Translations under genes and position numbers: made by a program | Shown: one piece after another, positions 1 to 64,000 of the stretch | Position numbering within the stretch: position 1 is the stretch's first letter | Layout: each line of letters begins with the position of its first letter | NCBI GenBank assembly: GCA_964603585.1 | Contig: CAZRVK010000001.1 | Span: 207,856-271,855 of the forward strand | Direction of reading: 5' to 3' | DNA from: an uncultured Planctomycetales bacterium | GTDB taxonomy: Bacteria; Omnitrophota; Gorgyraeia; Gygaellales; Profunditerraquicolaceae | DNA length: 64,000 bases | Notes under the pieces: generated by a model | Databases searched by the model: none | Told to the model about the DNA's origin: nothing | Seen by the model: only the letters and a program-made list of their open reading frames with translations

Positions 1-919
1 GCGCTACCATATCCTTAAAATGCGCCAACTCCCTGTCTAAGACCAGGGATTCCAGCTCTTTATGTGCAATATGCAAAATAGTAGCCCCGGGAGCCTCATA
101 TATCTCCCTGGACTTGATCCCCACCAGGCGGTTTTCCACCATATCATACCGGCCTACGCCATAGGCACCGCCAACCTCGTTCAAATGATTGATCAGGGCT
201 TTCAATTTCATCGCCTTGCCGTCTATTTTCTTAGGCACGCCTTTTTCAAAATGTACCTCCAGGTATTTAGGATATGCGCTGGTGCCGTTTTGCGACCGGG
301 TGATCATATAAGCATCCTCCGGAGGCTCCTCATCCAGGTCCTCCAGCACCCCGGATTCGATACTGATCCCCCAGAGATTGCGGTCAATACTATAAGGTTT
401 CTTCTTAGTTACATCAATCGGGATATTATGCTTTAAGGCATATTCGATTTCCTCCTGGCGCGACTTAAACTCCCACTCTCTAACCGGGGCAATGATCTCT
501 AATTCAGGATCAAGGATAGAGGCGGCGACCTCAAGCCTGACCTGATCATTGCCTTTTCCGGTACAACCATGGCAAACAGCACCGGCATGCTCTTTATGCG
601 CGATCTCCACCAGGTATTTAGCAATCAATGGCCTGCCTAAGGCAGTAGCTAAAAGATATTTCCCCTCATATATCGCATTCGCCTTTAATGCAGGCAAGAC
701 AAAATCATTCACAAATTCATCCTGCAGGTCCTTGATATATACCTTAGATGCGCCTGCGGCATACGCCCTTTTTTCGATAGCCGAGATATCTTCTCCATGC
801 CCCAGGCCTTGCCCCAGGTCCGCCATAAAACAAACTACCTCATATCCGCGCAGATGAAGCCATTTTACGATACAAGAAGTATCCAGCCCTCCTGAATAAG
901 CCAAAACCACTTTTTTCAT
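1..919 (-). CDS. argG: argininosuccinate synthase, partial (C-terminus lies beyond the window start)
   Basis: The reverse complement of 841-919 reads ATG AAA AAA GTG GTT TTG GCT TAT TCA GGA GGG CTG GAT ACT TCT, giving MKKVVLAYSGGLDTSCIVKWLHLRGY. This is the ArgG N-terminal ATP-binding motif. The ORF runs off the window edge, so it is absent from the ORF track. The plus-strand ORFs at 62-436 and 549-857 are antisense to it. Confidence 0.85.
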   Translation of the reverse strand, partial: MKKVVLAYSGGLDTSCIVKWLHLRGYEVVCFMADLGQGLGHGEDISAIEKRAYAAGASKVYIKDLQDEFVNDFVLPALKANAIYEGKYLLATALGRPLIAKYLVEIAHKEHAGAVCHGCTGKGNDQVRLEVAASILDPELEIIAPVREWEFKSRQEEIEYALKHNIPIDVTKKKPYSIDRNLWGISIESGVLEDLDEEPPEDAYMITRSQNGTSAYPKYLEVHFEKGVPKKIDGKAMKLKALINHLNEVGGAYGVGRYDMVENRLVGIKSREIYEAPGATILHIAHKELESLVLDRELAHFKDMVA

Positions 920-985
920 CGCATTCTCCTTAAAGAAAACAATAAAATAAAGACACCATTAATAACCAGCCGGTTCTTTATTTTT

Positions 986-1921
986 CTACCGCTTTGAAGA
1001 CAACAATCTTATAAGAATAGCCTTCTGCACATGCATCCTGTTCTCCGCCTGGTCAAAAACCACAGAATTGGGACTGTCGATCACATCGGTTGTTATCTCC
1101 TCCCCTCTATGCGCCGGCAGGCAATGCATGACCAGAACATTTCTTTTCGCAAGTTTTAGCAAATTACGGTTTATTTGAAAATCAGAAAAAAGTTTTCTTC
1201 TTTCTACCGCCTCTTTCTCCTGCCCCATACTGGTCCAAACATCGGTATAAACCACGTCCGCTCCCTTAACCGCAGCATGAGGCACATTAAACAATTTTAT
1301 GGAAGATCTTTGAGAAACAGCGACTTCCAAGGCCCCGGCTACGACCTTTTTATCCGGTTCGAATCCGCAAGGTGTTGCAACATGCATATTCATCCCCACC
1401 TTAGAACAGGCAAATAACAATGAGTTGCATACATTATTACCGTCTCCTATATAAGCCAAGGTAGCACCTTTAAGGGTGGATAGCTTTTCCTTAATAGTAT
1501 ACAGATCCGCCAGGGCCTGACAGGGATGGGAAAAATCGGATAACCCGTTGATCACCGGGACTCCGGCAAATTTCGCCATATCTAAAACATTCTTGTGCGC
1601 GAAAGTCCTTAAGACTATCCCATCGATATACCGGGAGAGCGTTTTTGCAACATCATGAATAGACTCACGCACTCCAAGATTGATCTCGCCGGGGCTTAAG
1701 TAAATAGCGTTCCCTCCCAATTGATACATACCGACCTCAAAAGAAACCCTAGTACGATTAGAAGGCTTTTCAAAGACTAAAGCCAGGCTTTTACCTAAAA
1801 GCTCTTTACTGAACTTAGCCTTGTTCTTTTTAAGGCATGCCGTAAGCTCAAAGATATCTTCTATTTCATCCTTACTCAAATCTTTTACCGAAATAAAGTC
1901 TTTTTTCATCATATTGATCAC
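986..1921 (-). CDS. argF: ornithine carbamoyltransferase
   Basis: 311 aa. Carries the STRTR-type carbamoyl-phosphate motif (SNRTRVSFE) and the HPCQALAD ornithine-binding motif. Lies in an arg operon context. Confidence 0.9.
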   Translation of the reverse strand: MINMMKKDFISVKDLSKDEIEDIFELTACLKKNKAKFSKELLGKSLALVFEKPSNRTRVSFEVGMYQLGGNAIYLSPGEINLGVRESIHDVAKTLSRYIDGIVLRTFAHKNVLDMAKFAGVPVINGLSDFSHPCQALADLYTIKEKLSTLKGATLAYIGDGNNVCNSLLFACSKVGMNMHVATPCGFEPDKKVVAGALEVAVSQRSSIKLFNVPHAAVKGADVVYTDVWTSMGQEKEAVERRKLFSDFQINRNLLKLAKRNVLVMHCLPAHRGEEITTDVIDSPNSVVFDQAENRMHVQKAILIRLLSSKR

Positions 1922-3111
1922 CTGTCGATTTGACTACCCGTATGGCTTAAGACTTCATCCAATACCCTTACTGCCTGATCGATCTCTTTTTTATTGACAT
2001 TTAAAGCCGGCATCAGGCGTAAAACCTTATCATGCGTACAATTGATCAATAACCTGCGGTTAAAACATTCTTCTACGATCCGTTTTCCCTCGATACTCAA
2101 CTCTACCCCCGCCATCAAACCCAAACCCCTTACCTGCTTTATCAAAGGATGTTTGGCCTTAAGGGAATCCAGGCAGGAAAACAAATATCTGCTCATCTGC
2201 CGGGTATTTTCGAGCAATTTCTCCGTGCCGATGGCTTTTATCACTGCCAATGCCGCCATGGAAACTAATGGTGAGCCGCCAAATGTAGAGGCATGCATGC
2301 CGATAGATAAAGTATCGGAAAAATCTTTTTTTACCACCATCGCACCTATCGGCAACCCCCCGCCCAAAGCTTTAGCTAATGTCATAATATCGGGAGTAAA
2401 GGAAAAATGTTCATAGGCAAACATTTTCCCCGTCCGGCCAAAACCGGTCTGGACCTCATCAATGATCAAAAGCATCTTCCTTTGGTCGCAGATCTTCCGA
2501 AGAGCGGCAACGAAATCCTTATCCGCAAGATTAACCCCGCCTTCACCCTGGACCAATTCCAGCATGATCGCCACCGTTTTATCGGTAATAGCTGCTTCTA
2601 CCCCGTCCAAATCATTAAAATCCACATATTTGAACCCTAAAGGAAGAGGCTGGAAACCCCTATGATATTTTTCCTGCCCGGTCGCGGCCAATGCCCCTAA
2701 TGTCCGGCCATGAAAAGAATCCTTAAAAGTAATTATTTCATACCGGCCATTCCCGAATTTACGTGCCAGCTTAATCGCCGCTTCATTAGCTTCAGCTCCG
2801 CTGTTAGAGAAAAAAATCTTTGCATCAAAAGAAACCCGTACCAGTTCCTTCGCCAATTTTGCCTGCGGCAGGTTATAAAAATTATTGGGAACGAAAATCA
2901 ATTTTGCGACCTGTTCTCTTACCGCCTGCATTACCTTAGGATGACAATGACCTAAACTGCCCACTCCCCATCCTGGGAAGAAATCCAGGTATTTCCTGCC
3001 ATGAATATCCCAAAGGTAACTTCCTTTGCCCTTAACGAAAACCACGGGGATCTTACTATATGTCGGCAAAACACATTCCTGATATGTATTAAAAACATCT
3101 TGGATCTTCAT
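1918..3111 (-). CDS. argD: acetylornithine aminotransferase (class III PLP aminotransferase)
   Basis: 397 aa. Shows the class-III aminotransferase pattern (GNGRYEIITFKDSFHGRT, LLIIDEVQTGFGRTG, TFGGSPL). Sits between argB and argF. Confidence 0.85.
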   Translation of the reverse strand: MKIQDVFNTYQECVLPTYSKIPVVFVKGKGSYLWDIHGRKYLDFFPGWGVGSLGHCHPKVMQAVREQVAKLIFVPNNFYNLPQAKLAKELVRVSFDAKIFFSNSGAEANEAAIKLARKFGNGRYEIITFKDSFHGRTLGALAATGQEKYHRGFQPLPLGFKYVDFNDLDGVEAAITDKTVAIMLELVQGEGGVNLADKDFVAALRKICDQRKMLLIIDEVQTGFGRTGKMFAYEHFSFTPDIMTLAKALGGGLPIGAMVVKKDFSDTLSIGMHASTFGGSPLVSMAALAVIKAIGTEKLLENTRQMSRYLFSCLDSLKAKHPLIKQVRGLGLMAGVELSIEGKRIVEECFNRRLLINCTHDKVLRLMPALNVNKKEIDQAVRVLDEVLSHTGSQIDR

Positions 3112-3178
3112 TTCGCCCCTCGTTCTTCATCCCTCATCCTTGACTGCGGCGCAGGCAAGAAAAGTTTCATCATCCACT

Positions 3179-4033
3179 TTACTGTATAATCTCCGTCCCC
3201 ACGCCCTGATTGGTAAATATTTCCAGTAATAGACCGTGCGGAGTGCGCGCATCGATAATATGCGTTTTCTTTACCCCGATATTTAAAGCCTCAATACAGG
3301 CATTTACCTTGGGGATCATCCCCTGGCCAATGACATTGCTTTGGATCAACCCCTGGATCTCATCCATCCTCAAGGTAGAAAGAAAAGAGTTCGGATCATC
3401 CGGATTACGTAATATCCCTTTGACATTAGTCAAGAGAACCAGTTTTTCCGCATTTAAGGCCGTAGCAATATGGGAACTGGCTTCATCGGCATTAACATTA
3501 TATGTTTTTTTATCCTTCCCCAGGCCCATCGGCAAGATCACCACAACCTTATTTGACTGCAAGGCATCATGTATCGGCCTGGTATTTATCCCCGCGATAC
3601 ACCCGACAAGACCCAAATCCACCTTTGCCTGCTTCTTCTCTGCCTGGATTATCCCAAAATCCTTGCCATTCAAACCAACCGACTTGGCCCCGAGATCGTT
3701 AATCTCTCCAACAATCAGATCATTAAGCTTTTGCAGTTCTTCTTCAACCACCTTAAGTGTTTCTTCATCCGTTACCCGCATACCGTCCACAAACTCGGCC
3801 TTTTTCCCGGAATTACGCATCCGGTCACTGATATTAGGTCCACCCCCATGAACCAAAACCGGTTTAAGCCCCATAAAATTAAGGAACACGATATCTTCCA
3901 ATACCCCGCGGCGGATTTTCTCCTCGCCCAGGATACTGCCACCGTATTTTATCACTACCACCTTGTTATGGAAACGCTTAATATACGGTAGAGCTTCGAT
4001 CAAAACCTCTGCCTTCTTTATTGCCTCTTCCAT
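3179..4033 (-). CDS. argB: acetylglutamate kinase
   Basis: 284 aa. Has VVIKYGGS at the N-terminus and the LVHGGGP motif typical of amino-acid kinases. Confidence 0.9.
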   Translation of the reverse strand: MEEAIKKAEVLIEALPYIKRFHNKVVVIKYGGSILGEEKIRRGVLEDIVFLNFMGLKPVLVHGGGPNISDRMRNSGKKAEFVDGMRVTDEETLKVVEEELQKLNDLIVGEINDLGAKSVGLNGKDFGIIQAEKKQAKVDLGLVGCIAGINTRPIHDALQSNKVVVILPMGLGKDKKTYNVNADEASSHIATALNAEKLVLLTNVKGILRNPDDPNSFLSTLRMDEIQGLIQSNVIGQGMIPKVNACIEALNIGVKKTHIIDARTPHGLLLEIFTNQGVGTEIIQ

Positions 4034-4086
4034 ATTACACCTTTTCTATACTTGAAATTGTTCCACAAAAACTACCGAATACCCAT

Positions 4087-5229
4087 TTAGTTATACTGTG
4101 CATTTATCTTGACATATTCATAGCTCAAATCACTGGTATAAACTACCGCGCCAGAACCGCCGCAGCCAAGAAAAACGTTTATCTGGACCTGTTTCCTCTT
4201 TAAAGGAGTATATTTTATCCCTAACTTAGTTTCATTTACCCCGACTCCGCTTGCACCGACGCTGGCCACTATCCTGCCCCGGATATTATGGCTTGAAGCA
4301 AACATCGCGGTCTTAAAAAGGTCGGAATTAGCGATAAAATTCGCCGCCCTTTTGGCTTCCGCGGGGTTTCTGGCCCCAGAGACCCTTATGGTAATGAACT
4401 TTGTAGCTCCTTCAGCGTCTTTTACGACCATTTTTGCCAGTTCAAGACAAACAGTGTTCAGAGCCTTGGAAAAAACCGTTAATGAACTTCCGGAATGGAT
4501 CAACCGGTTATTTGCCTGGGCATTAGCTAAAATCATCAAACTATCATTCGTGCTCATACAGCCATCTATGGTAATACAGTTAAAAGAATTTTGCACCGCC
4601 TCTTTAAGGGATTTATCCAGAGCGGTCTGGGAAATATTCGCATCGGTAAAAATAAAACAAAGCAAAGTCGCCATGGCAGGAGAGATCATCCCGGCACCTT
4701 TTACAATCCCGGAAATGGAAACCGGTATGTTATCGATCCTGAACTTAACGCTGATTTCCTTACTGAAAGTATCAGTGGTCATGATTGCCAGTTTTGCCTT
4801 ATTCATATTCTTTCTTGAAAGGCCCTTGATCAAGAAAGGCATGGCTTTTTTGATCTTCTCAATCGGTAGTTTCCTTCCGATAATCCCGGTCGAAGCAACC
4901 AAAACCTGATTCTCTGAAAGATCAAGACATCCTGCGGCATAAGCTGCCATGGCCCGGGCGTCCTTTAACCCCTGTGATCCATTAAAACAATTTGCATTAC
5001 CGCTGTTTACCACGATCGCCCGGTATTGTTTAGAAGCACCCAAATACTGCTTTGAGAGCACTACCGGAGCAGCGATGATCTTATTGGTAGTAAAAAGAGC
5101 ACTGGCACGCGCCGAAACCGTGGAATAAAATAGCGCCAGGTCTGGTCTCTTCGACTTTTTTATTCCGGAATAAATACCATTGGCGGTGAAACCTTTGGGC
5201 AAGACCGCAAACTTACGGATACGCATCAA
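4087..5229 (-). CDS. argJ: bifunctional glutamate N-acetyltransferase / amino-acid acetyltransferase ArgJ
   Basis: 380 aa. ArgJ family pattern (GFTANGIYSGIKK, ATML... TTDT autoproteolytic region). Overlaps argC by 4 bp. Confidence 0.85.
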   Translation of the reverse strand: MMRIRKFAVLPKGFTANGIYSGIKKSKRPDLALFYSTVSARASALFTTNKIIAAPVVLSKQYLGASKQYRAIVVNSGNANCFNGSQGLKDARAMAAYAAGCLDLSENQVLVASTGIIGRKLPIEKIKKAMPFLIKGLSRKNMNKAKLAIMTTDTFSKEISVKFRIDNIPVSISGIVKGAGMISPAMATLLCFIFTDANISQTALDKSLKEAVQNSFNCITIDGCMSTNDSLMILANAQANNRLIHSGSSLTVFSKALNTVCLELAKMVVKDAEGATKFITIRVSGARNPAEAKRAANFIANSDLFKTAMFASSHNIRGRIVASVGASGVGVNETKLGIKYTPLKRKQVQINVFLGCGGSGAVVYTSDLSYEYVKINAQYN

Positions 5230-6308
5230 ACTAACCCCGCGCTTTCTACGAATTTATACATAATGTTCATGTTCTGTACTGCCTGGGATGCAGCACCCTT
5301 CATCAAATTATCGATAGCCGTAATGATAATCAACATATCCCTGGACTCTTTGATGCCAATATCGCAGAAATTCGTTCCAACCACATCCTTAAGCCTTGGA
5401 AAATCTCCTTCATCACGTATCCGCACGAACGGTTCATTTTTATAAAATCTTTTATAGAGATTAAGTAAATCTTGCGGCTTTTGAGCTTTCAAGCTTTGCA
5501 ACCTCCCGGTCTTGCCTCCTTCAGAAAGGATTGGCTTGCCTTGGCACTGGCCTGGAGACCTTCTCACATATATCGTCTCCAAGATCCCCCGCGTAACCGG
5601 CAATAAATGCGGGACAAAGGTCACATTTATTTTCTTTATCGCCAGCCGGCTCAACGCCTGGTTGATCTCCGGGATATGCTGATGGATATTAACCTTATAC
5701 GCCTTAAAATCTTCATTCACTTCAGAAAATAATGCCCCCTCGGAAAGTTTCTTACCCGCACCGCTGGAGCCGGATTTCGCATCAATAATAATGGACCCAA
5801 GGTCTGCCAGGTCACAGGCAACTAAAGGTGCTAACGCCAAAATTGCCGGGGTAGGATAACATCCCGGATTAGCCACTAAAGAAGCGTTCTTTATCTTATT
5901 CCGGTATAATTCCGGCAGGCCGTAAACCGCTTTCTTAAGGTTTACTTTATCTTTATGCCCGACATTATAAAAACGCTCATAGACTTTAATATTCTTCAAT
6001 CGATAATCCGCGCTTAGGTCAATGACACGCAATCCGGCGTTTAAAAGAAACGGGACCATCTCCATTGACGCAGTATGCGGTAACGCCAGAAAAACAAGGG
6101 AGCACTTCTTAATTATCTCCCGGACATTGGTAGCTCCACAGGCAAGATCGATCCGGTTCTTGAATTTAGGGAATATGTCGGAAATTATAAGAGATGAGGC
6201 GCTCTGGCGTGAAAGATAGGTAATCCTGACCTCCGGATGGCGCAAAAGGATTTCTAATAATGCCTCGCCGGTATAACCTGCAGCACCAACAATACCTACA
6301 TTTATCAT
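5226..6308 (-). CDS. argC: N-acetyl-gamma-glutamyl-phosphate reductase
   Basis: The track ORF runs to 6377. I prefer a start at ATG 6306-6308, giving MINVGIVGAAGYTGEALLEIL. An AAGGAGCC RBS lies 5 nt upstream. The longer N-terminal extension would overlap the -35/-10 hexamers at 6349-6377. Confidence 0.85.
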   Translation of the reverse strand: MINVGIVGAAGYTGEALLEILLRHPEVRITYLSRQSASSLIISDIFPKFKNRIDLACGATNVREIIKKCSLVFLALPHTASMEMVPFLLNAGLRVIDLSADYRLKNIKVYERFYNVGHKDKVNLKKAVYGLPELYRNKIKNASLVANPGCYPTPAILALAPLVACDLADLGSIIIDAKSGSSGAGKKLSEGALFSEVNEDFKAYKVNIHQHIPEINQALSRLAIKKINVTFVPHLLPVTRGILETIYVRRSPGQCQGKPILSEGGKTGRLQSLKAQKPQDLLNLYKRFYKNEPFVRIRDEGDFPRLKDVVGTNFCDIGIKESRDMLIIITAIDNLMKGAASQAVQNMNIMYKFVESAGLV

Positions 6309-6348
6309 TCCAGGCTCCTTTATATTTATACTTTCAGGAAGATGTTTT

Positions 6349-6377
6349 ATAATAAAATAAAAACCGCATCTCGTCAA
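6349..6377 (-). promoter_or_regulatory. candidate sigma70-type promoter of the arg operon (TTGACG-N17-TATTAT on the minus strand)
   Basis: Minus-strand reading: cTTGACGagatgcggtttttatttTATTATaaaac. The -35 is at 6372-6377 and the -10 at 6349-6354. It lies between the rpsI terminator and the argC start at 6308. Confidence 0.35.
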
Positions 6378-6399
6378 GTCTTTTTCTCGTCGGAAAGAA

Positions 6400-6432
6400 A
6401 AATAAAAAATCCCACCTTTCGAGTGGGATTCC
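6400..6432 (-). terminator. Rho-independent terminator downstream of rpsI
   Basis: Minus strand: gggAATCCCACtcgaaagGTGGGATTttttatttttc. An 8-bp GC-containing stem is followed by a T-run. Confidence 0.5.
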
Positions 6433-6435
6433 CTA

Positions 6436-6466
6436 TTCTTAATTCTTAATTCTTAATTCTTAGTTC
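6436..6466. repeat. tandem heptamer repeat (TTCTTAA x3-4, last copies degenerate) in the rpsI 3' UTR
   Basis: Plus strand reads attcttaattcttaattcttaattcttagttctg, immediately 3' of the rpsI stop. Confidence 0.5.
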
Positions 6467-6474
6467 TGCATTAC

Positions 6475-6873
6475 TTACCTCTTAGTCCACTGGAAACGTT
6501 TACGCGCGCCTTTAAGACCGTATTTCTTACGCTCTTTCATCCTTGGGTCACGGGTAAGATATGCGTTCTTGCGCAACAGATCCTTGAGTGCTGGTTCTGC
6601 CAATACCAATGCCCTGGAGATGCCGTGGCGCAAAGCACCGGCCTGACCGGTAAGCCCGCCGCCGTCGACTTTAGCCACTATATTATATTTCGCAAGATTG
6701 TTAGTCAGGATCAAAGGCTGTTGGATTATGATCCGGTCAGTTTCCCGGATAAAATATTTATCGAACGACCTCTTATTCACCATAATGCTTCCTTTACCGG
6801 GAATAAGCTGGACCCTGGCAATTGCTTCTTTGCGCCTTCCGACTGCTGTGAATTTCGTTGTTTCGTCCATCAA
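6475..6873 (-). CDS. rpsI: 30S ribosomal protein S9
   Basis: 132 aa. Contains GGGLTGQAGALRHGISRAL and a basic C-terminal tail (KKYGLKGARKRFQWTKR). Confidence 0.9.
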   Translation of the reverse strand: MMDETTKFTAVGRRKEAIARVQLIPGKGSIMVNKRSFDKYFIRETDRIIIQQPLILTNNLAKYNIVAKVDGGGLTGQAGALRHGISRALVLAEPALKDLLRKNAYLTRDPRMKERKKYGLKGARKRFQWTKR

Positions 6874-6874
6874 A

Positions 6875-7306
6875 TCAAACCTCCAAAGCTAAAGGCTGTT
6901 GGCTTTTGTGCGGATGCACGTCTGTCGCATAAACCTTTAGTTTTTTCATCATTAATGTGCCTAATGCCCCGCCAGGAACCATCCTTTGTACCGCAAGCCT
7001 TACCACTGTGGCCGGTTTCTTATCCAGCATGGTCTCCAGATTAACCTGGCGCAATCCGCCTGGATAGCCAGAATACCTCCGGTAAACCTTTTGTTTGAGT
7101 TTTCTGCCGGTAACCCGCACCAAAGACGCATTGATCACAATTACCCCGTCTCCGGTATTCAAATGCGCAGTATACCCCGGCTTATGCTTTCCCTTTAAAG
7201 TAAGAGCAACCTTGCTGGCAAGCCGTCCCAGGATCTTATCCTTGGCATCCACCAGATACCATTTAGGTTTTAAATCAGATTTTTTCGCAAAATAGGTTTT
7301 ATTCAT
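6875..7306 (-). CDS. rplM: 50S ribosomal protein L13
   Basis: 143 aa. N-terminus KKSDLKPKWYLVDAKDKILGRLASKVA. Adjacent to rpsI. Confidence 0.9.
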   Translation of the reverse strand: MNKTYFAKKSDLKPKWYLVDAKDKILGRLASKVALTLKGKHKPGYTAHLNTGDGVIVINASLVRVTGRKLKQKVYRRYSGYPGGLRQVNLETMLDKKPATVVRLAVQRMVPGGALGTLMMKKLKVYATDVHPHKSQQPLALEV

Positions 7307-7329
7307 AAGATGATAAATATACCATATTT

Positions 7330-8901
7330 CTACTTGATGTCAAATGTTTTTTTACTTTTTTTATGCTTCCGCCCTTTTTGGAGAAACACCCAGATTACAA
7401 TACAAGCCGCGGTCAATATTGCCCAAAAAGGGAAACTCGATCCTCTATGGCGCATCCTGCCGAAAGCCTGCGGGTTTTTATAGAATATAAACAACTCATT
7501 CTCGGCAAATCTTGCAAGCTTATAATACTCCTCTATTTTTGTGATCTCTTCCGGCGCAGTATTTTTTCCCAAAACAATTATCCCGGAAGCCAGAAAGGGA
7601 TCGTAACTACGGGCGGCGTTTATCTCCGGGAACAAACCATTTGCCGTTGCCCGCCCGGAAAAAACCCCAAGCCAGACTCCAAGCAGGTTTGTATTGCAAT
7701 AGATTATTTCATCGGCCCCGGAATTCTTCCGGACAATATCCGCCGACGATAAAAAATCATCTGTCCGGTATGCCAGCCAAAGGTAACTAAAAAAACCTTT
7801 TTTCTCATCCTCCGGGAATATCATCCCCCGCAATGCCGAATGCCCAATGACCAGGCGAAACCTCGTCTTGTCCTCTGTCTCCGGTTTACTGGTAATAATT
7901 GTCGGAGAGATGACAAAAACATACCCTGCAACCCCCAAAAGAAAAACCGTCTTTAAGTACCTGGTCTTTGAACGCAAGCCAATCCAGGCGGAATCCAGCG
8001 CTGCCGCCGATAAAAGAATAACCGGCAGATATCCTTCAGCCGAGAAGAAACGGTAAGGATATGCCAAGAAAATGATGCTGGCAAAAAATAAAGCCGGGAA
8101 CAGCCGGTATTTCTTTTCGGAGCTAAGGCAAACAAACACTCCAAAACCAGCGGCGATATACTCAAAAATCTTAAACTGGCAGGTAAACCTTTCGTTCAGA
8201 TTGATCCCGATACGCGCGATATGCCTGGATCCAAGCAGTTGAGTGATCAAGACCGGTAAAGATACCGCCAGTGCACATAAAAAAACCATCAGGCAAAACT
8301 TGCGGGAATCCTTATTAAATAGCGCATATAGGAATACGGCTATCGCAAACATCCAGGATATCCCGATATGCATATAAAAACATGCCGCCAAAAGCAGCAC
8401 AGCACGCAGGAATTTCCTTGAAAGTATCTGGCCAAAAGCCAATATCCCGAGGATTATAGCCAGGGTCGCGGGAAGATGATTCATCAGGCTCATGTAAAAC
8501 GAAAAAGAACTGACCCCGAACAGCATGGCAAAGAAAGCAAAACGCTCCCCGTAATGTTTTCGGGTGAAATACCATAAGACCGATAAAAAACCAACCGGAG
8601 CCAGGGTCTCCACTAATTTTGCCAAGATGAGCTTATTAGCCCCTAATTTAAACAATAGCGCCAGTATTATATGAAATAATGGCGGATAGATATGCACCCG
8701 ACCATAAGGCGCATACTCCCAAAAATCCCATCCGGAATATCCACCAGCCTGTAAAAATCCCCAGGCGGTATGCAAATGGTAATAGATATCCATAAACTGC
8801 GGAAGTATTCTCCATCGTGCGATCTGCAAAACAAAAAAAACAAGCCCCACAACCAAGGAAGCAAAACCCCATGAAACATTGGCAAATAACTTATTCCGCA
8901 T
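7330..8901 (-). CDS. polytopic membrane protein, putative GT-C fold glycosyltransferase (ArnT/PMT_2-like)
   Basis: 523 aa with about 11-13 predicted TM helices. The first extracytoplasmic loop reads DIYYHLHTAWGF...GRVHIYPPLFHIIL, resembling the DE..Y...PPL region of ArnT/PMT-family transferases. A large C-terminal soluble domain is followed by a final TM helix. Confidence 0.4.
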   Translation of the reverse strand: MRNKLFANVSWGFASLVVGLVFFVLQIARWRILPQFMDIYYHLHTAWGFLQAGGYSGWDFWEYAPYGRVHIYPPLFHIILALLFKLGANKLILAKLVETLAPVGFLSVLWYFTRKHYGERFAFFAMLFGVSSFSFYMSLMNHLPATLAIILGILAFGQILSRKFLRAVLLLAACFYMHIGISWMFAIAVFLYALFNKDSRKFCLMVFLCALAVSLPVLITQLLGSRHIARIGINLNERFTCQFKIFEYIAAGFGVFVCLSSEKKYRLFPALFFASIIFLAYPYRFFSAEGYLPVILLSAAALDSAWIGLRSKTRYLKTVFLLGVAGYVFVISPTIITSKPETEDKTRFRLVIGHSALRGMIFPEDEKKGFFSYLWLAYRTDDFLSSADIVRKNSGADEIIYCNTNLLGVWLGVFSGRATANGLFPEINAARSYDPFLASGIIVLGKNTAPEEITKIEEYYKLARFAENELFIFYKNPQAFGRMRHRGSSFPFWAILTAACIVIWVFLQKGRKHKKSKKTFDIK

Positions 8902-8903
8902 AT

Positions 8904-9665
8904 CTAATATTTCACCTCAATTAAACACAACCCACAAGCTTGGGCAGTAGGCCCGGCTAAACTCCGGCTCTTAGAACGCAATATTTTCTGCATGCTCCCC
9001 GGAGGAAACCTGCCCCGACCGATTTCAATCAACGTCCCAACTATATTTCTGGCCATATTGTAAAGAAAACCGTCGGCCTCGATCTCTATATGAACAATCT
9101 CCCCTTTTCGGCTGATTTTTACCATCTTAACAGTCCTAAATGGGTTTTTCTCTATTCCATCCGAAGCCTGAAACGCCTTGAAGTTATGGCGCCCCAGCAA
9201 ATATTTCGCCTCCCGGCGCATCAATCCTAAATCTAAAGGAAAAAAACAGAATTTGGCGTAATGCCTTAAAAGAGGTGAATTGAATTTACGATTAAAGATT
9301 GTATATCGGTAGATCTTGGACTTGGCATTAAAACGGCTGTGGAATTTCAGTGGTACTTCTTCTATACACTTAATCGCGATATCCCGAGGTAAAAGCGCAT
9401 TTACCCCCAGGTGCAGCCGCTCTAAGTCAATAGGGCTTGTGGTTTTAAAGTTGGCGACCTGGCCAAGCGCATGAACGCCGGCATCCGTTCTTCCGGAGGC
9501 AACCAGCCTGACTTTTTCTCGAAGTATTTCTTGTAGTGCTTTCTCTATTGTCGCCTGGATGGTTTTTCTCTGCAAACTATGAGCCGACAACTGTGAACTA
9601 TTCTGCGCCTGCCATCCACAATAATGCGTACCGTCATACTCTATATTTATCTTGAGATTACGCAT
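8904..9665 (-). CDS. truA: tRNA pseudouridine(38-40) synthase
   Basis: 253 aa. Has IEYDGTHYCGWQAQ and RTDAGVHALGQVANF (catalytic Asp motif). Confidence 0.9.
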   Translation of the reverse strand: MRNLKINIEYDGTHYCGWQAQNSSQLSAHSLQRKTIQATIEKALQEILREKVRLVASGRTDAGVHALGQVANFKTTSPIDLERLHLGVNALLPRDIAIKCIEEVPLKFHSRFNAKSKIYRYTIFNRKFNSPLLRHYAKFCFFPLDLGLMRREAKYLLGRHNFKAFQASDGIEKNPFRTVKMVKISRKGEIVHIEIEADGFLYNMARNIVGTLIEIGRGRFPPGSMQKILRSKSRSLAGPTAQACGLCLIEVKY

Positions 9666-10702
9666 TCAGCGATCTGTACGGCATTAGTCGCAGCACCCTT
9701 ACGCAGGTTATCCGCCACTACCCAGAGCCAAAGGCCGTTTTTTACAAAAGGATCCCTGCGGATACGCCCAACAAACGTCTCATCTTTACCCTCGACATCC
9801 TTAGGCATAGGATAAAGGCCTGAAACAGGATCGTCAACCACAATTACCCCGGGGGCCTTACTAAGGAGTTTTTTTACATCCCTTGGAGAAAGCGGGTTTT
9901 TAGTCTCGATATAAACGGATTCGGAATGCCCGGTCCTTACCGGAACCCGGACGGTAGTCGCCGAAACCTTGATCTTATTATCATGCATGATCTTATGGGT
10001 TTCCTTTACCAGCTTCCACTCCTCGCTGGTATAATCATCCTCGATAAACCCTCCGATCTGCGGAAATACATTATAAGCCAGCTGCTGCGGCATGGACCGG
10101 TTCTGAAGATCAACCTGCAGATTATTGAACCCTCCAGAGGCGATCAGAGAAACCTCTTCTTTTAACTGATCCACCGCGCCGCGACCTGCACCACTGGAAG
10201 CCTGCAGTGTAGTAACAATAATCCTCCTGATCCCGGCTTTTTTGTAAATCGGGTATAATGCCACCATCATCTGTATGGTAGAACAATTCGGATTAGCGAT
10301 AATTCCTTTATGTTTATTCACGTCTTTGCCGTTTACTTCCGGGACAACCAAGGGGACATCAGGATCCATCCGGAAATCTGCACCGTTGTCTATAACCACC
10401 GCTCCCCGTTTTACCGCCTCCTGGGCATAAGTTACCGCGGCCCCTTTTTCACCTTCCGTGCCGGCAAAAAGAGCAATATCCATACCGGAAAAACCTTCTG
10501 GAGAAATGGGCTCAACAGAATAATTGTCACCATCTACGTTAAGCTGGCGGGATGAACGGGCAAATACTTTTAATGTATCGAACGGGAAATTACGCTGTTT
10601 CAAAACACGCAACATCTCTATCCCCACAACCCCTGCACCTACAACTACGACATTATATTTTGATTTCCTCATCGGCCTCACCATTAAATTATAAGTTTGC
10701 AA
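9647..10702 (-). CDS. asd: aspartate-semialdehyde dehydrogenase
   Basis: 351 aa. NAD-binding VVVVGAGVVG is present. The NPNCSTIQMMVAL block holds the active-site Cys. Confidence 0.9.
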   Translation of the reverse strand: MQTYNLMVRPMRKSKYNVVVVGAGVVGIEMLRVLKQRNFPFDTLKVFARSSRQLNVDGDNYSVEPISPEGFSGMDIALFAGTEGEKGAAVTYAQEAVKRGAVVIDNGADFRMDPDVPLVVPEVNGKDVNKHKGIIANPNCSTIQMMVALYPIYKKAGIRRIIVTTLQASSGAGRGAVDQLKEEVSLIASGGFNNLQVDLQNRSMPQQLAYNVFPQIGGFIEDDYTSEEWKLVKETHKIMHDNKIKVSATTVRVPVRTGHSESVYIETKNPLSPRDVKKLLSKAPGVIVVDDPVSGLYPMPKDVEGKDETFVGRIRRDPFVKNGLWLWVVADNLRKGAATNAVQIAECVISR

Positions 10703-11747
10703 CTACCATATCACCGATTTCATCAGTAGAATAACCCATTTTCCCTGCCGCCAGGCTCTTTAACTTCTTGGACACAAGACTAACCACAGCCGCTTCGATA
10801 TTCATAGCGGCTTCGGTTTCTCCCAGGCTTTCCAGCATCATCCCTGCGGCACAAATCGCCGCCAGAGGATTAATGGTATTCTGTCCGGTATATTTCGGGG
10901 CGCTTCCGCCGATCGGCTCAAACATGGATACCCCCTGGGGGTTAATATTACCTCCGGCTGCAATCCCCATCCCGCCCTGGATCATCGCCCCTAAGTCGGT
11001 AATAATGTCACCGAACATATTATCAGTCACGATCACATCAAACCATTCCGGATTTTTTACAAACCACATCGTGGTAGCATCCACATGGGCATAATCCGTA
11101 GTTATATCCGGATAATCCCTGGCCACCTCATTGAAAGTCCTCTGCCAAAGGTCCCAGGCATAGGTAAGCACATTGGTTTTTCCGCAAAGGGTAAGTTTTT
11201 TCCTTTTATTCCGCTTACGGGTATATTCAAAGGCGTAACGGATACATCTCTCAACCCCATTCCGGGTATTATAAGACAACTGTATAGCCACCTCTTCTTT
11301 CGTGCCTTTTTTCTGAAATTCACCCATCCCTTTATAAAGCCCTTCGGAATTTTCTCTAACTACCACAAAATCAATATCCTCTGGCTTTTTATCCTTTAAA
11401 GGGCAAAAAGCAGCATTATACAGCTTTACCGGACGTAGATTGATATATTGGTCCAGAGAAAACCTTAATTTTAGAAGTATCCCTGTTTCCAGGATGCCGG
11501 GTTTTACATCCGGATGGCCTATTGCCCCAAGATAAATCGCAGAAAAACCCCGTAACTCCTGAATATCGGCTTCATCCAGGGTCTTGCCGCTGTTTAAATA
11601 ACGCTGCCCCCCAAAATCAAATTCCCTGGTCTCGTATTTAAAATTGAATTTTTTGGCAGCAGCACGCATAACCTTAAGTCCCTCCGCCACCACTTCCGGG
11701 CCAGTCCCATCTCCGGGTATTACTGCGATCTTATACATTTTCCTCAC
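10689..11747 (-). CDS. leuB: 3-isopropylmalate dehydrogenase (isocitrate/isopropylmalate dehydrogenase family)
   Basis: 352 aa. Family motifs present (IAVIPGDGTGPEV, NMFGDIITDL). Neighbours leuC and leuD, so leuB is favoured over icd or tartrate dehydrogenase. Confidence 0.8.
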   Translation of the reverse strand: MRKMYKIAVIPGDGTGPEVVAEGLKVMRAAAKKFNFKYETREFDFGGQRYLNSGKTLDEADIQELRGFSAIYLGAIGHPDVKPGILETGILLKLRFSLDQYINLRPVKLYNAAFCPLKDKKPEDIDFVVVRENSEGLYKGMGEFQKKGTKEEVAIQLSYNTRNGVERCIRYAFEYTRKRNKRKKLTLCGKTNVLTYAWDLWQRTFNEVARDYPDITTDYAHVDATTMWFVKNPEWFDVIVTDNMFGDIITDLGAMIQGGMGIAAGGNINPQGVSMFEPIGGSAPKYTGQNTINPLAAICAAGMMLESLGETEAAMNIEAAVVSLVSKKLKSLAAGKMGYSTDEIGDMVVANL

Positions 11748-11751
11748 CTTT

Positions 11752-12018
11752 TCATGATATTTCCTCGATCCATTTGATCGAGGATTTGTTTAAAATAATA
11801 AAATCTTTTCGTGCAATCACTCCAGTCGCCAGCTTAAATGACTGAATGTCTTCGGTATAAGAGAACTCCACCTTGGTTAAACCGATAAATGATTCCCGTG
11901 TATCATTGACAAAATCCAGCAACCTCTCACCTTCATTCAAGCAAACAAATCCTTTAACGGAAGTCCCATCCAGACAAATGATGCTAACCTTCTGCCTCTG
12001 TTTGCCCCCCTTATGCAC
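11752..12018 (-). CDS. hypothetical small protein (88 aa) inserted between leuD and leuB
   Basis: An ORF with coding-like composition that overlaps the leuD end by 8 bp. I recognise no motif in it. Confidence 0.35.
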   Translation of the reverse strand: MHKGGKQRQKVSIICLDGTSVKGFVCLNEGERLLDFVNDTRESFIGLTKVEFSYTEDIQSFKLATGVIARKDFIILNKSSIKWIEEIS

Positions 12019-12514
12019 GTGCCCTCCCTTTTTTATTCTGCCTGACCCAATTCATTAATCCTGATGCCGCAATAATCTCCCGAAGGAATTCAGGAAAGGC
12101 TGCCGTAGTATATGACTGTTTCTTCGTAAGATTACGGATAATACCGGTTGATAAATCTATCTCCAACAAATCCCCCTCGTCTATCATCTCCACGCCGGGC
12201 AACTCCAAAAACGGCAGGCCGATATTAATGGCGTTCCGAAAAAAGATCCCGGCAAAGCTTTCCGCGATAACCGCCCTTATCCCAGCGCCTTTTATCGCAA
12301 GCGGGGCATGCTCCCGGCTTGAACCACAACCGAAATTCTTGCCGGCGACTATAATATCCCCCTCTTTTACCTTGAGCGGAAATCCGGGAGCGATCGACTC
12401 CATGCAATGGCTCCCCAGTTCATTGGCATCGGTTGTGATCAAATACTTTGCCGCAATGATATCGTCCGTGTTGATATTCTGGCCAAACTTATGGACTTTG
12501 CCTTTAATGATCAT
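12011..12514 (-). CDS. leuD: 3-isopropylmalate dehydratase small subunit (short LeuD-type)
   Basis: 167 aa. Has GQNINTDDIIAAKYL and the LeuD/aconitase swivel-domain pattern. Confidence 0.85.
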   Translation of the reverse strand: MIIKGKVHKFGQNINTDDIIAAKYLITTDANELGSHCMESIAPGFPLKVKEGDIIVAGKNFGCGSSREHAPLAIKGAGIRAVIAESFAGIFFRNAINIGLPFLELPGVEMIDEGDLLEIDLSTGIIRNLTKKQSYTTAAFPEFLREIIAASGLMNWVRQNKKGRARA

Positions 12515-13116
12515 TTCGCCTTTTCCTCTGGCAGGACCTGGGCCGCTTCCGGGGACTTGATTATCTGCACACCGGCGGGCAATTCAAACAATTTGTCGTC
12601 AATAGGAGAATCTTTAATGAAATCCGTAAAATAAACCGCCATCCTTCCTTTGTCAGTATCCCCTTCGGATTTAAACGGGGAATTAGTGCTTTTATCAACC
12701 CAGAGGATAAAAGGAAGATTGTTCTGGGTATACTCATATACATCACAAACCTTGCCGTCAACGGTTTCCTCTCGAAGCGCTTTCAGCCCGGGGAGATTAT
12801 GATAATCCCTGAAGACCGATATCTGGTCATTTATATCTGACATAAGGATACTGACCGCATAATTAGGCTTAGGCATATACATATATGCCTCTACCCCATT
12901 GGAAAGAAAAATGGAGTTTTCCCCGGCCATGATCATCTCGATCCGGATCTTATTGCCTTTAATGAAGCATTTCGTCGCTCCGTCAGGATATCCTTGAGCA
13001 ACCGTCCGGGTCTGAAATTGCAAAGTAGAGGCATCCTGTGCCTGGGATACCGAAGAGAACAAAAAATTCACTGTTACCCAGGCGATGCAAATACCCAGTA
13101 AAACATTTTTTATCAT
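12511..13116 (-). CDS. exported hypothetical protein, possibly a LolA-like fold
   Basis: 201 aa. An N-terminal signal peptide (MIKNVLLGICIAWVTVNFLFSSVSQA) is present. The spacing of G, Y and D residues resembles LolA-like lipoprotein-carrier folds, but this is a weak call. Confidence 0.4.
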   Translation of the reverse strand: MIKNVLLGICIAWVTVNFLFSSVSQAQDASTLQFQTRTVAQGYPDGATKCFIKGNKIRIEMIMAGENSIFLSNGVEAYMYMPKPNYAVSILMSDINDQISVFRDYHNLPGLKALREETVDGKVCDVYEYTQNNLPFILWVDKSTNSPFKSEGDTDKGRMAVYFTDFIKDSPIDDKLFELPAGVQIIKSPEAAQVLPEEKAK

Positions 13117-13138
13117 TTTATTCCTTTTGTTAAACAGA

Positions 13139-14428
13139 TCAAAATAATTCTTCCGGATGCGTTATCCTGCCTGTGATACTGGATGCCGCAGCTACTGCAG
13201 GATTGGAAAGATACACCTCCGATTTAGGATGCCCCATTCTGCCGATAAAATTACGGTTAGTGGTCGCCAGACACCTTTCGAATTCAGTCAAAATACCGAT
13301 ATGTCCACCCAAGCAAGGGCCGCAAGTAGGAGTAGAAAAAATCCCTCCCGCACGGACAAAGATCTCCGCTAACCCTTCTTTAACCGCCTGAAGATATATC
13401 TTCTGTGTCGCCGGGATAACAATTAGGCGTACTCCAGGTTTTACTTTTTTTGACTTCAATATTCTTGCCGCGATCCTTAGGTCGGAAATCCTTCCATTGG
13501 TACATGAACCGATCACCACCTGGTCCAGGATAATCTCCTTTAAGGCACTCACCGGCTTTACATTGCTCGGCAGATGCGGACAAGCAACCAACGGCTCTAA
13601 TTGCGAAATATCCCATTCGTAGGTCTTTTCATACACAGCATCCTTATCACTTCGCAGTTTTCTAAAATCTATCTTCTTTGCGACCCTTTGATTTTGCGAG
13701 CGCGCAATTTCCCGGCAATATCCTTCAGTTATCGCATCCGGCGCAATCAACCCCGCCCGCGCACCTGCTTCAATCGCCATATTTGACATCGAGAATCTAT
13801 CGTCCATGGGAAGCTTATCGATAACCTCCCCTGAAAACTCCATCGCCCGGTATAATGCGCCATCCACCCCGATCTTACCGATAGTATATAAAATCAAGTC
13901 TTTGCCGCCAAACCATTTACTTAATTTACCGGTATAAATGAATTTGATATTTGCCGGAACCTTTAACCAGCATAGGCCGTCAATAAAGGCACGTGCCAGA
14001 TCCGTCGATCCAACCCCGGTCGCATACGCACCCAATGCCCCGTAAGTACAGGTATGCGAATCCGCGCCAATTACCAGGTCCCCCGGGCGGACCAGGCCTT
14101 TTTCCGGCAAGAGCGCATGTTCGATTCCCATACATCCAATCTCAAAATAATTTTTTATTTTCTGTTCTTTTGCAAAATCCTGCAGGATCTTGCACTGATT
14201 AGCGCTGCGCAGATCCTTGGCCGGGGCAAAATGATCCGGCACAAGAACTATCTTCTTATTATCAAAGACTTTAGCTGTCCCGGATTTCCTGAACTCCTCA
14301 ATAGCTAAAGGAGCGGTAATGTCATTGCCTAAGGCAATATCCACTTTGGCCTGGATAAACTCACCGGGCTTTATCTGTTTCCTGCCCGAATGATTCATTA
14401 GGATCTTCTCTGCTATTGTATAGCCCAT
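13139..14428 (-). CDS. leuC: 3-isopropylmalate dehydratase large subunit (aconitase family, short form)
   Basis: 429 aa. N-terminus MGYTIAEKILMNHSG. Fe-S cluster Cys motifs are present (SCTNGR, GPCLGG). Confidence 0.85.
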   Translation of the reverse strand: MGYTIAEKILMNHSGRKQIKPGEFIQAKVDIALGNDITAPLAIEEFRKSGTAKVFDNKKIVLVPDHFAPAKDLRSANQCKILQDFAKEQKIKNYFEIGCMGIEHALLPEKGLVRPGDLVIGADSHTCTYGALGAYATGVGSTDLARAFIDGLCWLKVPANIKFIYTGKLSKWFGGKDLILYTIGKIGVDGALYRAMEFSGEVIDKLPMDDRFSMSNMAIEAGARAGLIAPDAITEGYCREIARSQNQRVAKKIDFRKLRSDKDAVYEKTYEWDISQLEPLVACPHLPSNVKPVSALKEIILDQVVIGSCTNGRISDLRIAARILKSKKVKPGVRLIVIPATQKIYLQAVKEGLAEIFVRAGGIFSTPTCGPCLGGHIGILTEFERCLATTNRNFIGRMGHPKSEVYLSNPAVAAASSITGRITHPEELF

Positions 14429-14531
14429 TTTAAATACCAGATATCAAGTTAGAAGGCCGCACGTAAATTACTTTTGGCTTTGGAGCCTTAAAAATTACAG
14501 CTTGCAGCCATTGCTTTTTGCTTGATTTAGA

Positions 14532-15785
14532 TTATTGTTTAAACTTTTTGACTACCAGTGTAGCGTTGTGCCCTCCAAAACCAAGAGAGTTAGACATGCA
14601 AACATTTACTTCGGTTTTGCGGGCAGTATTTGGGACATAATCAAGATCACAATCTGGATCGGGATATTTATAATTTATCGTAGGCGGAACAACCCCGTCT
14701 TTAATAGCCAGGCAGCAAACAACAAACTCTACGCCACCGGCCGCACCAAGAAGATGCCCGGTCATCGATTTTGTGGAAGAAACCATTACCTTCTTGGCAT
14801 AATCCCCTAAGGCGCGCTTTATCGCCATTGTTTCCAATTTATCGTTCATTTTAGTCGATGTGCCGTGGGCATTTATATAATCGACATCATCCGGATTAAG
14901 ATTAGATTCCTTTAAGGCCAATAACATTGCCCGGGAAGCGCCATCCCCTTCGGGATCCGGAGCAGTAATATGATATGCATCACAAGTCATGCCATATCCG
15001 GTCATTTCAGCGTAAATATCAGCCTTGCGTTTTTGGGCATGATCGAGAGTTTCCAATACCACCAATCCGGCGCCTTCTGCCATTACAAAACCATCCCTTT
15101 CTCTATCGAATGGCCTTGATGAGGCTTGAGGATCATCATTCCGGCAGGAAAGTGCTTTTAAAGCACAAAAACCGCCCACGCCTGTGGGAACAATACAGCT
15201 TTCCGTGCCTCCGGCCAGCATTATATCGGCATCCCCGCGCTGTAAGATCCTGAACGCTTCTCCTATAGAATGGGACCCGGAAGCACAAGCAGTAGCTACA
15301 GATAAGTTCGGCCCTTTAAGGCCAAAGCTTATCCCTACCTGTCCTGCCGCTTCATTAACGATCAGCATCGGGATAAGAAAAGGGGAAAGCCGTGATGGGC
15401 CCCTTTCCAGATAAATACTATGCTCTTTTTCTATAGTATATAAACTGCCTATCCCCGAACCGATCACTACCCCGATCCGGTTGCAGTCTTCATCCGTAAG
15501 ACAAAGCCCGGCATCAGTTATGGCAAGCCGGGCGCTGGCAACCGCATATTGTACGAACTTATCCATGCGTTTGGTATCCTTAAAGGTCATACCATACCGC
15601 GCAGGATCAAAACCCTTAACCTCACCGGCGACCTGCGAATCAAAGGCCGCAGGGTCAAAAGAGGTAAGCTTAGATATACCGCTAATCCCGGATTTTAAAG
15701 ACTGCCAGAAACTTGGCACATCATTACCTACAGGGGAAACGACCCCTAATCCTGTAACCACTACTCTATTTTCTTTCATTGGCAA
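14532..15785 (-). CDS. fabF: 3-oxoacyl-ACP synthase II
   Basis: 417 aa. Carries the active-site block ATACASGSHSIGEA, the His motifs HGTSTKMND and GHLLGAAG, and the C-terminal NSLGFGGHN. Confidence 0.9.
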   Translation of the reverse strand: MPMKENRVVVTGLGVVSPVGNDVPSFWQSLKSGISGISKLTSFDPAAFDSQVAGEVKGFDPARYGMTFKDTKRMDKFVQYAVASARLAITDAGLCLTDEDCNRIGVVIGSGIGSLYTIEKEHSIYLERGPSRLSPFLIPMLIVNEAAGQVGISFGLKGPNLSVATACASGSHSIGEAFRILQRGDADIMLAGGTESCIVPTGVGGFCALKALSCRNDDPQASSRPFDRERDGFVMAEGAGLVVLETLDHAQKRKADIYAEMTGYGMTCDAYHITAPDPEGDGASRAMLLALKESNLNPDDVDYINAHGTSTKMNDKLETMAIKRALGDYAKKVMVSSTKSMTGHLLGAAGGVEFVVCCLAIKDGVVPPTINYKYPDPDCDLDYVPNTARKTEVNVCMSNSLGFGGHNATLVVKKFKQ

Positions 15786-15868
15786 ATTAATTAAGCACGG
15801 GTAAAATTTACCCCGCCAGCTTCAAAAAGGCGGGGTAAATGTAGGATTTAAATAAATTAACCACGAAT

Positions 15869-16108
15869 TTATTTGTTTCCTGCTTTTTCTTCAATATACT
15901 TTATGGCATCACCGACGGTAGTGATTTTTTCCGCATCCTCATCAGGTATTTCAATGCCAAACTCTTCCTCTAAAGCCATTACTAACTCCACGGTATCCAA
16001 AGAGTCCGCGCCAAGGTCATCAACAAATGAAGCCTCAGGAGTAACCTCTTCTGCTTTTACACCGAGCTGCTCTGCAATTATAGATTTAACTTTTTCCTGA
16101 ACTGCCAT
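15869..16108 (-). CDS. acpP: acyl carrier protein
   Basis: The phosphopantetheine-attachment motif [11 protein letters not shown] is present. I prefer a start at ATG 16106-16108 (MAVQEKV) with an AAGGAGGAG RBS upstream, rather than the longer track ORF. Confidence 0.9.
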
Positions 16109-16135
16109 TCTTACTCCTCCTTTGTCGAGTTTCAA

Positions 16136-16879
16136 CTATGCCATCACCATGCCACCATCAACTACTATTGTCTGGCCTGTAATATAGCTGGCTTCCTCCG
16201 AAGCCAGGAACAAGCAGGCGTTTGCCACATCCTTAGGTAAACCAAGCTTATTCATCGGGATCAGCGCAAGCATCTTCTGCTTGACTTCTTCAGGCAGTTT
16301 TGCTGTCATATCCGTCTGAATAAATCCAGGGGCTACCGCATTAACATTGATATTGCGGCTGGCAAATTCCTTGGCTGTTGTCTTGGTTAGAGCAATTATC
16401 CCGGCCTTTGATGCAGAATAATTAGCCTGCCCGGCGTTCCCGATTATCCCAATGATCGAAGCTATGTTAACGATCTTGCCATAACGTTGTTTTATCATCG
16501 GCTTAGAGATCGCCTTGGTGCAGTTAAAAGTCCCTTTTAGATTAACATTGATAACCGCATCCCAATCCGCATCACTCATTCTCAACATCAAATTATCCTT
16601 AGTGATGCCGGCATTGTTAACTAATATATCAACCTTTGTAAATTTGTCAAGAATTTTATTTACTCCCTGCTCCACAGAGGAATAATCCGTAACATTCAAT
16701 TCCAGCGCAAGCGATTTTCTGCCCATAGATTCAATCTGACGGCTGGTAACAGTTGACTTTTCCAGATTAATATCGCTTATTACCACGTCTGCGCCTTCAG
16801 CGGCAAAACCCAAGGCAATCTCCCTTCCGATCCCCTGGGCACTTCCCGTAACCAGAACCACCTTATCCTGAAATCTCAT
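16136..16879 (-). CDS. fabG: 3-oxoacyl-ACP reductase
   Basis: 247 aa SDR. Has VVLVTGSAQGIGREIA, NNAG, and the YSASKAG catalytic Tyr/Lys. Confidence 0.9.
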   Translation of the reverse strand: MRFQDKVVLVTGSAQGIGREIALGFAAEGADVVISDINLEKSTVTSRQIESMGRKSLALELNVTDYSSVEQGVNKILDKFTKVDILVNNAGITKDNLMLRMSDADWDAVINVNLKGTFNCTKAISKPMIKQRYGKIVNIASIIGIIGNAGQANYSASKAGIIALTKTTAKEFASRNINVNAVAPGFIQTDMTAKLPEEVKQKMLALIPMNKLGLPKDVANACLFLASEEASYITGQTIVVDGGMVMA

Positions 16880-16901
16880 CTTTTACCTCGCATAAAATTG
16901 A

Positions 16902-17816
16902 TTAACCTCCCAACGGCAACTTTAGGATATCGTCTTTTTTCTCAACCGTCATAACCTGCACCTTCGGCTCAATACGCCTCATCAACCCTTTTAATACCCT
17001 GCCCGGTCCGAATTCAAAACATTCAGTAACCCCATGGGAAATAAGGCAGCGCATTGATTCCTCCCAGCGCACCGGAGAATACATCTGCGAAACCAGGTTA
17101 TTCTTGATCTCTTCAACACTGCATTCAGAAACAGCCAGGAAATTGCTGACCACCGGGATTGCCGGGTCAACAAAAGAAGTCTCATCCAATGCCTTCTTTA
17201 ATTGAATTGCTGCTTCCTGCATCAAAGAAGAATGGAAACCTCCGCTGACCTCCAAGGGGATCACCCGTTTAGCCCCCGCCTGAATACATAAAGTCATCGC
17301 TTGTTCAACCGCGCCGGAATTACCGGAAATAACCACCTGACCCGGGGCATTAAGATTAGCGATCTCGGCTTTTGTCCTGGCGCAGATATCTTTTAAGTCT
17401 TCAATCTCCAGGTCAATAACTGCAGCCATCCTGCCGGGGAATTTCATTGCCGCCGCATCCATGATCTCCCCGCGTTTTCTTACTAATTCCAGGCCATCCT
17501 CAAATTTCAAACTGCCCGCAGCTATCAAGGCGGAATATTCCCCAAGGCTTAATCCAGCCATATATATCGCATTAACTCCGAATCTTGCCTTAAAAGCCTC
17601 AAAAGCGGCTATACTTACGGTCACGATCGCCGGTTGAGAAACACTGGTAAGTTTTAACATCTCAATCGGCCCTTCAAAACAACGCCGTTTAAGGTCAAAA
17701 CCTAATATCTCCTGCGACTTCTCAAAAATAACCCTGCTTTCAGGAAAGGTTTCATACAAATCCTTTCCCATACCTATATATTGGCTGCCTTGCCCCGCAA
17801 AGAGATAAGCTACCAT
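16902..17816 (-). CDS. fabD: malonyl CoA-ACP transacylase
   Basis: Contains AYLFAGQGSQYIGMG and the GLSLGEYSAL active-site Ser. I moved the start to MVAY (ATG 17814-17816) to avoid an overlap with fabH. Confidence 0.9.
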   Translation of the reverse strand: MVAYLFAGQGSQYIGMGKDLYETFPESRVIFEKSQEILGFDLKRRCFEGPIEMLKLTSVSQPAIVTVSIAAFEAFKARFGVNAIYMAGLSLGEYSALIAAGSLKFEDGLELVRKRGEIMDAAAMKFPGRMAAVIDLEIEDLKDICARTKAEIANLNAPGQVVISGNSGAVEQAMTLCIQAGAKRVIPLEVSGGFHSSLMQEAAIQLKKALDETSFVDPAIPVVSNFLAVSECSVEEIKNNLVSQMYSPVRWEESMRCLISHGVTECFEFGPGRVLKGLMRRIEPKVQVMTVEKKDDILKLPLGG

Positions 17817-18793
17817 TCTATAACACAAGCTCCCCAGACCAATCCAGCGCCAAAAGCATCCAATAAAACAATGTCCCCTTTTTTTATCCGGCCGGCCTTA
17901 ACGGCATCACACAAAGCAGTAACAGTTGAAGCTGAAGACATATTACCGTATTTTTCAATATTCAAATATATCTTCTCATTAGGCAATCCCAATTTCTTGG
18001 CCATCGCCATAATGATCCGGATATTAGCCTGATGCGGAATAACCAGGTCTATATCCTTGCAATCCAGATTAGCTTTTTTTAAAGCCACCTGTGCCGCCTC
18101 GGCCATAAGCGTAACTGCCAGTTTAAAGAGCTCATTGCCCTGCATTTTTATATAATGCATCCTGTTGTCTATACTCTCATGGCTTGCCGGGTATCTTGAG
18201 CCTCCTCCGGGGATATTCAACAGATCCTTTTTACTGCCATCGCTGCCCAAATAAGTTGAAAGAACACCCCCTGATTTTACCTCTGACAATACTACTGCCC
18301 CCGCACCATCCCCGAATAAAACACAGGTGTTGCGGTCCTGCCAATCGGTTACTGAAGAAAGTTTTTCTGTCCCAATGACCAAGGCATGCTTATATGCACC
18401 GCTAGAGATAAATTGATGCGCCACAGTCAAGGCATAAACAAAACCGGCACAGGCAGCAGAAACATCAAAGCAAGCCGCTTCTTTAGCGGAAATTGCCTGT
18501 TGCACCAGGCAAGCGACTGAAGGAAAAGGCATATCCGGAGTAATCGTGGCGACAATGATCAAATCGATATCCTGCGGCTTCAATTTCGCATCATCGATGG
18601 CTGCAATTGCCGCCCTCACCGCCAAATCAGAGCTTGCCTCATCATTAGAGGCAAGGCGCCGCTCTTTTATCCCTGTGCGTGAGGTGATCCACTCATCAGA
18701 GGTATCTACGATCTTCTCCAGATCAGGGTTGGTAAGGACACGTTTAGGCAGGTATGAACCTACACCGATTATCCCGGTTTTTTTCATTATCAA
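17810..18793 (-). CDS. fabH: 3-oxoacyl-ACP synthase III
   Basis: 327 aa. N-terminus GIIGVGSYLPKRVLTN. Active-site Cys in VSAACAGFVYAL. Has the C-terminal GFGAGLVWG. Confidence 0.9.
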   Translation of the reverse strand: MIMKKTGIIGVGSYLPKRVLTNPDLEKIVDTSDEWITSRTGIKERRLASNDEASSDLAVRAAIAAIDDAKLKPQDIDLIIVATITPDMPFPSVACLVQQAISAKEAACFDVSAACAGFVYALTVAHQFISSGAYKHALVIGTEKLSSVTDWQDRNTCVLFGDGAGAVVLSEVKSGGVLSTYLGSDGSKKDLLNIPGGGSRYPASHESIDNRMHYIKMQGNELFKLAVTLMAEAAQVALKKANLDCKDIDLVIPHQANIRIIMAMAKKLGLPNEKIYLNIEKYGNMSSASTVTALCDAVKAGRIKKGDIVLLDAFGAGLVWGACVIEW

Positions 18794-18823
18794 GAAACAC
18801 TCCGTTTGCCTGGACCTGGTTGT

Positions 18824-19825
18824 TTATGCGCCTTTCCCTAAATTAATTTCCTTCATGATCTTTTCATTCACCTGGCGTTCTACTTCTTCACCGGCTACAC
18901 GAATGGCATTTTTGATCGCTTTCACATTAGAACGCCCATGGCCAATGATCACTACTCCATTCACGCCTAAAAGAGGTGCACCGCCATACTCGGAGTAATC
19001 CATCTCTTTTTTGAACGTAGAAAGCGTATTTTTCAGAAGCATCAATCCCAGTTTTTCAATAAAATTGCTTTTTAATAAATGCCTTTTCAAAAAAGTCTGG
19101 ATCGCCTCGGCGGTACTTTCAATGACCTTTAAAGCCACATTGCCAACAAACCCATCACAAAGCACAATATCGCATTTACCGGAGAAAAGATCCTTACCCT
19201 CGACATTGCCAATAAAATTAAGGCTGCTTTTTGCGAGCAATTCATAGGTGTCTTTAATAAACTCCGTACCTTTACTTTCCTCTTCCCCCACATTCAAAAG
19301 GCCGATCACCGGATCGGGCTTATTAAGGATATTCTGGCAGTAGGCCACCCCCATGATCGCATACTGCAATAAATGGGTAGGTTTTGGGTCAATATTGGCG
19401 CCGGCATCGACAATTAAAGCATTTCCTTTAAGAGTAGGAGTCACTATCGCAATCCCGGGGCGCTCAACCCCGGGCAGTAGACCCAGCCCTAAAGTTGCCC
19501 CGCAAACTACCGCTCCAGTATTACCAGCGCTAAAGAAAGCATCCCCTTTGCCTTCCTTGACCAGATTCAACCCCACAACAATGGAAGAATTTCTTTTCCT
19601 GCGCACACTGGTAGCAGGCGATTCATGCATTCCGATCACTTCTTGAGAATGCTGTATGGAAACTTTACCTTGAGTATACTTGTGTTTTTTGAACAAAGCC
19701 TCGATTTTAGGCTGATCACCAACTAAAACTATATCATGGTTATATTCCTGCGCTGCAACAATCGCCCCTTCAATCACCACCTCCGGGGCATAATCCCCGC
19801 CCATAGCATCGACAATTATTCTCAT
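18824..19825 (-). CDS. plsX: phosphate acyltransferase
   Basis: Shows the PlsX family pattern (MRIIVDAMGGDYAPEVV... FVGNVEG). I prefer an internal start at ATG 19823-19825 (MRIIVDAMGGD). Confidence 0.9.
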   Translation of the reverse strand: MRIIVDAMGGDYAPEVVIEGAIVAAQEYNHDIVLVGDQPKIEALFKKHKYTQGKVSIQHSQEVIGMHESPATSVRRKRNSSIVVGLNLVKEGKGDAFFSAGNTGAVVCGATLGLGLLPGVERPGIAIVTPTLKGNALIVDAGANIDPKPTHLLQYAIMGVAYCQNILNKPDPVIGLLNVGEEESKGTEFIKDTYELLAKSSLNFIGNVEGKDLFSGKCDIVLCDGFVGNVALKVIESTAEAIQTFLKRHLLKSNFIEKLGLMLLKNTLSTFKKEMDYSEYGGAPLLGVNGVVIIGHGRSNVKAIKNAIRVAGEEVERQVNEKIMKEINLGKGA

Positions 19826-19897
19826 AGAAGTATTTTTTTTACCGAAAACAGGGAAGACCTGCCCGATTTCCGGCACCGATACAGGAGTCAGACTAAC

Positions 19898-20101
19898 TTA
19901 CTGTTTTCGGGGTTTCTTTTCTTTTAATTTAATATCCAATACCGGCCGACCGTGGTAATATCCGCAAACCCTGCAAACCACATGAGGCAGTTTAGGTTGC
20001 TTGCATTGAGGGCAAACCGCAAGGCTGGTTTTTTTTATTTTCCAATGCGTACGCCGGTTCCTCCCTCGCGTTTTGGAATGTCTTTGTTTAGGTAACGCCA
20101 C
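19898..20101 (-). CDS. rpmF: 50S ribosomal protein L32
   Basis: 67 aa. Begins MALPKQRHSKTRGRNRRTHWK. Contains a CxxC...CxxC zinc ribbon. Confidence 0.9.
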   Translation of the reverse strand: MALPKQRHSKTRGRNRRTHWKIKKTSLAVCPQCKQPKLPHVVCRVCGYYHGRPVLDIKLKEKKPRKQ

Positions 20102-20137
20102 TTTATCGCTCCTTCCGCTGCTTTAAAACCATTTTTT

Positions 20138-20545
20138 TTAGGCACAATCACATTTGTCTTGATTCAGATCTTTGCCGCATTTATGGCACAAACCTTTACA
20201 ATCTGGTTTGCACAAAGCCTGTATCGGATAATCCAGGATTATCTCCTGGCGGATATCACAAGACAGGTCAATAAACCGGGTATCCCTCTCCAGTTCATAC
20301 CCTAATTTAAAGTTCTTATTGTAAACCGAACCAAATTCATTCAGGCAGCGAGAACAAGTAAAAACCATCGGCGCAGTCAATGCTATCTCTACCGTAAGCG
20401 CATTGGTAATCCGATGAGCGTAAGCAACTACGCTTATCGGTTCTCTGAATTTAATCTGGTCGGTATCTAACTCCAAATCCTGCGGCAAGATCCGTTCTTT
20501 TAATTCTATACCTTCAGCCGGTATCTGATTAATATATATCTTCAT
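20138..20545 (-). CDS. yceD: YceD/DUF177 family protein
   Basis: 135 aa. Conserved position upstream of rpmF. Has the C-terminal Cys cluster CKPDCKGLCHKCGKDLNQDKCDC. Confidence 0.8.
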   Translation of the reverse strand: MKIYINQIPAEGIELKERILPQDLELDTDQIKFREPISVVAYAHRITNALTVEIALTAPMVFTCSRCLNEFGSVYNKNFKLGYELERDTRFIDLSCDIRQEIILDYPIQALCKPDCKGLCHKCGKDLNQDKCDCA

Positions 20546-20566
20546 GATCGGATGGTGCCCGGGATA

Positions 20567-21055
20567 TTAAGCGACCTTTTGCAACTTCTTCCTTAAGGAG
20601 TTCTCCACAAAATCCGGGACAAAACTCCCCAAATCAGCGCCTAAAGAAGCCACTTCCTTCAGCAGGCGGGAGGAAATATAACTATATGATTCATGCGGCA
20701 TTAAAAAAATCGTTTCGATATTATTGTTTATCTTGCGGTTTGTCAGCGCCATCTGGAATTCATACTCAAAATCCGAAAGCATGCGCAACCCGCGGATCAG
20801 GATCCTTGCCTTGAGCTTCTCGGCATAATCCACTACCAGGCCGTCAAAATCCACAACAGTAACATCCTTTATATCAGAAGTCGCGGCCTTAAGCATCTCA
20901 ACCCGCTCTTTTATGCTAAAAAGAGGTTTTTTATGCGGATTATGCGCTACCGCCACAATAAGCCCCGGGAACAGCTCGCTGGCTCTTTTGATGATATCGA
21001 TATGTCCGTAGGTAACGGGATCGAAGCTTCCGGGATAAATTGCCTGTTGGCACAT
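20567..21055 (-). CDS. coaD: phosphopantetheine adenylyltransferase
   Basis: 162 aa. Has the nucleotidyltransferase motif IYPGSFDPVTYGHIDII. Confidence 0.9.
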   Translation of the reverse strand: MCQQAIYPGSFDPVTYGHIDIIKRASELFPGLIVAVAHNPHKKPLFSIKERVEMLKAATSDIKDVTVVDFDGLVVDYAEKLKARILIRGLRMLSDFEYEFQMALTNRKINNNIETIFLMPHESYSYISSRLLKEVASLGADLGSFVPDFVENSLRKKLQKVA

Positions 21056-21058
21056 ATT

Positions 21059-21631
21059 TTATGTTTTCTTTCCATCTACAGGCTTTTCTTTGCGATAGAA
21101 CGAAAGCGTGGTACCGCCATATCTGGCCTGCTTACACAAAATTAAACCTCCCTCAATATCCGGGAGATCATCTTTCCTGAAATGCTGCACAACCACCAAA
21201 CCATTGCCGGCTACTATATCACATGCACCCAGACTTTGCAAGATTTTTTTTCCCAAATCACGATAATACGGAGGATCAAGGAATACCAAATCAAAATTTT
21301 TCTTATTAGTCTTAAGAAACGCAATCGCATTGTCTGCTTCCATTGCCATTAAATCGCAGTTATGGGATCTAAGAGCATCCAGGTTATTCCTGATCGCCAG
21401 CACGCATTCCCGTTTACTCTCTACCAGGGTAACATGACCCGCTCCCCGGCTCAATGCCTCCAGACCTACCGCCCCTGTACCGGCAAACAACTCCAAAACC
21501 GTCAATCCGGATATATCCGACAATATATCGAACAAGGCTTTGCGCACCTTGTTTTGCGTAGGCCTTATCCCCTTAGGCATCATAAGCTTCCTGCCTTTAT
21601 GCACCCCTGTCAATATTCTCATCTTATCCAA
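21059..21631 (-). CDS. rsmD: 16S rRNA (guanine966-N2)-methyltransferase
   Basis: 190 aa. SAM motifs present (VLELFAGTGAVGLEALSRGA, FLDPPY). Confidence 0.8.
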   Translation of the reverse strand: MDKMRILTGVHKGRKLMMPKGIRPTQNKVRKALFDILSDISGLTVLELFAGTGAVGLEALSRGAGHVTLVESKRECVLAIRNNLDALRSHNCDLMAMEADNAIAFLKTNKKNFDLVFLDPPYYRDLGKKILQSLGACDIVAGNGLVVVQHFRKDDLPDIEGGLILCKQARYGGTTLSFYRKEKPVDGKKT

Positions 21632-21639
21632 CTGATATT

Positions 21640-23751
21640 TTATCCTACGACCATTAACGACTCATATTCAGGAAAACTACGCAATAATTTCTGCCTTAAA
21701 AGCATATTACCGGATGCAGTCAAGTGCGGATCCTCCCCTACGATCCTGATTGCCTCCCGGCGGGCTTTTCGCAACAATTGGATCTGTCCCAATGGATCAG
21801 CGATCTTGAGTTCAGTCAATCCATGCTGCCGGCGCCCAAAGAACTCACCCGGGCCTCTAATCCTTAAGTCCTCTTCTGCGATACGAAAACCATCGGGATA
21901 TTTGACCATAGCCTCAAGCCTCAAACGCACATCTTCACTCTCAATATCCGCCACTAATAAACAAACCGATTCATCTTTACCACGTCCCACCCTGCCGCGA
22001 AGCTGGTGTAATTGGGCCAATCCAAAACGTTCGGCATGCTCAATCACCATGCAGGAGGCATTAGGAATATCTATCCCCACCTCTAAAACCGTGGTAGAGA
22101 TCAATACATCTAATTGCCGGTTCTTGAATTTAAGCATCACCTCATCCTGCTCTTTTTGTTTTAACCGTCCATGGACTAATCCAAGCCTGAACTCCTTGAA
22201 CTCATTTTCCTGTAACCGCTGGTACATCCGCTTTGCGCCAACAATATCCAAGGCATATGATTCTTCGATTACCGGATAAATTATAAAAACCTGCCGGCCG
22301 GCTTTCAAATGCTCTTTAGCGATACTATAAGCCTGCCATTCTTCTTTTTTCGCCGTAAAGACCGAGGTCTTTACCGGCAGCCGACCTGCCGGCATCTCAT
22401 CGATCACGGAAATATCCAGATCCCCATACAGGGTTATCGCCAAAGTACGCGGGATAGGGGTCGCAGTCATTATCAGCACATCCGGCGTCCTGCCCTTTTG
22501 AGGCAATAACGCTCTCTGGCCTACTCCAAACTTATGCTGTTCATCGATAACCACCAAACCCAAGGAATTAAATTCCACATCTGCAGACAATAAGGCATGC
22601 GTACCGAGCAGCAAGTTTATTTCTCCGCTTTTTACCGCCGCAAGGATCCTCGATCTTTCCCCGGATGGCATCCGGCCGGAAAGAAAACCTAAATTTATCT
22701 TTTGTTTATATCCGTTCGCAGATAAGGCAAGGATACAACTCTGGATCTGGGTATTTATCTTATCATAATGCTGCTTGGATAGGATTTCTGTCGGTGCCAT
22801 GAATGCGGCCTGGTATCCTCCCTGTATAGCTGATAGACAAGCAATAACAGCCACCACTGTTTTTCCAGAACCGACATCCCCTTGTAAGAGCCTTTGCATG
22901 GGGGCGCGTCCGGACATATCGGAATTGATTTCTCGGATCACATCTTCTTGCGCCCTGGTAAGAACAAAAGGAAGGGTTTTAATGAAAGTCTGGACAATAT
23001 TGCCTTCAACCTGGTGTGAGATCCCGATTAAATCCTTCTTTCTTAGTTTACGCAAAGCAAGCGGCAGCTGAAACAGCAGGAATTCATCAAAAGAAAGCCG
23101 TTCATAAGACTCTCTCTGATCATTGGTCTCATTTGGAAAATGGATATTGACGAGTGCTTGTGCTAAATTAAGCAGATCATTGCGCTTGCGGATATCAAAA
23201 GCAAGGTATTCCTTAATTAACGGGATGTACTCATCCAGGGCACGCCTTATCAACCGGCGGAAATAACGCTGGGTAATTCCCTGCGCAAGAGAATAAATCG
23301 GCACCAGGCGGTTTAAATCGGATAGATGCTCATCCTTTGGAATGATCTCGAATTCCGGGGAGTTCATCTGTAGTTTAGCGCCAAAATGCTCCAGCCGGCC
23401 AAATAGGATCACAGATTCTCCCACCTTAAAATAATGTTTCAAAAAAGGCTGATTAAACCAAACACAGGAGATCTTACCGGTTTCGTCACCAACCACTACC
23501 TCCAGGATAGTAAACCCCCGGTTATGAAAAGAACGGCGCTGGGCACTAACTAAAACCTTACCCTGAATCCCCTGAAACGAGCCTTCGGAAAGATTGGCAA
23601 TCGGAACAAGATTCCTGCGGTCCTGATAACGCCTGGGGAAATAATATAAAAGGTCTTCTATACTATAAATGCCCAGACTATTAAAACTCAACGCTTTTTT
23701 CGGACCAATGCCTTTCAAATATTGAATGGAGGTATCGAGGGATTTATTCAT
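21640..23751 (-). CDS. recG: ATP-dependent DNA helicase RecG
   Basis: 703 aa. Has an N-terminal wedge domain. Walker A is GDVGSGKT and the DEAH-type box is VIDEQH. The helicase C-terminal motifs are present. Confidence 0.9.
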   Translation of the reverse strand: MNKSLDTSIQYLKGIGPKKALSFNSLGIYSIEDLLYYFPRRYQDRRNLVPIANLSEGSFQGIQGKVLVSAQRRSFHNRGFTILEVVVGDETGKISCVWFNQPFLKHYFKVGESVILFGRLEHFGAKLQMNSPEFEIIPKDEHLSDLNRLVPIYSLAQGITQRYFRRLIRRALDEYIPLIKEYLAFDIRKRNDLLNLAQALVNIHFPNETNDQRESYERLSFDEFLLFQLPLALRKLRKKDLIGISHQVEGNIVQTFIKTLPFVLTRAQEDVIREINSDMSGRAPMQRLLQGDVGSGKTVVAVIACLSAIQGGYQAAFMAPTEILSKQHYDKINTQIQSCILALSANGYKQKINLGFLSGRMPSGERSRILAAVKSGEINLLLGTHALLSADVEFNSLGLVVIDEQHKFGVGQRALLPQKGRTPDVLIMTATPIPRTLAITLYGDLDISVIDEMPAGRLPVKTSVFTAKKEEWQAYSIAKEHLKAGRQVFIIYPVIEESYALDIVGAKRMYQRLQENEFKEFRLGLVHGRLKQKEQDEVMLKFKNRQLDVLISTTVLEVGIDIPNASCMVIEHAERFGLAQLHQLRGRVGRGKDESVCLLVADIESEDVRLRLEAMVKYPDGFRIAEEDLRIRGPGEFFGRRQHGLTELKIADPLGQIQLLRKARREAIRIVGEDPHLTASGNMLLRQKLLRSFPEYESLMVVG

Positions 23752-23763
23752 ATAGCTAAAAAG

Positions 23764-24228
23764 CTACAACGTAGTCTGCTCTGCCGGTAAAGAACCAGAT
23801 CCCGGGACAGCTGGCTTTTCCCGGCGAGGATTGATCTTGCCTTGACGCACTTCCACTGTAAAAGAATCCGTGGAATACTCCTTGCCATTGATCCTGGTTT
23901 TAGCCGGGCCGATCTGGAGTGTGCCGGGATTCACCGGTTTTAGAACAAAAACAAAAACAAAAGTATTTTTTACCCCGGAAGAAGTGGCATTCAGTGAAGA
24001 TGAGCGCACCTGCGAAAGAACCCGCAAACCCGTAAATTCAGGCAGTTCAACCTTAGGAGACTTCTGGGAATCCGAAATAACAGTAAGCTTATACTTGATA
24101 AACTCATCTGTAGTAACAACATTTTTATCTACTTCACCATGGATGGAAATTTCCGCAAGAAGTGTATTAAAAGCGCACAAAACAAAAGTAAACAATAAAC
24201 ATATTGTGACCGGTATTGTCTTATTCAT
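23764..24228 (-). CDS. small exported hypothetical protein (BatD N-terminal-like beta-sandwich?)
   Basis: 154 aa. A signal peptide is present. Alternating hydrophobic beta-strand pattern. The BatD-like resemblance is weak. Confidence 0.35.
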   Translation of the reverse strand: MNKTIPVTICLLFTFVLCAFNTLLAEISIHGEVDKNVVTTDEFIKYKLTVISDSQKSPKVELPEFTGLRVLSQVRSSSLNATSSGVKNTFVFVFVLKPVNPGTLQIGPAKTRINGKEYSTDSFTVEVRQGKINPRREKPAVPGSGSLPAEQTTL

Positions 24229-24348
24229 ATTTTAATTATACACCCCTGATTTTTTATCTGTCAACACATATGATCACCTGCCACATAAAGCCATATAATT
24301 CTTTCGCATAGTTAAGCCATAAAAACTATTTGCGGCAGATCAAAATTA

Positions 24349-25311
24349 CTATGCGGATTTGAGTTGATTGATCACTTGGCTCATTTCTTCCTCACTGCGG
24401 GCATGGCAGGCTTTTTCTCTCAAATACCGGACATTATGCATGCCTTTGGTATACCAACCGAAAAATTTACGAAAAATAACCACCCCATCCCTGCCTTTGT
24501 AAAACTTCACACAATCAGCAAAATGTTCAAGCATTATATCAATAACCGCATCCGGGCTCGGCCGGGGGATTACCTTATTTCCTGATAATAAGGCCTCGGT
24601 TTCCGGGAATATCCATGGGTTGCCTAAAGCACCGCGAGCGACGGCTAAACCGTCGCAACCGGTCTCATCCAGCATCTTTTTTGCTAACGCAGGTGAAAAA
24701 ACATCCCCGCTGCCAATAACCGGAATCTCCAGCGCTTTTTTAGCTAAGGCGATCGGACGATAATCCACCTGCCCTCTATACTCCTGCATTTTAGTCCGGC
24801 CATGAATAAATACCGCGCTTACCCCGGCATCCTGGGCATAAAGGGCGACTTCCCGGGCATTAACGGAATCATCATCCCAGCCGCTGCGGATCTTTACCGT
24901 TACCGGTGTCTTGGCACGTGCCACTACGACCTTTAGCAGTTTATTCAGTTTCTTAGGATCTTTTAATAAACTTGCCCCCTCTTGACGAATTACAACCTTC
25001 CTGGCCGGACAGGCAGAATTGAAATCCAAAAGATCAAAATCGTATTTTTGCAGTATATCCATGGCTCTTACAATAAACTTTTCTTCCGCGCCGAGCAGTT
25101 GAATTCCCAAAGGCTTGTCTTTTCTCCCGGTTGAAAGCATATGCGCAGTTTTTTTGCTTTTATAACTTAAAGACCGGACGTTGATCATCTCCACAAATGC
25201 CAGCTGGCAGCCAAATTTACGATTAAGCATACGAAACGGCAAATCAGTGATCCCAGCCATCGGTGATAGGACCAGCCTGGAAGATAATTTAAGATCGCCT
25301 ATTGTTAACAT
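24349..25311 (-). CDS. dus: tRNA-dihydrouridine synthase
   Basis: 320 aa. TIM-barrel Dus motifs present (LSPMAGITDLPFR, FDLLDFNSACP, active-site Cys). Confidence 0.85.
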   Translation of the reverse strand: MLTIGDLKLSSRLVLSPMAGITDLPFRMLNRKFGCQLAFVEMINVRSLSYKSKKTAHMLSTGRKDKPLGIQLLGAEEKFIVRAMDILQKYDFDLLDFNSACPARKVVIRQEGASLLKDPKKLNKLLKVVVARAKTPVTVKIRSGWDDDSVNAREVALYAQDAGVSAVFIHGRTKMQEYRGQVDYRPIALAKKALEIPVIGSGDVFSPALAKKMLDETGCDGLAVARGALGNPWIFPETEALLSGNKVIPRPSPDAVIDIMLEHFADCVKFYKGRDGVVIFRKFFGWYTKGMHNVRYLREKACHARSEEEMSQVINQLKSA

Positions 25312-25347
25312 TAGTAAATCGCACTTAGAAAAGGATTCGCTGCAGGA

Positions 25348-26001
25348 TTAGTATTTGTATGAAATACCGATAACACCAAGATAGGTATTGATCCCGCTGT
25401 TAGGATGGTCAATTCCGGCATTGGAAAGATGCCGTAAACGAAATTCACTCACCAAAGATAAATTCGGCTTAAAGAAATAATGCGCGCCAACAGCTCCTGT
25501 TTCAATGAAATTGAACTGTGTTGACTGCTCCTGGGTGTGCTGGGTCATATAAACCATTCCCACGCCAGCCTTTACAAAAGGCTGGAACTTCCAGTTCTCC
25601 GGGACAAGACCTAACTTCAGGAAAAAAGAATTTCCAACTTCCATATTCGAAGAAGGGTCCCAGACATAGGCTAAATACGGTTCTATCTGTAAATTTACCA
25701 AGGAAGACGGGTTAAATCCGATTCTTTTAGTCAGGTTCTTCAGGTTAAAATCGAGGTCTACGATAAAAGGAACAAAACGGTAATCCGGCTTTTTATCAAA
25801 AACACTTTTTGCCTTCAGTTTATTCCAAGCAAAGCCGCTAAGCAATTCAATGCCGGTAAACGGCATTAAAGGCTCTTTTTCCAATGATGCTCCGGTTTCG
25901 ACGGCTGCCTGTCCATCCACTTGAGCAGCCCAGGAAGGATAAAGAAAGGCAAAAATAAAACATATTGTGATGAGGAGCAATCTGCAGGGTAGCTTTATCA
26001 T
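25348..26001 (-). CDS. outer-membrane beta-barrel protein, lipid A 3-O-deacylase (PagL)-like
   Basis: 217 aa. Has a signal peptide and alternating beta-strand pattern, and ends in an aromatic residue (...GISYKY). A candidate His/Ser catalytic dyad lies in HLSNAGIDHPNSG near the C-terminus, as in PagL-type deacylases. Confidence 0.4.
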   Translation of the reverse strand: MIKLPCRLLLITICFIFAFLYPSWAAQVDGQAAVETGASLEKEPLMPFTGIELLSGFAWNKLKAKSVFDKKPDYRFVPFIVDLDFNLKNLTKRIGFNPSSLVNLQIEPYLAYVWDPSSNMEVGNSFFLKLGLVPENWKFQPFVKAGVGMVYMTQHTQEQSTQFNFIETGAVGAHYFFKPNLSLVSEFRLRHLSNAGIDHPNSGINTYLGVIGISYKY

Positions 26002-26121
26002 AATGATTTAATTATATTTACAGTTTTACTCTTGTCAATATTTTTTTATAAAATTACCTGCATGCATGTAAATTGCATAACCCCAAACATGCAACAGATA
26101 AGCTAATTACAAATGTTTTTT

Positions 26122-27348
26122 CTATATACGCCGGCACATCCTAACGGCTTTTTCCATTTCATTCTCCGAAATAAAAATACTCGTGGATAAAGTTATATGC
26201 CGCTTTGCCAAATAAGAAGCAGAAGGTAATTCTTTCTCCTGGATCACCCCTTTTAAATAATCATAGCCATTAACCGCAGAAGTATAAATTTGGGAAACCC
26301 CAAGCCCGGAGTTCTCAAACAGTTGCAGGGCCCTCTTGCGTTTTTGCTGGTCATCGAAAACCAAAGTTAAATACGGATATACGGCCTTTGCCCCTGCCGG
26401 TTCTTTTATCACCGTAACACCCGGAGTATCCTTAAGCCTATATATATAATACTCCGCTTTTTTACGCTGAGCGATAATCTGGCGGTCGATCTGATGAAAA
26501 CCAAGGTGGCCGATCATGTTCCTTAAAGCAGAAACCTTATGTGTAGGGAAGTGTTCACTAAAATACTCGATATTCGCCCTAAGCTTATTCCCCTGCATCT
26601 GCCAAAAGATCTGCGGCAGGCGGAAAACAAACCAGAAAAAAACAGGGTTATAGACAAAGGCATACCCGAACAACTCCGCGACCTTAAGGCCTTCGGAAAA
26701 AATGTCTTTTTTTACAAGCTCCGCGACCTTGCGGTTAACCACTTCTGTATATTCCTTTTTATTTACGGCGATCAAGCCTCCCTCATATATCGTCAATCCC
26801 TTGCCCCGGCACAGGCTGAAAAAAGAAAAATCCCCTAAAGTCCCCACCTTAGCCTGCCGATAGCAGGCCCCTAAACTCTGGGCACAATCTTCGATAATAA
26901 ATATCCCGTTCAACCGGCAGATATGAGAGATCTCCTCGAAGACCAGCGGCACTCCAGCCAGGTGGACTGCTACCACCGCCAAGATATCTTTATTCGAAGA
27001 ACATATCCTTTCAAGATCCCCGGGATCAAAATTAAAGTCCCGGGGGTTTATATCGCAAACCTGGACTTTAAGCCCTGCCCGCTTAATCGCCAAAGGCAGC
27101 AACGGGCAAACAAAAGCTGGAATGACCACGGTTTTTCTTGCGGATAGTTCTTTTAAGCTTTCAAGGATCAAATAAAATGCCGCGCTTCCGGAATAAACCA
27201 GCCATGCAGAATCAACACCAAGGTAGCCTCGAAAATCACCCTCTAAAGAGCCATTCCGGCAAGCTTTCTTTAACCCCGAAAAGATATCTTTCCAGTAAAC
27301 TGGCAGTCCGGCAGTTGGAGGGATTTCTCTAAACAGACTCATTTGCAT
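26122..27348 (-). CDS. DegT/DnrJ/EryC1/StrS-family PLP-dependent aminotransferase
   Basis: 408 aa. Family blocks present (IIEDCAQSLGA..KVGTLGDFSFFSLCRGKGLTIYEGG) with a PLP-lysine region. Confidence 0.75.
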   Translation of the reverse strand: MQMSLFREIPPTAGLPVYWKDIFSGLKKACRNGSLEGDFRGYLGVDSAWLVYSGSAAFYLILESLKELSARKTVVIPAFVCPLLPLAIKRAGLKVQVCDINPRDFNFDPGDLERICSSNKDILAVVAVHLAGVPLVFEEISHICRLNGIFIIEDCAQSLGACYRQAKVGTLGDFSFFSLCRGKGLTIYEGGLIAVNKKEYTEVVNRKVAELVKKDIFSEGLKVAELFGYAFVYNPVFFWFVFRLPQIFWQMQGNKLRANIEYFSEHFPTHKVSALRNMIGHLGFHQIDRQIIAQRKKAEYYIYRLKDTPGVTVIKEPAGAKAVYPYLTLVFDDQQKRKRALQLFENSGLGVSQIYTSAVNGYDYLKGVIQEKELPSASYLAKRHITLSTSIFISENEMEKAVRMCRRI

Positions 27349-27444
27349 TATCCTTACGAATATTTTCCTGTTTTATATTTTATTTTATGATAAAATGCCT
27401 TACGAATCAAGAGTTCACAGTATCTCCGGGACATCTTAAAACAA

Positions 27445-27861
27445 ATGAAAACAAAAAAAGTAACATTAAAAATTCTGTCATTCTTAATACTCACCGACCT
27501 TTTAGAAACCTTAACCCAGTTTTGTTTTAAGAAAAGCGCCGACCTGCAAAGCGCATTTTATATAAATACAATTACTGATACTTACCAATTCCTCAAAGTA
27601 ATCTTTTCTTCCGGCTACCTTTGGGTCGGTTTTATTTCCGTGTTCTTGACCTTCAGCATATGGTCAACGATACTTTCGAAAATCGATCTAAGTGTCGCCG
27701 TCCCTATCGCCAGTTTCAGCTACATATTAGTGCCCTTGGTCTCGATTGTCTTCCTGCATGAACAGGTTTCAATCCTTGACTGGACAGGGATATTCTTCAT
27801 CCTAACTGGAGTAATATTTGTTTCTCTTAGCAGTGAAAAAACCGGAGCTGTAAGTAAATGA
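27445..27861 (+). CDS. small 4-TM membrane protein, DMT/EamA half-transporter (ArnE/ArnF-like)
   Basis: 138 aa with 4 predicted TM helices. Overlaps the next gene by 4 bp (ATGA), which suggests a heterodimeric pair. Confidence 0.5.
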   Translation: MKTKKVTLKILSFLILTDLLETLTQFCFKKSADLQSAFYINTITDTYQFLKVIFSSGYLWVGFISVFLTFSIWSTILSKIDLSVAVPIASFSYILVPLVSIVFLHEQVSILDWTGIFFILTGVIFVSLSSEKTGAVSK

Positions 27862-28247
27862 AAAACAGCGCACTCTTTATAGTATCTCTTATCATCCTGG
27901 CTTCACTTTTTGATACCATCAATCAACTGTTCCTTAAAACCACCATAAACTCACTAGACTTAAATATAAACGGTTTTAAAAAAGCTGTCGGGTTCGTATT
28001 GAAACTGCTTACCAGGCCAAGGATCTGGGTCGGTTTCTTCTTCTGCTGTCTGTCCCTGGTAGTCTGGCTATTCGTGCTTTCAAAGGCCGACTTGAATTTC
28101 GCATTCTCGGTTGACAGTATGCATTATATTTTTATTGCTATCGCCTCAAAATTCATTTTAAAGGAAAAGGTTGGCTTTAAACGGTGGGTCGGAACCGCCT
28201 TTATTGTTTTAGGGATTATCTTACTAACTTTTAGCAACAGTAATTAA
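27858..28247 (+). CDS. small 4-TM membrane protein, DMT/EamA half-transporter (ArnE/ArnF-like partner)
   Basis: 129 aa with 4 predicted TM helices. Translationally coupled to the preceding gene. Confidence 0.5.
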   Translation: MKNSALFIVSLIILASLFDTINQLFLKTTINSLDLNINGFKKAVGFVLKLLTRPRIWVGFFFCCLSLVVWLFVLSKADLNFAFSVDSMHYIFIAIASKFILKEKVGFKRWVGTAFIVLGIILLTFSNSN

Positions 28248-28249
28248 TC

Positions 28250-29755
28250 CTATTTCAAATACCTAAGGACTAAATTAGCCGCATTGATCCCGGAAATAAA
28301 ACATCCGTGCACACCCCCTCCCGGAACAGTCCAGGCACCCGCTAAAAACAACCCGTTAACCGGAGTCTTCTGGGGCAGGCGGTTTATGCTTGACTCCGAG
28401 ACAGTTTGAGCGAACCCATAAATCGCCCCGTCATCAGACAAGGTGTATCTTTGCATGGTTTTTGGGGTCGCCGCATCCATTACCTCGATATTTTTAGATA
28501 ACCCAGGAAGATATTGTTCGGCACGCCGTATCAATTTATCGGCGACCTTAGCTTTTTTCTGCTGATACTCTTGGCGGCTTAAATTGCTCCAATGCGCGAA
28601 ACTATCGAAGGTAATGATCAGTAAACTGCCTTTTCCGTAAGGGACAATGCTGGGATCCACCTGGGCATGATCAGTTAAGATCAATGAACAACGGTCATAA
28701 TCGCCTAAAAGGCAATAATTAAAGTTTTCATCGTGGCTGTAAGAGGTACTGATCGATAACAACCCGTGGTCCATGCCTAAATCCTTTGCCGGTACCTTAA
28801 GCCCTAAATATACCTGAAATGCAGAAATTGACTTTTCCTTAACAGCCAAGCGATGGGCATACTTATCCTTGAGGTCCGCATGATCCAGTAACTGCGTCAT
28901 GGTCTGGATCGCAGAAGCGTTAGAAATTACGGCTTTGGCCTCAAATTCCTGGCCATCAACCGCCAGCACGGATAAGGAATATTTATTATGGGGGATTATT
29001 TTCTTGACCAAGGTGTTGAATCTTACCTGTGAGCCGTTTTCTTTTATTTTATCTGATATCGCACGAAAAAGCTGCAGAAATCCGCCCCGGACATAAGCGG
29101 TAGGATTATAAAAATAACCCCTAAAAACAATAAAGAAATAAAATGCCGAGAGTTTACTTGGCGCCAACCCCATAAACCTCCAGATATCACCAATGATGCC
29201 TTTGAGCCTTTGATCGCCGATATATTTATCCAGCACTCCAGATGCGGAGCCAGAGGACATACTGATAATAGCCGGATATAAAAAAGGGGCAAGAAGCAAA
29301 TTAATCAATTCCGGTAATTTCGAGTTATTGAACCGGTCAAATTGCTGATAAAACCCATCCAGATCAGAAAAAAGCTTCTCGATCCCGTTTTTTTCATGGG
29401 GGAAATTATTCTGTAAGAAAGCGATTAAATGCTCCCTGCTAAAATCCGCGGTAAAATCATGGTCCGGATAAATGATCCTGGCAAAATCTTTAAGCGGAAT
29501 GAATTCCACTTTTCTATCGACACCATATTCCTCAAGGAATTGCCGTATCTCTCCCTGGGGAGCAAGCGCATTCACACAATGTATGGCAGACTCGAAAATA
29601 AACCCTTTACGAAGAAAGGTTGTAGCATATCCTCCAGGAACAGGCTGTCTTTCCAAGACCAGGATTTTCTTGCCGGAAGCAGATAGTTTTAAAGCCGAAA
29701 CTAACCCCGCAACCCCGGCACCAATAATGATCGCATCATAACGCATGATCGTCAC
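28250..29755 (-). CDS. FAD-dependent oxidoreductase, phytoene desaturase (CrtI)-like / amine-oxidase fold
   Basis: 501 aa. The N-terminal dinucleotide-binding motif YDAIIIGAGVAGLVSALKL...LVLERQPVPGGY is present. Length and C-terminal GGGVHG fit CrtI-type enzymes. Confidence 0.7.
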   Translation of the reverse strand: MTIMRYDAIIIGAGVAGLVSALKLSASGKKILVLERQPVPGGYATTFLRKGFIFESAIHCVNALAPQGEIRQFLEEYGVDRKVEFIPLKDFARIIYPDHDFTADFSREHLIAFLQNNFPHEKNGIEKLFSDLDGFYQQFDRFNNSKLPELINLLLAPFLYPAIISMSSGSASGVLDKYIGDQRLKGIIGDIWRFMGLAPSKLSAFYFFIVFRGYFYNPTAYVRGGFLQLFRAISDKIKENGSQVRFNTLVKKIIPHNKYSLSVLAVDGQEFEAKAVISNASAIQTMTQLLDHADLKDKYAHRLAVKEKSISAFQVYLGLKVPAKDLGMDHGLLSISTSYSHDENFNYCLLGDYDRCSLILTDHAQVDPSIVPYGKGSLLIITFDSFAHWSNLSRQEYQQKKAKVADKLIRRAEQYLPGLSKNIEVMDAATPKTMQRYTLSDDGAIYGFAQTVSESSINRLPQKTPVNGLFLAGAWTVPGGGVHGCFISGINAANLVLRYLK

Positions 29756-29762
29756 CGTACAA

Positions 29763-30599
29763 TTATATGCTGTTTAGAAAAGCAATGAACTCCTGGGCAA
29801 CCCGGTCTTTTTCCTTATCAATAGTTATCATATGGTAACTATCTTCAATAACTATCAGGGATTTATTCATAGATCCAATATGATTAAGGACAAACTCGGC
29901 ATTTTTAAGACTGGTCATATCATCTTCTTTGGCGTGAATTATCAGGATAGGGGTTTGCACGCTCTTTAACTCTTTTTTTACGGTTTTAGTAAAAAGATGG
30001 TGCTGGTAAAGGCAGCTCATCGGGAAAAAAGGGCTTCCGAACAATAAAACCTTGTTGCTGAATTTCTTGGCACTGGCATCCTTATAAAACCTCTCAATGT
30101 TCCATCGCAACTCTTCATCTTTTAAACCATACGGCCAGCCTTCCCGGATATCCAGGCGGTTACGAATGAAAGGTATATGCCAGACCAGGTTCATTAAGGC
30201 CTTGCCTTTATGCAAAGCCCAGCCATCATAATATATAGTGGGCGCCAAAGCCACTATCCCGGATATCTGGTCCGGGAACTTATAGGCCAGGTGTATGCTC
30301 ATCAAAGCACCCAAAGACAACCCCCCGACATAAACCCGCAGATGATCTTTTTTTAAAAAATGCAGATCATCGGAGCAGGCCGAGGCAATCTCCTGCCAGG
30401 TAACCTTTTTCAACTCCCCTAAAGTCCCGCAGTGGCGCGGCAATGCATTGCAGAATACCGTATACCCTGCCTGATTCAGTTTCTTACCCAGATAACGCAT
30501 TTCCGAAGGAGTCCCGGTGATCCCGTGGATCAAAAGCACTGCCTTGCCATTATCGCCCTTAAGCAAGAAATTAAATTTCTTAGAATTATTAATAGTCAT
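29763..30599 (-). CDS. alpha/beta-fold hydrolase (esterase/thioesterase/acyltransferase type)
   Basis: The nucleophile elbow is GLSLG. An HG oxyanion region (LLIHGITG) is present. I moved the start to ATG 30597-30599 (MTINNSKK), because the longer track ORF would overlap the divergent gene and its promoter. Confidence 0.7.
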   Translation of the reverse strand: MTINNSKKFNFLLKGDNGKAVLLIHGITGTPSEMRYLGKKLNQAGYTVFCNALPRHCGTLGELKKVTWQEIASACSDDLHFLKKDHLRVYVGGLSLGALMSIHLAYKFPDQISGIVALAPTIYYDGWALHKGKALMNLVWHIPFIRNRLDIREGWPYGLKDEELRWNIERFYKDASAKKFSNKVLLFGSPFFPMSCLYQHHLFTKTVKKELKSVQTPILIIHAKEDDMTSLKNAEFVLNHIGSMNKSLIVIEDSYHMITIDKEKDRVAQEFIAFLNSI

Positions 30600-30655
30600 A
30601 ATGTGGGTTATTATATCATAAAATCCATTGATGTGAATTAATATTGCAGCCTTTC

Positions 30656-30683
30656 CTGACAGATAAAATACCGTATATATAAT
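30656..30683 (+). promoter_or_regulatory. candidate sigma70 promoter of the DUF482-like gene (cTGACA-N16-TATAAT)
   Basis: Plus strand: cctgacagataaaataccgtataTATAATtg. It lies 35 nt upstream of ATG 30719, in the divergent intergenic region. Confidence 0.3.
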
Positions 30684-30718
30684 TGCATTTATCCTGTTTT
30701 TTGCTATACTTCTAATCC

Positions 30719-31849
30719 ATGGCCGATAAAAACAGTTTAACATTTAAGATCAAGCACACCATTAACGACATCCCTGAATCTGCCTGGAGGGACCTTTTTG
30801 ATAAAGGCATAGTAGAAAATTACGGTTATCATAAGACCCTCGAGGAATCCGGGCTGAAAGAATTCTCATTCGCATACCTCACGGCAGAACGCGCAAATAA
30901 GCTTTGTGCGATCGTGCCATTTTTTATCATGGATTTCTCATTCGATACCCTGCTGCCAGATCACTTTAAAAAAATCGCCAAAAGGCTCAAACCATACATC
31001 AAAATGAAAGTGCTTTTTTTAGGCGCCCCGACAACCGAAGAATTTTATTTCGGGCTTTCTTCTGAAGAAAACATAGAGCCGTTCTTTAACCAGGCCATTC
31101 AGGAACTCCATTCGTTCTGCAAGGAAAAGAATGTCTGCGGACTGAATTTTTACAACATCTCCGATAAAAATGCCGCCTTACGCCGGTATTTACAAAAGAA
31201 CGGGTTCATTGAGATGGAAAGCCTGCCCACAACAATGATCGAGATAAAAGCCTCCTCCCTGGATGATTATATCCGCGGCCTAAGCAAAAATATGCAAAAA
31301 GACATCCGCCGGAAGATAAACCGATCACAAAGCCAAGTCCAGCTTACTACCGAAACACGTGATAATATAGACGATATCAGCCAGGAGATATACCGTTTAT
31401 ATTTAAACAATTTCTCTGATTCCGAAGTACGTTTTGAGGTTTTAACCGAGGATTTCTTTCGCAGGATTTGCCGCAATATGCCGAATGAGGCCAAATATTT
31501 TATAACTTACGCCGGAACAAAAATCGTGGCATTCAACTTGTTCATGGCAAAAGACGGCCTTTTTATAGACAAATTCATCGGTTTCGATGAAGAAACCCGT
31601 ATAAAATATCATTTATACTTCACCACCTTCTGCCACAATATCGATTGGTGTATAAAAAACGGCTGTAATTTTTACCAACCGGGAACCACTGACTACCACC
31701 CTAAGCTAAGGCTGGGGGCAAAACTGATCCCCCTTTATAACCAGGCAAAAGGATTCAACCCGCTCTTGCACAATTTTCTAAAATTAATCTCAAGATTTAT
31801 CCAACCGATCAATCTTGACCCATCATTGAAAGAACTTAGAAAACCTTAA
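30719..31849 (+). CDS. GNAT-fold acyltransferase, DUF482/FemAB-like (PEP-CTERM-associated type) family
   Basis: 376 aa. The N-terminal pattern INDIPESAWRDLFDKG...YHKTLEESGL...KLCAIVPFFIMD resembles the FemAB-like/BioF2-like N-acyltransferase family. Overall length and the twin-GNAT architecture fit. Confidence 0.5.
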   Translation: MADKNSLTFKIKHTINDIPESAWRDLFDKGIVENYGYHKTLEESGLKEFSFAYLTAERANKLCAIVPFFIMDFSFDTLLPDHFKKIAKRLKPYIKMKVLFLGAPTTEEFYFGLSSEENIEPFFNQAIQELHSFCKEKNVCGLNFYNISDKNAALRRYLQKNGFIEMESLPTTMIEIKASSLDDYIRGLSKNMQKDIRRKINRSQSQVQLTTETRDNIDDISQEIYRLYLNNFSDSEVRFEVLTEDFFRRICRNMPNEAKYFITYAGTKIVAFNLFMAKDGLFIDKFIGFDEETRIKYHLYFTTFCHNIDWCIKNGCNFYQPGTTDYHPKLRLGAKLIPLYNQAKGFNPLLHNFLKLISRFIQPINLDPSLKELRKP

Positions 31850-33063
31850 AGGAAAGAAGCCTTCTTCATTACCAAACTGGCATTATTACCGCCAAAGGCT
31901 GAAGCGTTATTGAGGGCAATATCGACCTTCATTTGCCTGGCAACATTAGGCACACAATCGATATCGCATTCCGGATCGGGAGTTTGGTAATTAATCGTAG
32001 GAGGGACAATATCGTTTTGGAGTGCCAAAGCGCAAGTGATCGCTTCGATCGCGGAAGCAGCACCCATCGTATGCCCAAGCATGGATTTAATAGAACTCAC
32101 TGCAACCTTACCTTGGATACCCGCAAAAACCGCCTTAATTGCGGCGGATTCGACTTTATCATTAACGGGAGTGCCGGTGCCATGGGCACTGACATAATCC
32201 ACATCTTCTGCCTTGACATTAGCCTGCTTTAACGCATTCCGCATGGACCGGGCAACACCATCAGCTTCTGGTGCAGTCATATGATACGCATCACAGCTTA
32301 AGCCGTACCCGAGGACTTCCGCATAGATCACCGCCTTGCGGTTTAAGGCATTCTCCATACTCTCTAAAACCACAATACCTGCGCCTTCTCCTACCATCAT
32401 CCCTTTGCGGTTCTTATCAAAAGGCTGGCATTTAACCGGCGCTACCGCCAAAAGCCGGTTAAATCCGGTAAAAGCAAGGCGGGAAAAAGCATCCACCCCT
32501 CCGGCAAGCATCATCTCTGCCTGCCCCATGCGGATCAAGTCACAGGCGTATCCGATCGCATAATTCCCCGCAGCACAGGCAGTAGGGATCACCAAATTCG
32601 GACCACTTATCCCTAACTCATTGGCGACATTAAAAGCCAGGACATTTGCCGGATACTGGAAAATAAGCTCCGGGTTTATCGCATTCACTCCCCCTTTTAT
32701 CCAGGAAGAATTAATCACTTCTAAAACTTGAGACTCCCCCATTGTCGTTCCTAAAATCACTCCGGTTTCCCGGTGATCCATGGAAACTGCCTTTAATCCG
32801 GCATCCTTTAACGCCAATTTGGCAGAAGCAATCGCCAGGCATGAAGTCCGGCCCAGATTAGCTATTTTATTCTTTGCAATAAATAATGCCGGATCAAAAT
32901 CCTTAACCTCACCGCCGTTATGCGTTGGATAATTTGAAGTATCAAAAGAGGTGATCTCCGAGATCCCGGAAACACCTTTTAAGAGGGCCGGCCAAAAAGC
33001 ATCCCTGCCAATACCAATCGAAGATATGACTCCTATACCCGTGATTACGATACGCTTATTCAT
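31846..33063 (-). CDS. 3-oxoacyl-ACP synthase (FabF/KS type, catalytically complete)
   Basis: 405 aa. Has the Cys block PTACAAGNYAIG and the His motifs AHGTGTPVND and GHTMGAAS. This is a second KS, distinct from the housekeeping fabF. Confidence 0.85.
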   Translation of the reverse strand: MNKRIVITGIGVISSIGIGRDAFWPALLKGVSGISEITSFDTSNYPTHNGGEVKDFDPALFIAKNKIANLGRTSCLAIASAKLALKDAGLKAVSMDHRETGVILGTTMGESQVLEVINSSWIKGGVNAINPELIFQYPANVLAFNVANELGISGPNLVIPTACAAGNYAIGYACDLIRMGQAEMMLAGGVDAFSRLAFTGFNRLLAVAPVKCQPFDKNRKGMMVGEGAGIVVLESMENALNRKAVIYAEVLGYGLSCDAYHMTAPEADGVARSMRNALKQANVKAEDVDYVSAHGTGTPVNDKVESAAIKAVFAGIQGKVAVSSIKSMLGHTMGAASAIEAITCALALQNDIVPPTINYQTPDPECDIDCVPNVARQMKVDIALNNASAFGGNNASLVMKKASFL

Positions 33064-33068
33064 AAATT

Positions 33069-33527
33069 TTACAATCCCTGGCCATCCATTACATCCTCTT
33101 TAGCACTTAAGGATATCTCTGCCTTGGCGACATCACGGTCTGCAACCTGGGCAAGCGCCTCAACTATCGCCACACCAGACAACATCTTCACCGGAGTTAC
33201 CGTAATTTTAAGCTGATCACCGGGTAAAACCGGGCTCAAATACCTGACCTTAGCTGCACCCAAATAATAAGACATCTTCTTTTGCCCTAAAGCAACGGAT
33301 TTTGCGGAATAAAAAAGCACGATCGCCGCTTGTGCCATTGCCTCCAGGATCAAAACCCCCGGCATCACCGGCTTATCCGGGAAATGTCCGGCAAAGAACT
33401 GCTCGTTCATACTGACATTTTTCACCGCCACGACTTTTTTGGCGGGATCTATCTCCACCACCCGATCGATCATCAAAAAAGGGAACCGTTGAGGCAGGAT
33501 CCTTTGGATTTCCTCGATATTAAGCAT
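33069..33527 (-). CDS. fabZ: 3-hydroxyacyl-ACP dehydratase
   Basis: 152 aa. Has the FabZ hot-dog motifs FFAGHFPDKPVMPGVLILEAMAQ. Confidence 0.85.
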   Translation of the reverse strand: MLNIEEIQRILPQRFPFLMIDRVVEIDPAKKVVAVKNVSMNEQFFAGHFPDKPVMPGVLILEAMAQAAIVLFYSAKSVALGQKKMSYYLGAAKVRYLSPVLPGDQLKITVTPVKMLSGVAIVEALAQVADRDVAKAEISLSAKEDVMDGQGL

Positions 33528-33777
33528 TACTTGCTCCTTTACTATCTAAAAACTGCCTGGCTACCGCCACAGTCTCTTTTAATGTAGTAAGCTGCGCAAG
33601 TTTATCCTCGGGGATCGCGATCTTATATTTTTTCTCTATCGCCGCCATGATCTCTAAGGCCATCATCGAATCAACCCCCAGATCCTCAAAGAACCTGGCA
33701 TCAGGCGTAACCTCTGCCGGAGTTTTTTCAATGATCTCTGCGATGATCCCTCTTATCTCTTCCTCGATATTTTGCAT
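33520..33777 (-). CDS. acyl carrier protein (second copy)
   Basis: 85 aa. The phosphopantetheine motif DLGVDSMMALEI is present. Confidence 0.85.
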   Translation of the reverse strand: MQNIEEEIRGIIAEIIEKTPAEVTPDARFFEDLGVDSMMALEIMAAIEKKYKIAIPEDKLAQLTTLKETVAVARQFLDSKGASNA

Positions 33778-33787
33778 ACATACCCTC

Positions 33788-34534
33788 CTATTTTATTCCA
33801 AGCCCGCCGTCTATGATAATTGTCTGTCCCGTAATATACCCGGAAGCGTCATCAAGCAGGAATTTTACCGCAAAAGCAACATCCTCGGCCTGGCCAAACC
33901 TGCCAAAAGGAATATTTTCTTTAATCACTGTTTTATATTTATCATTCAAAGCAGCCACCATGTCAGTTTCAATAAAACCCGGCGCGACCGCATTCACCCG
34001 GATATTATAAGGCCCCACTTCCTTTGCCAATGATTTGGTAAAACCGATCATTCCGGATTTAGAAGCAGCATAATTGCTTTGGCGCGACATCCCCACCACC
34101 CCGCTCACAGAAGAAATATTTACGATACTTCCTTTTTTCTGTTTGAGAAAAGTCACAATGGCATTACGGGTGACATTGAACATCCCTCCAAGATTAGTAT
34201 CGATCACCTCCTGCCAATCATCTTTGGTCATCATCATTAGCGCTTTATCCCTGGTAATACCAGCGTTATTGACTAAAATATCCAGCCTCCCAAAATTCTC
34301 CAGGGTCTTGCCTACCAACTCCTTCGATTTCTCAAAATCACGGGCATCCATCTGTAATGCCAGATATTTACCCCCTAAAGCCTTGATCTCATCTCCAAGG
34401 TCATTCGCCTGGCTTGTACTCTTTAAATAAGTAAAAACGATATTAGCGCCCTCTCTGGCTAACATTAAGATGATCGCTTTGCCAATACCTCTGGTGCCGC
34501 CGGTAACTATCGCTGTCTTCTGCTCAAATAACAT
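33788..34534 (-). CDS. 3-oxoacyl-ACP reductase (SDR, FabG-like; second copy)
   Basis: 248 aa. Has TAIVTGGTRGIGKAI, NNAGI, and the YAASKSG catalytic motif. Confidence 0.85.
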   Translation of the reverse strand: MLFEQKTAIVTGGTRGIGKAIILMLAREGANIVFTYLKSTSQANDLGDEIKALGGKYLALQMDARDFEKSKELVGKTLENFGRLDILVNNAGITRDKALMMMTKDDWQEVIDTNLGGMFNVTRNAIVTFLKQKKGSIVNISSVSGVVGMSRQSNYAASKSGMIGFTKSLAKEVGPYNIRVNAVAPGFIETDMVAALNDKYKTVIKENIPFGRFGQAEDVAFAVKFLLDDASGYITGQTIIIDGGLGIK

Positions 34535-34536
34535 AT

Positions 34537-35772
34537 TTATCCCCGGAATTTAGAAAATACAGCACTGGCAGTGCGCGCCTGTGATGCACAGCTGTTAACC
34601 AGGACATTGTTCACCTCGCATTCAAGCGTTTTACCCGTAACAAAATTAAGCCCGCATTCTGGATCCGCCTCTGCATAATTAGCCATCGCCGGCACACCCT
34701 GGCGGGTTAAAGCCAACACAGCCTCGATACTCTGCAAAACCCCCCCGGCACTATAAGATTCGCCCACAATGGATTTAAGCGCCGTTACCGGTGGTAGTTC
34801 TCCAACAGAAGAAAAAACGTTTTTTATGGAAATGGCTTCGATCTTATCGGCGTAAACTGTAGAATTGGCGGCAGCAGAGATATAACCGATCTGATCCAGG
34901 CCGATTGCGGATTCTCGGGATGCCATCTGCATTGACTGGGTCAAACCTGCTTGGCCAAAACCCCAGCCAAAACCAGAAACTTCCGCATAGATATTTGCCC
35001 CGCGGTCAACCGCAGATCCCAGTTCTTCCAATACCAATATCCCGGCACCTTCAGATAAAACAATACCATTCCTTCTTTTATCGAATGGACAGCTCAACTC
35101 CACACTCCCCAAGGACGTGCCAGCTAAAAATCCGGTTTTATAAAAACCCAAATAGATCTGCTCGCACAACTCCTCCACTGCCCCAGCCAGGATAAATTTC
35201 GCCCGGCCTAAACGCAAAAAATCATAAGCATATTTTAATGCATCCAGGGAAGCAGAGAATCCGGTCGAGATCGTGGTATTTAGCCCTTTAATGTTGAATC
35301 TAAGTGAAACCTGGCTCGCCGGGGAGTTGATCACCGTGTTAGGAAAAAGAGCGGGATTAACATACTGCGGGCCATCTATCACGGCATCCCGGTCAAAATT
35401 ACTGATACTGCTGACACTGCCCAGGGTATTACCCACAACTACCCCAGCCTCACAGGTATTACTGTCATCCATTATGACCTTTGCGTCATCCAAGGCCAAT
35501 TTGGTCGCGCATAAAAGCAGCTTTGTGCTTCGGTCAAGCGTCCTAAGCCCTTTTGCGCCTAAGATCGCTTCCGGAGCAAAACCCCCTATCTCTCCTGCTG
35601 TTTTTGCGCTAAATCCAGCGGTATCAAACAAAGAAACCGGTTTTATCCCGGAAATAGAATTAAAAACAGCCTGCATAAAGGCATCTTTTCCGACAGCATT
35701 AGAGGCAACTACCCCCAAACCGGTAACAACCACTCTTTTTCTCATGAATTTCCCCTTAGAACTGACATTCAA
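34537..35772 (-). CDS. ketosynthase-like protein lacking the Cys-His-His catalytic triad (chain-length-factor-like partner)
   Basis: It has the KS fold throughout. At the position of the active-site Cys it reads ISTGFSAS, against ATACASG in FabF. At the first His it reads AAANSTV, against AHGTST. At the second His it reads GESYSAGG, against GHLLGAAG. The likely true start is ATG 35743-35745 (MRKRVVVTGLG), with an AAGGGG RBS upstream. Confidence 0.7.
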   Translation of the reverse strand: MNVSSKGKFMRKRVVVTGLGVVASNAVGKDAFMQAVFNSISGIKPVSLFDTAGFSAKTAGEIGGFAPEAILGAKGLRTLDRSTKLLLCATKLALDDAKVIMDDSNTCEAGVVVGNTLGSVSSISNFDRDAVIDGPQYVNPALFPNTVINSPASQVSLRFNIKGLNTTISTGFSASLDALKYAYDFLRLGRAKFILAGAVEELCEQIYLGFYKTGFLAGTSLGSVELSCPFDKRRNGIVLSEGAGILVLEELGSAVDRGANIYAEVSGFGWGFGQAGLTQSMQMASRESAIGLDQIGYISAAANSTVYADKIEAISIKNVFSSVGELPPVTALKSIVGESYSAGGVLQSIEAVLALTRQGVPAMANYAEADPECGLNFVTGKTLECEVNNVLVNSCASQARTASAVFSKFRG

Positions 35773-35787
35773 TCAGGCAATTTGAAT
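35767..35787. promoter_or_regulatory. palindromic candidate operator ATTCAA-N9-TTGAAT at the upstream end of the KS operon
   Basis: A perfect 6-bp inverted repeat lies immediately downstream of the predicted -10 and around the predicted transcription start. Confidence 0.3.
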
Positions 35788-35791
35788 TTAT

Positions 35792-35820
35792 ATTATATCT
35801 CTCTTAAAACTTTATCTCAA
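35792..35820 (-). promoter_or_regulatory. candidate sigma70 promoter (TTGAGA-N17-TATAAT) for the CLF-KR-ACP-DH-KS operon
   Basis: Minus-strand reading: cTTGAGAtaaagttttaagagagaTATAATat. It lies in the 121-bp gap upstream of the CLF-like gene. Confidence 0.4.
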
Positions 35821-35893
35821 GGATTCTTTTTATATGACGCAACCGTTATTTACAATACCAGAACTATCATCCCGGAAGAAAACATATTCAATA

Positions 35894-36832
35894 TCACATG
35901 AGCGCCTCGGCTATCCGGATATTCGTCTGTCCGTTCGTTGCATCAATCTGCCTGTCATCAACATCTTTTGCGCTATACTCTTTCGGATGATCAAGGGTTG
36001 AACAAATCGATTTAAACCTGCCGTGTATCTTTATCCGGGAATACTCCCCGGTAACATCTAATCCAACGATATCCGTATTCTCCTTGAAAAATTTCAGGAT
36101 AAAAAGCAGCTCATCCAGGGAAAAACGGCCTTCCTCCCAGTTGGTCAAGGCATACTTACGGGTCAGACAATCCTTATCAATACTGATATATACCTTATCG
36201 GTGGCAAAGCGCCCTATCATAGAAGACAGGAATTTTCCCATCTCCCTGCCTTTAAGTTCCTGCCAGGATATTTCATTATAATACCAGCTTTTTTTTAATC
36301 CAATAGACAGATTTTGCGGCACATCCCTGAATATTACCCTGGCAGGTTTATGCGAATATGGATAAATCTCCAGCCGGTTATTCCTCATAGCAGCCAAATT
36401 CCCGCTTTCCAAATGCAAAGTCGAAATATCATCAGAGGCTACACCGAATAAAACCACTTTCTCAATGTTTTGTGAGCGTAACGCCCGGCTAACCCAGGAA
36501 CCACATCCGGTTTTCGGAGGCAAGGTATCCCAATCAGGGTGATTATCAAAAACAATCAGGTTTAGAGGCTGACTGAACTGCTCTAAGAGGATGCTGGAGA
36601 TATGATGGAAGTCACCGGACCCAAAGAAAGTTATCCGGTTCTTATCGGAAAAGGCCAGCGCCTGCTTTATCTGGATCTCGGCGTTTTTATCCAGCCAGAA
36701 CCGGCAATCAAGCCCTATTTTCAGCAAATCAACTACTTCGGGATTGAAACGCCTGATAAAATCATCCTGCCTTAAAAGGCTGTTATCAAAATTGAGTATG
36801 CGGATTTGACCGGGAAGTAATCGATTCATCAA
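35894..36832 (-). CDS. arginase/agmatinase/formiminoglutamase-fold (ureohydrolase superfamily) protein, substrate unknown
   Basis: 312 aa. Counterparts of the arginase metal-binding motifs appear in the canonical order. GSGDFHHIS stands for GGDHS, FDNHPD for DAHAD, SIDKDCL for SxDxDxLDP, and GLDVTGEYS for DVVE. Confidence 0.45.
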   Translation of the reverse strand: MMNRLLPGQIRILNFDNSLLRQDDFIRRFNPEVVDLLKIGLDCRFWLDKNAEIQIKQALAFSDKNRITFFGSGDFHHISSILLEQFSQPLNLIVFDNHPDWDTLPPKTGCGSWVSRALRSQNIEKVVLFGVASDDISTLHLESGNLAAMRNNRLEIYPYSHKPARVIFRDVPQNLSIGLKKSWYYNEISWQELKGREMGKFLSSMIGRFATDKVYISIDKDCLTRKYALTNWEEGRFSLDELLFILKFFKENTDIVGLDVTGEYSRIKIHGRFKSICSTLDHPKEYSAKDVDDRQIDATNGQTNIRIAEALM

Positions 36833-37491
36833 ACCATTCTTCTTAAACCAGCATAGACGCTTTTTAAATCCCTGAACGGGATACAGCCGCGCCTTATCTT
36901 TTTAAAATATTCCAACAGATCATCCTTGGCAAAAACAATATCTGCCTGCTGGGCAGGGCAAATATCAGAACGGCCGTCTCCGATATAAATGATCCTCTCC
37001 TTAAACCTGTTTCTTAATAAATTGTTCCTCTTGCAATGAGCACAATAAGAACAAGCGCGGTTATGATGCGGAAAATAAAGCAATAATCTGTTTTTGGAGA
37101 ATTTCAGCCGGTTAGAACAAACCTTTATGCCGCAAATATCATTTTGGCGTAGGATGACATTGATAATAAAAGAAAAATTATCGCTTAATATCTTGACCGG
37201 GATATTCTTTGATTTAAGTAAAACAAGTATTTTCTTGAAATAAGGGTCGATCTTTATGCCGGACAAATAGCGCAATAAATCTGTCTTGGATAAACGCACG
37301 CCTGCTAATTGCCCTCTAAGGCAGGCCCGGGAGCCAATAACCCCCTTTTTCCACTGTCTTTCAAGTTCAACCCATTTCTTATCTATCGAGAAACGTTTAA
37401 TGATATCATCCAAAACATCAACCTTTGTGATCGTATTGTCAAAATCAAAGAAAACTGCATGTCCAGATAAGAAATTCATATATTCCGCCAT
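36829..37491 (-). CDS. HAD-superfamily phosphatase (MtnX/phosphoserine-phosphatase-like subfamily) with an inserted Cys cluster
   Basis: 220 aa. Motif I is FFDFDNTIT (DxDxT). A C-terminal GDGRSD motif is present. There is an unusual CSYCAHC segment. Confidence 0.55.
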   Translation of the reverse strand: MAEYMNFLSGHAVFFDFDNTITKVDVLDDIIKRFSIDKKWVELERQWKKGVIGSRACLRGQLAGVRLSKTDLLRYLSGIKIDPYFKKILVLLKSKNIPVKILSDNFSFIINVILRQNDICGIKVCSNRLKFSKNRLLLYFPHHNRACSYCAHCKRNNLLRNRFKERIIYIGDGRSDICPAQQADIVFAKDDLLEYFKKIRRGCIPFRDLKSVYAGLRRMV

Positions 37492-38384
37492 GGCTCGAAT
37501 TCTTTCGGCATTAATGAGGAAAACTCCATGAACTTTCCTGTCCGAGGATGAACGAACCCCAGATATTTCGCATGCAAAGCAAGTCTTGTGAATTTATTGT
37601 TCCGGCCGTATTTAGGGTCCCCCATGATCGGGTGCTTTAAATAAGCCAGATGCACCCTCAACTGATGCGTCCTTCCGGTAAAAGGTTCAAGCTCCACGAG
37701 AGTCATGCCATTTTTACGCATTAGCACCCGGTAAAAGGTCTTGGCATATTTGGTATTGGCGCCAAAACCTACCGCCATATCCTTGCGTTTATACGGATGA
37801 CGCCCGATAGGAAGCTCAATTATATTCTCGTTGAATTCCATTTCTCCGTTTACCAGCGCAACATATTTACGTTTAATGCTGTGCCGGGCAAACTGCTCCG
37901 CTAATGCAAGATGCGCAGGATTATTCTTTGCAATAACCAGTAATCCGGAAGTATCTTTATCCAGCCGGTGGACAATCCCCGGCCTTAAAGGATTGATGTC
38001 CGACAGATCCTTAAAATGGAAAAGGATAGCATTAACCAGGGTATGCGTGTCATTGCCTGGAGCAGGATGCACAACCAAACCAACGGGCTTATCGATAACC
38101 GCAAGATCCTGATCCTCGTAAACTATGACTAAGGGAATATCCTCCGCTTTTAACGATACCGGTTCTTTTTTTTTCACCTGCACCGAGACCTCATCGGAAG
38201 GTTTCACCTTATAATGGGCCTTGACCTTAACACAGTTTTTCACCGTAATCTGGCCCGTTAAGATCATTTTTTGTATAAACTCCCTTGAAAATCCCAGGCA
38301 GTTTAATTTGGCAAACTCCACGACAACCTGGTCAAGCCTTTTACCGGCATCATCCGAGGCGATTATAAAGTGATAATTTTCCAT
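37476..38384 (-). CDS. rluD: RluA-family 23S rRNA pseudouridine synthase (RluD-like)
   Basis: 302 aa. Has an S4 domain N-terminus and the catalytic HRLDKDTSGLLV motif. Confidence 0.8.
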   Translation of the reverse strand: MENYHFIIASDDAGKRLDQVVVEFAKLNCLGFSREFIQKMILTGQITVKNCVKVKAHYKVKPSDEVSVQVKKKEPVSLKAEDIPLVIVYEDQDLAVIDKPVGLVVHPAPGNDTHTLVNAILFHFKDLSDINPLRPGIVHRLDKDTSGLLVIAKNNPAHLALAEQFARHSIKRKYVALVNGEMEFNENIIELPIGRHPYKRKDMAVGFGANTKYAKTFYRVLMRKNGMTLVELEPFTGRTHQLRVHLAYLKHPIMGDPKYGRNNKFTRLALHAKYLGFVHPRTGKFMEFSSLMPKEFEPWRNI

Positions 38385-39082
38385 CAGGGATTATTTTTCC
38401 TTAAAAGCAAGATTTTTACCGATGCAACCGCAAAAACAAGGATACTGATTATCTGGAACAAGCTTAGATCCCAAAGGATATTTGGATTATCCTGGCGCCA
38501 GAATTCCATGAAAAACCTTTTCGTTGAGTATAGCATAAGGTAAGAATAGAAAATCGCACCAGCCCTATGGGGGTGCGACTGTAAGATCCTTAGAACAATA
38601 AAAATCAATATCAGGAAAAATGAGGAATAGATCTGGACGGGAATAAGGAACAACCCGTTTCCGAAACAACAACCATTCAAAAAACAGCCAAGCCGGCCAA
38701 AGGCCTGGGATAAAGCCAAAAACGGTGTGATCAAATCGAATATTTTATATACAGGAACTCCCTGGATCCTTAAATATGCAATACTGGAAATTATTCCCAA
38801 AAAAAGCCCTCCAAACCAGGATAAACCTCCATGATTAAACATAATGATCTCAAGCGGATTTTGGGAATAAAAACCAAAGTGTTCTACAACATAGAAGATC
38901 CTGGCGCCAAATACTCCGCTGACCAGGGCAACAAATGCAAAATTGAATACCAGGTCCCGGCTAAGTTTTTCCTTAACCGCCTCATTTCCCGCTAAATAAA
39001 TGCTGACCATAAAACCCAAAGCAAGCATCACACCATAAGAATATATCGTAAAAGGCCCGATTTTGCAGATTTCTGGATACAT
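38384..39082 (-). CDS. lgt: prolipoprotein diacylglyceryl transferase
   Basis: 232 aa. N-terminus FTIYSYGVMLALGF. Has the Lgt signature region around GARIFYV. Confidence 0.85.
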   Translation of the reverse strand: MYPEICKIGPFTIYSYGVMLALGFMVSIYLAGNEAVKEKLSRDLVFNFAFVALVSGVFGARIFYVVEHFGFYSQNPLEIIMFNHGGLSWFGGLFLGIISSIAYLRIQGVPVYKIFDLITPFLALSQAFGRLGCFLNGCCFGNGLFLIPVQIYSSFFLILIFIVLRILQSHPHRAGAIFYSYLMLYSTKRFFMEFWRQDNPNILWDLSLFQIISILVFAVASVKILLLRKNNP

Positions 39083-39092
39083 AATAAAACCT

Positions 39093-39551
39093 CTATCCTT
39101 TCTTTTGTTTAGCCTGCATAGACTCGGCAGTCATGATCGTCCACCCCAAAAGCAGCGCCCCTGCAGTAATAGCGCTATCTGCCACATTAAATACCGGCCA
39201 AAAACCAAAATCAATGAAATCTATCACATACCCCAGCCAGATGCGGTCAATAAGGTTGCCTAATCCTCCCGCCAGTATCAGGCTTAAGGAAATATTATAA
39301 ACAGCCGGTTCATCGCGCTGGCTTTTATTAAGATTGACACAAATTAATACCGTGGCAACAAGCGCAGCAAAAATAAAAAAAGGCACCTGATTCTTCAGTA
39401 TGCCGAATGCTGCTCCCCGGTTATGCACAAGCGTCAAAGACAAAACCCCCTTAACTACCGGTACCGGTTGCGCTAAAGTCAAATTCTGGCTGGCAAGAAA
39501 TTTAGTAGCTTGATCCAGGAAAATTATGAAAAGCGTAATAATAACTATCAT
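39093..39551 (-). CDS. lspA: lipoprotein signal peptidase II
   Basis: C-terminal block NLIDRIWLGYVIDFIDFGFWPVFNVADSAI. The start is trimmed to the internal Met (MIVIITLF) to remove a 37-bp overlap with the upstream gene. Confidence 0.85.
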   Translation of the reverse strand: MIVIITLFIIFLDQATKFLASQNLTLAQPVPVVKGVLSLTLVHNRGAAFGILKNQVPFFIFAALVATVLICVNLNKSQRDEPAVYNISLSLILAGGLGNLIDRIWLGYVIDFIDFGFWPVFNVADSAITAGALLLGWTIMTAESMQAKQKKG

Positions 39552-39568
39552 AAAAAGAAGGCTTTGGG

Positions 39569-40060
39569 TTAAGCCTTCTCCTTTTTTTCCTGACACTGGA
39601 CGCAAAGCCGGGCATAAGGAACGGCCTTCAGGCGGATTTTAGAGATGGATGCCTTACAATCCTCACACATACCATAACTGCCATCATCTATTTTCTTAAG
39701 CGCATCTTCAAGTTCATAGACAAATTGCCTGTCATTAGAAGCAAGCCCCAAAGAAAACTCCCGGTCGTAAGTATCGGTAGCAACATCAGCCATATGATAG
39801 GTATATCCGGAAATATCTCCCGAGGCTTCTTTTTGGGATTTTTTCAAAGTATCATCTGAAATATGTTTTATGTCATCCAGGATCGTATCCTTGATCTTTA
39901 TCAGCAGATTCTTAAATATCTCCAGGTCTTTTTTATTCAGTTTCTTGGCCAAACGAAAGGCCTTTTTTGCTGATTTCCTTGCTGCCGGTTTTTTCCCGGA
40001 GTTTTTCCTGGACCCGACGATCTTTGCTCTGGATTTATTCGGTTTCATTTTTGTTTTCAC
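39569..40060 (-). CDS. DksA/TraR-family C4 zinc-finger protein with a Lys-rich N-terminal extension
   Basis: 163 aa. C-terminal CEDCKASIS...CVQCQ zinc finger. The N-terminal 40 aa are highly basic. Confidence 0.7.
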   Translation of the reverse strand: MKTKMKPNKSRAKIVGSRKNSGKKPAARKSAKKAFRLAKKLNKKDLEIFKNLLIKIKDTILDDIKHISDDTLKKSQKEASGDISGYTYHMADVATDTYDREFSLGLASNDRQFVYELEDALKKIDDGSYGMCEDCKASISKIRLKAVPYARLCVQCQEKKEKA

Positions 40061-40061
40061 T

Positions 40062-42884
40062 TTATTTCCCCCCTATGGCTTTTAAACAGCTGTCACAGAT
40101 TAAAGGATGAGCAGGAGAACTTCCCAGGACCCGGTGATAATTCCAACAGCGCACACATTTTTCCCCTTCTGCCTTATTCGCCTCTAACGCAATATCACTG
40201 AAAACTGCGGACTTAGAAAGATTTGGGGGGAAATTATCTTCTTTTTTGATTTCCACCTGCGAGACTTTAAAAATCTCGCAAAGCTGATCCTCTAAGCCCG
40301 TTAAATATTTATACCGGATTTGATCATTTGTCAACAATTTTATTCTGGCATCGAACGAACTGCCGATCAAGGAAGACGTACGCTTATCTTCCAGGACCCG
40401 GGCCACATCAGGCACAAGTTTTATGATCTCATCTATGCCTTGGTCGGCGAACTCAAAATCGCCGGATTCCGGCCAATCGGCAAGATGCACACTGCCCGGT
40501 CTTACGTCCTGGTGGGCGCCAGGCAAATTACTCCATACCTCCTCTGCACTGAAAACTAATATCGGAGCCATGATACGGGTCAAGGCACTTAGCAGCCTAT
40601 AGAGCGCGGTCTGTGCCGAACGCCTTTCAAGTGATGAGGCCCCGCCGGTATAAAGCCGGCCTTTGATCATATCCAGATAATACATGGATAATTTCTCATT
40701 ACAAAAATCATAGATCGCCTTATACGCCTTATGGAAACAAAATGCCTCGTATGCCGAGCCAACATCCAGGATCAGCCTTTGCATCTTATGCAATATCCAT
40801 TTATCCAGTTTCTTCAAGTCTTCGGAAGCGACCATATCGGTTAAAGGATCAAAATCGTAAAGATTGCTTAAAATAAACCTACAGGTATTCCGGATCTTAC
40901 GATATGCCTCTGACAGACGCGTAAGTATCTCTTTCGATATACGAATATCCTCATTATAATCGCTGGAAGCGACCCACATCCTTAGAATATCCGCGCCGTA
41001 ATCCTTTGTAATGTCAAAAGGCGAGATCACATTGCCTACGGACTTTGACATTTTCCTGCCCTGGCCATCAACCACAAAACCATGTGTAAGAACATTTAAA
41101 AAAGGCGGATGATGATCAATGCACACAGAAGGAATAAGCGAAGACTGGAACCATCCGCGATGCTGATCAGAACCTTCCAGATATAGTTGTGCGGGGCTCC
41201 CCCCCAACTCTTTTCTTTTCTTTAACACCGCTTGGCTACTTACGCCGGAATCAAACCAAACGTCAAGGATATCCGAGCCTTTCGAGAATGTCCTGCCTTT
41301 ATTGCAAACAGGACAAACTAAATCCGCAGGCAGAAAATCTTTAATCCCCCTTAAAAACCAGCAATCCGAGCCTTCCTTTGCGATAAAGGCGGCAAATTTA
41401 CCGGTTACCCGTTCATCGAAGAATTCCTCTTTGCAGTTTTCACAAACAAGCGCCGGTACAGGAACGCCCCAATACCTCTGACGGGAAAGACACCAATCAG
41501 GCCGCGATTCCACCATTGCCGAGATCCTCTCCCGGCCTGTTTGCGGGATCCAGTTAACCTCATCTGCTATTGCCTTAAGTAACCTCTGGCGCAATTTATA
41601 TTTTTCTGAAGGCTTGCATCCTTCATCATTCTCGTCATGGTCCAGCATCAAGAACCACTGTTTAGTTGCCCTAAATATGATCGGATTCTTACATCGCCAG
41701 CAATGAGGATACGAATGGGATATCTTGGATTCTAAAAGTAAAGCACCAACGCCTTGCAGCTTATCGATGATCAGCCGATTCGCCTCATAAACATTTATAC
41801 CGGCAAATTCACCGGCAGTCTGGTCGAATTTGCCTCTTGAATCAACCGGCATAACAATATCTAAATTATATTTCAGTCCAGTCTGATAATCTTCCGCGCC
41901 ATGACCGGGTGCGGTATGCACTAGGCCCGAGCCATCATCACGAGAAACATAATCGGCTAAAACCACACGGCCTTTTCTTAAACCAAAAGGATGATGATAA
42001 ACCAGCCCCTGAAGGAGATTCCCGGGGACCTCTTTTAGAAGATCGAATCTTTCGATCCCCGAACTGGATAAAACACTGTTCAATAAATCATTGGCAATGA
42101 TCAAATTCCCTCTATCCGTTTTAACACAGGAATAGGCCATATCCGGATGTACCGCCACCGCAACATTAGCGATCAATGTCCATGGGGTAGTCGTCCAGAT
42201 CAATAAATATGTGTCATCCGGATAATCCTTATGCTGATCAAGCTTGAACTTTACGAATACCGATGGGGAGGTATGATCCTCATATTCTACCTCCGCTTCC
42301 GCCAGCGCAGTTTCACATTTAAAACACCAGTTAACGGGTTTGAGCCCGCGCTTAATGTAACCCTTTTTGAATAATTCATTAAAAGAAGAAACGATCGCCT
42401 CTTCATAATCCCGGTTTAATGTCAAATACGGGTTATCCCAGTCCGCAAACACCCCTAACCGCTTAAATTGCTCTTTTTGGCTGGCGACATAATTGACTGC
42501 GTAATCATAGGCTTTTTTCCTGAAATCCACCTGTGAGATCTGGTACTTGCTGATCTTAAGCTCCTTGAACAACTGATGCTCGATAGGCAGCCCATGGCAA
42601 TCCCACCCCGGCACATAAGGAGAATCAAAACCCCGCATAAACCTGAATTTTACAATTATATCCTTGAGGATTTTATTCAAAGCATGCCCAATATGAATAT
42701 CCCCGTTAGCATAAGGCGGGCCATCATGCAACACATACTTGGGCCTGCCCAAAGATTTCTTTCTGATCAGTTGATATATCCCCTGTTCATCCCAACCTTT
42801 CAAAAACAACGGTTCACGCCTGGGCAAATCCGCCTTCATCGGAAAATCGGTTTTAGGCAAATTCAAGGTATCTTTATATTCCAT
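40062..42884 (-). CDS. ileS: isoleucine--tRNA ligase
   Basis: 940 aa. Has HIGHAL and KMSKS motifs and a C-terminal zinc-binding CxxC...CxxC. Confidence 0.95.
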
Positions 42885-42922
42885 AGTTATATTTGATCTG
42901 TTTAAACAACTTCGATAGGATA

Positions 42923-43783
42923 TTATGTAATGTATTTACCGATAATTACCTTTAAATCTTTTTTAATCTTCTTTGAGATCAGTTTTCTATCCGTAACAAT
43001 AGCATACTTAAGCGTATCCTTGCATGAACAGACGCGGTGATCAGGGAGATTCTTTACGATCGCCATGATCATTCTCTTGGAATTCTCAACGTTTTTATGC
43101 AAATTGCTCATGACCATTTCAAGCGTCACACTCTCATGCTGGGGATGCCAGCAATCATAATCAGTCACTGCCGCCAGAGTGGAATAACAAATCTCTGCTT
43201 CCCGGGCAAGCTTAGCCTCCGACATATTGGTCATCCCGATCACATCCATCCCCCAGGAGCGGTAAAGATTAGACTCTGCTAAAGTAGAAAACGCCGGGCC
43301 CTCCATATTCAAATAAGTCCCTTTATTATGTATGCTTAAGCCCAGGGATTTACCCGAAGAATAAATAACCTTAGCCAGGTCATTACAAACAGGATGCGCA
43401 AAAACAATATGTGCGACAATGCCGTTATCAAAAAATGTCATCTCCCTGGCATTATTCGTCCGATCCACAAATTGGTCAACTACCACAAAATCCAGAGGTT
43501 TGATATCTTCTCTAAGGCTGCCGCAGGCAGTAACCGAGATTATCCTTTCAACCCCCAGGGCCTTCATCCCGAAAATATTAGCGCGATAATTTATCTTACT
43601 GGGACAAATTCTGTGGCCAAGGTCATGGCGCGGTAAAAATACCACTTCCTTGCCCTCTAAGACCCCGGAAACAAATTTTCCCGAAGGCTTGCCAAACGGC
43701 GTGCCCATCGAGATCTTTTTGATCTTTTTTAAGCCGTCAATCCGGTATAAGCCGCTGCCGCCGATTATCCCAATACGTCCCAT
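42923..43783 (-). CDS. mtnP: S-methyl-5'-thioadenosine phosphorylase / purine nucleoside phosphorylase family
   Basis: PNP/MTAP family. The start is trimmed to [12 protein letters not shown]. Confidence 0.8.
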
Positions 43784-43787
43784 AAAC

Positions 43788-44648
43788 TTACTCCTTTTTG
43801 GAAAGTTCTTCCGCACGCTTTTTAGCCGCTTTTATCGCCTCGCTCAAAGAACCGGTCTCTCGCAATGCCGTTAACCCGGCATCTGTCGTTCCACCTTTGG
43901 AAGTAACCTGCTTCTCTATTTCTTCGGAAGACGAATTCCCTAAACGCGCAAAACTAAAGCAAGTATCGGTTGTCGTCTCCGATAAATACTCTGCGTCGCT
44001 TAAACTAAATCCGGCTTCCAGAGCGCCTTTCTTAAGTGCAGGGGCAAAATATGCGCGGGCAAATTCATTTACGGCAGCAGTATTTTTTATATCTATCCCC
44101 CGGACTTGAAGCAAATAAAAGAAATATCCCGGGCCGCTGCCGGAAACCGCGGTTGCCGCATCCATCATACCCTCGTCTATTTGTTTTACTTCTCCGATAT
44201 ATTCAAATAAATCAAGTGTAAAATCCATATCCTCATCAGTCGCAGATGCGCCCTGTGATATACAGGTAACACTACTGCCGATCCGGGCGCCTATATTAGG
44301 CATGACCCGAACCACCCGCACTACTCCTAAACGTTTCCGGATATATTCTGTAGTTATTCCTGCGGCGATGGAGATGAACAATTTATCCAATAGATGTTTA
44401 TAGCCTTTTATCTCATCTAAAACAGCATCAAAATCCTGGGGCTTGACCGCGATAACCACCGCCTGAACTTGATCACATAAAGCAATGATACTATCCGCCG
44501 TTTTTACGCCTGTTGCTCCGGCAAGGCGGCATTTTTCTTTATCAAAAACAATAACCTCATAATAGGACTTTAACTGATTTGCGATTGCCGAGCCCATATT
44601 GCCAAAACCGATTATCCCGATTATTTTTTCCATAATTATATCCTGCAT
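43788..44648 (-). CDS. proC: pyrroline-5-carboxylate reductase
   Basis: 286 aa. Has the NADP-binding IGIIGFGNMGSAI and the ProC C-terminal dimerisation region. Confidence 0.85.
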   Translation of the reverse strand: MQDIIMEKIIGIIGFGNMGSAIANQLKSYYEVIVFDKEKCRLAGATGVKTADSIIALCDQVQAVVIAVKPQDFDAVLDEIKGYKHLLDKLFISIAAGITTEYIRKRLGVVRVVRVMPNIGARIGSSVTCISQGASATDEDMDFTLDLFEYIGEVKQIDEGMMDAATAVSGSGPGYFFYLLQVRGIDIKNTAAVNEFARAYFAPALKKGALEAGFSLSDAEYLSETTTDTCFSFARLGNSSSEEIEKQVTSKGGTTDAGLTALRETGSLSEAIKAAKKRAEELSKKE

Positions 44649-44653
44649 AAAGG

Positions 44654-45352
44654 CTATTCAAACAAAGCCCTGCCGAGCCGGACCATTTGCGAACCTTCTT
44701 CTATCGCCACTTCAAAATCACCAGTCATTCCCATCGATAAAATTAGCCCCCCACCGCCAGTCTCCGACACAGAAAAACTAACCATCTGCCTGCGATAAAG
44801 CTCATCCCGTAATTTACGCAGCTGGCGGAAATAAGGCCGGGCATTCTCCGGTTCATCTACTAAAGGAGCGATCGTCATCAGCCCCCGGAGGCGAATATTC
44901 TTTAATCCGAGTATTTGCTTAAAGTTAATTAAAAGATCCTCCGCCGATAAACCATGTTTTGTCGGTTCCGGGGAAGTCTTCACCTCCAGGAGAATTTCCT
45001 GGACCTTATCAACCTTTTCGGCTTCCTTATTGATTGCCTGGGCTAAACGCAAACTATCCACAGACTGGATCAAATCAAATATTCTGACCGCATCTTTAAC
45101 CTTATTGGTTTGTAAATGGCCGATCAAATGCCAGGATACTCTTTCGGAACCTAACTCCGCATATTTAGCTGCCGCCTCCTGGACCCTGTTCTCGCCGATT
45201 TGAGTGATCCCTCCAGCAAGTAGTTCCTTCACTTCAATGACCTGGCGGTTTTTAGTCACTCCAACCAGCATTATCTCCTGCGCCTGACGATTAGCCCTCG
45301 AACATGCACTGGCAATACGTTCTTTTACCTGGACAATATTATCTTTAATCAT
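44654..45352 (-). CDS. yggS: YggS-family PLP homeostasis protein
   Basis: 232 aa. Alanine-racemase N-terminal-like fold. The PLP Lys lies in VGVTKN. Confidence 0.85.
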   Translation of the reverse strand: MIKDNIVQVKERIASACSRANRQAQEIMLVGVTKNRQVIEVKELLAGGITQIGENRVQEAAAKYAELGSERVSWHLIGHLQTNKVKDAVRIFDLIQSVDSLRLAQAINKEAEKVDKVQEILLEVKTSPEPTKHGLSAEDLLINFKQILGLKNIRLRGLMTIAPLVDEPENARPYFRQLRKLRDELYRRQMVSFSVSETGGGGLILSMGMTGDFEVAIEEGSQMVRLGRALFE

Positions 45353-45420
45353 GGTCTTGGATTAGTATATTATACACAAGAAAAATACAGGGTCAATCTA
45401 AAAGAAACGAGGGGTACGGG

Positions 45421-46701
45421 TTAGAAATATTCATGATATAGTGACTTCAATTTATCCATGACCTTAAAGACAGGATTATGCGAAGAATTAGGATTAACTG
45501 TAAACCTCGGCTGTTCTAAAGACATCGCCTTACAAAATATCCCGCAGGCGGTAAGATACGCAAGTGATTTCCCGGAAGAAATTATCTCATGATTATGTAC
45601 CAATGCCGCGATCCGGGGATTAGTTATGCGCCCAAGGATGACCGGCACTCCAAGATGTGCCTCGATCACCTCCAGGAAACCTTCTAAAAGGACAGACCTT
45701 CCACAAACGAGGAAATTGCTTATCTGCCGTATCGAGACAACCTCTGCTACTTTATCTTTGATCCTTTGAGCGATTAATTTGGCTTCTTTTGTAACTACAT
45801 TTATGACCACGCTCTCTTTTATCGGCTTATAAATACTGTCTTTTTTAATCAATATCTCCTTATCCCCTTCCGGGTCCACAATGTCCTGGATCCGGCCATA
45901 CGATTTCTTCACCTCTTCGGCCATTTCAAAAGTGATTTTTAGTTCCTTTGACAATGCTTCTGTCAGATTGTCTCCACCTAATGGCAGGATCAATGCCTCC
46001 TTAAAAATATCTGCCTCAAAAACCAGGATCTCCGTAGAATCTTTTCCGATATCACAAAGCACACTGACCCCTTGTTTCGGGCGCTCTAAAGAAACAGCTT
46101 CATAGGTGGCAAAAGGGGAAAAAAACACCTCTTTAGCCTCAAAACCTGCCTGATTAATCGTGCGTATAAGCGTTTGCAGCAACGAAAGCTTCGCGCACAC
46201 AAGATACAGGTCCACCTCAATACGATGGCTATATAACCCCAAAGGATTGGCAATCCCGGTTTGAGAATCAATCGTATAATTTAAAGGCACCTGGGTAATT
46301 ATCTCCTCTTCAAGGCTTGAGCCCAATATCCGCGCCTGCCGGTTCACCTCTTCTATATCAGAGGCTGTAATGACTTTGTTGCCTCTTTCGGCTAAAGGTA
46401 TAATTGCCCGGCTATGCCGAGTGATAATGTCCTGCCCGGAAAGGTTGGTATAAACATATTTGATATTCAAGCCTGATTTAGACTTTAATTTCTTTAACAC
46501 CTTCTCAATGGAAGCAGATAATTCAATAGCATCAATTATCACCCCACGTTTCATTCCAGAAGAAGGAGCATCTTCAAAGAACATCTCGACAATATTGTTT
46601 TTATTCACCTTGGCCGCCACAGCAGATATCTTGCTTGCGCTGATATCTACAGCGCAAATACACTCTTTCTGAAATATTCCCAAATTAAGCCTCCATTTCA
46701 T
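45421..46701 (-). CDS. ftsA: cell division protein FtsA
   Basis: 426 aa. Actin-like ATPase fold. Has a C-terminal amphipathic helix. Lies in the dcw position after ftsQ. Confidence 0.85.
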   Translation of the reverse strand: MKWRLNLGIFQKECICAVDISASKISAVAAKVNKNNIVEMFFEDAPSSGMKRGVIIDAIELSASIEKVLKKLKSKSGLNIKYVYTNLSGQDIITRHSRAIIPLAERGNKVITASDIEEVNRQARILGSSLEEEIITQVPLNYTIDSQTGIANPLGLYSHRIEVDLYLVCAKLSLLQTLIRTINQAGFEAKEVFFSPFATYEAVSLERPKQGVSVLCDIGKDSTEILVFEADIFKEALILPLGGDNLTEALSKELKITFEMAEEVKKSYGRIQDIVDPEGDKEILIKKDSIYKPIKESVVINVVTKEAKLIAQRIKDKVAEVVSIRQISNFLVCGRSVLLEGFLEVIEAHLGVPVILGRITNPRIAALVHNHEIISSGKSLAYLTACGIFCKAMSLEQPRFTVNPNSSHNPVFKVMDKLKSLYHEYF

Positions 46702-46716
46702 ATAAAGGATTGTTCT

Positions 46717-47487
46717 TTAATTTTTCCTGGCCTTTGTCCTATCAGGATCAGCGAACTTAATCACCGGTTCTTTGAAACGCAGATCGATATATTTGATATT
46801 AAGGCTGTCGGCTTTAGCCTGCCATAATACACTGCCCAGGATATTTATCTTGTCCTTAATACTGTCCTGGCCGAGCCGTACCTCCAAAAGCAGGGATGGA
46901 TCCTGTAACGAAAGATAAAGGATCAAGTTCCTGTTATGTGCCAGGTCGATCCTGTTTATCCTGTACTCTTGTAAACTTTTGTTTAAGGAAAATTCCTTAA
47001 TAATGTTTAACGCCTCTTCAAGCGGCTTTAAGGGGTATTTCTTTCCGGCTTTCGGGCCAAAGATTATTGAATCAAAACCGGTCAGTCTCGGCACTTCACG
47101 GACATCCTCTACGGAGCCGATGTTGAACAAAACGGCATCCTTATCGACATAAAATTCACGATACAACTTCACACGGGCCACCGGAACGCGCCGGCTGAAA
47201 TAAATAAATAATTTATCCGGCAGGATCCTGATCAATCTGATCTGGCGGTAATCAGGGTATTTTGCCAAAAGATACCCAGAAACCTTGGACAGGTTAACCG
47301 AGAATATGTTACATCCCCTCAAAGAGGAAAGCTCCTGGAGATGCTCGTTAACGACAATATTCTTTACGGTAAAATAACCGGAATGCTTAAGGCTTTTCCC
47401 TAAAGACATGCAAACCAAAACAACCACACAGACCAACATTATAATAACTACCGGCTTAATCTGCGATATCAGTTTTTGCTTTTTCAT
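46717..47487 (-). CDS. ftsQ: cell division protein FtsQ (POTRA domain)
   Basis: 256 aa. Single N-terminal TM helix. Sits between ddl and ftsA. Confidence 0.7.
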   Translation of the reverse strand: MKKQKLISQIKPVVIIMLVCVVVLVCMSLGKSLKHSGYFTVKNIVVNEHLQELSSLRGCNIFSVNLSKVSGYLLAKYPDYRQIRLIRILPDKLFIYFSRRVPVARVKLYREFYVDKDAVLFNIGSVEDVREVPRLTGFDSIIFGPKAGKKYPLKPLEEALNIIKEFSLNKSLQEYRINRIDLAHNRNLILYLSLQDPSLLLEVRLGQDSIKDKINILGSVLWQAKADSLNIKYIDLRFKEPVIKFADPDRTKARKN

Positions 47488-48424
47488 ATGCCAGTTCGAT
47501 TAGTTTTATACAAAGTTCATGGAATTCAATACCGGCTACCTTCGCTGCCTTGGGCAAAAGGCTGGTTGGCGTAAAACCCGGTATAGAGTTCAATTCAAGA
47601 ACATAGGCGGTATTGTTATGGCCTAAAATAAAATCGACACGAGAACACCCAAAACAGCCTAAGAGTTTATGCACTAAAACCGCCGTTGACTTAACACTAT
47701 TTGAGACCCCTTTTTCCAGGTCAGCCGGAACTATATACTGCGTCTTGCCTGCATGGTATTTCGCGTCATAATCGAAAAACCTGTTCTTTGTAACTATTTC
47801 CACAACCGGCAGAGCCAAGTTATCCAAAATGCCTACAGTAAGCTCACGCCCGGGAATATATTGCTCGATAATAATACGGGAATCGAACTTAAAAGCTGAC
47901 TCGATCGCGCCTTTCAACTGCGTGATCCTATCTACTATCGACAATCCTATACTTGACCCATGCGCCGCCGGTTTGACCACCAAGGGCAACTTGGCTGATG
48001 ACACGAATTTCTTGTTAAAAATAAAGGTGCCCCTTTCAAGCACCTTATATTCCGGTACCGGCAAACCATAAACTTCCAGGATCCTGCGTGAAGCCACCTT
48101 ATCCATTGCCAGCTTGCTGGATAAAGCTCCCGAACCGGTATAAGGGATCCCCAGGGAATCCAATATCTGTTGAACCATGCCATCTTCACCAAAATGGCCG
48201 TGCAACGCCAAAAAGGCACAATCGATCTTATGGAAACGGATCAATTTCATGTTTTCTGCTTCATCCTCGGTAGTAATGTCTATCGGCACAACATCCAGAT
48301 GAAGAAGCTTCAAACTGTCATATACGGCCTTACCGGACTTTAAAGAAACATCCCTTTCCGTGGAAGGCCCTCCCATCAAAACCCCGATCCTGCCAAACCT
48401 GGTTTTATCCTGCGTTACTGCCAT
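47456..48424 (-). CDS. ddl: D-alanine--D-alanine ligase
   Basis: 322 aa. ATP-grasp fold. N-terminus GRIGVLMGGPSTEREVSLKSG. Confidence 0.9.
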   Translation of the reverse strand: MAVTQDKTRFGRIGVLMGGPSTERDVSLKSGKAVYDSLKLLHLDVVPIDITTEDEAENMKLIRFHKIDCAFLALHGHFGEDGMVQQILDSLGIPYTGSGALSSKLAMDKVASRRILEVYGLPVPEYKVLERGTFIFNKKFVSSAKLPLVVKPAAHGSSIGLSIVDRITQLKGAIESAFKFDSRIIIEQYIPGRELTVGILDNLALPVVEIVTKNRFFDYDAKYHAGKTQYIVPADLEKGVSNSVKSTAVLVHKLLGCFGCSRVDFILGHNNTAYVLELNSIPGFTPTSLLPKAAKVAGIEFHELCIKLIELAYEKAKTDIAD

Positions 48425-48466
48425 TCTTACAACCCTCTTTTAATTTTCTTCTATTCCGGGTAAAAA

Positions 48467-49351
48467 TTACTGCCAAAACTTAATTTCTGTTTTCAGATCA
48501 ACCTTGAATTTTTTCCGGACCATTCTTTGAACTAATTTTATCAATTCAAGCACATCCCGGGAAGTTGCGTTTCCAAGATTCACGATAAAATTGGCATGTT
48601 TCGAAGATACGGCGGCATCATGCACCTTAAACCCCTTAAGCCCGCAAAGATCGATCAACCTACCGGCGGAATCACTCTGGGGATTCTTAAAAATACAGCC
48701 TGCCGAAGGCATACTCCAATCCTGGCCAATACGCCTGCGGGTCAAATAGCCTTTTATCTTCTCCCGGCTGGCTTTTACATCAACCTTAAACAATTTCAAC
48801 CGTGCGCTTAAGATTATATACCGGGAAAGATTTGACACCCGATACCCGAACTTAAGATCCTTACGGCCTAAACACTTGATATTTCCCGAGCGGTCAATTA
48901 CCTTAATATCCTCTACTAAACTCCCAATACCTGTGCCGCTTTGTCCGGCGTTCATTAAAAGCGCCCCGCCGACTGTACCGGGAATGCCAGTAAGGAATTC
49001 CGTCCCTCCTAAACCAAGGCTTAACGCAAAATTAATGAGCCGTACAAGCAGGCATCCTGCGCCCGCTTCAACAAAACCATCCCTAAATTTTATACTGCGA
49101 AAATAAAAAGAATCCAGCCGTATTACCGCATGGCGTAATCCGGCATCACTTACCAAAAGATTGCTTCCCGCCCCAAGGATTAAGAAAGGTATTTTATCCC
49201 TTTTTAAGGCATTAAGCAATATTTTTAGTTGCGCGGTATCCTTCGGCTGAAAAAAATAACGGCATGGCCCTCCGATCCTGAAAGTGGTATGCCTTTTCAG
49301 CGGCTCATTGAACCTTACTTTTATTTTTAAGTTCTTCCACAAGCTCATCAC
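48467..49351 (-). CDS. murB: UDP-N-acetylenolpyruvoylglucosamine reductase
   Basis: 294 aa. Has the FAD-binding TTFRIGGP and the GAGSNLL motif. Confidence 0.85.
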   Translation of the reverse strand: MMSLWKNLKIKVRFNEPLKRHTTFRIGGPCRYFFQPKDTAQLKILLNALKRDKIPFLILGAGSNLLVSDAGLRHAVIRLDSFYFRSIKFRDGFVEAGAGCLLVRLINFALSLGLGGTEFLTGIPGTVGGALLMNAGQSGTGIGSLVEDIKVIDRSGNIKCLGRKDLKFGYRVSNLSRYIILSARLKLFKVDVKASREKIKGYLTRRRIGQDWSMPSAGCIFKNPQSDSAGRLIDLCGLKGFKVHDAAVSSKHANFIVNLGNATSRDVLELIKLVQRMVRKKFKVDLKTEIKFWQ

Positions 49352-50681
49352 AAATCCTTATAATATCCCCTGCCCCAAGGGTTATGATCAAATCGCCAGG
49401 ACGCATAATACCGTTTAGATGACTAATGATCTCATCCTTGGGCACAAAAAACACATCTTTATCCTTGTCCAATTCCTTGATCCTGCGCACTAACAGCTGG
49501 GAATTGATACCCTCTATAGGAAGCTCACTGGCTGGATAAATATCGCTGATCAAAAGATAATCCGCCTGACTGAAACACTTGGCGAAATCCTCAAGTAAGA
49601 TCTGGGTACGACTATAGCGATGCGGCTGGAATACTGCCACAACCCTCTGCCTTTTTAAATGGCTTACGGCAGAAAGCGTTGCCCTTATTTCCGTAGGATG
49701 ATGCGCGTAATCATCAATTACCAAATAATCCGCATCACGGAATTTAACTTCGATCCTGCGTCCAGCCCCCTTGTAACTCGATAAGGTCTTATTAATAGCT
49801 TCAAAACCTAACCCCAATTCCAGGCCGATAGCTACAACAGAAAGAGCATTAGAAACATTATGCATCCCACCCAAAGCAAGACAAAACCTGCCGATATGAT
49901 CCTTCCTGTAAAAACAATCGAACTGTGTAGTCAATCCCGAAATCCGGCAATCCTTGGCATAGATATCGGCATTATCATGCAAACCAAACAAAACATGCCT
50001 GCCTTTATAGCCTTTCAGGATACTAATCAGGTTCTCATCATCGGCACAGCAAAAAACACAACCCGAAGGTAAAGTCTTATTCAAAAAATCACGATAAGCA
50101 GCAACAAGGTTATCGAAATCCTTATAATAATCAAGGTGTTCATGATCAATATTAGTGATAATGGAATATTTCGGAGTATAGTATAAGAACGATCCATCAG
50201 ACTCATCTGCTTCTGCGATAAAGAATTCACCCTTGCCCATGCAGGCATTGTTCTTAATGTTGCCTAAAATCCCCCCGATTACCGCGGTAGGGTAAAATCC
50301 GGCATCCATAAGCAGACAGGAAACCAAAGAAGTAGTAGTGGTCTTACCATGGCTGCCACTGACCGTGATCACAGACTTATCCTGCATTAACCAGGCCAAA
50401 GCTTCCGCGCGCTTTAACAAGACAAGCCCAAGCCTTTTTGCCTCTAAAAGTTCCGGGTTATCTTGTTTGATCGCGCTCGAATAAACAACTGAAGGAGCCC
50501 CCTGGATATTTGAAGGAGCGTGGCCAATAACGATTTGCGCGCCCTGTTTCACCAGTTCATCTGTAGTAAGGCCGGCTTTTAGATCAGACCCGCTTACTTT
50601 TATCCCCCTGGATAAAAAAAGCTGGGCTATACCGCTCATTCCGATCCCGCCAATACCGATAAAATGTATATGTTTATTCAT
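49305..50681 (-). CDS. murC: UDP-N-acetylmuramate--L-alanine ligase
   Basis: 458 aa. N-terminus IHFIGIGGIGMSGIA. P-loop GSHGKTTTT. Confidence 0.9.
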   Translation of the reverse strand: MNKHIHFIGIGGIGMSGIAQLFLSRGIKVSGSDLKAGLTTDELVKQGAQIVIGHAPSNIQGAPSVVYSSAIKQDNPELLEAKRLGLVLLKRAEALAWLMQDKSVITVSGSHGKTTTTSLVSCLLMDAGFYPTAVIGGILGNIKNNACMGKGEFFIAEADESDGSFLYYTPKYSIITNIDHEHLDYYKDFDNLVAAYRDFLNKTLPSGCVFCCADDENLISILKGYKGRHVLFGLHDNADIYAKDCRISGLTTQFDCFYRKDHIGRFCLALGGMHNVSNALSVVAIGLELGLGFEAINKTLSSYKGAGRRIEVKFRDADYLVIDDYAHHPTEIRATLSAVSHLKRQRVVAVFQPHRYSRTQILLEDFAKCFSQADYLLISDIYPASELPIEGINSQLLVRRIKELDKDKDVFFVPKDEIISHLNGIMRPGDLIITLGAGDIIRICDELVEELKNKSKVQ

Positions 50682-51462
50682 TTATACCCAAACATCTTTG
50701 CCAGGCCCGGTCCAATTCCTGAATATCCGTAAAATTATATATCATGGCCATTGCCCGGGCAATATCCTGCTTATCCCTTAGATACTGGCAAAAAGCAACA
50801 AATTTCTCTTTCCCAAAATCCTTGATCAAATATCCCACAATGCTTACCGCTTGCGCATATAATAAATTTATTTCGGAGTTATTGGATGTACGCCATTTAC
50901 TTTGATCATTCATTTCTGCCAAAGGAATGATCCTGCCTTGCATAACCGCATCCCTTAAAATATTCTCTGTGCCACCGCCACTTGAAACCTGCTGATAACC
51001 GGCCACCCCCTCCTCAAGCCAAACCGGGATTGCCGGATTATTAAAACCAACCAGCTCCCGGAAAATTATATGCCCCATTTCATGCGGCAGGACCGCATCA
51101 AAAAAGCCTTCCGCCTGCACATAAGTCATGATCATCTTCTCACTAACACGGGCGCATCCTGCCGACCAGGAGATCTGTCCGGTAGCCTCCTGATAGGAAA
51201 CAGCATTATCATAAATATAAATCCGAGCGCGCTTGTCCCACAGCCAAAAATCAAACCTGCGCAGGCCTAAATTGTCCGCGATACGGTCATAATAATTTTC
51301 CGCATGGTCAATGACCTTGTTTATAAAAGCTTCTTCTGCCCCCTGATAACTAATGACAAAATGCGTGCTTTTTGACTCTTTCCACTTTTGTGTTTCAGCT
51401 AAAAGACTTCCCTGACAAACCAGTGATAACCCGGCAACAGCTAAAATGACCCCTTTAGTCAT
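50674..51462 (-). CDS. secreted zinc metallopeptidase-like protein (HEMGH motif, MA-clan-like) inserted between murG and murC
   Basis: 262 aa. A signal peptide is present. HEMGH is followed about 20 aa later by EEG, a gluzincin-type third ligand candidate. Confidence 0.5.
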   Translation of the reverse strand: MTKGVILAVAGLSLVCQGSLLAETQKWKESKSTHFVISYQGAEEAFINKVIDHAENYYDRIADNLGLRRFDFWLWDKRARIYIYDNAVSYQEATGQISWSAGCARVSEKMIMTYVQAEGFFDAVLPHEMGHIIFRELVGFNNPAIPVWLEEGVAGYQQVSSGGGTENILRDAVMQGRIIPLAEMNDQSKWRTSNNSEINLLYAQAVSIVGYLIKDFGKEKFVAFCQYLRDKQDIARAMAMIYNFTDIQELDRAWQRCLGINE

Positions 51463-52553
51463 GATAGATCCTTCACTAACGATACAACCGCATCCGCCAG
51501 AAGCCCGGGGGAATCGAGTAAAAATCCTCCGGAATAAGAATCCCGCATTTTCCTTAGATTTTCCGGATGATCCACTAAAGGTTCTATAACCTTCTCTAAG
51601 ATCAACGGATTTAGATCCTTGTCATTAATTACCGTAGCACATCCTTTTCTTTGTAAAACTCTGGCATTAGCCGATTGATGCTGATAAGCATATGGATACG
51701 GCACCAATACTGCAGGAATCTTAAAATTAATCACTTCAGTGATCGTAGCCGCCCCGGCGCGGCTAACAATTAGATCACAAGCGCTATAAGCATACTGCAT
51801 AGGATCCAAAAAAGCAAATAACTTAACCGCCACCCCGGAATTCTTATAAACGGAATTTAAGAACTCATAATCCTTCTTTCCGCTCAAATGGATCACCTGA
51901 ATATTTGATTTTCCCCGGAACCTGGATAAAAAACCTGCAAACTCCATATTGATACTATGACTCCCTTGGCTTCCTCCGGCCACCAGAATAGTGAATTTAT
52001 CCTGTGCCAGCCCAAAATAATCCAGAGCCTGGGGTTTACCCACAAAAGATAATTCCCGGCGTATAGGATTACCGGTAAGAATGATCTTGCGGCGATCAAC
52101 ATGAAAATACGCACTGCTTTCCTGAAAACTGACCGCCACCTTGTCGGTAATCTTTGAAAGCAGCTTGTTAGCCCGCCCTGGGATGACATTTTGCTCATGG
52201 ATCAAGGTCTTGATCCGTAAAAGCCAGGCAAAGAAAATGACCGGGAGAGAAGAAAAGCTACCGAAACCAACTACGGCGTCGGGCTTGAATTTCAGTAAAA
52301 GCAAAAAGGCTTGGCACGACCCGGTAATGGAGTCTAACATGGCTTTTAAATTCTTCGAATCGAGTTTCAAGGAAAAAGAAAGGATCGTCAGGTATTTTAC
52401 CGGACAACTTACTGCCACCACCCCCTTTATGGCATTGGCTGGCAGAATAAGTAACACCTCGGTCCCATAACATTTTTGTTTTAAGGATTCGATAAAACTC
52501 AAGGCAGGGAAAATATGCCCTCCGCTGGATCCGGAAACCACCACAATTCTCAC
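51459..52553 (-). CDS. murG: undecaprenyldiphospho-muramoylpentapeptide beta-N-acetylglucosaminyltransferase
   Basis: 364 aa. N-terminus MRIVVVSGSSGGHIFPAL. GT28 family. Confidence 0.9.
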   Translation of the reverse strand: MRIVVVSGSSGGHIFPALSFIESLKQKCYGTEVLLILPANAIKGVVAVSCPVKYLTILSFSLKLDSKNLKAMLDSITGSCQAFLLLLKFKPDAVVGFGSFSSLPVIFFAWLLRIKTLIHEQNVIPGRANKLLSKITDKVAVSFQESSAYFHVDRRKIILTGNPIRRELSFVGKPQALDYFGLAQDKFTILVAGGSQGSHSINMEFAGFLSRFRGKSNIQVIHLSGKKDYEFLNSVYKNSGVAVKLFAFLDPMQYAYSACDLIVSRAGAATITEVINFKIPAVLVPYPYAYQHQSANARVLQRKGCATVINDKDLNPLILEKVIEPLVDHPENLRKMRDSYSGGFLLDSPGLLADAVVSLVKDLS

Positions 52554-53644
52554 GGGTATTCTCCTGTCCTGGCAATGTTAAGGATTATCCCTACGCTTAC
52601 CATATCAAAAATAAAAGATGACCCCCCATAACTTATAAAGGGCAAAGGCAGCCCTTTTGTAGGGAACAATCCACAGGAAACACCTATATTCACCATCGCC
52701 TTAAAACAGATCATAAAAACCAGCCCGCTTGCAAGAAAATATCCGAACTTATCCTGAATGTTCTTGATTATTTTTACGGTCTGTTGAATAAAAGCCACAA
52801 ACAAAATGATCACGCAAACCGTCCCGATAAGCCCCAGCTCCTCACCGATTATGGAAAAAATGAAATCTGTATGTGCTGCCGGCAAATAAAATAACTTCTG
52901 TTTCGAATGTCCCAGGCCTAAACCAAAAATCCCCCCGGAACCAAGTGAAATTTGAGATTGTATGATCTGAAAACCGCTCCCGCGGGGATCCACCCAAGGG
53001 TCCAGAAACGCCATAATCCTGGCTCGGCGATAAGGGACTTGGAACACCAGGATCCATAAGAAAGGCACGCTGGAAAGTATGGTATAGCACAAATACTGCC
53101 ACTTTATACCGGCGATAAAAAGCATCATAAACACTACCACCCCCAAAGACACGGTTGTCCCTAAGTCCGGCTGCAGCATGATCAATAACGCAGTCAAGCC
53201 TAAAACACACATCGGAGGTAAAAACCCCCGCCAAAACGACTTCAATAAATTCTCCTTACGGGCAATGAAATCCGCAATATAAATGATCACCGCCAGATTT
53301 GCCAGTTCGGAAGGCTGAAAACTGATAAATTTAAACCTGAACCATCTTCTGGCACCGCTCACCTCCCTGCCTAAGCCGGGGATCAAGACCAAAACCAGGA
53401 GCACCAAAGAAACGATTAAAAGAGGCTTCGCGAATTTGGAGAATTTGCGGTAATCCATAAGCATTATTCCAAGAGTAAGCAAAGCCCCGATCAAAATAAA
53501 AACCAGATGCCGTTTCAAAAAGAAAAAACTATCCTGGTACCTTTCCCAGGCATAAATACTGGAAGCACTGTAAAGCATGACAATTCCTATACATATCAGC
53601 ATGAAGGTAATAACTAATAAATTTATCCTGATTTTACGGATCAT
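52550..53644 (-). CDS. ftsW: SEDS-family peptidoglycan glycosyltransferase FtsW
   Basis: 364 aa polytopic membrane protein. Lies in the dcw position between murD and murG. Confidence 0.85.
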   Translation of the reverse strand: MIRKIRINLLVITFMLICIGIVMLYSASSIYAWERYQDSFFFLKRHLVFILIGALLTLGIMLMDYRKFSKFAKPLLIVSLVLLVLVLIPGLGREVSGARRWFRFKFISFQPSELANLAVIIYIADFIARKENLLKSFWRGFLPPMCVLGLTALLIMLQPDLGTTVSLGVVVFMMLFIAGIKWQYLCYTILSSVPFLWILVFQVPYRRARIMAFLDPWVDPRGSGFQIIQSQISLGSGGIFGLGLGHSKQKLFYLPAAHTDFIFSIIGEELGLIGTVCVIILFVAFIQQTVKIIKNIQDKFGYFLASGLVFMICFKAMVNIGVSCGLFPTKGLPLPFISYGGSSFIFDMVSVGIILNIARTGEYP

Positions 53645-53720
53645 AGCTTAAATAATTGAACTGCCCAGAAATAATATCTGATTCACATGCAAAACAAACA
53701 CTATCGGAAGATAATTTTGT

Positions 53721-55001
53721 TTAATCAAATTTACCGGTATTTTTACTGATCAGGCGGTTAACCTCATCCTTAAACACTCTCCCCCGGTGTTCATAATCAG
53801 TAAACATATCGTAACTTGAACACATGGGAGAAAGTAATACGCAATCACCGGGTTTTGCCGCATAAAAAGCCTTGGCGACTGCCTCCTCCATGGTTAGAGC
53901 TTCTTCAAAAGGCAGGTTACCGGAAAACACCGCTTTAATATCTTTCCTGGCCTCCCCGATCAATATCGCCAATTTCACTTTCCGGCGTGCCAGATCAAGC
54001 ATTATATTATAATCGACGCCTTTATGCCGGCCTCCGGCGATCAAAATCACCGGGTTAGGAATAGTTTCTAAAGCCAGCATGCATGACTCCACTGTAGTTG
54101 CTTTAGAATCATTGATAAATTTGACCTGATTGACTTGGCCAACATATTCAAGACGGTGTTCGATACCCTTAAAGTCGCGAAAAACTTTACGGCAGATATC
54201 CTGGGATATGCCTAAAATCTCTCCAACCTGCAGGACTGCGGACTGATTGGGATTCATTCCGTTGCCTTTCGAGAATAAAATAACTTTGGCCTTTGCCAAA
54301 GAAACCAGTTCTTTTAAGACCTTGTCATCATCGTTTAAAAGCAGATAATCAGAGCCATCCTGATTGATAAATACCTTTTTTTTTGCCTCCAAATACTCCT
54401 GCATATTCTTATAGCGGTCAAGATGGTTACGGCTGAAATTCAGGATCAAGGAAATCTTAGGCTTAAAAAAAGAAATGTTCTCCAATTGAAAGGAACTAAC
54501 CTCTAAAGCCACAAAATCATCATCTTTCATATTAGCAACTTCGGCAGTAAAGGGATCGCCGATATTACCGCAAACAAATACCCTTTTACCAGAAGCTTCA
54601 AGTATCTTGCCAATCAAGGTTGTCACGGTAGTCTTTCCATTGGAACCAGTAACCGCAATCACCGTGGCCGGGCATAATCTCCAGGCCACTTCTATTTCAC
54701 TGACTACCGGAATCTTATACCTACGCGCCCAAATGACTGCTTGTGAATCCTCTCCTACCCCGGGAGAAATCACCACCATATCCCGGCCATTAATAAACTC
54801 TTGGCTATGCCTGCCTAACTCACATTCAATATCCGTTGATACGAGTTGTGCCCTATTCTTTTGTGTTTTCTCATTATCACAAACATCCGTCACACTGACC
54901 ATGGCCCCCAGTCTGTTTAACAAATTAGCACAAGCGACCCCGCTGCGCGCCAGACCTATTATCGTAACCTTTTTGCCTTTGAAATACTCGATGTTCCTCA
55001 T
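53721..55001 (-). CDS. murD: UDP-N-acetylmuramoylalanine--D-glutamate ligase
   Basis: 426 aa. N-terminus KKVTIIGLARSGVA. P-loop GSNGKTT. Confidence 0.9.
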   Translation of the reverse strand: MRNIEYFKGKKVTIIGLARSGVACANLLNRLGAMVSVTDVCDNEKTQKNRAQLVSTDIECELGRHSQEFINGRDMVVISPGVGEDSQAVIWARRYKIPVVSEIEVAWRLCPATVIAVTGSNGKTTVTTLIGKILEASGKRVFVCGNIGDPFTAEVANMKDDDFVALEVSSFQLENISFFKPKISLILNFSRNHLDRYKNMQEYLEAKKKVFINQDGSDYLLLNDDDKVLKELVSLAKAKVILFSKGNGMNPNQSAVLQVGEILGISQDICRKVFRDFKGIEHRLEYVGQVNQVKFINDSKATTVESCMLALETIPNPVILIAGGRHKGVDYNIMLDLARRKVKLAILIGEARKDIKAVFSGNLPFEEALTMEEAVAKAFYAAKPGDCVLLSPMCSSYDMFTDYEHRGRVFKDEVNRLISKNTGKFD

Positions 55002-55044
55002 CCTTGGCCCCTCGTCTATTGCCTCTCATCGCCTGGTTCCAGAT

Positions 55045-56133
55045 CTATCGGATCTTTAAAGTAACCAGCGTAAATAAAGCCAGTAAACTGGCGATGATCC
55101 AGAACCTTACAATTACCTTGCTTTCTTCCCAGCCTAAAAACTGAAAATGATGATGCAAAGGCGCGATCTTGAAAATACGCTTCTTGAAGAATTTAAAAGA
55201 AAAAACCTGCATGATCACCGATAAAGCCTCGATCACAAATATACCCCCAACAATTACCAGAAGAAGCTCTTTTTTTATCAACACCGCCACTGTCCCCAGG
55301 GCCCCGCCCAAGGCAAGCGAACCGACATCGCCCATAAAGATCGAAGCCGGATAACAATTAAACCATAAAAAACCTAATCCGGCTCCAATGATACTGGCAC
55401 AGAATACCGTAAGTTCCCCGGCACCTTTTATATAGGGAATGATCAGATATTCACTGAATCTGATATTCCCGGATAAATAACTCAACCCGCTGAAAGCAAC
55501 CGCCACCATGATCACAGACCCGATAGCCAAACCATCCAAGCCGTCAGTAAGATTAACAGCATTGCTTGTCCCGGTAATTATCAACACTACAAAGATGATA
55601 TAAAACACACCTAAATCAAAGAAAATATCCTTAAGAAAAGGCACATCCACCCGGCTGTTATACTGGGGGTCCAGGAAAAGAAACACTCCCAGGATCAAAC
55701 CTAAAATTATCTGACTCGTGATCTTAGCTGAAGCCTTAAGACCCTTAGCCCGCTTTTTTACCTGTTTAAGATAATCATCGATAAAACCGGTAAAACCCAG
55801 CCATATCGTGGCAAATAACGCCAACCACACAAATTTATTGGATAAATCCATCCATAATAAGGTAGAAATGATAACCGCGGTCAGGATCAAGAATCCGCCC
55901 ATAGTAGGCGTATTATGTTTATCTTTAAACAACTCGTCAAGACGAGCACTATCGGCCTTGGTTATCTTTTCTCCGATCTTAAGCTCCCTTAGCTTGCGGA
56001 TAAATACCGGTCCCAGGATCAGGCTTAGGACAAAAGCGGTTATCGCCGCCATAGCCGCCCGGAAGGTTATATAATGGACGATATTAAAAGCAAAAAAACG
56101 GTCATGCAAGGAATACAATAAATAGTACAGCAT
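55045..56133 (-). CDS. mraY: phospho-N-acetylmuramoyl-pentapeptide-transferase
   Basis: 362 aa. Has the MraY family blocks NAVNLTDGLDGLA and FMGDVGSL. Confidence 0.9.
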   Translation of the reverse strand: MLYYLLYSLHDRFFAFNIVHYITFRAAMAAITAFVLSLILGPVFIRKLRELKIGEKITKADSARLDELFKDKHNTPTMGGFLILTAVIISTLLWMDLSNKFVWLALFATIWLGFTGFIDDYLKQVKKRAKGLKASAKITSQIILGLILGVFLFLDPQYNSRVDVPFLKDIFFDLGVFYIIFVVLIITGTSNAVNLTDGLDGLAIGSVIMVAVAFSGLSYLSGNIRFSEYLIIPYIKGAGELTVFCASIIGAGLGFLWFNCYPASIFMGDVGSLALGGALGTVAVLIKKELLLVIVGGIFVIEALSVIMQVFSFKFFKKRIFKIAPLHHHFQFLGWEESKVIVRFWIIASLLALFTLVTLKIR

Positions 56134-56136
56134 CTT

Positions 56137-57540
56137 TTACTCAAACACCCTTTCCATTTTCATCCCCCGGGAACCTTTAACCAGAACCACATCATCTTTC
56201 CTTAAAGAAATCTTATTCAATAAACACTCCCTTGCCTGGAGGGAAGAATCGCAAATAAATATCTTTTTAGAAATACCGGATTTAATAAGCCGGCCGGCCG
56301 AATTGGAGAATTCTCCCACCGTAATAAGGATATCGGAAATATTCCAGGCTTTCTTTACTGCCTTGCGGTGTAAAAAAATGCTGCCCTGCCCCAATTCCAG
56401 CATATCCCCCATAACCACGATCTTACGCCCTCCGGAATGAAAATTCTCCATTACATCCAAAGCCGAATTAAGGGAAAGCGGATTGGAATTGTATGTGTCA
56501 TCTATAAATGTCGCACCCAGGAATTTCATCAGTTTGAGGCGTCCGGCCGGAAAATCAAAAATGGAAAGCCGATATTCTATATCATTATAATCCATACCGA
56601 AAATACGCGCCAGACAAATCGAGGCCAAAGCATTATAAATATTATGCCGGCCCAAAGTATTCAAATAGATTTTGTGCCTAGAGTTAACCATGAACTCCAG
56701 CCCTTTAGGAGTAAAAACTATATTGCTAACGGAAAAATCGCTTCGCCTTTCGATCCCAAACCCCATCACTGCAGTCTGCGGAGCCTTGCGGCGGAGAAAA
56801 TTATATAAAAATTGGTCATCGGCATTCAATATGGCGATTGCCGGTTTATCCAAGGCATCGACCAAGCTGTATTTTTCCTTTAATACCCCGGATAAATCAC
56901 CGAAATGCTCAAGATGCGAAGGACCGATATTCGTAATCACTCCGATGTTGGGACGGCTGATCCCCGAAAGATACCTTATTTCTCCCGGATGATTCGTTCC
57001 CAATTCTACCACTGCCAGCTCATGATTTTCATTAAGATTCAGCAGGGTTTGCGGCAGCCCGATATGATTATTCTTGGTCCCCTCATTTTTAAGAACCTGA
57101 TACTGCATTGATAATACCCAGGAGATCATCTCTTTTGCGGTAGTTTTACCGTTGCTGCCGGTAACTGCAACTACCGGTAGAGAAAATTTGCTTCGATAGA
57201 AGCATGCAATATCACCCAAAGCCCTGGTTGTATCCTTAACCTTTACCCAGCAAATCTTATTCTGAAACCCCGATGATTTTGTATAACAAGCGCATCCATG
57301 ACCGGGGAAAATATCCTTTAATTTTGCCGGGATGAACTCGCTAATAATACAGGCGGCACCTTTTTCTATCGCTTGAGCAATAAAATCATGACCATCAAAA
57401 TTTCCTCCCTGGAGGGCTATAAAAATATCTCCTTTATTTAAGGAACGAGAATCGATGGAAAAACCAGCGAACCGCTGATGCGTTTTTCCGGCAAGTAAAG
57501 TCCCTCCAGAAGCAGCCAATATCTCCTTCAGGTCAAACAT
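56137..57540 (-). CDS. murF: UDP-N-acetylmuramoyl-tripeptide--D-alanyl-D-alanine ligase
   Basis: 467 aa. Mur ligase P-loop GSNGKTT. Sits between murE and mraY. Confidence 0.85.
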   Translation of the reverse strand: MFDLKEILAASGGTLLAGKTHQRFAGFSIDSRSLNKGDIFIALQGGNFDGHDFIAQAIEKGAACIISEFIPAKLKDIFPGHGCACYTKSSGFQNKICWVKVKDTTRALGDIACFYRSKFSLPVVAVTGSNGKTTAKEMISWVLSMQYQVLKNEGTKNNHIGLPQTLLNLNENHELAVVELGTNHPGEIRYLSGISRPNIGVITNIGPSHLEHFGDLSGVLKEKYSLVDALDKPAIAILNADDQFLYNFLRRKAPQTAVMGFGIERRSDFSVSNIVFTPKGLEFMVNSRHKIYLNTLGRHNIYNALASICLARIFGMDYNDIEYRLSIFDFPAGRLKLMKFLGATFIDDTYNSNPLSLNSALDVMENFHSGGRKIVVMGDMLELGQGSIFLHRKAVKKAWNISDILITVGEFSNSAGRLIKSGISKKIFICDSSLQARECLLNKISLRKDDVVLVKGSRGMKMERVFE

Positions 57541-58982
57541 TCCCTAACCACCTCGCTATCATTAAAATGGATCTTTCCATTAGAAAATATCTGGTAATCC
57601 TCATGGCCTTTACCGGCAACCAGAACAATGTCTCCGGGGATCGCCCAGGCCAATGATTCCCTGATCGCTTCGCGGCGGTCAAGAATAACGCGATAATTAT
57701 TCTTAACCATCCCCCGTTTTATATCCTCAATGATTGCCAGCGGATCCTCATTCCTTGGATTATCAGCAGTAATGATTACATGGTCGGCCAATTGGGAAAC
57801 GACCCTGCCCATATTCGGCCTCTTGCTTTTATCCCGGTTGCCTCCACAGCCAAAAACCACAGCCAGCCTTTTTTTTGTTAACTCTCGCAAAGTTGTGATT
57901 ACATTATAAAGGGCATCTTCTGTGTGCGCGTAATCCACAAAAACATTGATCCCCCTTTTGTTTTCTACCGGTTCCAGCCTGCCGGGAACAAAGTTGAATC
58001 TTTCCAGCGCCCGTTTTATCAACTGCAGATCAAACCCGGCATTTACTCCCCAGGCAACCACTGCCAATAGATTATAGACATTATGCCTTCCAATAAGCTT
58101 GACCTTGAACGGTATTTCCTGGCGCATAGATCTTAGCACAAACTCCGTATGGCCGGCATCAAACAATATGTCTTTGGCCAGGAAATCCACATTATATTTT
58201 ATTCCATAAGTAATCGTCTTGGCCGGGCAACTCCTGAACAACCTTTTGCCATACTCGTCATCGGCATTCACAACCGCAAAGGCACCTCGATCCAAAGTGG
58301 AAAATAATTTCGCTTTTGCCGCAAAATAGCTTTCCATATCATGGTGATAATCCAAATGGTCCTGGGTCAGGTTTGTAAAAATTGCGGAGTGATACTTTAC
58401 CCCGGATACCCTTTCTTGTTCCAAGGCATGCGACGAAACCTCCATCACTGCATATTCCGATCCATGGTCCAATATCTCCTTTAAAAGCATCTGTAAGGAA
58501 TCCGGCCCGGGAGTGGTATTGACGGAAGAAATGACCTTGTCTTTAAAACGATAATTGATCGTTCCAATAACACCATTAATAACCCCTGCCTCTTGCAGTA
58601 AAGCTTCGATCAAATAGGTTATCGTGGTCTTACCGTTGGTACCAGTTATTCCCACCACCTTTAAGGATTGCGAAGGATTGCCATAAAAACCTGCTGAAAG
58701 CACTCCCAAAGCCTTGTGCGTATTATCTACCGCAATAACCGGGACATCGCAGGTAAATCTTAAATCATTATCAAGCCTCTCAACCAGCACGGCCCTGGCC
58801 CCGGATTTCAATGCCTTATCGATAAAATCATGGCCATCATGATCCGCCCCCTTTAGCGCGACAAAAACAAACCCATCTTTGATCCTTCGGGAATCACAGC
58901 TTACCCCTGTTACCTCAAAATCAGGCAAAACACCCCAATTCCGGTTACTATCCAGTAATCTAAGCAGACCCAATAAATTCAT
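57528..58982 (-). CDS. murE: UDP-N-acetylmuramoyl-L-alanyl-D-glutamate--2,6-diaminopimelate ligase
   Basis: 484 aa. P-loop GTNGKTT. A DNPR motif (ADNPRNE) favours meso-DAP specificity. Confidence 0.9.
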   Translation of the reverse strand: MNLLGLLRLLDSNRNWGVLPDFEVTGVSCDSRRIKDGFVFVALKGADHDGHDFIDKALKSGARAVLVERLDNDLRFTCDVPVIAVDNTHKALGVLSAGFYGNPSQSLKVVGITGTNGKTTITYLIEALLQEAGVINGVIGTINYRFKDKVISSVNTTPGPDSLQMLLKEILDHGSEYAVMEVSSHALEQERVSGVKYHSAIFTNLTQDHLDYHHDMESYFAAKAKLFSTLDRGAFAVVNADDEYGKRLFRSCPAKTITYGIKYNVDFLAKDILFDAGHTEFVLRSMRQEIPFKVKLIGRHNVYNLLAVVAWGVNAGFDLQLIKRALERFNFVPGRLEPVENKRGINVFVDYAHTEDALYNVITTLRELTKKRLAVVFGCGGNRDKSKRPNMGRVVSQLADHVIITADNPRNEDPLAIIEDIKRGMVKNNYRVILDRREAIRESLAWAIPGDIVLVAGKGHEDYQIFSNGKIHFNDSEVVRECLT

Positions 58983-60682
58983 TATTGCCCCATTGGTAAA
59001 ACTTTTTCCTTTGATTTAAGATACCGCAAAGAATCAATAGCAACATTCTTAAAAACCGGAGCCGATACGACCCCGCCGAAATAAAATGGGCGTGGCTCGT
59101 CAATTATGACACAAATCGCAAGTACCGGGTCTTCTGCCGGGACAAACCCGATAAAAGAAGCCAGGAATTTTGAATGAGAATAAGCTCCATTAGGCTCTAT
59201 TTTCTGGGCAGTACCAGTCTTGCCGGCAACACTAATACCGTTTATCTTAGCCAGTTTACCTGTACCTACCTCGACAACACCGATCAATATTTTGCGTACA
59301 CGCGCCGCAATATCCGCAGGCATTACCTGGCGTTCGATATTAACCTGGGCCTTACCGATCAGGCGACCATCCTTACTTCTTATCTCATCGACAATATAGG
59401 GCTTCAGTAATTGCCCTCCGTTAGCGATCGCTGATACAGCCCTGGCTAACTGTAACGCTGTGACACCTACCTCATGCCCCATAGGGATTGCAGTAATTGA
59501 AGTTTTCGACCAGGACCTTGGGCTTTTGATCGAACCAGAAATCTCCCCCGGAAGATCAATACCTGTTTTTTCGCCAAACCCGAAAAGTTTGACATAATGA
59601 TAAAGCAGATTAGCCCCCAGGACCTGTGCTGCCTTACAGGTACCGATATTGCTGGATTGTTCAATCACCTCCCTAAAAGTGAGAGTCCCGTGAGGCTGAT
59701 GGTCATGAAGCACCCTGCCAGCGAACTTATAAGAACCATTCTCGCAAAAGATCTTATCTTCTTCCGACATTTTCGCTTCTGCTAAAACCCCGGATGCCGT
59801 AACGATCTTAAACACTGACCCCGGTTCAAACATATCGGCAATTGCACGGTTTCGCATACTTTCTTTAGATGCGGATTTATACTCATTCAGATCAAATGTC
59901 GGTCGGTTTGCAAGAGCCAAAACCGCCCCTGTTCTTGGGTCCATCACCACAATACTTGCCCCTTTAGCCCGGGTGGCCTTAAAAGCCTTATCCAGTTCAC
60001 GCTCGGCAAAATACTGGATCACTTCATCGATAGTCAACACTACATCATAACCGTCTTTAGGTGCAACCATTTTCCTCCAGATATCAAGTTTTTTCTGGCG
60101 TGCATCGCGTAAAAATATCGCCCAACCGGATTCCCCCTGTAAATACTTATTATACTGCGCCTCTATCCCCTCCAGTCCTACATTATCAAGCCCTGCAAAC
60201 CCAAGAACATGGCTAAAAAGATAACCGTTTGGATAACAGCGTTTGCTCTCTTTGATAAAACCGATCCCTTTTAAATGCAAATTCCGGATCTTCTCGCTTT
60301 GTGATGTAGAGATTTTACGCGCCAGCCAGACAAATGACTTTTTACGAGACAATCTTTCCTTAAGATACTCTGGAGAAAGATCTAAAATTGCCGCAAGCGA
60401 CCTGATCATTGCGGGTTTATTTTTATCCGGGATTATATTCGCCGAGGCATAGACCGAATCAACCTGCATGTTGATCGCTTGCGGATGAAAATTAGAGTCG
60501 AATATAGTCCCTCTACGGGGTTCTAACTCCACAAAAGAATTTTGTTGCTTATACGCGAGTGAGGCAAGATAACTGGAGCGGAAAAATTGTATATAGAGAA
60601 GGCGTAAAAGACAAAGAAAAAAGAAAATTAAGAAAAATATAAATACCGCATTGAACCTGCGGTGATAATTACGAATATACAC
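58982..60682 (-). CDS. ftsI: penicillin-binding protein 3-type transpeptidase FtsI
   Basis: 566 aa. N-terminal TM helix. Transpeptidase motifs SVFK (EPGSVFK), SSN and KTGTA. Confidence 0.9.
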   Translation of the reverse strand: MYIRNYHRRFNAVFIFFLIFFFLCLLRLLYIQFFRSSYLASLAYKQQNSFVELEPRRGTIFDSNFHPQAINMQVDSVYASANIIPDKNKPAMIRSLAAILDLSPEYLKERLSRKKSFVWLARKISTSQSEKIRNLHLKGIGFIKESKRCYPNGYLFSHVLGFAGLDNVGLEGIEAQYNKYLQGESGWAIFLRDARQKKLDIWRKMVAPKDGYDVVLTIDEVIQYFAERELDKAFKATRAKGASIVVMDPRTGAVLALANRPTFDLNEYKSASKESMRNRAIADMFEPGSVFKIVTASGVLAEAKMSEEDKIFCENGSYKFAGRVLHDHQPHGTLTFREVIEQSSNIGTCKAAQVLGANLLYHYVKLFGFGEKTGIDLPGEISGSIKSPRSWSKTSITAIPMGHEVGVTALQLARAVSAIANGGQLLKPYIVDEIRSKDGRLIGKAQVNIERQVMPADIAARVRKILIGVVEVGTGKLAKINGISVAGKTGTAQKIEPNGAYSHSKFLASFIGFVPAEDPVLAICVIIDEPRPFYFGGVVSAPVFKNVAIDSLRYLKSKEKVLPMGQ

Positions 60683-60707
60683 AAGTATAGAAAATTAGAG
60701 AGAAAAA

Positions 60708-61082
60708 TTAGGGTTTGATGGCACTTGCTTCAGCCTGCCGCTTAATCGTAAAAAGACGGGCAAGCGAATTTTCTTTTTTGTTATATGCACGCTGGCTAAG
60801 CTCTATATTATCCAATGGCTTTGCTAATTTAACCAACCTGTAGGTCTCCGGCATCTCATAATCCTTACCTTCCGAAAGCTTATTTCCAATGCGCACCAAA
60901 GAAGTTCTTTCTTCTATATTATACCTAAGAGCAGTATTTTTATCAAGCAAATCCTGGAAACAGGACATCTTCTTCTGACCTATATATGCCATACGGAATA
61001 TCTCCGTCTGCTGATAGACATAAAGCAAGGAGACTATAGTGATCATGGAAACAAACAACAGGAACTTGGACAATTTCATCAA
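60708..61082 (-). CDS. ftsL: FtsL-like septum-formation protein
   Basis: 124 aa. Single N-terminal TM helix followed by a coiled-coil. Sits between rsmH and ftsI. Confidence 0.5.
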   Translation of the reverse strand: MMKLSKFLLFVSMITIVSLLYVYQQTEIFRMAYIGQKKMSCFQDLLDKNTALRYNIEERTSLVRIGNKLSEGKDYEMPETYRLVKLAKPLDNIELSQRAYNKKENSLARLFTIKRQAEASAIKP

Positions 61083-61976
61083 TTACTCCTTTTGTGCAGC
61101 CCGAAACTTAGCGCTGCGGCTTAAAGGATTATCCCTTACTTCTAAAGGTTGCGGCGTCAAGGGTTTGGGAGTAAGTATCTTTATATTCTTTGCCTCTGCG
61201 TTACGCCGCAGGCACCATTTCACGATCCGGTCTTCAAGAGAATGGAAAGAAATGACGCATATCCTGGCGTCTTTAGCAAGTAAATCCAGTGCCTTGATCA
61301 AAGCAGTCTCCAATATTTCTAATTCCCGGTTAACCGCGATCCGCACTGCCTGGAAGGTACGTGTAGCCGGATGTATCCGATATGACCGGTACTTATAAGG
61401 CACAGCTTTTGCCACGATATCGGACAATTCAAGGGTAGTGGTTATTAAATGCCTTTCTCTTTCATGGACCAACGACCGCGCAATACGGTTATGCCATCTT
61501 TCCTGGCCAAAATCCCGCAATAATCCGGAAAGCTCTTCCTCATTGAGGTTATTGACCAGATCATATGCAGAAATCTGGCCTTGACGGTCCATACGCATAT
61601 CCAGCGGACCCTCGCTTTGAAAACTAAACCCTCTCTCGGGAGTCTGCAACTGGTATGATGACAGACCAAGATCAAACACTATCCCATCGACCTGCGTAAT
61701 ATTCAAACCATGCAAGGCCTCATCGATATCCGCGAAGTTTGCATGCACAAATTCGCAGGAAGAAGAAAAACTGCTCAATCTCTCTTTTGCGATAGAAAGT
61801 GATTCCTTATCACAATCAATACCGATAAGACGCCCGCCGGGAAGAATATGCTTTAAAATCTCCAAACTATGCCCTCCGGTACCCAGCGTTGCATCTACTA
61901 TTGTTTTTCCCGGAGCTAAATTTAAATATTCTACTATCTCGTTAGGCATCACTGGGATATGGTATTTTACTTGCAC
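61083..61976 (-). CDS. rsmH: 16S rRNA (cytosine1402-N4)-methyltransferase
   Basis: 297 aa. Has DATLGTGGHS and GIDCD motifs. Confidence 0.9.
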   Translation of the reverse strand: MQVKYHIPVMPNEIVEYLNLAPGKTIVDATLGTGGHSLEILKHILPGGRLIGIDCDKESLSIAKERLSSFSSSCEFVHANFADIDEALHGLNITQVDGIVFDLGLSSYQLQTPERGFSFQSEGPLDMRMDRQGQISAYDLVNNLNEEELSGLLRDFGQERWHNRIARSLVHERERHLITTTLELSDIVAKAVPYKYRSYRIHPATRTFQAVRIAVNRELEILETALIKALDLLAKDARICVISFHSLEDRIVKWCLRRNAEAKNIKILTPKPLTPQPLEVRDNPLSRSAKFRAAQKE

Positions 61977-62005
61977 GTTAAATGTTTATTATAGAATTAC
62001 CCGAT

Positions 62006-62443
62006 TTAAATGTCCATTAATTTCTCTGCAATCTGTTCAAAAGTTTTTTGGGTGTTCCCGTAAAATTCCTGCCATAAATCCTTCGCCCATATTTCAAGGC
62101 GATTAGAAACACCAACAATCACTACATCCTTTTTAATATCCGCGAAATCCTTAAGATATTGCGGGATAAGTATCCTGCCCTGCTTATCGGGAATAATCTC
62201 GGTTGCTCCTGAAAAAAATAACCGGTTAAAAGAACGGGCATCAGGTTTGGTAAAAGACATTGCCTTGAACTTATTCTCTTGCGAACGCCATTCCTCCTCG
62301 GAAAGCATAAAAAGGCATTTATCTAACCCGCGCGTTAAAAAGAATTTCTCGATAAAATTACTTTTTGACGCTTCACGGAATTTAGACGGCAATATCAAGC
62401 GCCCTTTACGGTCGATTGAATGCGAATACTCCCCGTAGAACAT
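62006..62443 (-). CDS. mraZ: transcriptional regulator MraZ
   Basis: 145 aa. Duplicated SpoVT/AbrB-like halves. N-terminus YSHSIDRKGRLILP. Confidence 0.9.
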   Translation of the reverse strand: MFYGEYSHSIDRKGRLILPSKFREASKSNFIEKFFLTRGLDKCLFMLSEEEWRSQENKFKAMSFTKPDARSFNRLFFSGATEIIPDKQGRILIPQYLKDFADIKKDVVIVGVSNRLEIWAKDLWQEFYGNTQKTFEQIAEKLMDI

Positions 62444-62458
62444 TGCTTTTTATCCTTT

Positions 62459-62485
62459 CCACTTCACTCCACTTTCAACCACTTT
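62459..62485 (-). promoter_or_regulatory. three direct AAGTGG repeats at 10-bp spacing (MraZ-box-like) in the mraZ leader
   Basis: Minus strand: aaaGTGGttgaaaGTGGagtgaaGTGGaaagg. It lies between the predicted promoter and the mraZ start. Confidence 0.45.
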
Positions 62486-62493
62486 GTAGATTG

Positions 62494-62521
62494 AGTATAT
62501 CAAAATATCTTTTTTTGTCAA
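62494..62521 (-). promoter_or_regulatory. near-consensus sigma70 promoter of the dcw cluster (TTGACA-N16-TATACT)
   Basis: Minus strand: cTTGACAaaaaaagatattttgaTATACTcaatc. The -35 is at 62516-62521 and the -10 at 62494-62499. Confidence 0.5.
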
Positions 62522-62650
62522 GATAAAAATCTTTATAAATTCATTAACCACAACAGATTGTATATATATTTATATAGATATTGATATATTGTGCCGTAAA
62601 AGTGGGGGAAAAATTATAAATTTTAAAAAGATGGCGGAATTACGCGGATT

Positions 62651-63610
62651 TTAAACTTTGGCGGGTACAGCTAACTGTTTTTTCGCCCAAATTACGTCTT
62701 TTCTAATTTGAGCGGCTAATGCATCTACAGAGGCAAATCTTCTTTCTTTACGTATCCGCTTAATGAATTGTATATCGAGATCTTTTCCGTAAATATTCTT
62801 ATGGAAATCAAAAATATGGACTTCGACATGTTTAGGATGATATTCTGCGGAGTCCCCGTAGGCGATACTGCCACGGCCAGCCTTATCTTTAGCTAATGTG
62901 GGACGGCTGCCGATATAACAAACACCCTTAAATTCATTCCCATCCAGAATAATCCTTACCAGATATATGCCACGGGAAGGAAGCACTTCATGATGCGGAT
63001 TAATATTAGCGGTAGGAAATCCCAGTTTTTTAGCCAAGGAATTGCCTTTAATCACCGTACCATATACGCTTACCGCACGAGAAAGCAATTTTTCTGCCCG
63101 GGCAATATCCCCTCTGGAGACCAGTCTGCGGATATAAGTGCTGCTCACAGCGGTTTTACCAGCCCTTATAACAGGAAAAACCTTAAGCTTAAAATCATAA
63201 ACACGGCTTAAAAAACGCATCAACCTTATATCTCCAGAAGCATTCCTGCCAAACCGGAAATTCCGTCCGATATAAACATAGCGTGCGGATATTTTGTTCA
63301 CAAGGATCCTGCGCACAAAATCTTCCGCACTCATTTTAGAAAAAGACTTATTGAACCTTACCACCACCGTCACATCAATGCCTGTCTTCTCCAAATAACT
63401 AAGCCGGTGCGATAACGAATGCAGGCTTTTCTTTTTCTGGGGATGAGGGAAAAAAGTTACTGCAATACTCGTACCATTTATTTCTATGGCCTTTTTAACC
63501 GCGCCCTCCAGGACTATGCGGTGTGCACGATGCACCCCATCAAATACACCAAGGGTAACAACCGGGGTTTTAAATTTCTTTATCTTGCATAACTGACGGA
63601 TTACTTTCAT
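62651..63610 (-). CDS. ribF: bifunctional riboflavin kinase / FMN adenylyltransferase
   Basis: 319 aa. Has GVFDGVHRAHR (nucleotidyltransferase HxGH-type) and the C-terminal riboflavin kinase domain. Confidence 0.9.
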   Translation of the reverse strand: MKVIRQLCKIKKFKTPVVTLGVFDGVHRAHRIVLEGAVKKAIEINGTSIAVTFFPHPQKKKSLHSLSHRLSYLEKTGIDVTVVVRFNKSFSKMSAEDFVRRILVNKISARYVYIGRNFRFGRNASGDIRLMRFLSRVYDFKLKVFPVIRAGKTAVSSTYIRRLVSRGDIARAEKLLSRAVSVYGTVIKGNSLAKKLGFPTANINPHHEVLPSRGIYLVRIILDGNEFKGVCYIGSRPTLAKDKAGRGSIAYGDSAEYHPKHVEVHIFDFHKNIYGKDLDIQFIKRIRKERRFASVDALAAQIRKDVIWAKKQLAVPAKV

Positions 63611-64000
63611 CCAAAACCTCTCTTACTTTATCCAAAACCATTTTCTCAACCTGTTTGATACTGCCAGAAACCGTACAACCGCTTGCCGCCTTATGCCCCC
63701 CGCCTCCGAAAAAAGCCGCAATCTTATTGACATCAACTATCCCCTGCGATCTCAAATTAACCCGCACAGAACGAGGCTCCCCCAGATTTTCCTTAAAGAT
63801 AAGCGCTACCTCCACTCCCCGGATCGCACGTGCAAAACCCAACAGCCGTTCCGCCAGATCAAAAGAAATATCTTTCTTCTTCAATAACGGTTTTTTCAGT
63901 TCAAACCAGCAAACCCGGCCGGAATAACTCCGTTTCAGCATATTCAAAGTCTTAATGAGCAATTTCATATCTTCAAAAGGATTCGATTCATACAACCGTT
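63570..64000 (-). CDS. DHH-family phosphoesterase (NrnA-like), C-terminal DHHA1 domain only; the N-terminus lies beyond the window end
   Basis: The GGGGHKAASG DHHA1 motif is present. The ORF continues to the window edge. Confidence 0.65.
   Translation of the reverse strand, partial: RLYESNPFEDMKLLIKTLNMLKRSYSGRVCWFELKKPLLKKKDISFDLAERLLGFARAIRGVEVALIFKENLGEPRSVRVNLRSQGIVDVNKIAAFFGGGGHKAASGCTVSGSIKQVEKMVLDKVREVLDESNPSVMQDKEI

Follow-up and report, generated by a model that had tools for sequence, protein, structure and literature searches.

The locus lies in a 64-kb window, which is the whole stretch of DNA that was analysed, and holds two overlapping genes:

35894..36829, minus strand: ARG, a divergent ureohydrolase-fold protein, 311 aa from the ATG at 36829
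36829..37491, minus strand: HAD, an MtnX-like HAD-IB phosphatase of 220 aa, matching TIGR01489 and PF06888

Both reading frames were found on the minus strand, at the coordinates given in an earlier sequence-only reading of this DNA, and the stop of HAD overlaps the start of ARG in the sequence TGATG. The open reading frame of ARG covers 35894..36832 (312 aa), with the ATG at 36829 as the likelier start. On the upstream side the pair is coupled to rluD, the stop of which overlaps the HAD start.

A Pfam profile search placed ARG in the arginase family PF00491 with 36 bits against a cut-off of 22. The E-value was 6.8e-9, and the match is therefore not a chance one. A precomputed PF00491 match is also carried by most ARG homologues. 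The AF2 model of ARG had a pLDDT of 89.4 and a pTM of 0.90, with a loop at residues 103-110 modelled with low confidence. All of the 50 Foldseek PDB matches listed for this model were ureohydrolases with a probability of 1.00, including agmatinase, guanidinase, GdmH, proclavaminate amidinohydrolase, arginases and metformin hydrolase; TM-scores among these 50 were 0.43-0.61 and identities 9-16%. A single-sequence search against the solved structures gave a best E-value of only 0.49, and a profile of the ARG family was required to obtain PDB matches at the sequence level. The agmatinase equivalog models were missed by ARG (TIGR01230, 16.6 bits against 174.3; NF002564, 23.5 against 302), the scores being about one tenth of the cut-offs. 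The arginase fold proposed in the sequence-only reading was thus recovered by both the profile search and the modelled structure, and its description of ARG as a divergent binuclear-metal protein was borne out; no arginase or agmatinase equivalog model matches ARG.

The known metal-ligand motifs of ureohydrolases are GGDHS, DAHxD and SxDxDxxDP (PMC10028609). ARG carries four corresponding blocks in the right order, GSGDFHHIS, FDNHPD, SIDKDCL and GLDVTGE, as had been claimed. Blocks 1 and 2 fall within the agmatinase-model match (residues 31-124), blocks 2 and 3 line up without offset with DAHPD and SIDVDCL in Arabidopsis arginase, and blocks 3 and 4 have aligned counterparts in E. coli SpeB. 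The metal ligands H75/H76, D95, H97, D99, D218 and D220 were invariant in an alignment of 29 sequences. The suggestion that each block is substituted and the metal-binding motifs shifted does not hold for these six ligands (H, D-x-H-x-D and D-x-D), which are all intact; it holds only for the Glu of the fourth block, which is one position off. G261 of ARG stands opposite E274 of SpeB, and E or D is found at the next position, 262. The same alignment contained the invariant family-specific motifs PPxxGCGSW, TNWEEG, DHP and NxxTN, the first two of which stand in place of the canonical substrate loops of ureohydrolases. ARG is a ureohydrolase (arginase)-fold protein that has diverged widely but keeps the full set of ligands for two metals. 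A catalytically inactive scaffold of the ureohydrolase type, or a chance resemblance, could be imagined from the very low identity to characterised enzymes and the low-confidence loop, but is most improbable in view of the Pfam E-value and of the six ligands, which are invariant in homologues of 48-77% identity and kept even in distant and fused relatives.

Compared to the agmatinase/arginase/guanidinase group, represented by SpeB (7lol), the Nitrospira guanidinase (9fek) and Synechocystis GdmH (7esr), ARG has the same α/β/α fold and the six ligands in equal order and spacing, with D-x-H-x-D and S-x-D-x-D intact. It differs in the first block, which is GGDHS in that group and GSGDFHH in ARG, in the displaced guanidinium-binding Glu and in the substrate loops. 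Its genetic context also differs, with a Fem-like transferase and membrane proteins instead of polyamine or arginine catabolism.

HAD was matched by the MtnX-like HAD-IB model TIGR01489 with 116.5 bits against a cut-off of 81.55 and by PF06888 with 68 bits against 27, and its DxDxT nucleophile motif is FDFDNT. These results agree with its earlier assignment as an MtnX/PSP-like phosphatase. The nearest solved structures were human PSP and B. subtilis MtnX (2fea). HAD missed the equivalog models for MtnX (TIGR03333, 57.7 bits against 303.2; NF007103, 66.6 against 292) and SerB (TIGR00338, 39.7 against 144). The CSYCAHC sequence had been taken for an unusual insertion. The cysteines concerned (C147-x2-C150-x2-C153, together with C178) are conserved at 97-100% in 62 orthologues and align with TCSNQCGCCK of MtnX, and the cluster is thus characteristic of the family rather than inserted; the Pfam and TIGR profiles span the region without extra length. 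HAD therefore shares the HAD-IB class, the DxDxT motif and the position of the Cys cluster with MtnX, the HK-MTPenyl-1-phosphate phosphatase of B. subtilis, and with the PHOSPHO1/2-type proteins of PF06888, but differs from MtnX in failing the equivalog models and in having no methionine-salvage genes nearby.

ARG is encoded in at least 541 species genomes, mostly of Omnitrophota. Co-occurrence was analyzed in 43 related loci, each with at least 6 kb on both flanks. HAD and ARG were found to belong to a conserved module, present in Omnitrophota and some other lineages, which survives rearrangement. It consists of the HAD phosphatase, a class-III aminotransferase (AT3), ARG, a FemAB-like tandem GNAT, two small EamA proteins, a DegT-like PLP enzyme and an α/β-hydrolase (abH). 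The FemAB-like GNAT, the EamA pair, the two aminotransferases and the α/β-hydrolase had escaped the sequence-only reading as conserved partners. In the window the following members and neighbours were found:

25348..26001, minus strand: PagL-like lipid A 3-O-deacylase (PF09411, 61 bits), an occasional neighbour
26122..27348, minus strand: DegT/DnrJ/EryC1-family PLP enzyme of 408 aa (PF01041, 144 bits)
27445..28247, plus strand: two overlapping small EamA-type membrane proteins (138 and 129 aa; PF00892), weakly ArnE/ArnF-like
28250..29755, minus strand: CrtI-family or flavin amine-oxidase-like oxidoreductase of 501 aa, clade-specific
29763..30743, minus strand: α/β-hydrolase (Hydrolase_4), a module member
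30719..31849, plus strand: FemAB-like tandem GNAT of 376 aa (PF04339, 67.5 bits; PF13480, 50 bits)

HAD was present in 36 of the 43 loci (84%), EamA in 79%, DegT in 72%, AT3 in 65%, and abH and FemAB-like genes in 58% each, while a PagL-like gene was near ARG in 26%. The genes remain together despite a scrambled order, for example in L016, L021, L023 and L062. The CrtI-like oxidoreductase (TIGR02734, 196 bits, below the cut-off of 238; PF01593, 105 bits) was seen in the window and in L040, L047 and L062 only. The EamA pair scored 35-45 bits with the ArnE and ArnF models, well under their cut-offs, and its identification as an ArnE/F flippase was rejected in favour of a mere analogy. A biotin-synthesis reading, based on a BioA-like AT3, a BioH-like hydrolase and a nearby BioY, was dropped because the scores were weak and the BioY synteny was clade-specific. 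Literature searches for an Omnitrophota arginase and for PF04339 returned nothing, and a broader search (Omnitrophota, lipid A, aminotransferase) returned nothing describing the module, which appears to be undescribed in the searchable literature.

In most loci AT3 is the gene immediately upstream of ARG, and its best NCBIfam matches were acetylornithine/GABA-type transaminases. In Bacillus, rocD and rocF provide an example of an aminotransferase gene paired with an arginase gene. ARG could by analogy be an arginase or agmatinase acting on a free substrate in ordinary nitrogen metabolism, with an ornithine- or putrescine-type class-III aminotransferase as its partner, and agmatinases and arginases are indeed its closest solved folds. 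This explanation was considered very doubtful. The agmatinase equivalog scores are far under the cut-offs, ARG shares 9-16% identity with the solved ureohydrolases, and the explanation does not account for the constant EamA neighbours or for the fusion to a Fem-like GNAT described below. Furthermore, no AT3 was found in the copy of the module in the 64-kb window. The sole class-III aminotransferase gene there, at 1945..3060, is about 33 kb away with 31% identity and was rejected as the missing AT3, being the argD of a normal arg operon.

The FemAB-like partner scored above the cut-offs of both PF04339 and PF13480, and had no relative at the sequence level in a PDB sequence search. Its AF2 model had a pLDDT of 87; homologues served as input for one structure-prediction job. 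The best TM-scores in Foldseek were to the aminoacyl-tRNA-dependent transferases FemX (0.57-0.58), Sbb17/Sba18 (up to 0.74, target-normalised) and the L-PGS/MprF synthase domain. The Pfam matches and TM-scores together identify a Fem-type tandem GNAT fold. The GNATs of the Fem, MprF and ATE types are grouped together as users of aminoacyl-tRNA (PMC2922099). Sub-threshold matches to ATE_C, the arginyl-tRNA-protein transferase domain, were obtained for 12 of 37 FemAB-like members, and no other additional GNAT-clan family was matched by more than one member. The ATE_C matches may merely reflect the common GNAT fold.

FemAB-like and ARG genes were adjacent and co-directional in L087, L016, L021, L036 and L042. 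In three families, independent of one another, the two proteins are fused, with the FemAB_like/Acetyltransf_6 part N-terminal and ARG C-terminal (P0172, 725 aa; P0187, 666 aa; P0227, 701 aa). The motifs GSGDxHH, DNHPD and S(I/L)DKD are intact in the fused ARG domains. Two EamA genes adjoin each of the three fusion genes, and genes for a PF06888 HAD and AT3 are near two of them.

Downstream of ARG the window contains a clade-specific insert of five genes on the same strand:

31846..35772, minus strand: the whole five-gene insert
34537-35772, minus strand: ketosynthase (KS) without the active-site Cys
33788-34534, minus strand: FabG
33520-33777, minus strand: ACP
33069-33527, minus strand: FabZ
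31846-33063, minus strand: FabF-like KS
35792..35820, minus strand: sigma-70-like promoter match, TTGAGA-17-TATAAT (11/12), in the gap between ARG and the KS genes

The pair had been placed at the head of a KS operon, and HAD and ARG could on that basis be accessories of a KS/polyene operon, processing the head group of a fatty-acid or polyketide product. They are directly upstream of the KS/CLF-FabG-ACP-FabZ-KS genes, no terminator was predicted in the gap, and the arrangement recurs in L005, L040, L047 and L048, the only four other loci with the full five-gene set. The operon position was not upheld, as the pair is coupled upstream to rluD and between ARG and the first KS gene there is a gap of 121 nt that includes the promoter-like site. 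The site itself is weak evidence because shuffled sequence is expected to give as many such sites as were counted in the region scanned. The link to KS/polyene genes is likewise confined to a small clade: KS genes were near ARG in 6 of the 43 loci (14%), against 84% for HAD. The KS block looks inserted between ARG and the FemAB-like and abH genes, which are near ARG in most other loci, and KS genes are absent from the fusion-bearing modules of other lineages. An accessory role in head-group processing for the KS genes is thus quite unlikely, and HAD and ARG most probably do not serve the neighbouring fatty-acid/polyketide genes as accessories.

The broader view that the pair acts on a head group with a guanidino or phospho moiety, already present in the sequence-only reading, is still the best one. 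We tentatively suggest, with confidence somewhat short of an even balance, that ARG is a tailoring amidinohydrolase whose substrate is not free arginine or agmatine but a guanidino-bearing conjugate made or used by the FemAB-like transferase. Points against this are that the acidic residue of the fourth block, which binds guanidinium in arginases, is off by one in ARG, that some ARG genes were solitary or located between lgt and rluD (L019, L058), and that L088 contained a related module without ARG. Ureohydrolases acting within larger molecules are known. Peptide arginases convert Arg to Orn inside such molecules (PMC10028609), as OspR of the landornamide pathway (PDB 8BRP) does with an Arg side chain, and ARG is proposed here to do likewise, yielding ornithine where there is no direct route to it. 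Both retain the metal ligands within altered motifs, but by the published motif definitions (PMC10028609) the motifs of OspR differ from GSGDFHH and SIDKDCL, and ARG does not classify as a peptide arginase. OspR was absent from the ARG sequence searches against solved structures and from the 50 Foldseek matches listed, and no RiPP precursor or other RiPP genes were found in the ARG neighbourhoods.

The module probably decorates an envelope lipid or sugar. One form this could take, which we regard as rather doubtful, is a two-step aminoacylation of the envelope, in which the Fem-like protein adds Arg from Arg-tRNA to a lipid or a lipid-linked amino sugar, the ureohydrolase trims it to ornithine and a heterodimeric EamA flippase exposes the product. 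In the tailoring proposal itself, the phosphatase and aminotransferases would prepare an amino or hydroxyl acceptor, first by amination and then by dephosphorylation, the FemAB-like transferase would place an arginyl group from Arg-tRNA on it, and ARG would turn the conjugated group into an ornithyl group with release of urea, which is the most likely reaction. Transfer of the product across the inner membrane, by flipping or export, may then fall to the EamA pair, and in the clade of the window the dedicated KS/CLF-ACP set may provide a special acyl chain. To our knowledge, ornithine is carried by no tRNA, and an arginyl-to-ornithyl step would therefore open a route to ornithine-type cationic decoration. 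For HAD, AT3 and DegT the roles given are guessed from the class of enzyme, and the module has no conserved glycosyltransferase or lipid synthase from which the acceptor could be told.

The FemAB-like GNAT could instead be an acyl-ACP/CoA-dependent N-acyltransferase producing N-acyl-arginine, from which ARG would form N-acyl-ornithine and urea, with the α/β-hydrolase or a GDSL lipase and the EamA pair finishing and exporting an aminolipid of the ornithine-lipid type. Such a route fits the KS/CLF-ACP set, which the window shares with four other loci, the fatty-acid desaturases in L087, L088 and L089, the GDSL lipase in L087 and L090, the AMP-binding ligase in L090 and the PagL neighbour in 26% of the full-flank loci. 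However, most loci have no acyl-chain genes. Acyl-CoA-using tandem GNATs (VipF, the clavulanate-pathway GNAT and N-myristoyltransferase) were among the Foldseek matches of the FemAB-like model, but the highest TM-scores go to tRNA-dependent transferases. The family belongs to Pfam FemAB_like with ATE_C as its only other multi-member GNAT-clan match, and its consensus, inspected by eye, has no R/Q-x-x-G-x-G/A acyl-CoA loop. The N-acyl-arginine route was on balance judged unlikely.

The envelope-aminoacylation proposal has partial parallels in two known systems. The FemAB-like GNAT structurally resembles L-PGS and MprF of the MprF aminoacyl-phosphatidylglycerol system, and the analogous parts list also has an α/β-hydrolase close to the synthase. 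With the Arn (aminoarabinose) lipid A pathway the module shares an ArnB-like DegT-family aminotransferase and a weakly ArnE/ArnF-like membrane component. In contrast to both, the components of the module are separate small proteins without homologues of ArnT, ArnC or ArnA, and neither system has a ureohydrolase or a HAD-IB phosphatase. A further likeness, in logic rather than in demonstrated ancestry, is to the clavulanic acid pathway, where proclavaminate amidinohydrolase (1gq6), a ureohydrolase, frees the amine of an arginine-derived intermediate. This enzyme was among the top 15 structural matches of ARG at about 13% identity, and the tandem GNAT of the same pathway (2wpw) was among the top 10 of the FemAB-like partner; no β-lactam context was found here.

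The Omnitrophota, an abundant group of bacteria whose cells are very small, have for the most part not been cultured, and little is available on their envelope chemistry. With at least 541 species genomes encoding it, the ARG clade must serve something specific and important in Omnitrophota; it has an intact catalytic centre, replaced substrate loops and a fixed partnership with a Fem-like transferase, which extends to gene fusion. Conversion of conjugated Arg to Orn, if true, would carry the logic of peptide arginases beyond RiPPs, into lipids or glycans. It would represent a new kind of cationic surface modification, bearing on antimicrobial-peptide resistance and on contact with host or prey, and a tRNA-based installation of an amino acid without a tRNA of its own, widespread in Omnitrophota and some other lineages. 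Whatever the substrate of ARG, the module of about eight genes is a well-defined and experimentally tractable target.

The two minus-strand ORFs described in the sequence-only reading, encoding an MtnX-like phosphatase (HAD) and an arginase-like protein (ARG), were present as described, and the pair is real.

36829..37491, minus strand: HAD, ORF of 220 aa
35894..36832, minus strand: ARG, ORF with TTG as the listed start and an ATG directly after it at 36829

The HAD stop and the ARG start (ATG 36829) form TGATG, an overlap suggesting that the two genes are translationally coupled. Upstream, the stop of rluD overlaps the HAD start region, where it forms ATGA with an internal HAD ATG; rluD is itself preceded on the same strand by ileS, a DksA-like gene, lspA and lgt.

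ARG was matched by the Pfam Arginase model with 36 bits (cut-off 22, E 6.8e-9). Its assignment to the arginase family is sound, and the fold had been called correctly. A database search gave 1226 homologues of about 309 aa, most of the named ones from Candidatus Omnitrophota, and when one genome was scanned for each species, at least 541 genomes, mostly Omnitrophota, had relatives. The AlphaFold model (pLDDT 89.4, pTM 0.90) was confident except at residues 103-110, a loop of invariant residues which may act as a substrate lid. All 50 listed Foldseek PDB matches were ureohydrolases (TM-scores 0.43-0.61, identity 9-16%): agmatinases, guanidinase, GdmH, proclavaminate amidinohydrolase, arginases, guanidinopropionase, formiminoglutamase and metformin hydrolase.

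The reference motifs of ureohydrolases are GGDHS, DAHXD and SXDXDXXDP, with six ligands (PMC10028609). The canonical ligand positions in ARG, H75/H76 in GSGDFHH, D95/H97/D99 in FDxHPDW and D218/D220 in SIDKDC, were invariant across 29 aligned homologues sharing 48-77% identity. Three checks addressed the register of the blocks: the family profile paired DAHPD and SIDVDCL of Arabidopsis arginase with FDxHPD and SIDKDCL, the agmatinase model match spanned residues 31-124, where the first two blocks lie, and hhalign paired FDIDCL and IVGMDVVE of E. coli SpeB with SIDKDCL and IVGLDVTG. In this last alignment G261 stands opposite the SpeB Glu, with an acidic residue next to it at 262. Therefore, of the metal motifs thought to be shifted and substituted, only the fourth block is really shifted, and the metal ligands are all intact. 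The family-specific invariant motifs PPxxGCGSW, TNWEEG, DHP and NxxTN stand where known enzymes have their substrate-holding loops. No match was found to the arginase or agmatinase equivalog models, with scores of about one tenth of the cut-offs, and a role of ARG as an arginase or agmatinase of free substrates is less likely.

HAD passed the MtnX-like HAD-IB subfamily model TIGR01489 (116.5 bits versus 81.55) and Pfam PF06888, and failed both the MtnX and SerB equivalog models. Its nearest solved relatives were human phosphoserine phosphatase and B. subtilis MtnX. The segment CSYCAHC had been taken for an unusual Cys insertion; this was not supported, as profile matches run straight through it, and the Cys-rich TCSNQCGCCK of MtnX (PDB 2fea) aligns with it. 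C147, C150, C153 and C178 were 97-100% conserved among 62 orthologues.

More interesting than the pair was a conserved, uncharacterised gene module, together with fusions of its transferase and ureohydrolase; no description of either was found in the searchable literature. ORFs were called and clustered in 80 related loci from species-representative genomes. The usual order was HAD, a 471-aa class-III aminotransferase (AT3) and ARG, usually beside an α/β-hydrolase (abH), a DegT-family PLP enzyme, a FemAB-like tandem GNAT and two small EamA membrane proteins. In the 43 loci with at least 6 kb on either side of ARG, the neighbours were HAD (84%), EamA (79%), DegT (72%), AT3 (65%), α/β-hydrolase (58%), FemAB-like (58%), PagL (26%) and ketosynthase, KS (14%). 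A same-strand HAD lay within 2.5 kb upstream of ARG in 51 of 64 eligible loci. The genes remained together even where order and orientation were scrambled (L016, L021, L023, L062, L083), which argues for a functional link beyond inherited synteny alone. AT3 was the sole module gene missing from the window.

30719-31849: FemAB-like gene
29763-30743: α/β-hydrolase gene
27445-28247: two EamA genes
26122-27348: DegT gene
25348-26001: PagL gene

In about 45-50% of loci the genes immediately upstream of HAD encode a ThiI-like PP-loop protein and a radical SAM enzyme (clusters c10 and c8), as at 4952-7742 of L001, where the gene for the radical SAM enzyme overlaps with the start of HAD; the window has neither gene at this position. 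Locus L058 (3592-9947) reads ileS, small ORF, lspA, lgt, ARG, rluD and has no HAD gene. Its ARG, 43% identical to that of the window, thus lies in the same lipoprotein-maturation string at a different position. ARG homologues without any usual neighbour (L019, L028, L037, L056, L057, L063, L066, L067, L070, L072) may be paralogues or belong to dispersed modules; although some of them come from short contigs, L019 and L028 are fully flanked.

AlphaFold modelled the FemAB-like protein as a tandem GNAT (pLDDT 87). Its best TM-scores were to aminoacyl-tRNA-dependent transferases, the matches including FemX (0.57-0.58), Sbb17/Sba18 (target-normalised 0.71-0.74) and the L-PGS/MprF synthase domain. 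Sub-threshold matches to ATE_C, the arginyl-tRNA-protein transferase domain, were seen in 12 of 37 family members. GNATs of the Fem, MprF and ATE types are considered relatives that share the use of aminoacyl-tRNA (PMC2922099). Acyl-CoA-using tandem GNATs were also among the listed structural matches. The main rival explanation is that the GNAT is an acyl-ACP-dependent N-acyltransferase and the product an ornithine-lipid-like aminolipid, which would fit the repeated occurrence of lipid enzymes near the module.

When 1.84 billion representative proteins were searched with a profile, 1610 relatives came up at E ≤ 0.001, among them three independent fusion proteins, P0172 (725 aa), P0187 (666 aa) and P0227 (701 aa). 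In each, a FemAB_like/Acetyltransf_6 domain at the N terminus was joined to a C-terminal ARG domain whose GSGDxHH, DNHPD and S(I/L)DKD motifs were intact. The ORFs were continuous, on contigs from independent samples, and the module was repeated around them.

Neighbourhoods of the fusion genes
P0172: fusion, EamA, EamA
P0187: AT3, α/β-hydrolase, PF06888 HAD, EamA, EamA, fatty-acid desaturase, fusion
P0227: PF06888 HAD, M20 peptidase, AT3, AMP-binding ligase, GDSL lipase, fusion, EamA, unannotated 139-aa ORF (in the usual place of the second EamA gene)

Locus L087 carries FemAB-like and ARG as a gene pair, in that order, and one other lineage has AT3-HAD-FemAB-like-(329 aa)-EamA-EamA. At 937-6901 of L088 the module is AT3-HAD-abH-FemAB-like-107 aa-EamA-desaturase, and its lack of an ARG gene suggests that ARG is an optional tailoring step.

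The results above establish the fold, ligand set, module and fusions; beyond these, we infer that the most likely role of ARG is to release urea from a guanidino group carried by a conjugate that the Fem-like transferase handles. In the simplest version, the transferase would put arginine from Arg-tRNA on an amino or hydroxyl acceptor, ARG would convert the arginyl to an ornithyl group, and the EamA pair would carry the product across the membrane. The acceptor would be prepared by HAD and the aminotransferases, through amination of a keto-phosphate followed by dephosphorylation. Amino alcohols and amino sugars are commonly made by such a sequence. A precedent for an arginase-fold enzyme acting on arginine within larger molecules is the peptide arginase OspR (PMC10028609); ARG does not share the OspR motifs and is therefore not a member of that family.

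The HAD and ARG pair had been placed at the head of a KS operon, a reading that was not supported. Between ARG and the first KS gene downstream lie 121 nt of AT-rich sequence, with no terminator predicted in this gap.

35820..35792, minus strand: sigma-70-like match TTGAGA-17-TATAAT, 11/12 consensus, inside the gap

This site is a consensus match only, and such sites are as frequent in the region as expected from shuffled sequence. Because nearly all window genes and almost all long ORFs lie on the minus strand, operon structure can hardly be judged by shared direction alone. In the window the block KS(CLF-like)-FabG-ACP-FabZ-KS forms an insert that parts ARG from the FemAB-like gene. The window shares this complete arrangement only with L005, L040, L047 and L048, and the KS link is therefore specific to a small clade; a KS-accessory role for HAD and ARG is less likely.

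The first KS (34537-35772, minus strand) lacks the catalytic Cys, since TGFSAS replaces the active-site TACAAG of the second (31846-33063, minus strand). The two resemble the pair of KS and chain-length factor of type II PKSs, and both gave sub-threshold matches to the cispentacin AmcF model. A CrtI-family/flavin amine-oxidase-like oxidoreductase (28250-29755, minus strand; TIGR02734, 196 bits, under the cut-off of 238) is encoded between the α/β-hydrolase and EamA genes and was found only in the window, in the KS-bearing relatives L040 and L047, and in L062. PlsX and a FabF-type KS are encoded in a second fatty-acid synthesis region, of housekeeping appearance, at 14532-19876 (minus strand), and the ARG-adjacent KS set is therefore an extra, specialised copy. 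GC skew was negative throughout positions 1-64000 (-0.06 to -0.25), which with the minus-strand ORFs is consistent with one replichore with a strong gene-strand bias. The only family match of a 523-aa protein at 7330-8901 (minus strand) was a weak one, to DUF6541 (31 bits). A complete-looking arginine biosynthesis string at 986-6377 (minus strand) comprises OTCase, an argD-like class-III aminotransferase, an amino-acid kinase, ArgJ and a semialdehyde dehydrogenase; ornithine and arginine are therefore made by the normal route in this organism.

Follow-up and report, generated by a model that had tools for sequence, protein, structure and literature searches.

The dcw cluster of E. coli, B. subtilis and most other bacteria runs in a fixed order from mraZ to ftsA and closes with ftsZ. 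Two phyla of the PVC superphylum, Chlamydiota and Planctomycetota, live without FtsZ. Both retain, at least in part, genes for peptidoglycan synthesis and fts genes. FtsA has also been lost in these phyla, with few exceptions, as has FtsB, and their dcw clusters have been described as fragmented or eroded.

Candidatus Omnitrophota belongs to the same superphylum. Seymour et al. 2023 (PMC10066038, Supplementary Note 1) reported that ftsZ is absent phylum-wide in Omnitrophota, among species representatives from a set of 421 genomes; the sole exception was attributed to an archaeal-like contaminant or a recent transfer. In the survey of Pende et al. 2021 (PMC8178401), OLB16 aside, all four Omnitrophica genomes were scored "NA" for FtsZ, and three of them have FtsA. 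OLB16 has ftsZ and belongs to a different phylum (Seymour et al. 2023, Supplementary Notes 1-2); no other genome labelled "Omnitrophica" has ever been shown with FtsZ, and in its case the label is a misclassification. Some PVC papers nonetheless state or imply that Omnitrophica or Omnitrophota have FtsZ or conserved dcw genes, and the earlier of these statements go back to OLB16. Henriques et al. 2025 grouped Omnitrophota with the phyla that conserve dcw genes; the phylum is not listed in their supplements. The main texts of two recent Omnitrophota papers mention neither FtsZ nor FtsA. The published absence comes from searching metagenome-assembled genomes (MAGs), most of them incomplete, with markers or HMMs, and a very divergent tubulin-family protein could escape such searches.

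Here we describe an Omnitrophota-type dcw cluster that ends without ftsZ. Because Seymour et al. 2023 and Pende et al. 2021 report the same state (Omnitrophota without ftsZ, and Omnitrophica with FtsA and no FtsZ), the missing gene is real but already known. What is new compared with these two studies is the gene neighbourhood, the selection acting on FtsA and the changes at its FtsZ-docking site.

The dcw cluster and its ftsA end

The minus strand of the window, by which we mean the whole 64-kb stretch of DNA analysed, carries a complete, collinear dcw cluster from mraZ to ftsQ-ftsA (Table 1). The order is mraZ, rsmH, an FtsL-like ORF, a class B penicillin-binding protein (PBP) gene, murE, murF, mraY, murD, ftsW and murG, then an inserted metallopeptidase gene, and then murC, murB, ddl, ftsQ and ftsA. 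A reading made from the sequence alone had called this order intact and canonical up to ftsA, and matches to curated models confirmed it, with ftsL and ftsI placed by position and architecture. The FtsL-like ORF had no match in family profile searches; its product has a transmembrane helix at the N-terminus followed by a coiled-coil-like segment. For the PBP in the ftsI position, the top NCBIfam matches were SpoVD/PBP2/FtsI-type transpeptidases, every one of them under its equivalog cutoff. Collinear placement of ftsQ upstream of ftsA recurred in 78 of 82 related loci.

Table 1. Features of the dcw cluster and of the block downstream of it, listed from mraZ to lspA. Bit scores are given as observed/curated model cutoff.
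Feature	Coordinates	Strand	Basis or remark
mraZ, first dcw gene	62006..62443	-	TIGR00242, 141.8/98.35
rsmH (mraW)	61083..61976	-	TIGR00006, 322.6/154.3
FtsL-like small bitopic protein	60708..61082	-	position between rsmH and ftsI; architecture
Class B penicillin-binding protein, ftsI position	58982..60682	-	position; architecture
murE	57528..58982	-	NF001126, 590.9/373
murF	56137..57540	-	TIGR01143, 396.5/288.6
mraY	55045..56133	-	TIGR00445, 390.5/192
murD	53721..55001	-	TIGR01087, 387.8/212
ftsW	52550..53644	-	TIGR02614, 417.4/337.5
murG	51459..52553	-	TIGR01133, 255/250.25
Secreted HExxH metallopeptidase (Peptidase_MA_2), murG/murC insert	50674..51462	-	PF13485, E 3e-19
murC	49305..50681	-	TIGR01082, 500.2/335.1
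murB	48467..49351	-	NF010480, 323.6/259
ddl	47456..48424	-	NF002378, 356.9/243
ftsQ, between ddl and ftsA	46717..47487	-	PF03799 (FtsQ_DivIB_C), 24.7/21
ftsA, last division gene	45421..46701	-	426 aa; TIGR01174, 178.0/175.85
ftsA-yggS spacer, expected ftsZ site	45353..45420	-	68 bp
yggS (PLP-binding protein, YggS/YlmE family)	44654..45352	-	232 aa; TIGR00044, 178.5/106.25
proC-like	43788..44648	-	P5CR_dimer and F420_oxidored domains; TIGR00112, 185.5, just under cutoff 196.75
mtnP	42923..43816	-	conserved downstream block
ileS	40062..42884	-	conserved downstream block
dksA/traR-type zinc finger protein	39569..40060	-	conserved downstream block
lspA	39093..39605	-	conserved downstream block

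Compared with the canonical cluster, the window lacks the terminal ftsZ and has the extra secreted Peptidase_MA_2 gene between murG and murC. The latter is found at the same site in 23 of 39 related loci, and also in three distant Omnitrophota loci (L083, L084 and L087).

The spacer between ftsA and yggS is too short to leave room for an ftsZ remnant. It contains a sigma-70-like TTGACC-16-TATAAT (45396..45369), which is a consensus match only (11/12). We found no terminator between the two genes; the only signal was promoter-like, with counts not above those in shuffled sequence. That yggS and then proC follow ftsA had been claimed beforehand, and both assignments stood, yggS with a TIGR00044 match spanning residues 3-231 of its product and the proC-like gene with its score just below the cutoff. 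The gene order of the block beyond yggS (39093..44648) is shared with relatives, and yggS lies within 600 bp directly after ftsA in 52 of the 72 informative related loci. The accompanying statement that yggS normally lies downstream of ftsZ was too broad: the position is characteristic of Firmicutes, Actinobacteria and Cyanobacteria and does not hold for bacteria in general.

Homology and gene order place the window in Candidatus Omnitrophota. All organism-named FtsA homologues among the matches listed came from Omnitrophota/Omnitrophica, at 27% to 53% identity; the nearest FtsA among those matches, 94% identical, sits on a 2.4-kb contig. In addition, a 15-gene synteny links the window to two Omnitrophota MAG loci (L002 and L083). 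The sequence-only reading had remarked that the missing ftsZ would matter in a PVC-type or candidate-phylum lineage with modified division, and the FtsA homologues and the first of these MAG loci put the window in such a lineage.

Searches for ftsZ in the window and in related loci

We found no sign of ftsZ anywhere in the 64-kb window. The best tblastn match to E. coli and B. subtilis FtsZ reached an E-value of only 0.30, and the tubulin signature G[GA]G[TS]G[STAG]G was absent from every frame. A three-sequence FtsZ HMM, run with --max against 5,515 stop-to-stop ORFs of at least 50 aa from the window and 82 related loci, gave a best E-value of 0.28. These searches agree with the earlier remark that the window holds no tubulin-like ORF. 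The approach does detect FtsZ where it exists: ftsZ comes directly 3' of ftsA in controls of Armatimonadota-type and Salinivirgaceae origin, and in control locus L085 the product of the gene after ftsA is 59% identical to B. subtilis FtsZ (E 2.5e-79).

The absence extends to relatives. No ftsZ was found at the ftsA end in any of the 82 loci whose FtsA is 48-59% identical to that of the window, nor in an NCBI MAG locus (L083) or in distant Omnitrophota-type loci (L084, with an FtsA only 27% identical, L086 and L087). Within 10 kb of ftsA, ftsZ was missing from all of about 90 loci. Several relatives carry ORFs inserted between ftsA and yggS (L003, L028, L065 and L081/L082) or different downstream genes (L039, L043, L049 and L052). 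We considered these as divergent FtsZs and rejected them: none of them gave an FtsZ HMM signal, and their products are secreted, pilin-like, Fic/mobile, HD-GYP-like, glycosyltransferase or polyprenyl synthase proteins.

Since about 90 independent contigs from relatives, every one of Omnitrophota type, share the ftsZ-less ftsA end, the arrangement is not due to chance or misassembly. An assembly or binning artefact is scarcely credible: the junction was assembled independently on these contigs from many samples, some contigs are 200-650 kb long, and the spacer is clean sequence. Nothing specific speaks for such an artefact beyond the fact that the related data are mostly metagenome assemblies. 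The absence of ftsZ is thus a lineage-wide state rather than a local rearrangement; for the genome outside the 64-kb window, its basis is the literature together with these relatives.

The FtsA protein and its putative FtsZ-docking surface

The FtsA of the window passed its curated model narrowly and also matched PF14450 (56.9/31.8 bits) and the SHS2_FTSA domain PF02491 (54.2/25.4 bits). The latter, known as 1C, occupies residues 89-168 in place of the actin 1B subdomain. An AlphaFold2 model of the protein (pLDDT 76.9, pTM 0.75), in which 1C residues 127-156 have low confidence, had FtsAs as its top 18 PDB matches, with E-values from 6e-28 (7q6f) to 7e-21; PilM (1e-18) and MreB (1e-14) matched more weakly. 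The model indicates that the actin-like FtsA fold, including the 1C subdomain, is retained. The FtsAs of T. maritima, E. coli, Vibrio maritimus and S. aureus (PDB 4A2A, 7Q6D, 7Q6F and 3WQT) share with it the fold, the 1C (SHS2) insertion and a C-terminal amphipathic helix, although identity to them is only 15-19%.

That helix is predicted at residues 410-425. Its hydrophobic moment is 0.48, against 0.23 +/- 0.11 in shuffles, 2.2% of which reach the observed value; the family mean is 0.56, and the E. coli helix has 0.61. The helix is conserved and should bind the membrane. At the end of the tail stands an invariant E-Y-F, unlike in the structurally solved FtsAs. A further difference lies in the phosphate-2 loop, which reads DIG-S-D-I-T in the window FtsA and DIGGGT in the solved proteins.

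Selection on the gene is strong. Among relatives, FtsA has a dN/dS of 0.04-0.18, close to the values for ddl and murC; purifying selection acts on it as strongly as on the products of those two genes. By these measures FtsA appears to be kept as a functional protein.

That function might not be cytokinesis. FtsA could have been kept for another task, such as a PilM-like or envelope role, while division depends on an unknown machinery, as in Planctomycetota. The narrow pass of the curated cutoff (178 vs 175.85), the remodelled phosphate-2 loop and the dispensability of the remaining dcw genes in Planctopirus would fit this explanation. We nevertheless consider it unlikely: in each of the lineages sampled the gene still comes after ftsQ, and the dcw cluster around it is intact and tightly packed; the E-values of the structural matches are ten orders of magnitude better for FtsA than for PilM. 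Moreover, 1C is the most conserved subdomain within the FtsA family. In model bacteria, this domain recruits late division proteins.

The surface expected to meet FtsZ shows a different pattern. In subdomain 2B, T. maritima R301 and E304 (R300 and E303 in E. coli) are what we take to be the contacts for the FtsZ C-terminal tail; a structure of FtsA with an FtsZ peptide is said to show R301 and E304 in this role, and E. coli FtsA R300E is reportedly an FtsZ-binding mutant. The window FtsA has E306 and L309 at these positions. The Arg/Glu pair was found in only 3 of 100 Omnitrophota-type representative FtsAs, compared with 36 of 39 non-Omnitrophota representatives, and in none of the 121 members of the close FtsA family. 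It is kept in all six solved FtsAs examined and in B. subtilis FtsA, and in the control FtsAs that have it the next gene is ftsZ. In an unbiased column scan, D244, R301 and E304, all in 2B, ranked at the top among positions losing conservation; D244, like the pair on the 2B helix, is not conserved in the window FtsA, unlike in the solved proteins. The R301 column is still basic (K or R) in 68% of the close family.

Three Omnitrophota-type FtsAs retain the pair (P0184, P0197 and P0225). We considered whether they mark lineages that still have ftsZ and rejected this, because no ftsZ follows ftsA in L086 and L087; L088 is too short to show what follows.

Omnitrophota FtsA thus appears to have lost the Arg and Glu residues that dock the FtsZ tail in other bacteria. 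In the comparison with canonical FtsA that the sequence-only reading had proposed, the membrane helix is kept and the putative FtsZ-docking pair lost. The loss of the docking residues parallels that of FtsZ and provides independent sequence evidence that the absence of FtsZ is real.

This bears on whether ftsZ was lost or moved. The initial proposal, in which an otherwise canonical dcw cluster had its last gene, ftsZ, lost or relocated, is supported by the short spacer followed by yggS and by the lack of any FtsZ signal in the window. Relocation of a canonical ftsZ to a site outside the window would leave division ordinary. The window covers just 64 kb of the genome, some lineages have fragmented dcw clusters, and Henriques et al. 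2025 place Omnitrophota among the phyla that conserve dcw genes. Against this, Seymour et al. 2023 (PMC10066038) found no Omnitrophota ftsZ other than the one archaeal-like contaminant, the four genomes besides OLB16 in Pende et al. 2021 (PMC8178401) had none, and none of the roughly 90 loci has the gene near ftsA. Loss of the docking pair across the phylum is also not expected if FtsZ is still a partner. We regard relocation as very unlikely; with ftsZ reported absent phylum-wide, loss is far more likely.

A highly divergent tubulin-superfamily protein could also have replaced FtsZ and could dock on FtsA through a remodelled 2B surface. Parts of 2B are indeed still highly conserved in Omnitrophota FtsA, such as the hairpin K-E-I-L...Y-K-P-I-K-Q; verrucomicrobial FtsZ has been described as among the most divergent bacterial FtsZ homologues; and the published absence comes from HMM and marker searches. 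However, our searches, run with filters off and E-values allowed up to 10, found no tubulin-like protein in the window or the 864 kb of DNA from related loci, and there is no published report of one. The longitudinal IIA-IIB contacts within FtsA filaments can account for the conserved hairpin. We give a replacement of this kind little chance.

Probable division without FtsZ in Omnitrophota

Most likely, ftsZ was lost early in the evolution of Omnitrophota rather than moved, because the phylum is reported to lack any FtsZ homologue. Its loss would have left ftsA abutting the yggS-proC-mtnP-ileS block. FtsA would have been retained while the FtsZ-docking Arg and Glu in 2B were lost. Membrane-bound FtsA filaments may then act without a Z-ring, as a cytoplasmic scaffold that would recruit and activate FtsQ/FtsL, FtsW and the class B PBP for septal peptidoglycan synthesis. 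Taken as a whole, this explanation, an early loss of ftsZ with FtsA retained as an FtsZ-independent scaffold, seems to us probable.

A stronger form of it we put forward only tentatively, at somewhat below even chances: Omnitrophota may divide by an FtsA-led, FtsZ-independent divisome in which membrane-bound FtsA filaments, no longer tied to FtsZ and with a decayed docking site, are the primary cytoskeletal organiser of septal peptidoglycan synthesis.

These findings clear up a confusion in the PVC literature, where OLB16, a misclassified genome, is the basis for crediting Omnitrophica with FtsZ. They also bear on how division proceeds without FtsZ, which has so far been studied in Chlamydiota and Planctomycetota, where FtsA was lost too. 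Unlike in those phyla, FtsA in the Omnitrophota window is under purifying selection and the dcw cluster is intact and collinear. Omnitrophota are a different natural experiment: a complete cluster with FtsA, FtsQ, FtsW and a class B PBP, and without FtsZ. This suggests an FtsZ-independent role for FtsA, one that is open to reconstitution or heterologous expression. If the FtsA-led divisome is true, FtsA would suffice as a scaffold for division in a lineage found in nature, and Omnitrophota would represent a third route of division without FtsZ, with a mechanism different from the routes taken by Chlamydiota and Planctomycetota.

The ftsA-yggS junction

On the minus strand of the window, the dcw genes are tightly packed from mraZ to ftsA. 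Most exceed curated NCBIfam or Pfam cutoffs, ftsA by a narrow margin; the exceptions are the FtsL-like ORF and the class B PBP, which were identified by position and architecture. The sequence-only reading placed yggS directly after ftsA, with no ftsZ, and gene calls, tblastn, signature and profile searches confirmed this. Nor had that reading overlooked a small ftsZ: tblastn of the window with E. coli and B. subtilis FtsZ gave a best E-value of 0.30, no tubulin signature was present in any frame, and an unfiltered FtsZ profile matched none of the window's ORFs of at least 50 aa. By eye and by Pfam, all plausible real-gene ORFs of at least 110 aa in the 64 kb have other identities. The finding is real.

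The promoter match in the ftsA-yggS spacer is a consensus match only and suggests transcription of yggS independently of the dcw genes. The block from yggS to rluD, also seen in related loci, resembles the B. subtilis region ylmE(yggS)-sepF-ylmG-ylmH-divIVA-ileS-ylyA-lspA-rluD, found downstream of ftsZ in that species. In the window and its relatives the block lacks ftsZ, sepF and divIVA.

Features of the window and of loci retrieved with its FtsA (L numbers; coordinates within each locus)
Feature	Coordinates	Strand	Remarks
mraZ	62006-62443	-	first gene of cluster
rsmH	61083-61976	-	second gene
FtsL-like ORF, 124 aa	60708-61082	-	one TM helix, coiled-coil-like segment; no family match
class B PBP, ftsI position		-	after FtsL-like ORF; best matches under equivalog cutoffs
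murE, murF, mraY, murD, ftsW, murG		-	in this order after the PBP
Peptidase_MA_2 gene (PF13485)	50674-51462	-	secreted HExxH metallopeptidase; between murG and murC
murC, murB, ddl		-	between peptidase gene and ftsQ
ftsQ	46717-47487	-	
ftsA	45421-46701	-	TIGR01174 178.0 (cutoff 175.85 bits); SHS2 1C domain
FtsA residues 127-156	approximately 46234-46323		part of 1C
sigma-70-like promoter match	45369-45396	-	TTGACC, 16 nt, TATAAT; 11/12
yggS	44654-45352	-	68 bp beyond ftsA; TIGR00044 178.5 (cutoff 106.25)
proC-like gene		-	after yggS; P5C-reductase domains; slightly below TIGR00112 cutoff
mtnP, ileS, DksA/TraR-type zinc-finger gene, lspA		-	in order after proC-like gene
block yggS to rluD	37476-45352		includes ileS, DksA/TraR-like gene, lspA, lgt
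second fatty-acid/polyketide-like set	26122-35772		type II
plsX-fabH-fabD-fabG-fabF	14532-19876		housekeeping
L003 insert	2062-3099		ftsA-yggS junction
L028 insert	1979-2569		ftsA-yggS junction
L065 insert	3971-5758		ftsA-yggS junction
L081 and L082 inserts	11276-12703		ftsA-yggS junction
L018 yggS	1835-2143		102-aa ORF, internal deletion
L083 Peptidase_MA_2 gene	5285-6061		
L084 Peptidase_MA_2 gene	6105-6896		
L087 Peptidase_MA_2 gene	1267-2073		
L084 murC-ddl	8244-9206		murB absent between them, its usual position

Related loci

Genome and metagenome scans with FtsA yielded 82 related loci (864 kb in total; 48-59% FtsA identity to the window), and none has FtsZ within 10 kb of ftsA. Of the 72 with at least 400 bp of sequence downstream of ftsA, 52 have yggS at most 600 bp away (median gap 116 bp), five have it beyond an insertion, and the other 15 show other genes or a short flank. 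The order ftsW-murG-(peptidase)-murC-murB-ddl-ftsQ-ftsA-yggS-proC-mtnP-ileS-dksA-lspA-lgt-rluD is kept throughout. No Tubulin/FtsZ_C gene adjoins ftsA in L083, an NCBI MAG locus, or in the distant Omnitrophota-type L084 (27% FtsA identity), L086 and L087. Two loci from outside Omnitrophota (Armatimonadota-type and Salinivirgaceae), used as positive controls, do carry ftsZ immediately after ftsA. The missing ftsZ characterises the lineage and is no local accident.

The junction is an insertion hot spot among relatives, with inserts encoding a 345-aa secreted protein, a pilin-like protein, Fic-type and other mobile-looking genes, and an opposite-strand 475-aa HD-GYP-like protein. Inserted or alternative ORFs after ftsA were considered as divergent FtsZ and rejected, none being tubulin-like. 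Given its internal deletion, the L018 yggS is probably a pseudogene.

The Peptidase_MA_2 gene is shared by 23 of 39 close relatives as well as by distant lineages of Omnitrophota, and so has long been a conserved part of the cluster; its product may be a septal peptidoglycan hydrolase. In L084 a DUF559 gene is inserted before it. Apart from the housekeeping fatty-acid genes, the window's second set comprises two ketosynthases, a FabA/Z-like dehydratase and an SDR ketoreductase, beside an amine-oxidase/phytoene-desaturase-like flavoprotein, an alpha/beta hydrolase, a FemAB-like acyltransferase, a DegT aminotransferase and two EamA half-transporters; its product may be a specialised lipid.

All organism-named FtsA homologues (27-53% identity) are from Candidatus Omnitrophota or Omnitrophica, and both L002 and L083 come from Omnitrophota MAGs. 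L001 (CAZJFL010000006.1) is titled 'uncultured Planctomycetales bacterium'; since it shares 15-gene collinearity with Omnitrophota loci and an Omnitrophota-type FtsA, this label is probably a misclassification.

FtsA and its FtsZ-docking surface

Several features mark FtsA as clearly functional: among close relatives its dN/dS is 0.04-0.18, comparable to ddl and murC; the AlphaFold2 model (pLDDT 76.9, pTM 0.75) best matches FtsA crystal structures (7q6f, E 6e-28), with PilM and MreB far behind; subdomain 1C is the best conserved within the family (0.83 versus 0.69-0.74); and a predicted amphipathic helix occupies the last 16 residues and ends in an invariant E-Y-F. Although part of 1C (residues 127-156) is modelled at pLDDT below 50, it is the family's most conserved stretch (GSSLEEEII...NPLGLYSHR). 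The phosphate-2 loop (residues 217-224) reads DIG-K/S-D-x-T versus DIGGGT in other FtsAs, and the adenosine motif (333-335) C/V-G-R-S, with a near-invariant Arg, versus T-G-G-A; these changes may alter how FtsA binds or hydrolyses ATP.

Sequence matches to the solved FtsAs of gamma-proteobacteria and S. aureus end at about residue 270-286, the start of subdomain 2B. Szwedziak and colleagues reportedly found in 2012 that R301 and E304 of T. maritima FtsA form salt bridges with the C-terminal peptide of FtsZ; we take these to be the FtsZ-tail contacts, equivalent to E. coli R300/E303. The pair is kept in all six solved FtsAs and in B. subtilis FtsA. The window has E306 and L309 instead, and among 121 close relatives the Arg column holds K (78), E, S and G (10 each), Q (6) or R (4), and the Glu column mostly L or S, with E in three.

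For a broader control, 1.84 billion representative proteins were searched with the window FtsA, giving 150 FtsAs (24-59% identity), 139 of them near full length. R..E is kept in 3 of 100 with the [E/D/Q]-Y-F tail (named members Omnitrophota) and in 36 of 39 with other tails (R in 38, E in 37; named members Armatimonadota and Salinivirgaceae); Fisher's exact p = 3e-26 is descriptive only, given the lack of phylogenetic independence among the sequences. When columns were screened without bias for at least 80% conservation in other FtsAs and below 35% in the Omnitrophota type, 14 positions emerged, including the phosphate-2 loop. The strongest losses, all in subdomain 2B, are D244 (98% to 5%), R301 (98% to 8%) and E304 (95% to 19%); conservation confined to the Omnitrophota type is seen in a single column, the Tyr of the EYF tail. 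In the comparison with canonical FtsA that the sequence-only reading had proposed, the membrane helix is kept and the docking motif lost. The R..E loss and the column scan together indicate, at the level of sequence, that constraint on the docking surface was lost specifically in the phylum without FtsZ.

Such decay is a prediction of true ftsZ loss; a relocated ftsZ does not predict it. The rival readings (a relocated ftsZ, an unrecognised divergent tubulin, an FtsA retained for something other than division, an artefact of assembly) are, even jointly, rather unlikely. The original interpretation, that ftsZ was lost or relocated from the canonical end of the cluster, is supported, and the decayed motif, with the relatives and the literature, favours loss.

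Published record and a proposed division without FtsZ

Absence of ftsZ, and implicitly retention of ftsA, is already on record for Omnitrophota. Working from a set of 421 Omnitrophota genomes, Seymour et al. 2023 (Nat Microbiol, PMC10066038) report ftsZ as absent from species representatives with one exception, which shares 89% identity with a protein from an archaeon. Pende et al. 2021 (PMC8178401) listed Omnitrophica among FtsZ-less PVC phyla; in their Supplementary Data 2, three Omnitrophica genomes have FtsA without FtsZ, a fourth lacks both, and FtsZ occurs only in OLB16, a genome once classed as Omnitrophica. Rivas-Marin et al. 2016 likewise found FtsZ solely in OLB16. Seymour et al. (Supplementary Note 2) place OLB16, which does encode ftsZ, in a separate phylum, so statements in PVC reviews that Omnitrophica have FtsZ rest on a misclassified genome. 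Henriques et al. 2025, writing of Omnitrophota reference proteomes, go no further than calling the dcw genes 'highly conserved'. Novelty is therefore low, since the FtsZ-less state is documented; the gene neighbourhood and FtsA itself are unanalysed in these papers.

The cluster is intact, and FtsA is conserved, keeping its membrane helix and 1C and losing its docking motif, with no FtsZ nearby. In the proposed mechanism, membrane FtsA polymers would act without a Z-ring, recruiting and activating FtsQ/FtsL, FtsW and the PBP. The proposal draws on model bacteria, in which FtsA 1C recruits late division proteins, and on the longitudinal filaments via IIA-IIB and FtsN-binding double filaments via 1C that FtsA forms (Nierhaus et al.). 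Moderate interest remains: a divisome that keeps FtsA and is complete except for FtsZ is rare, and the decayed docking motif offers something to test.
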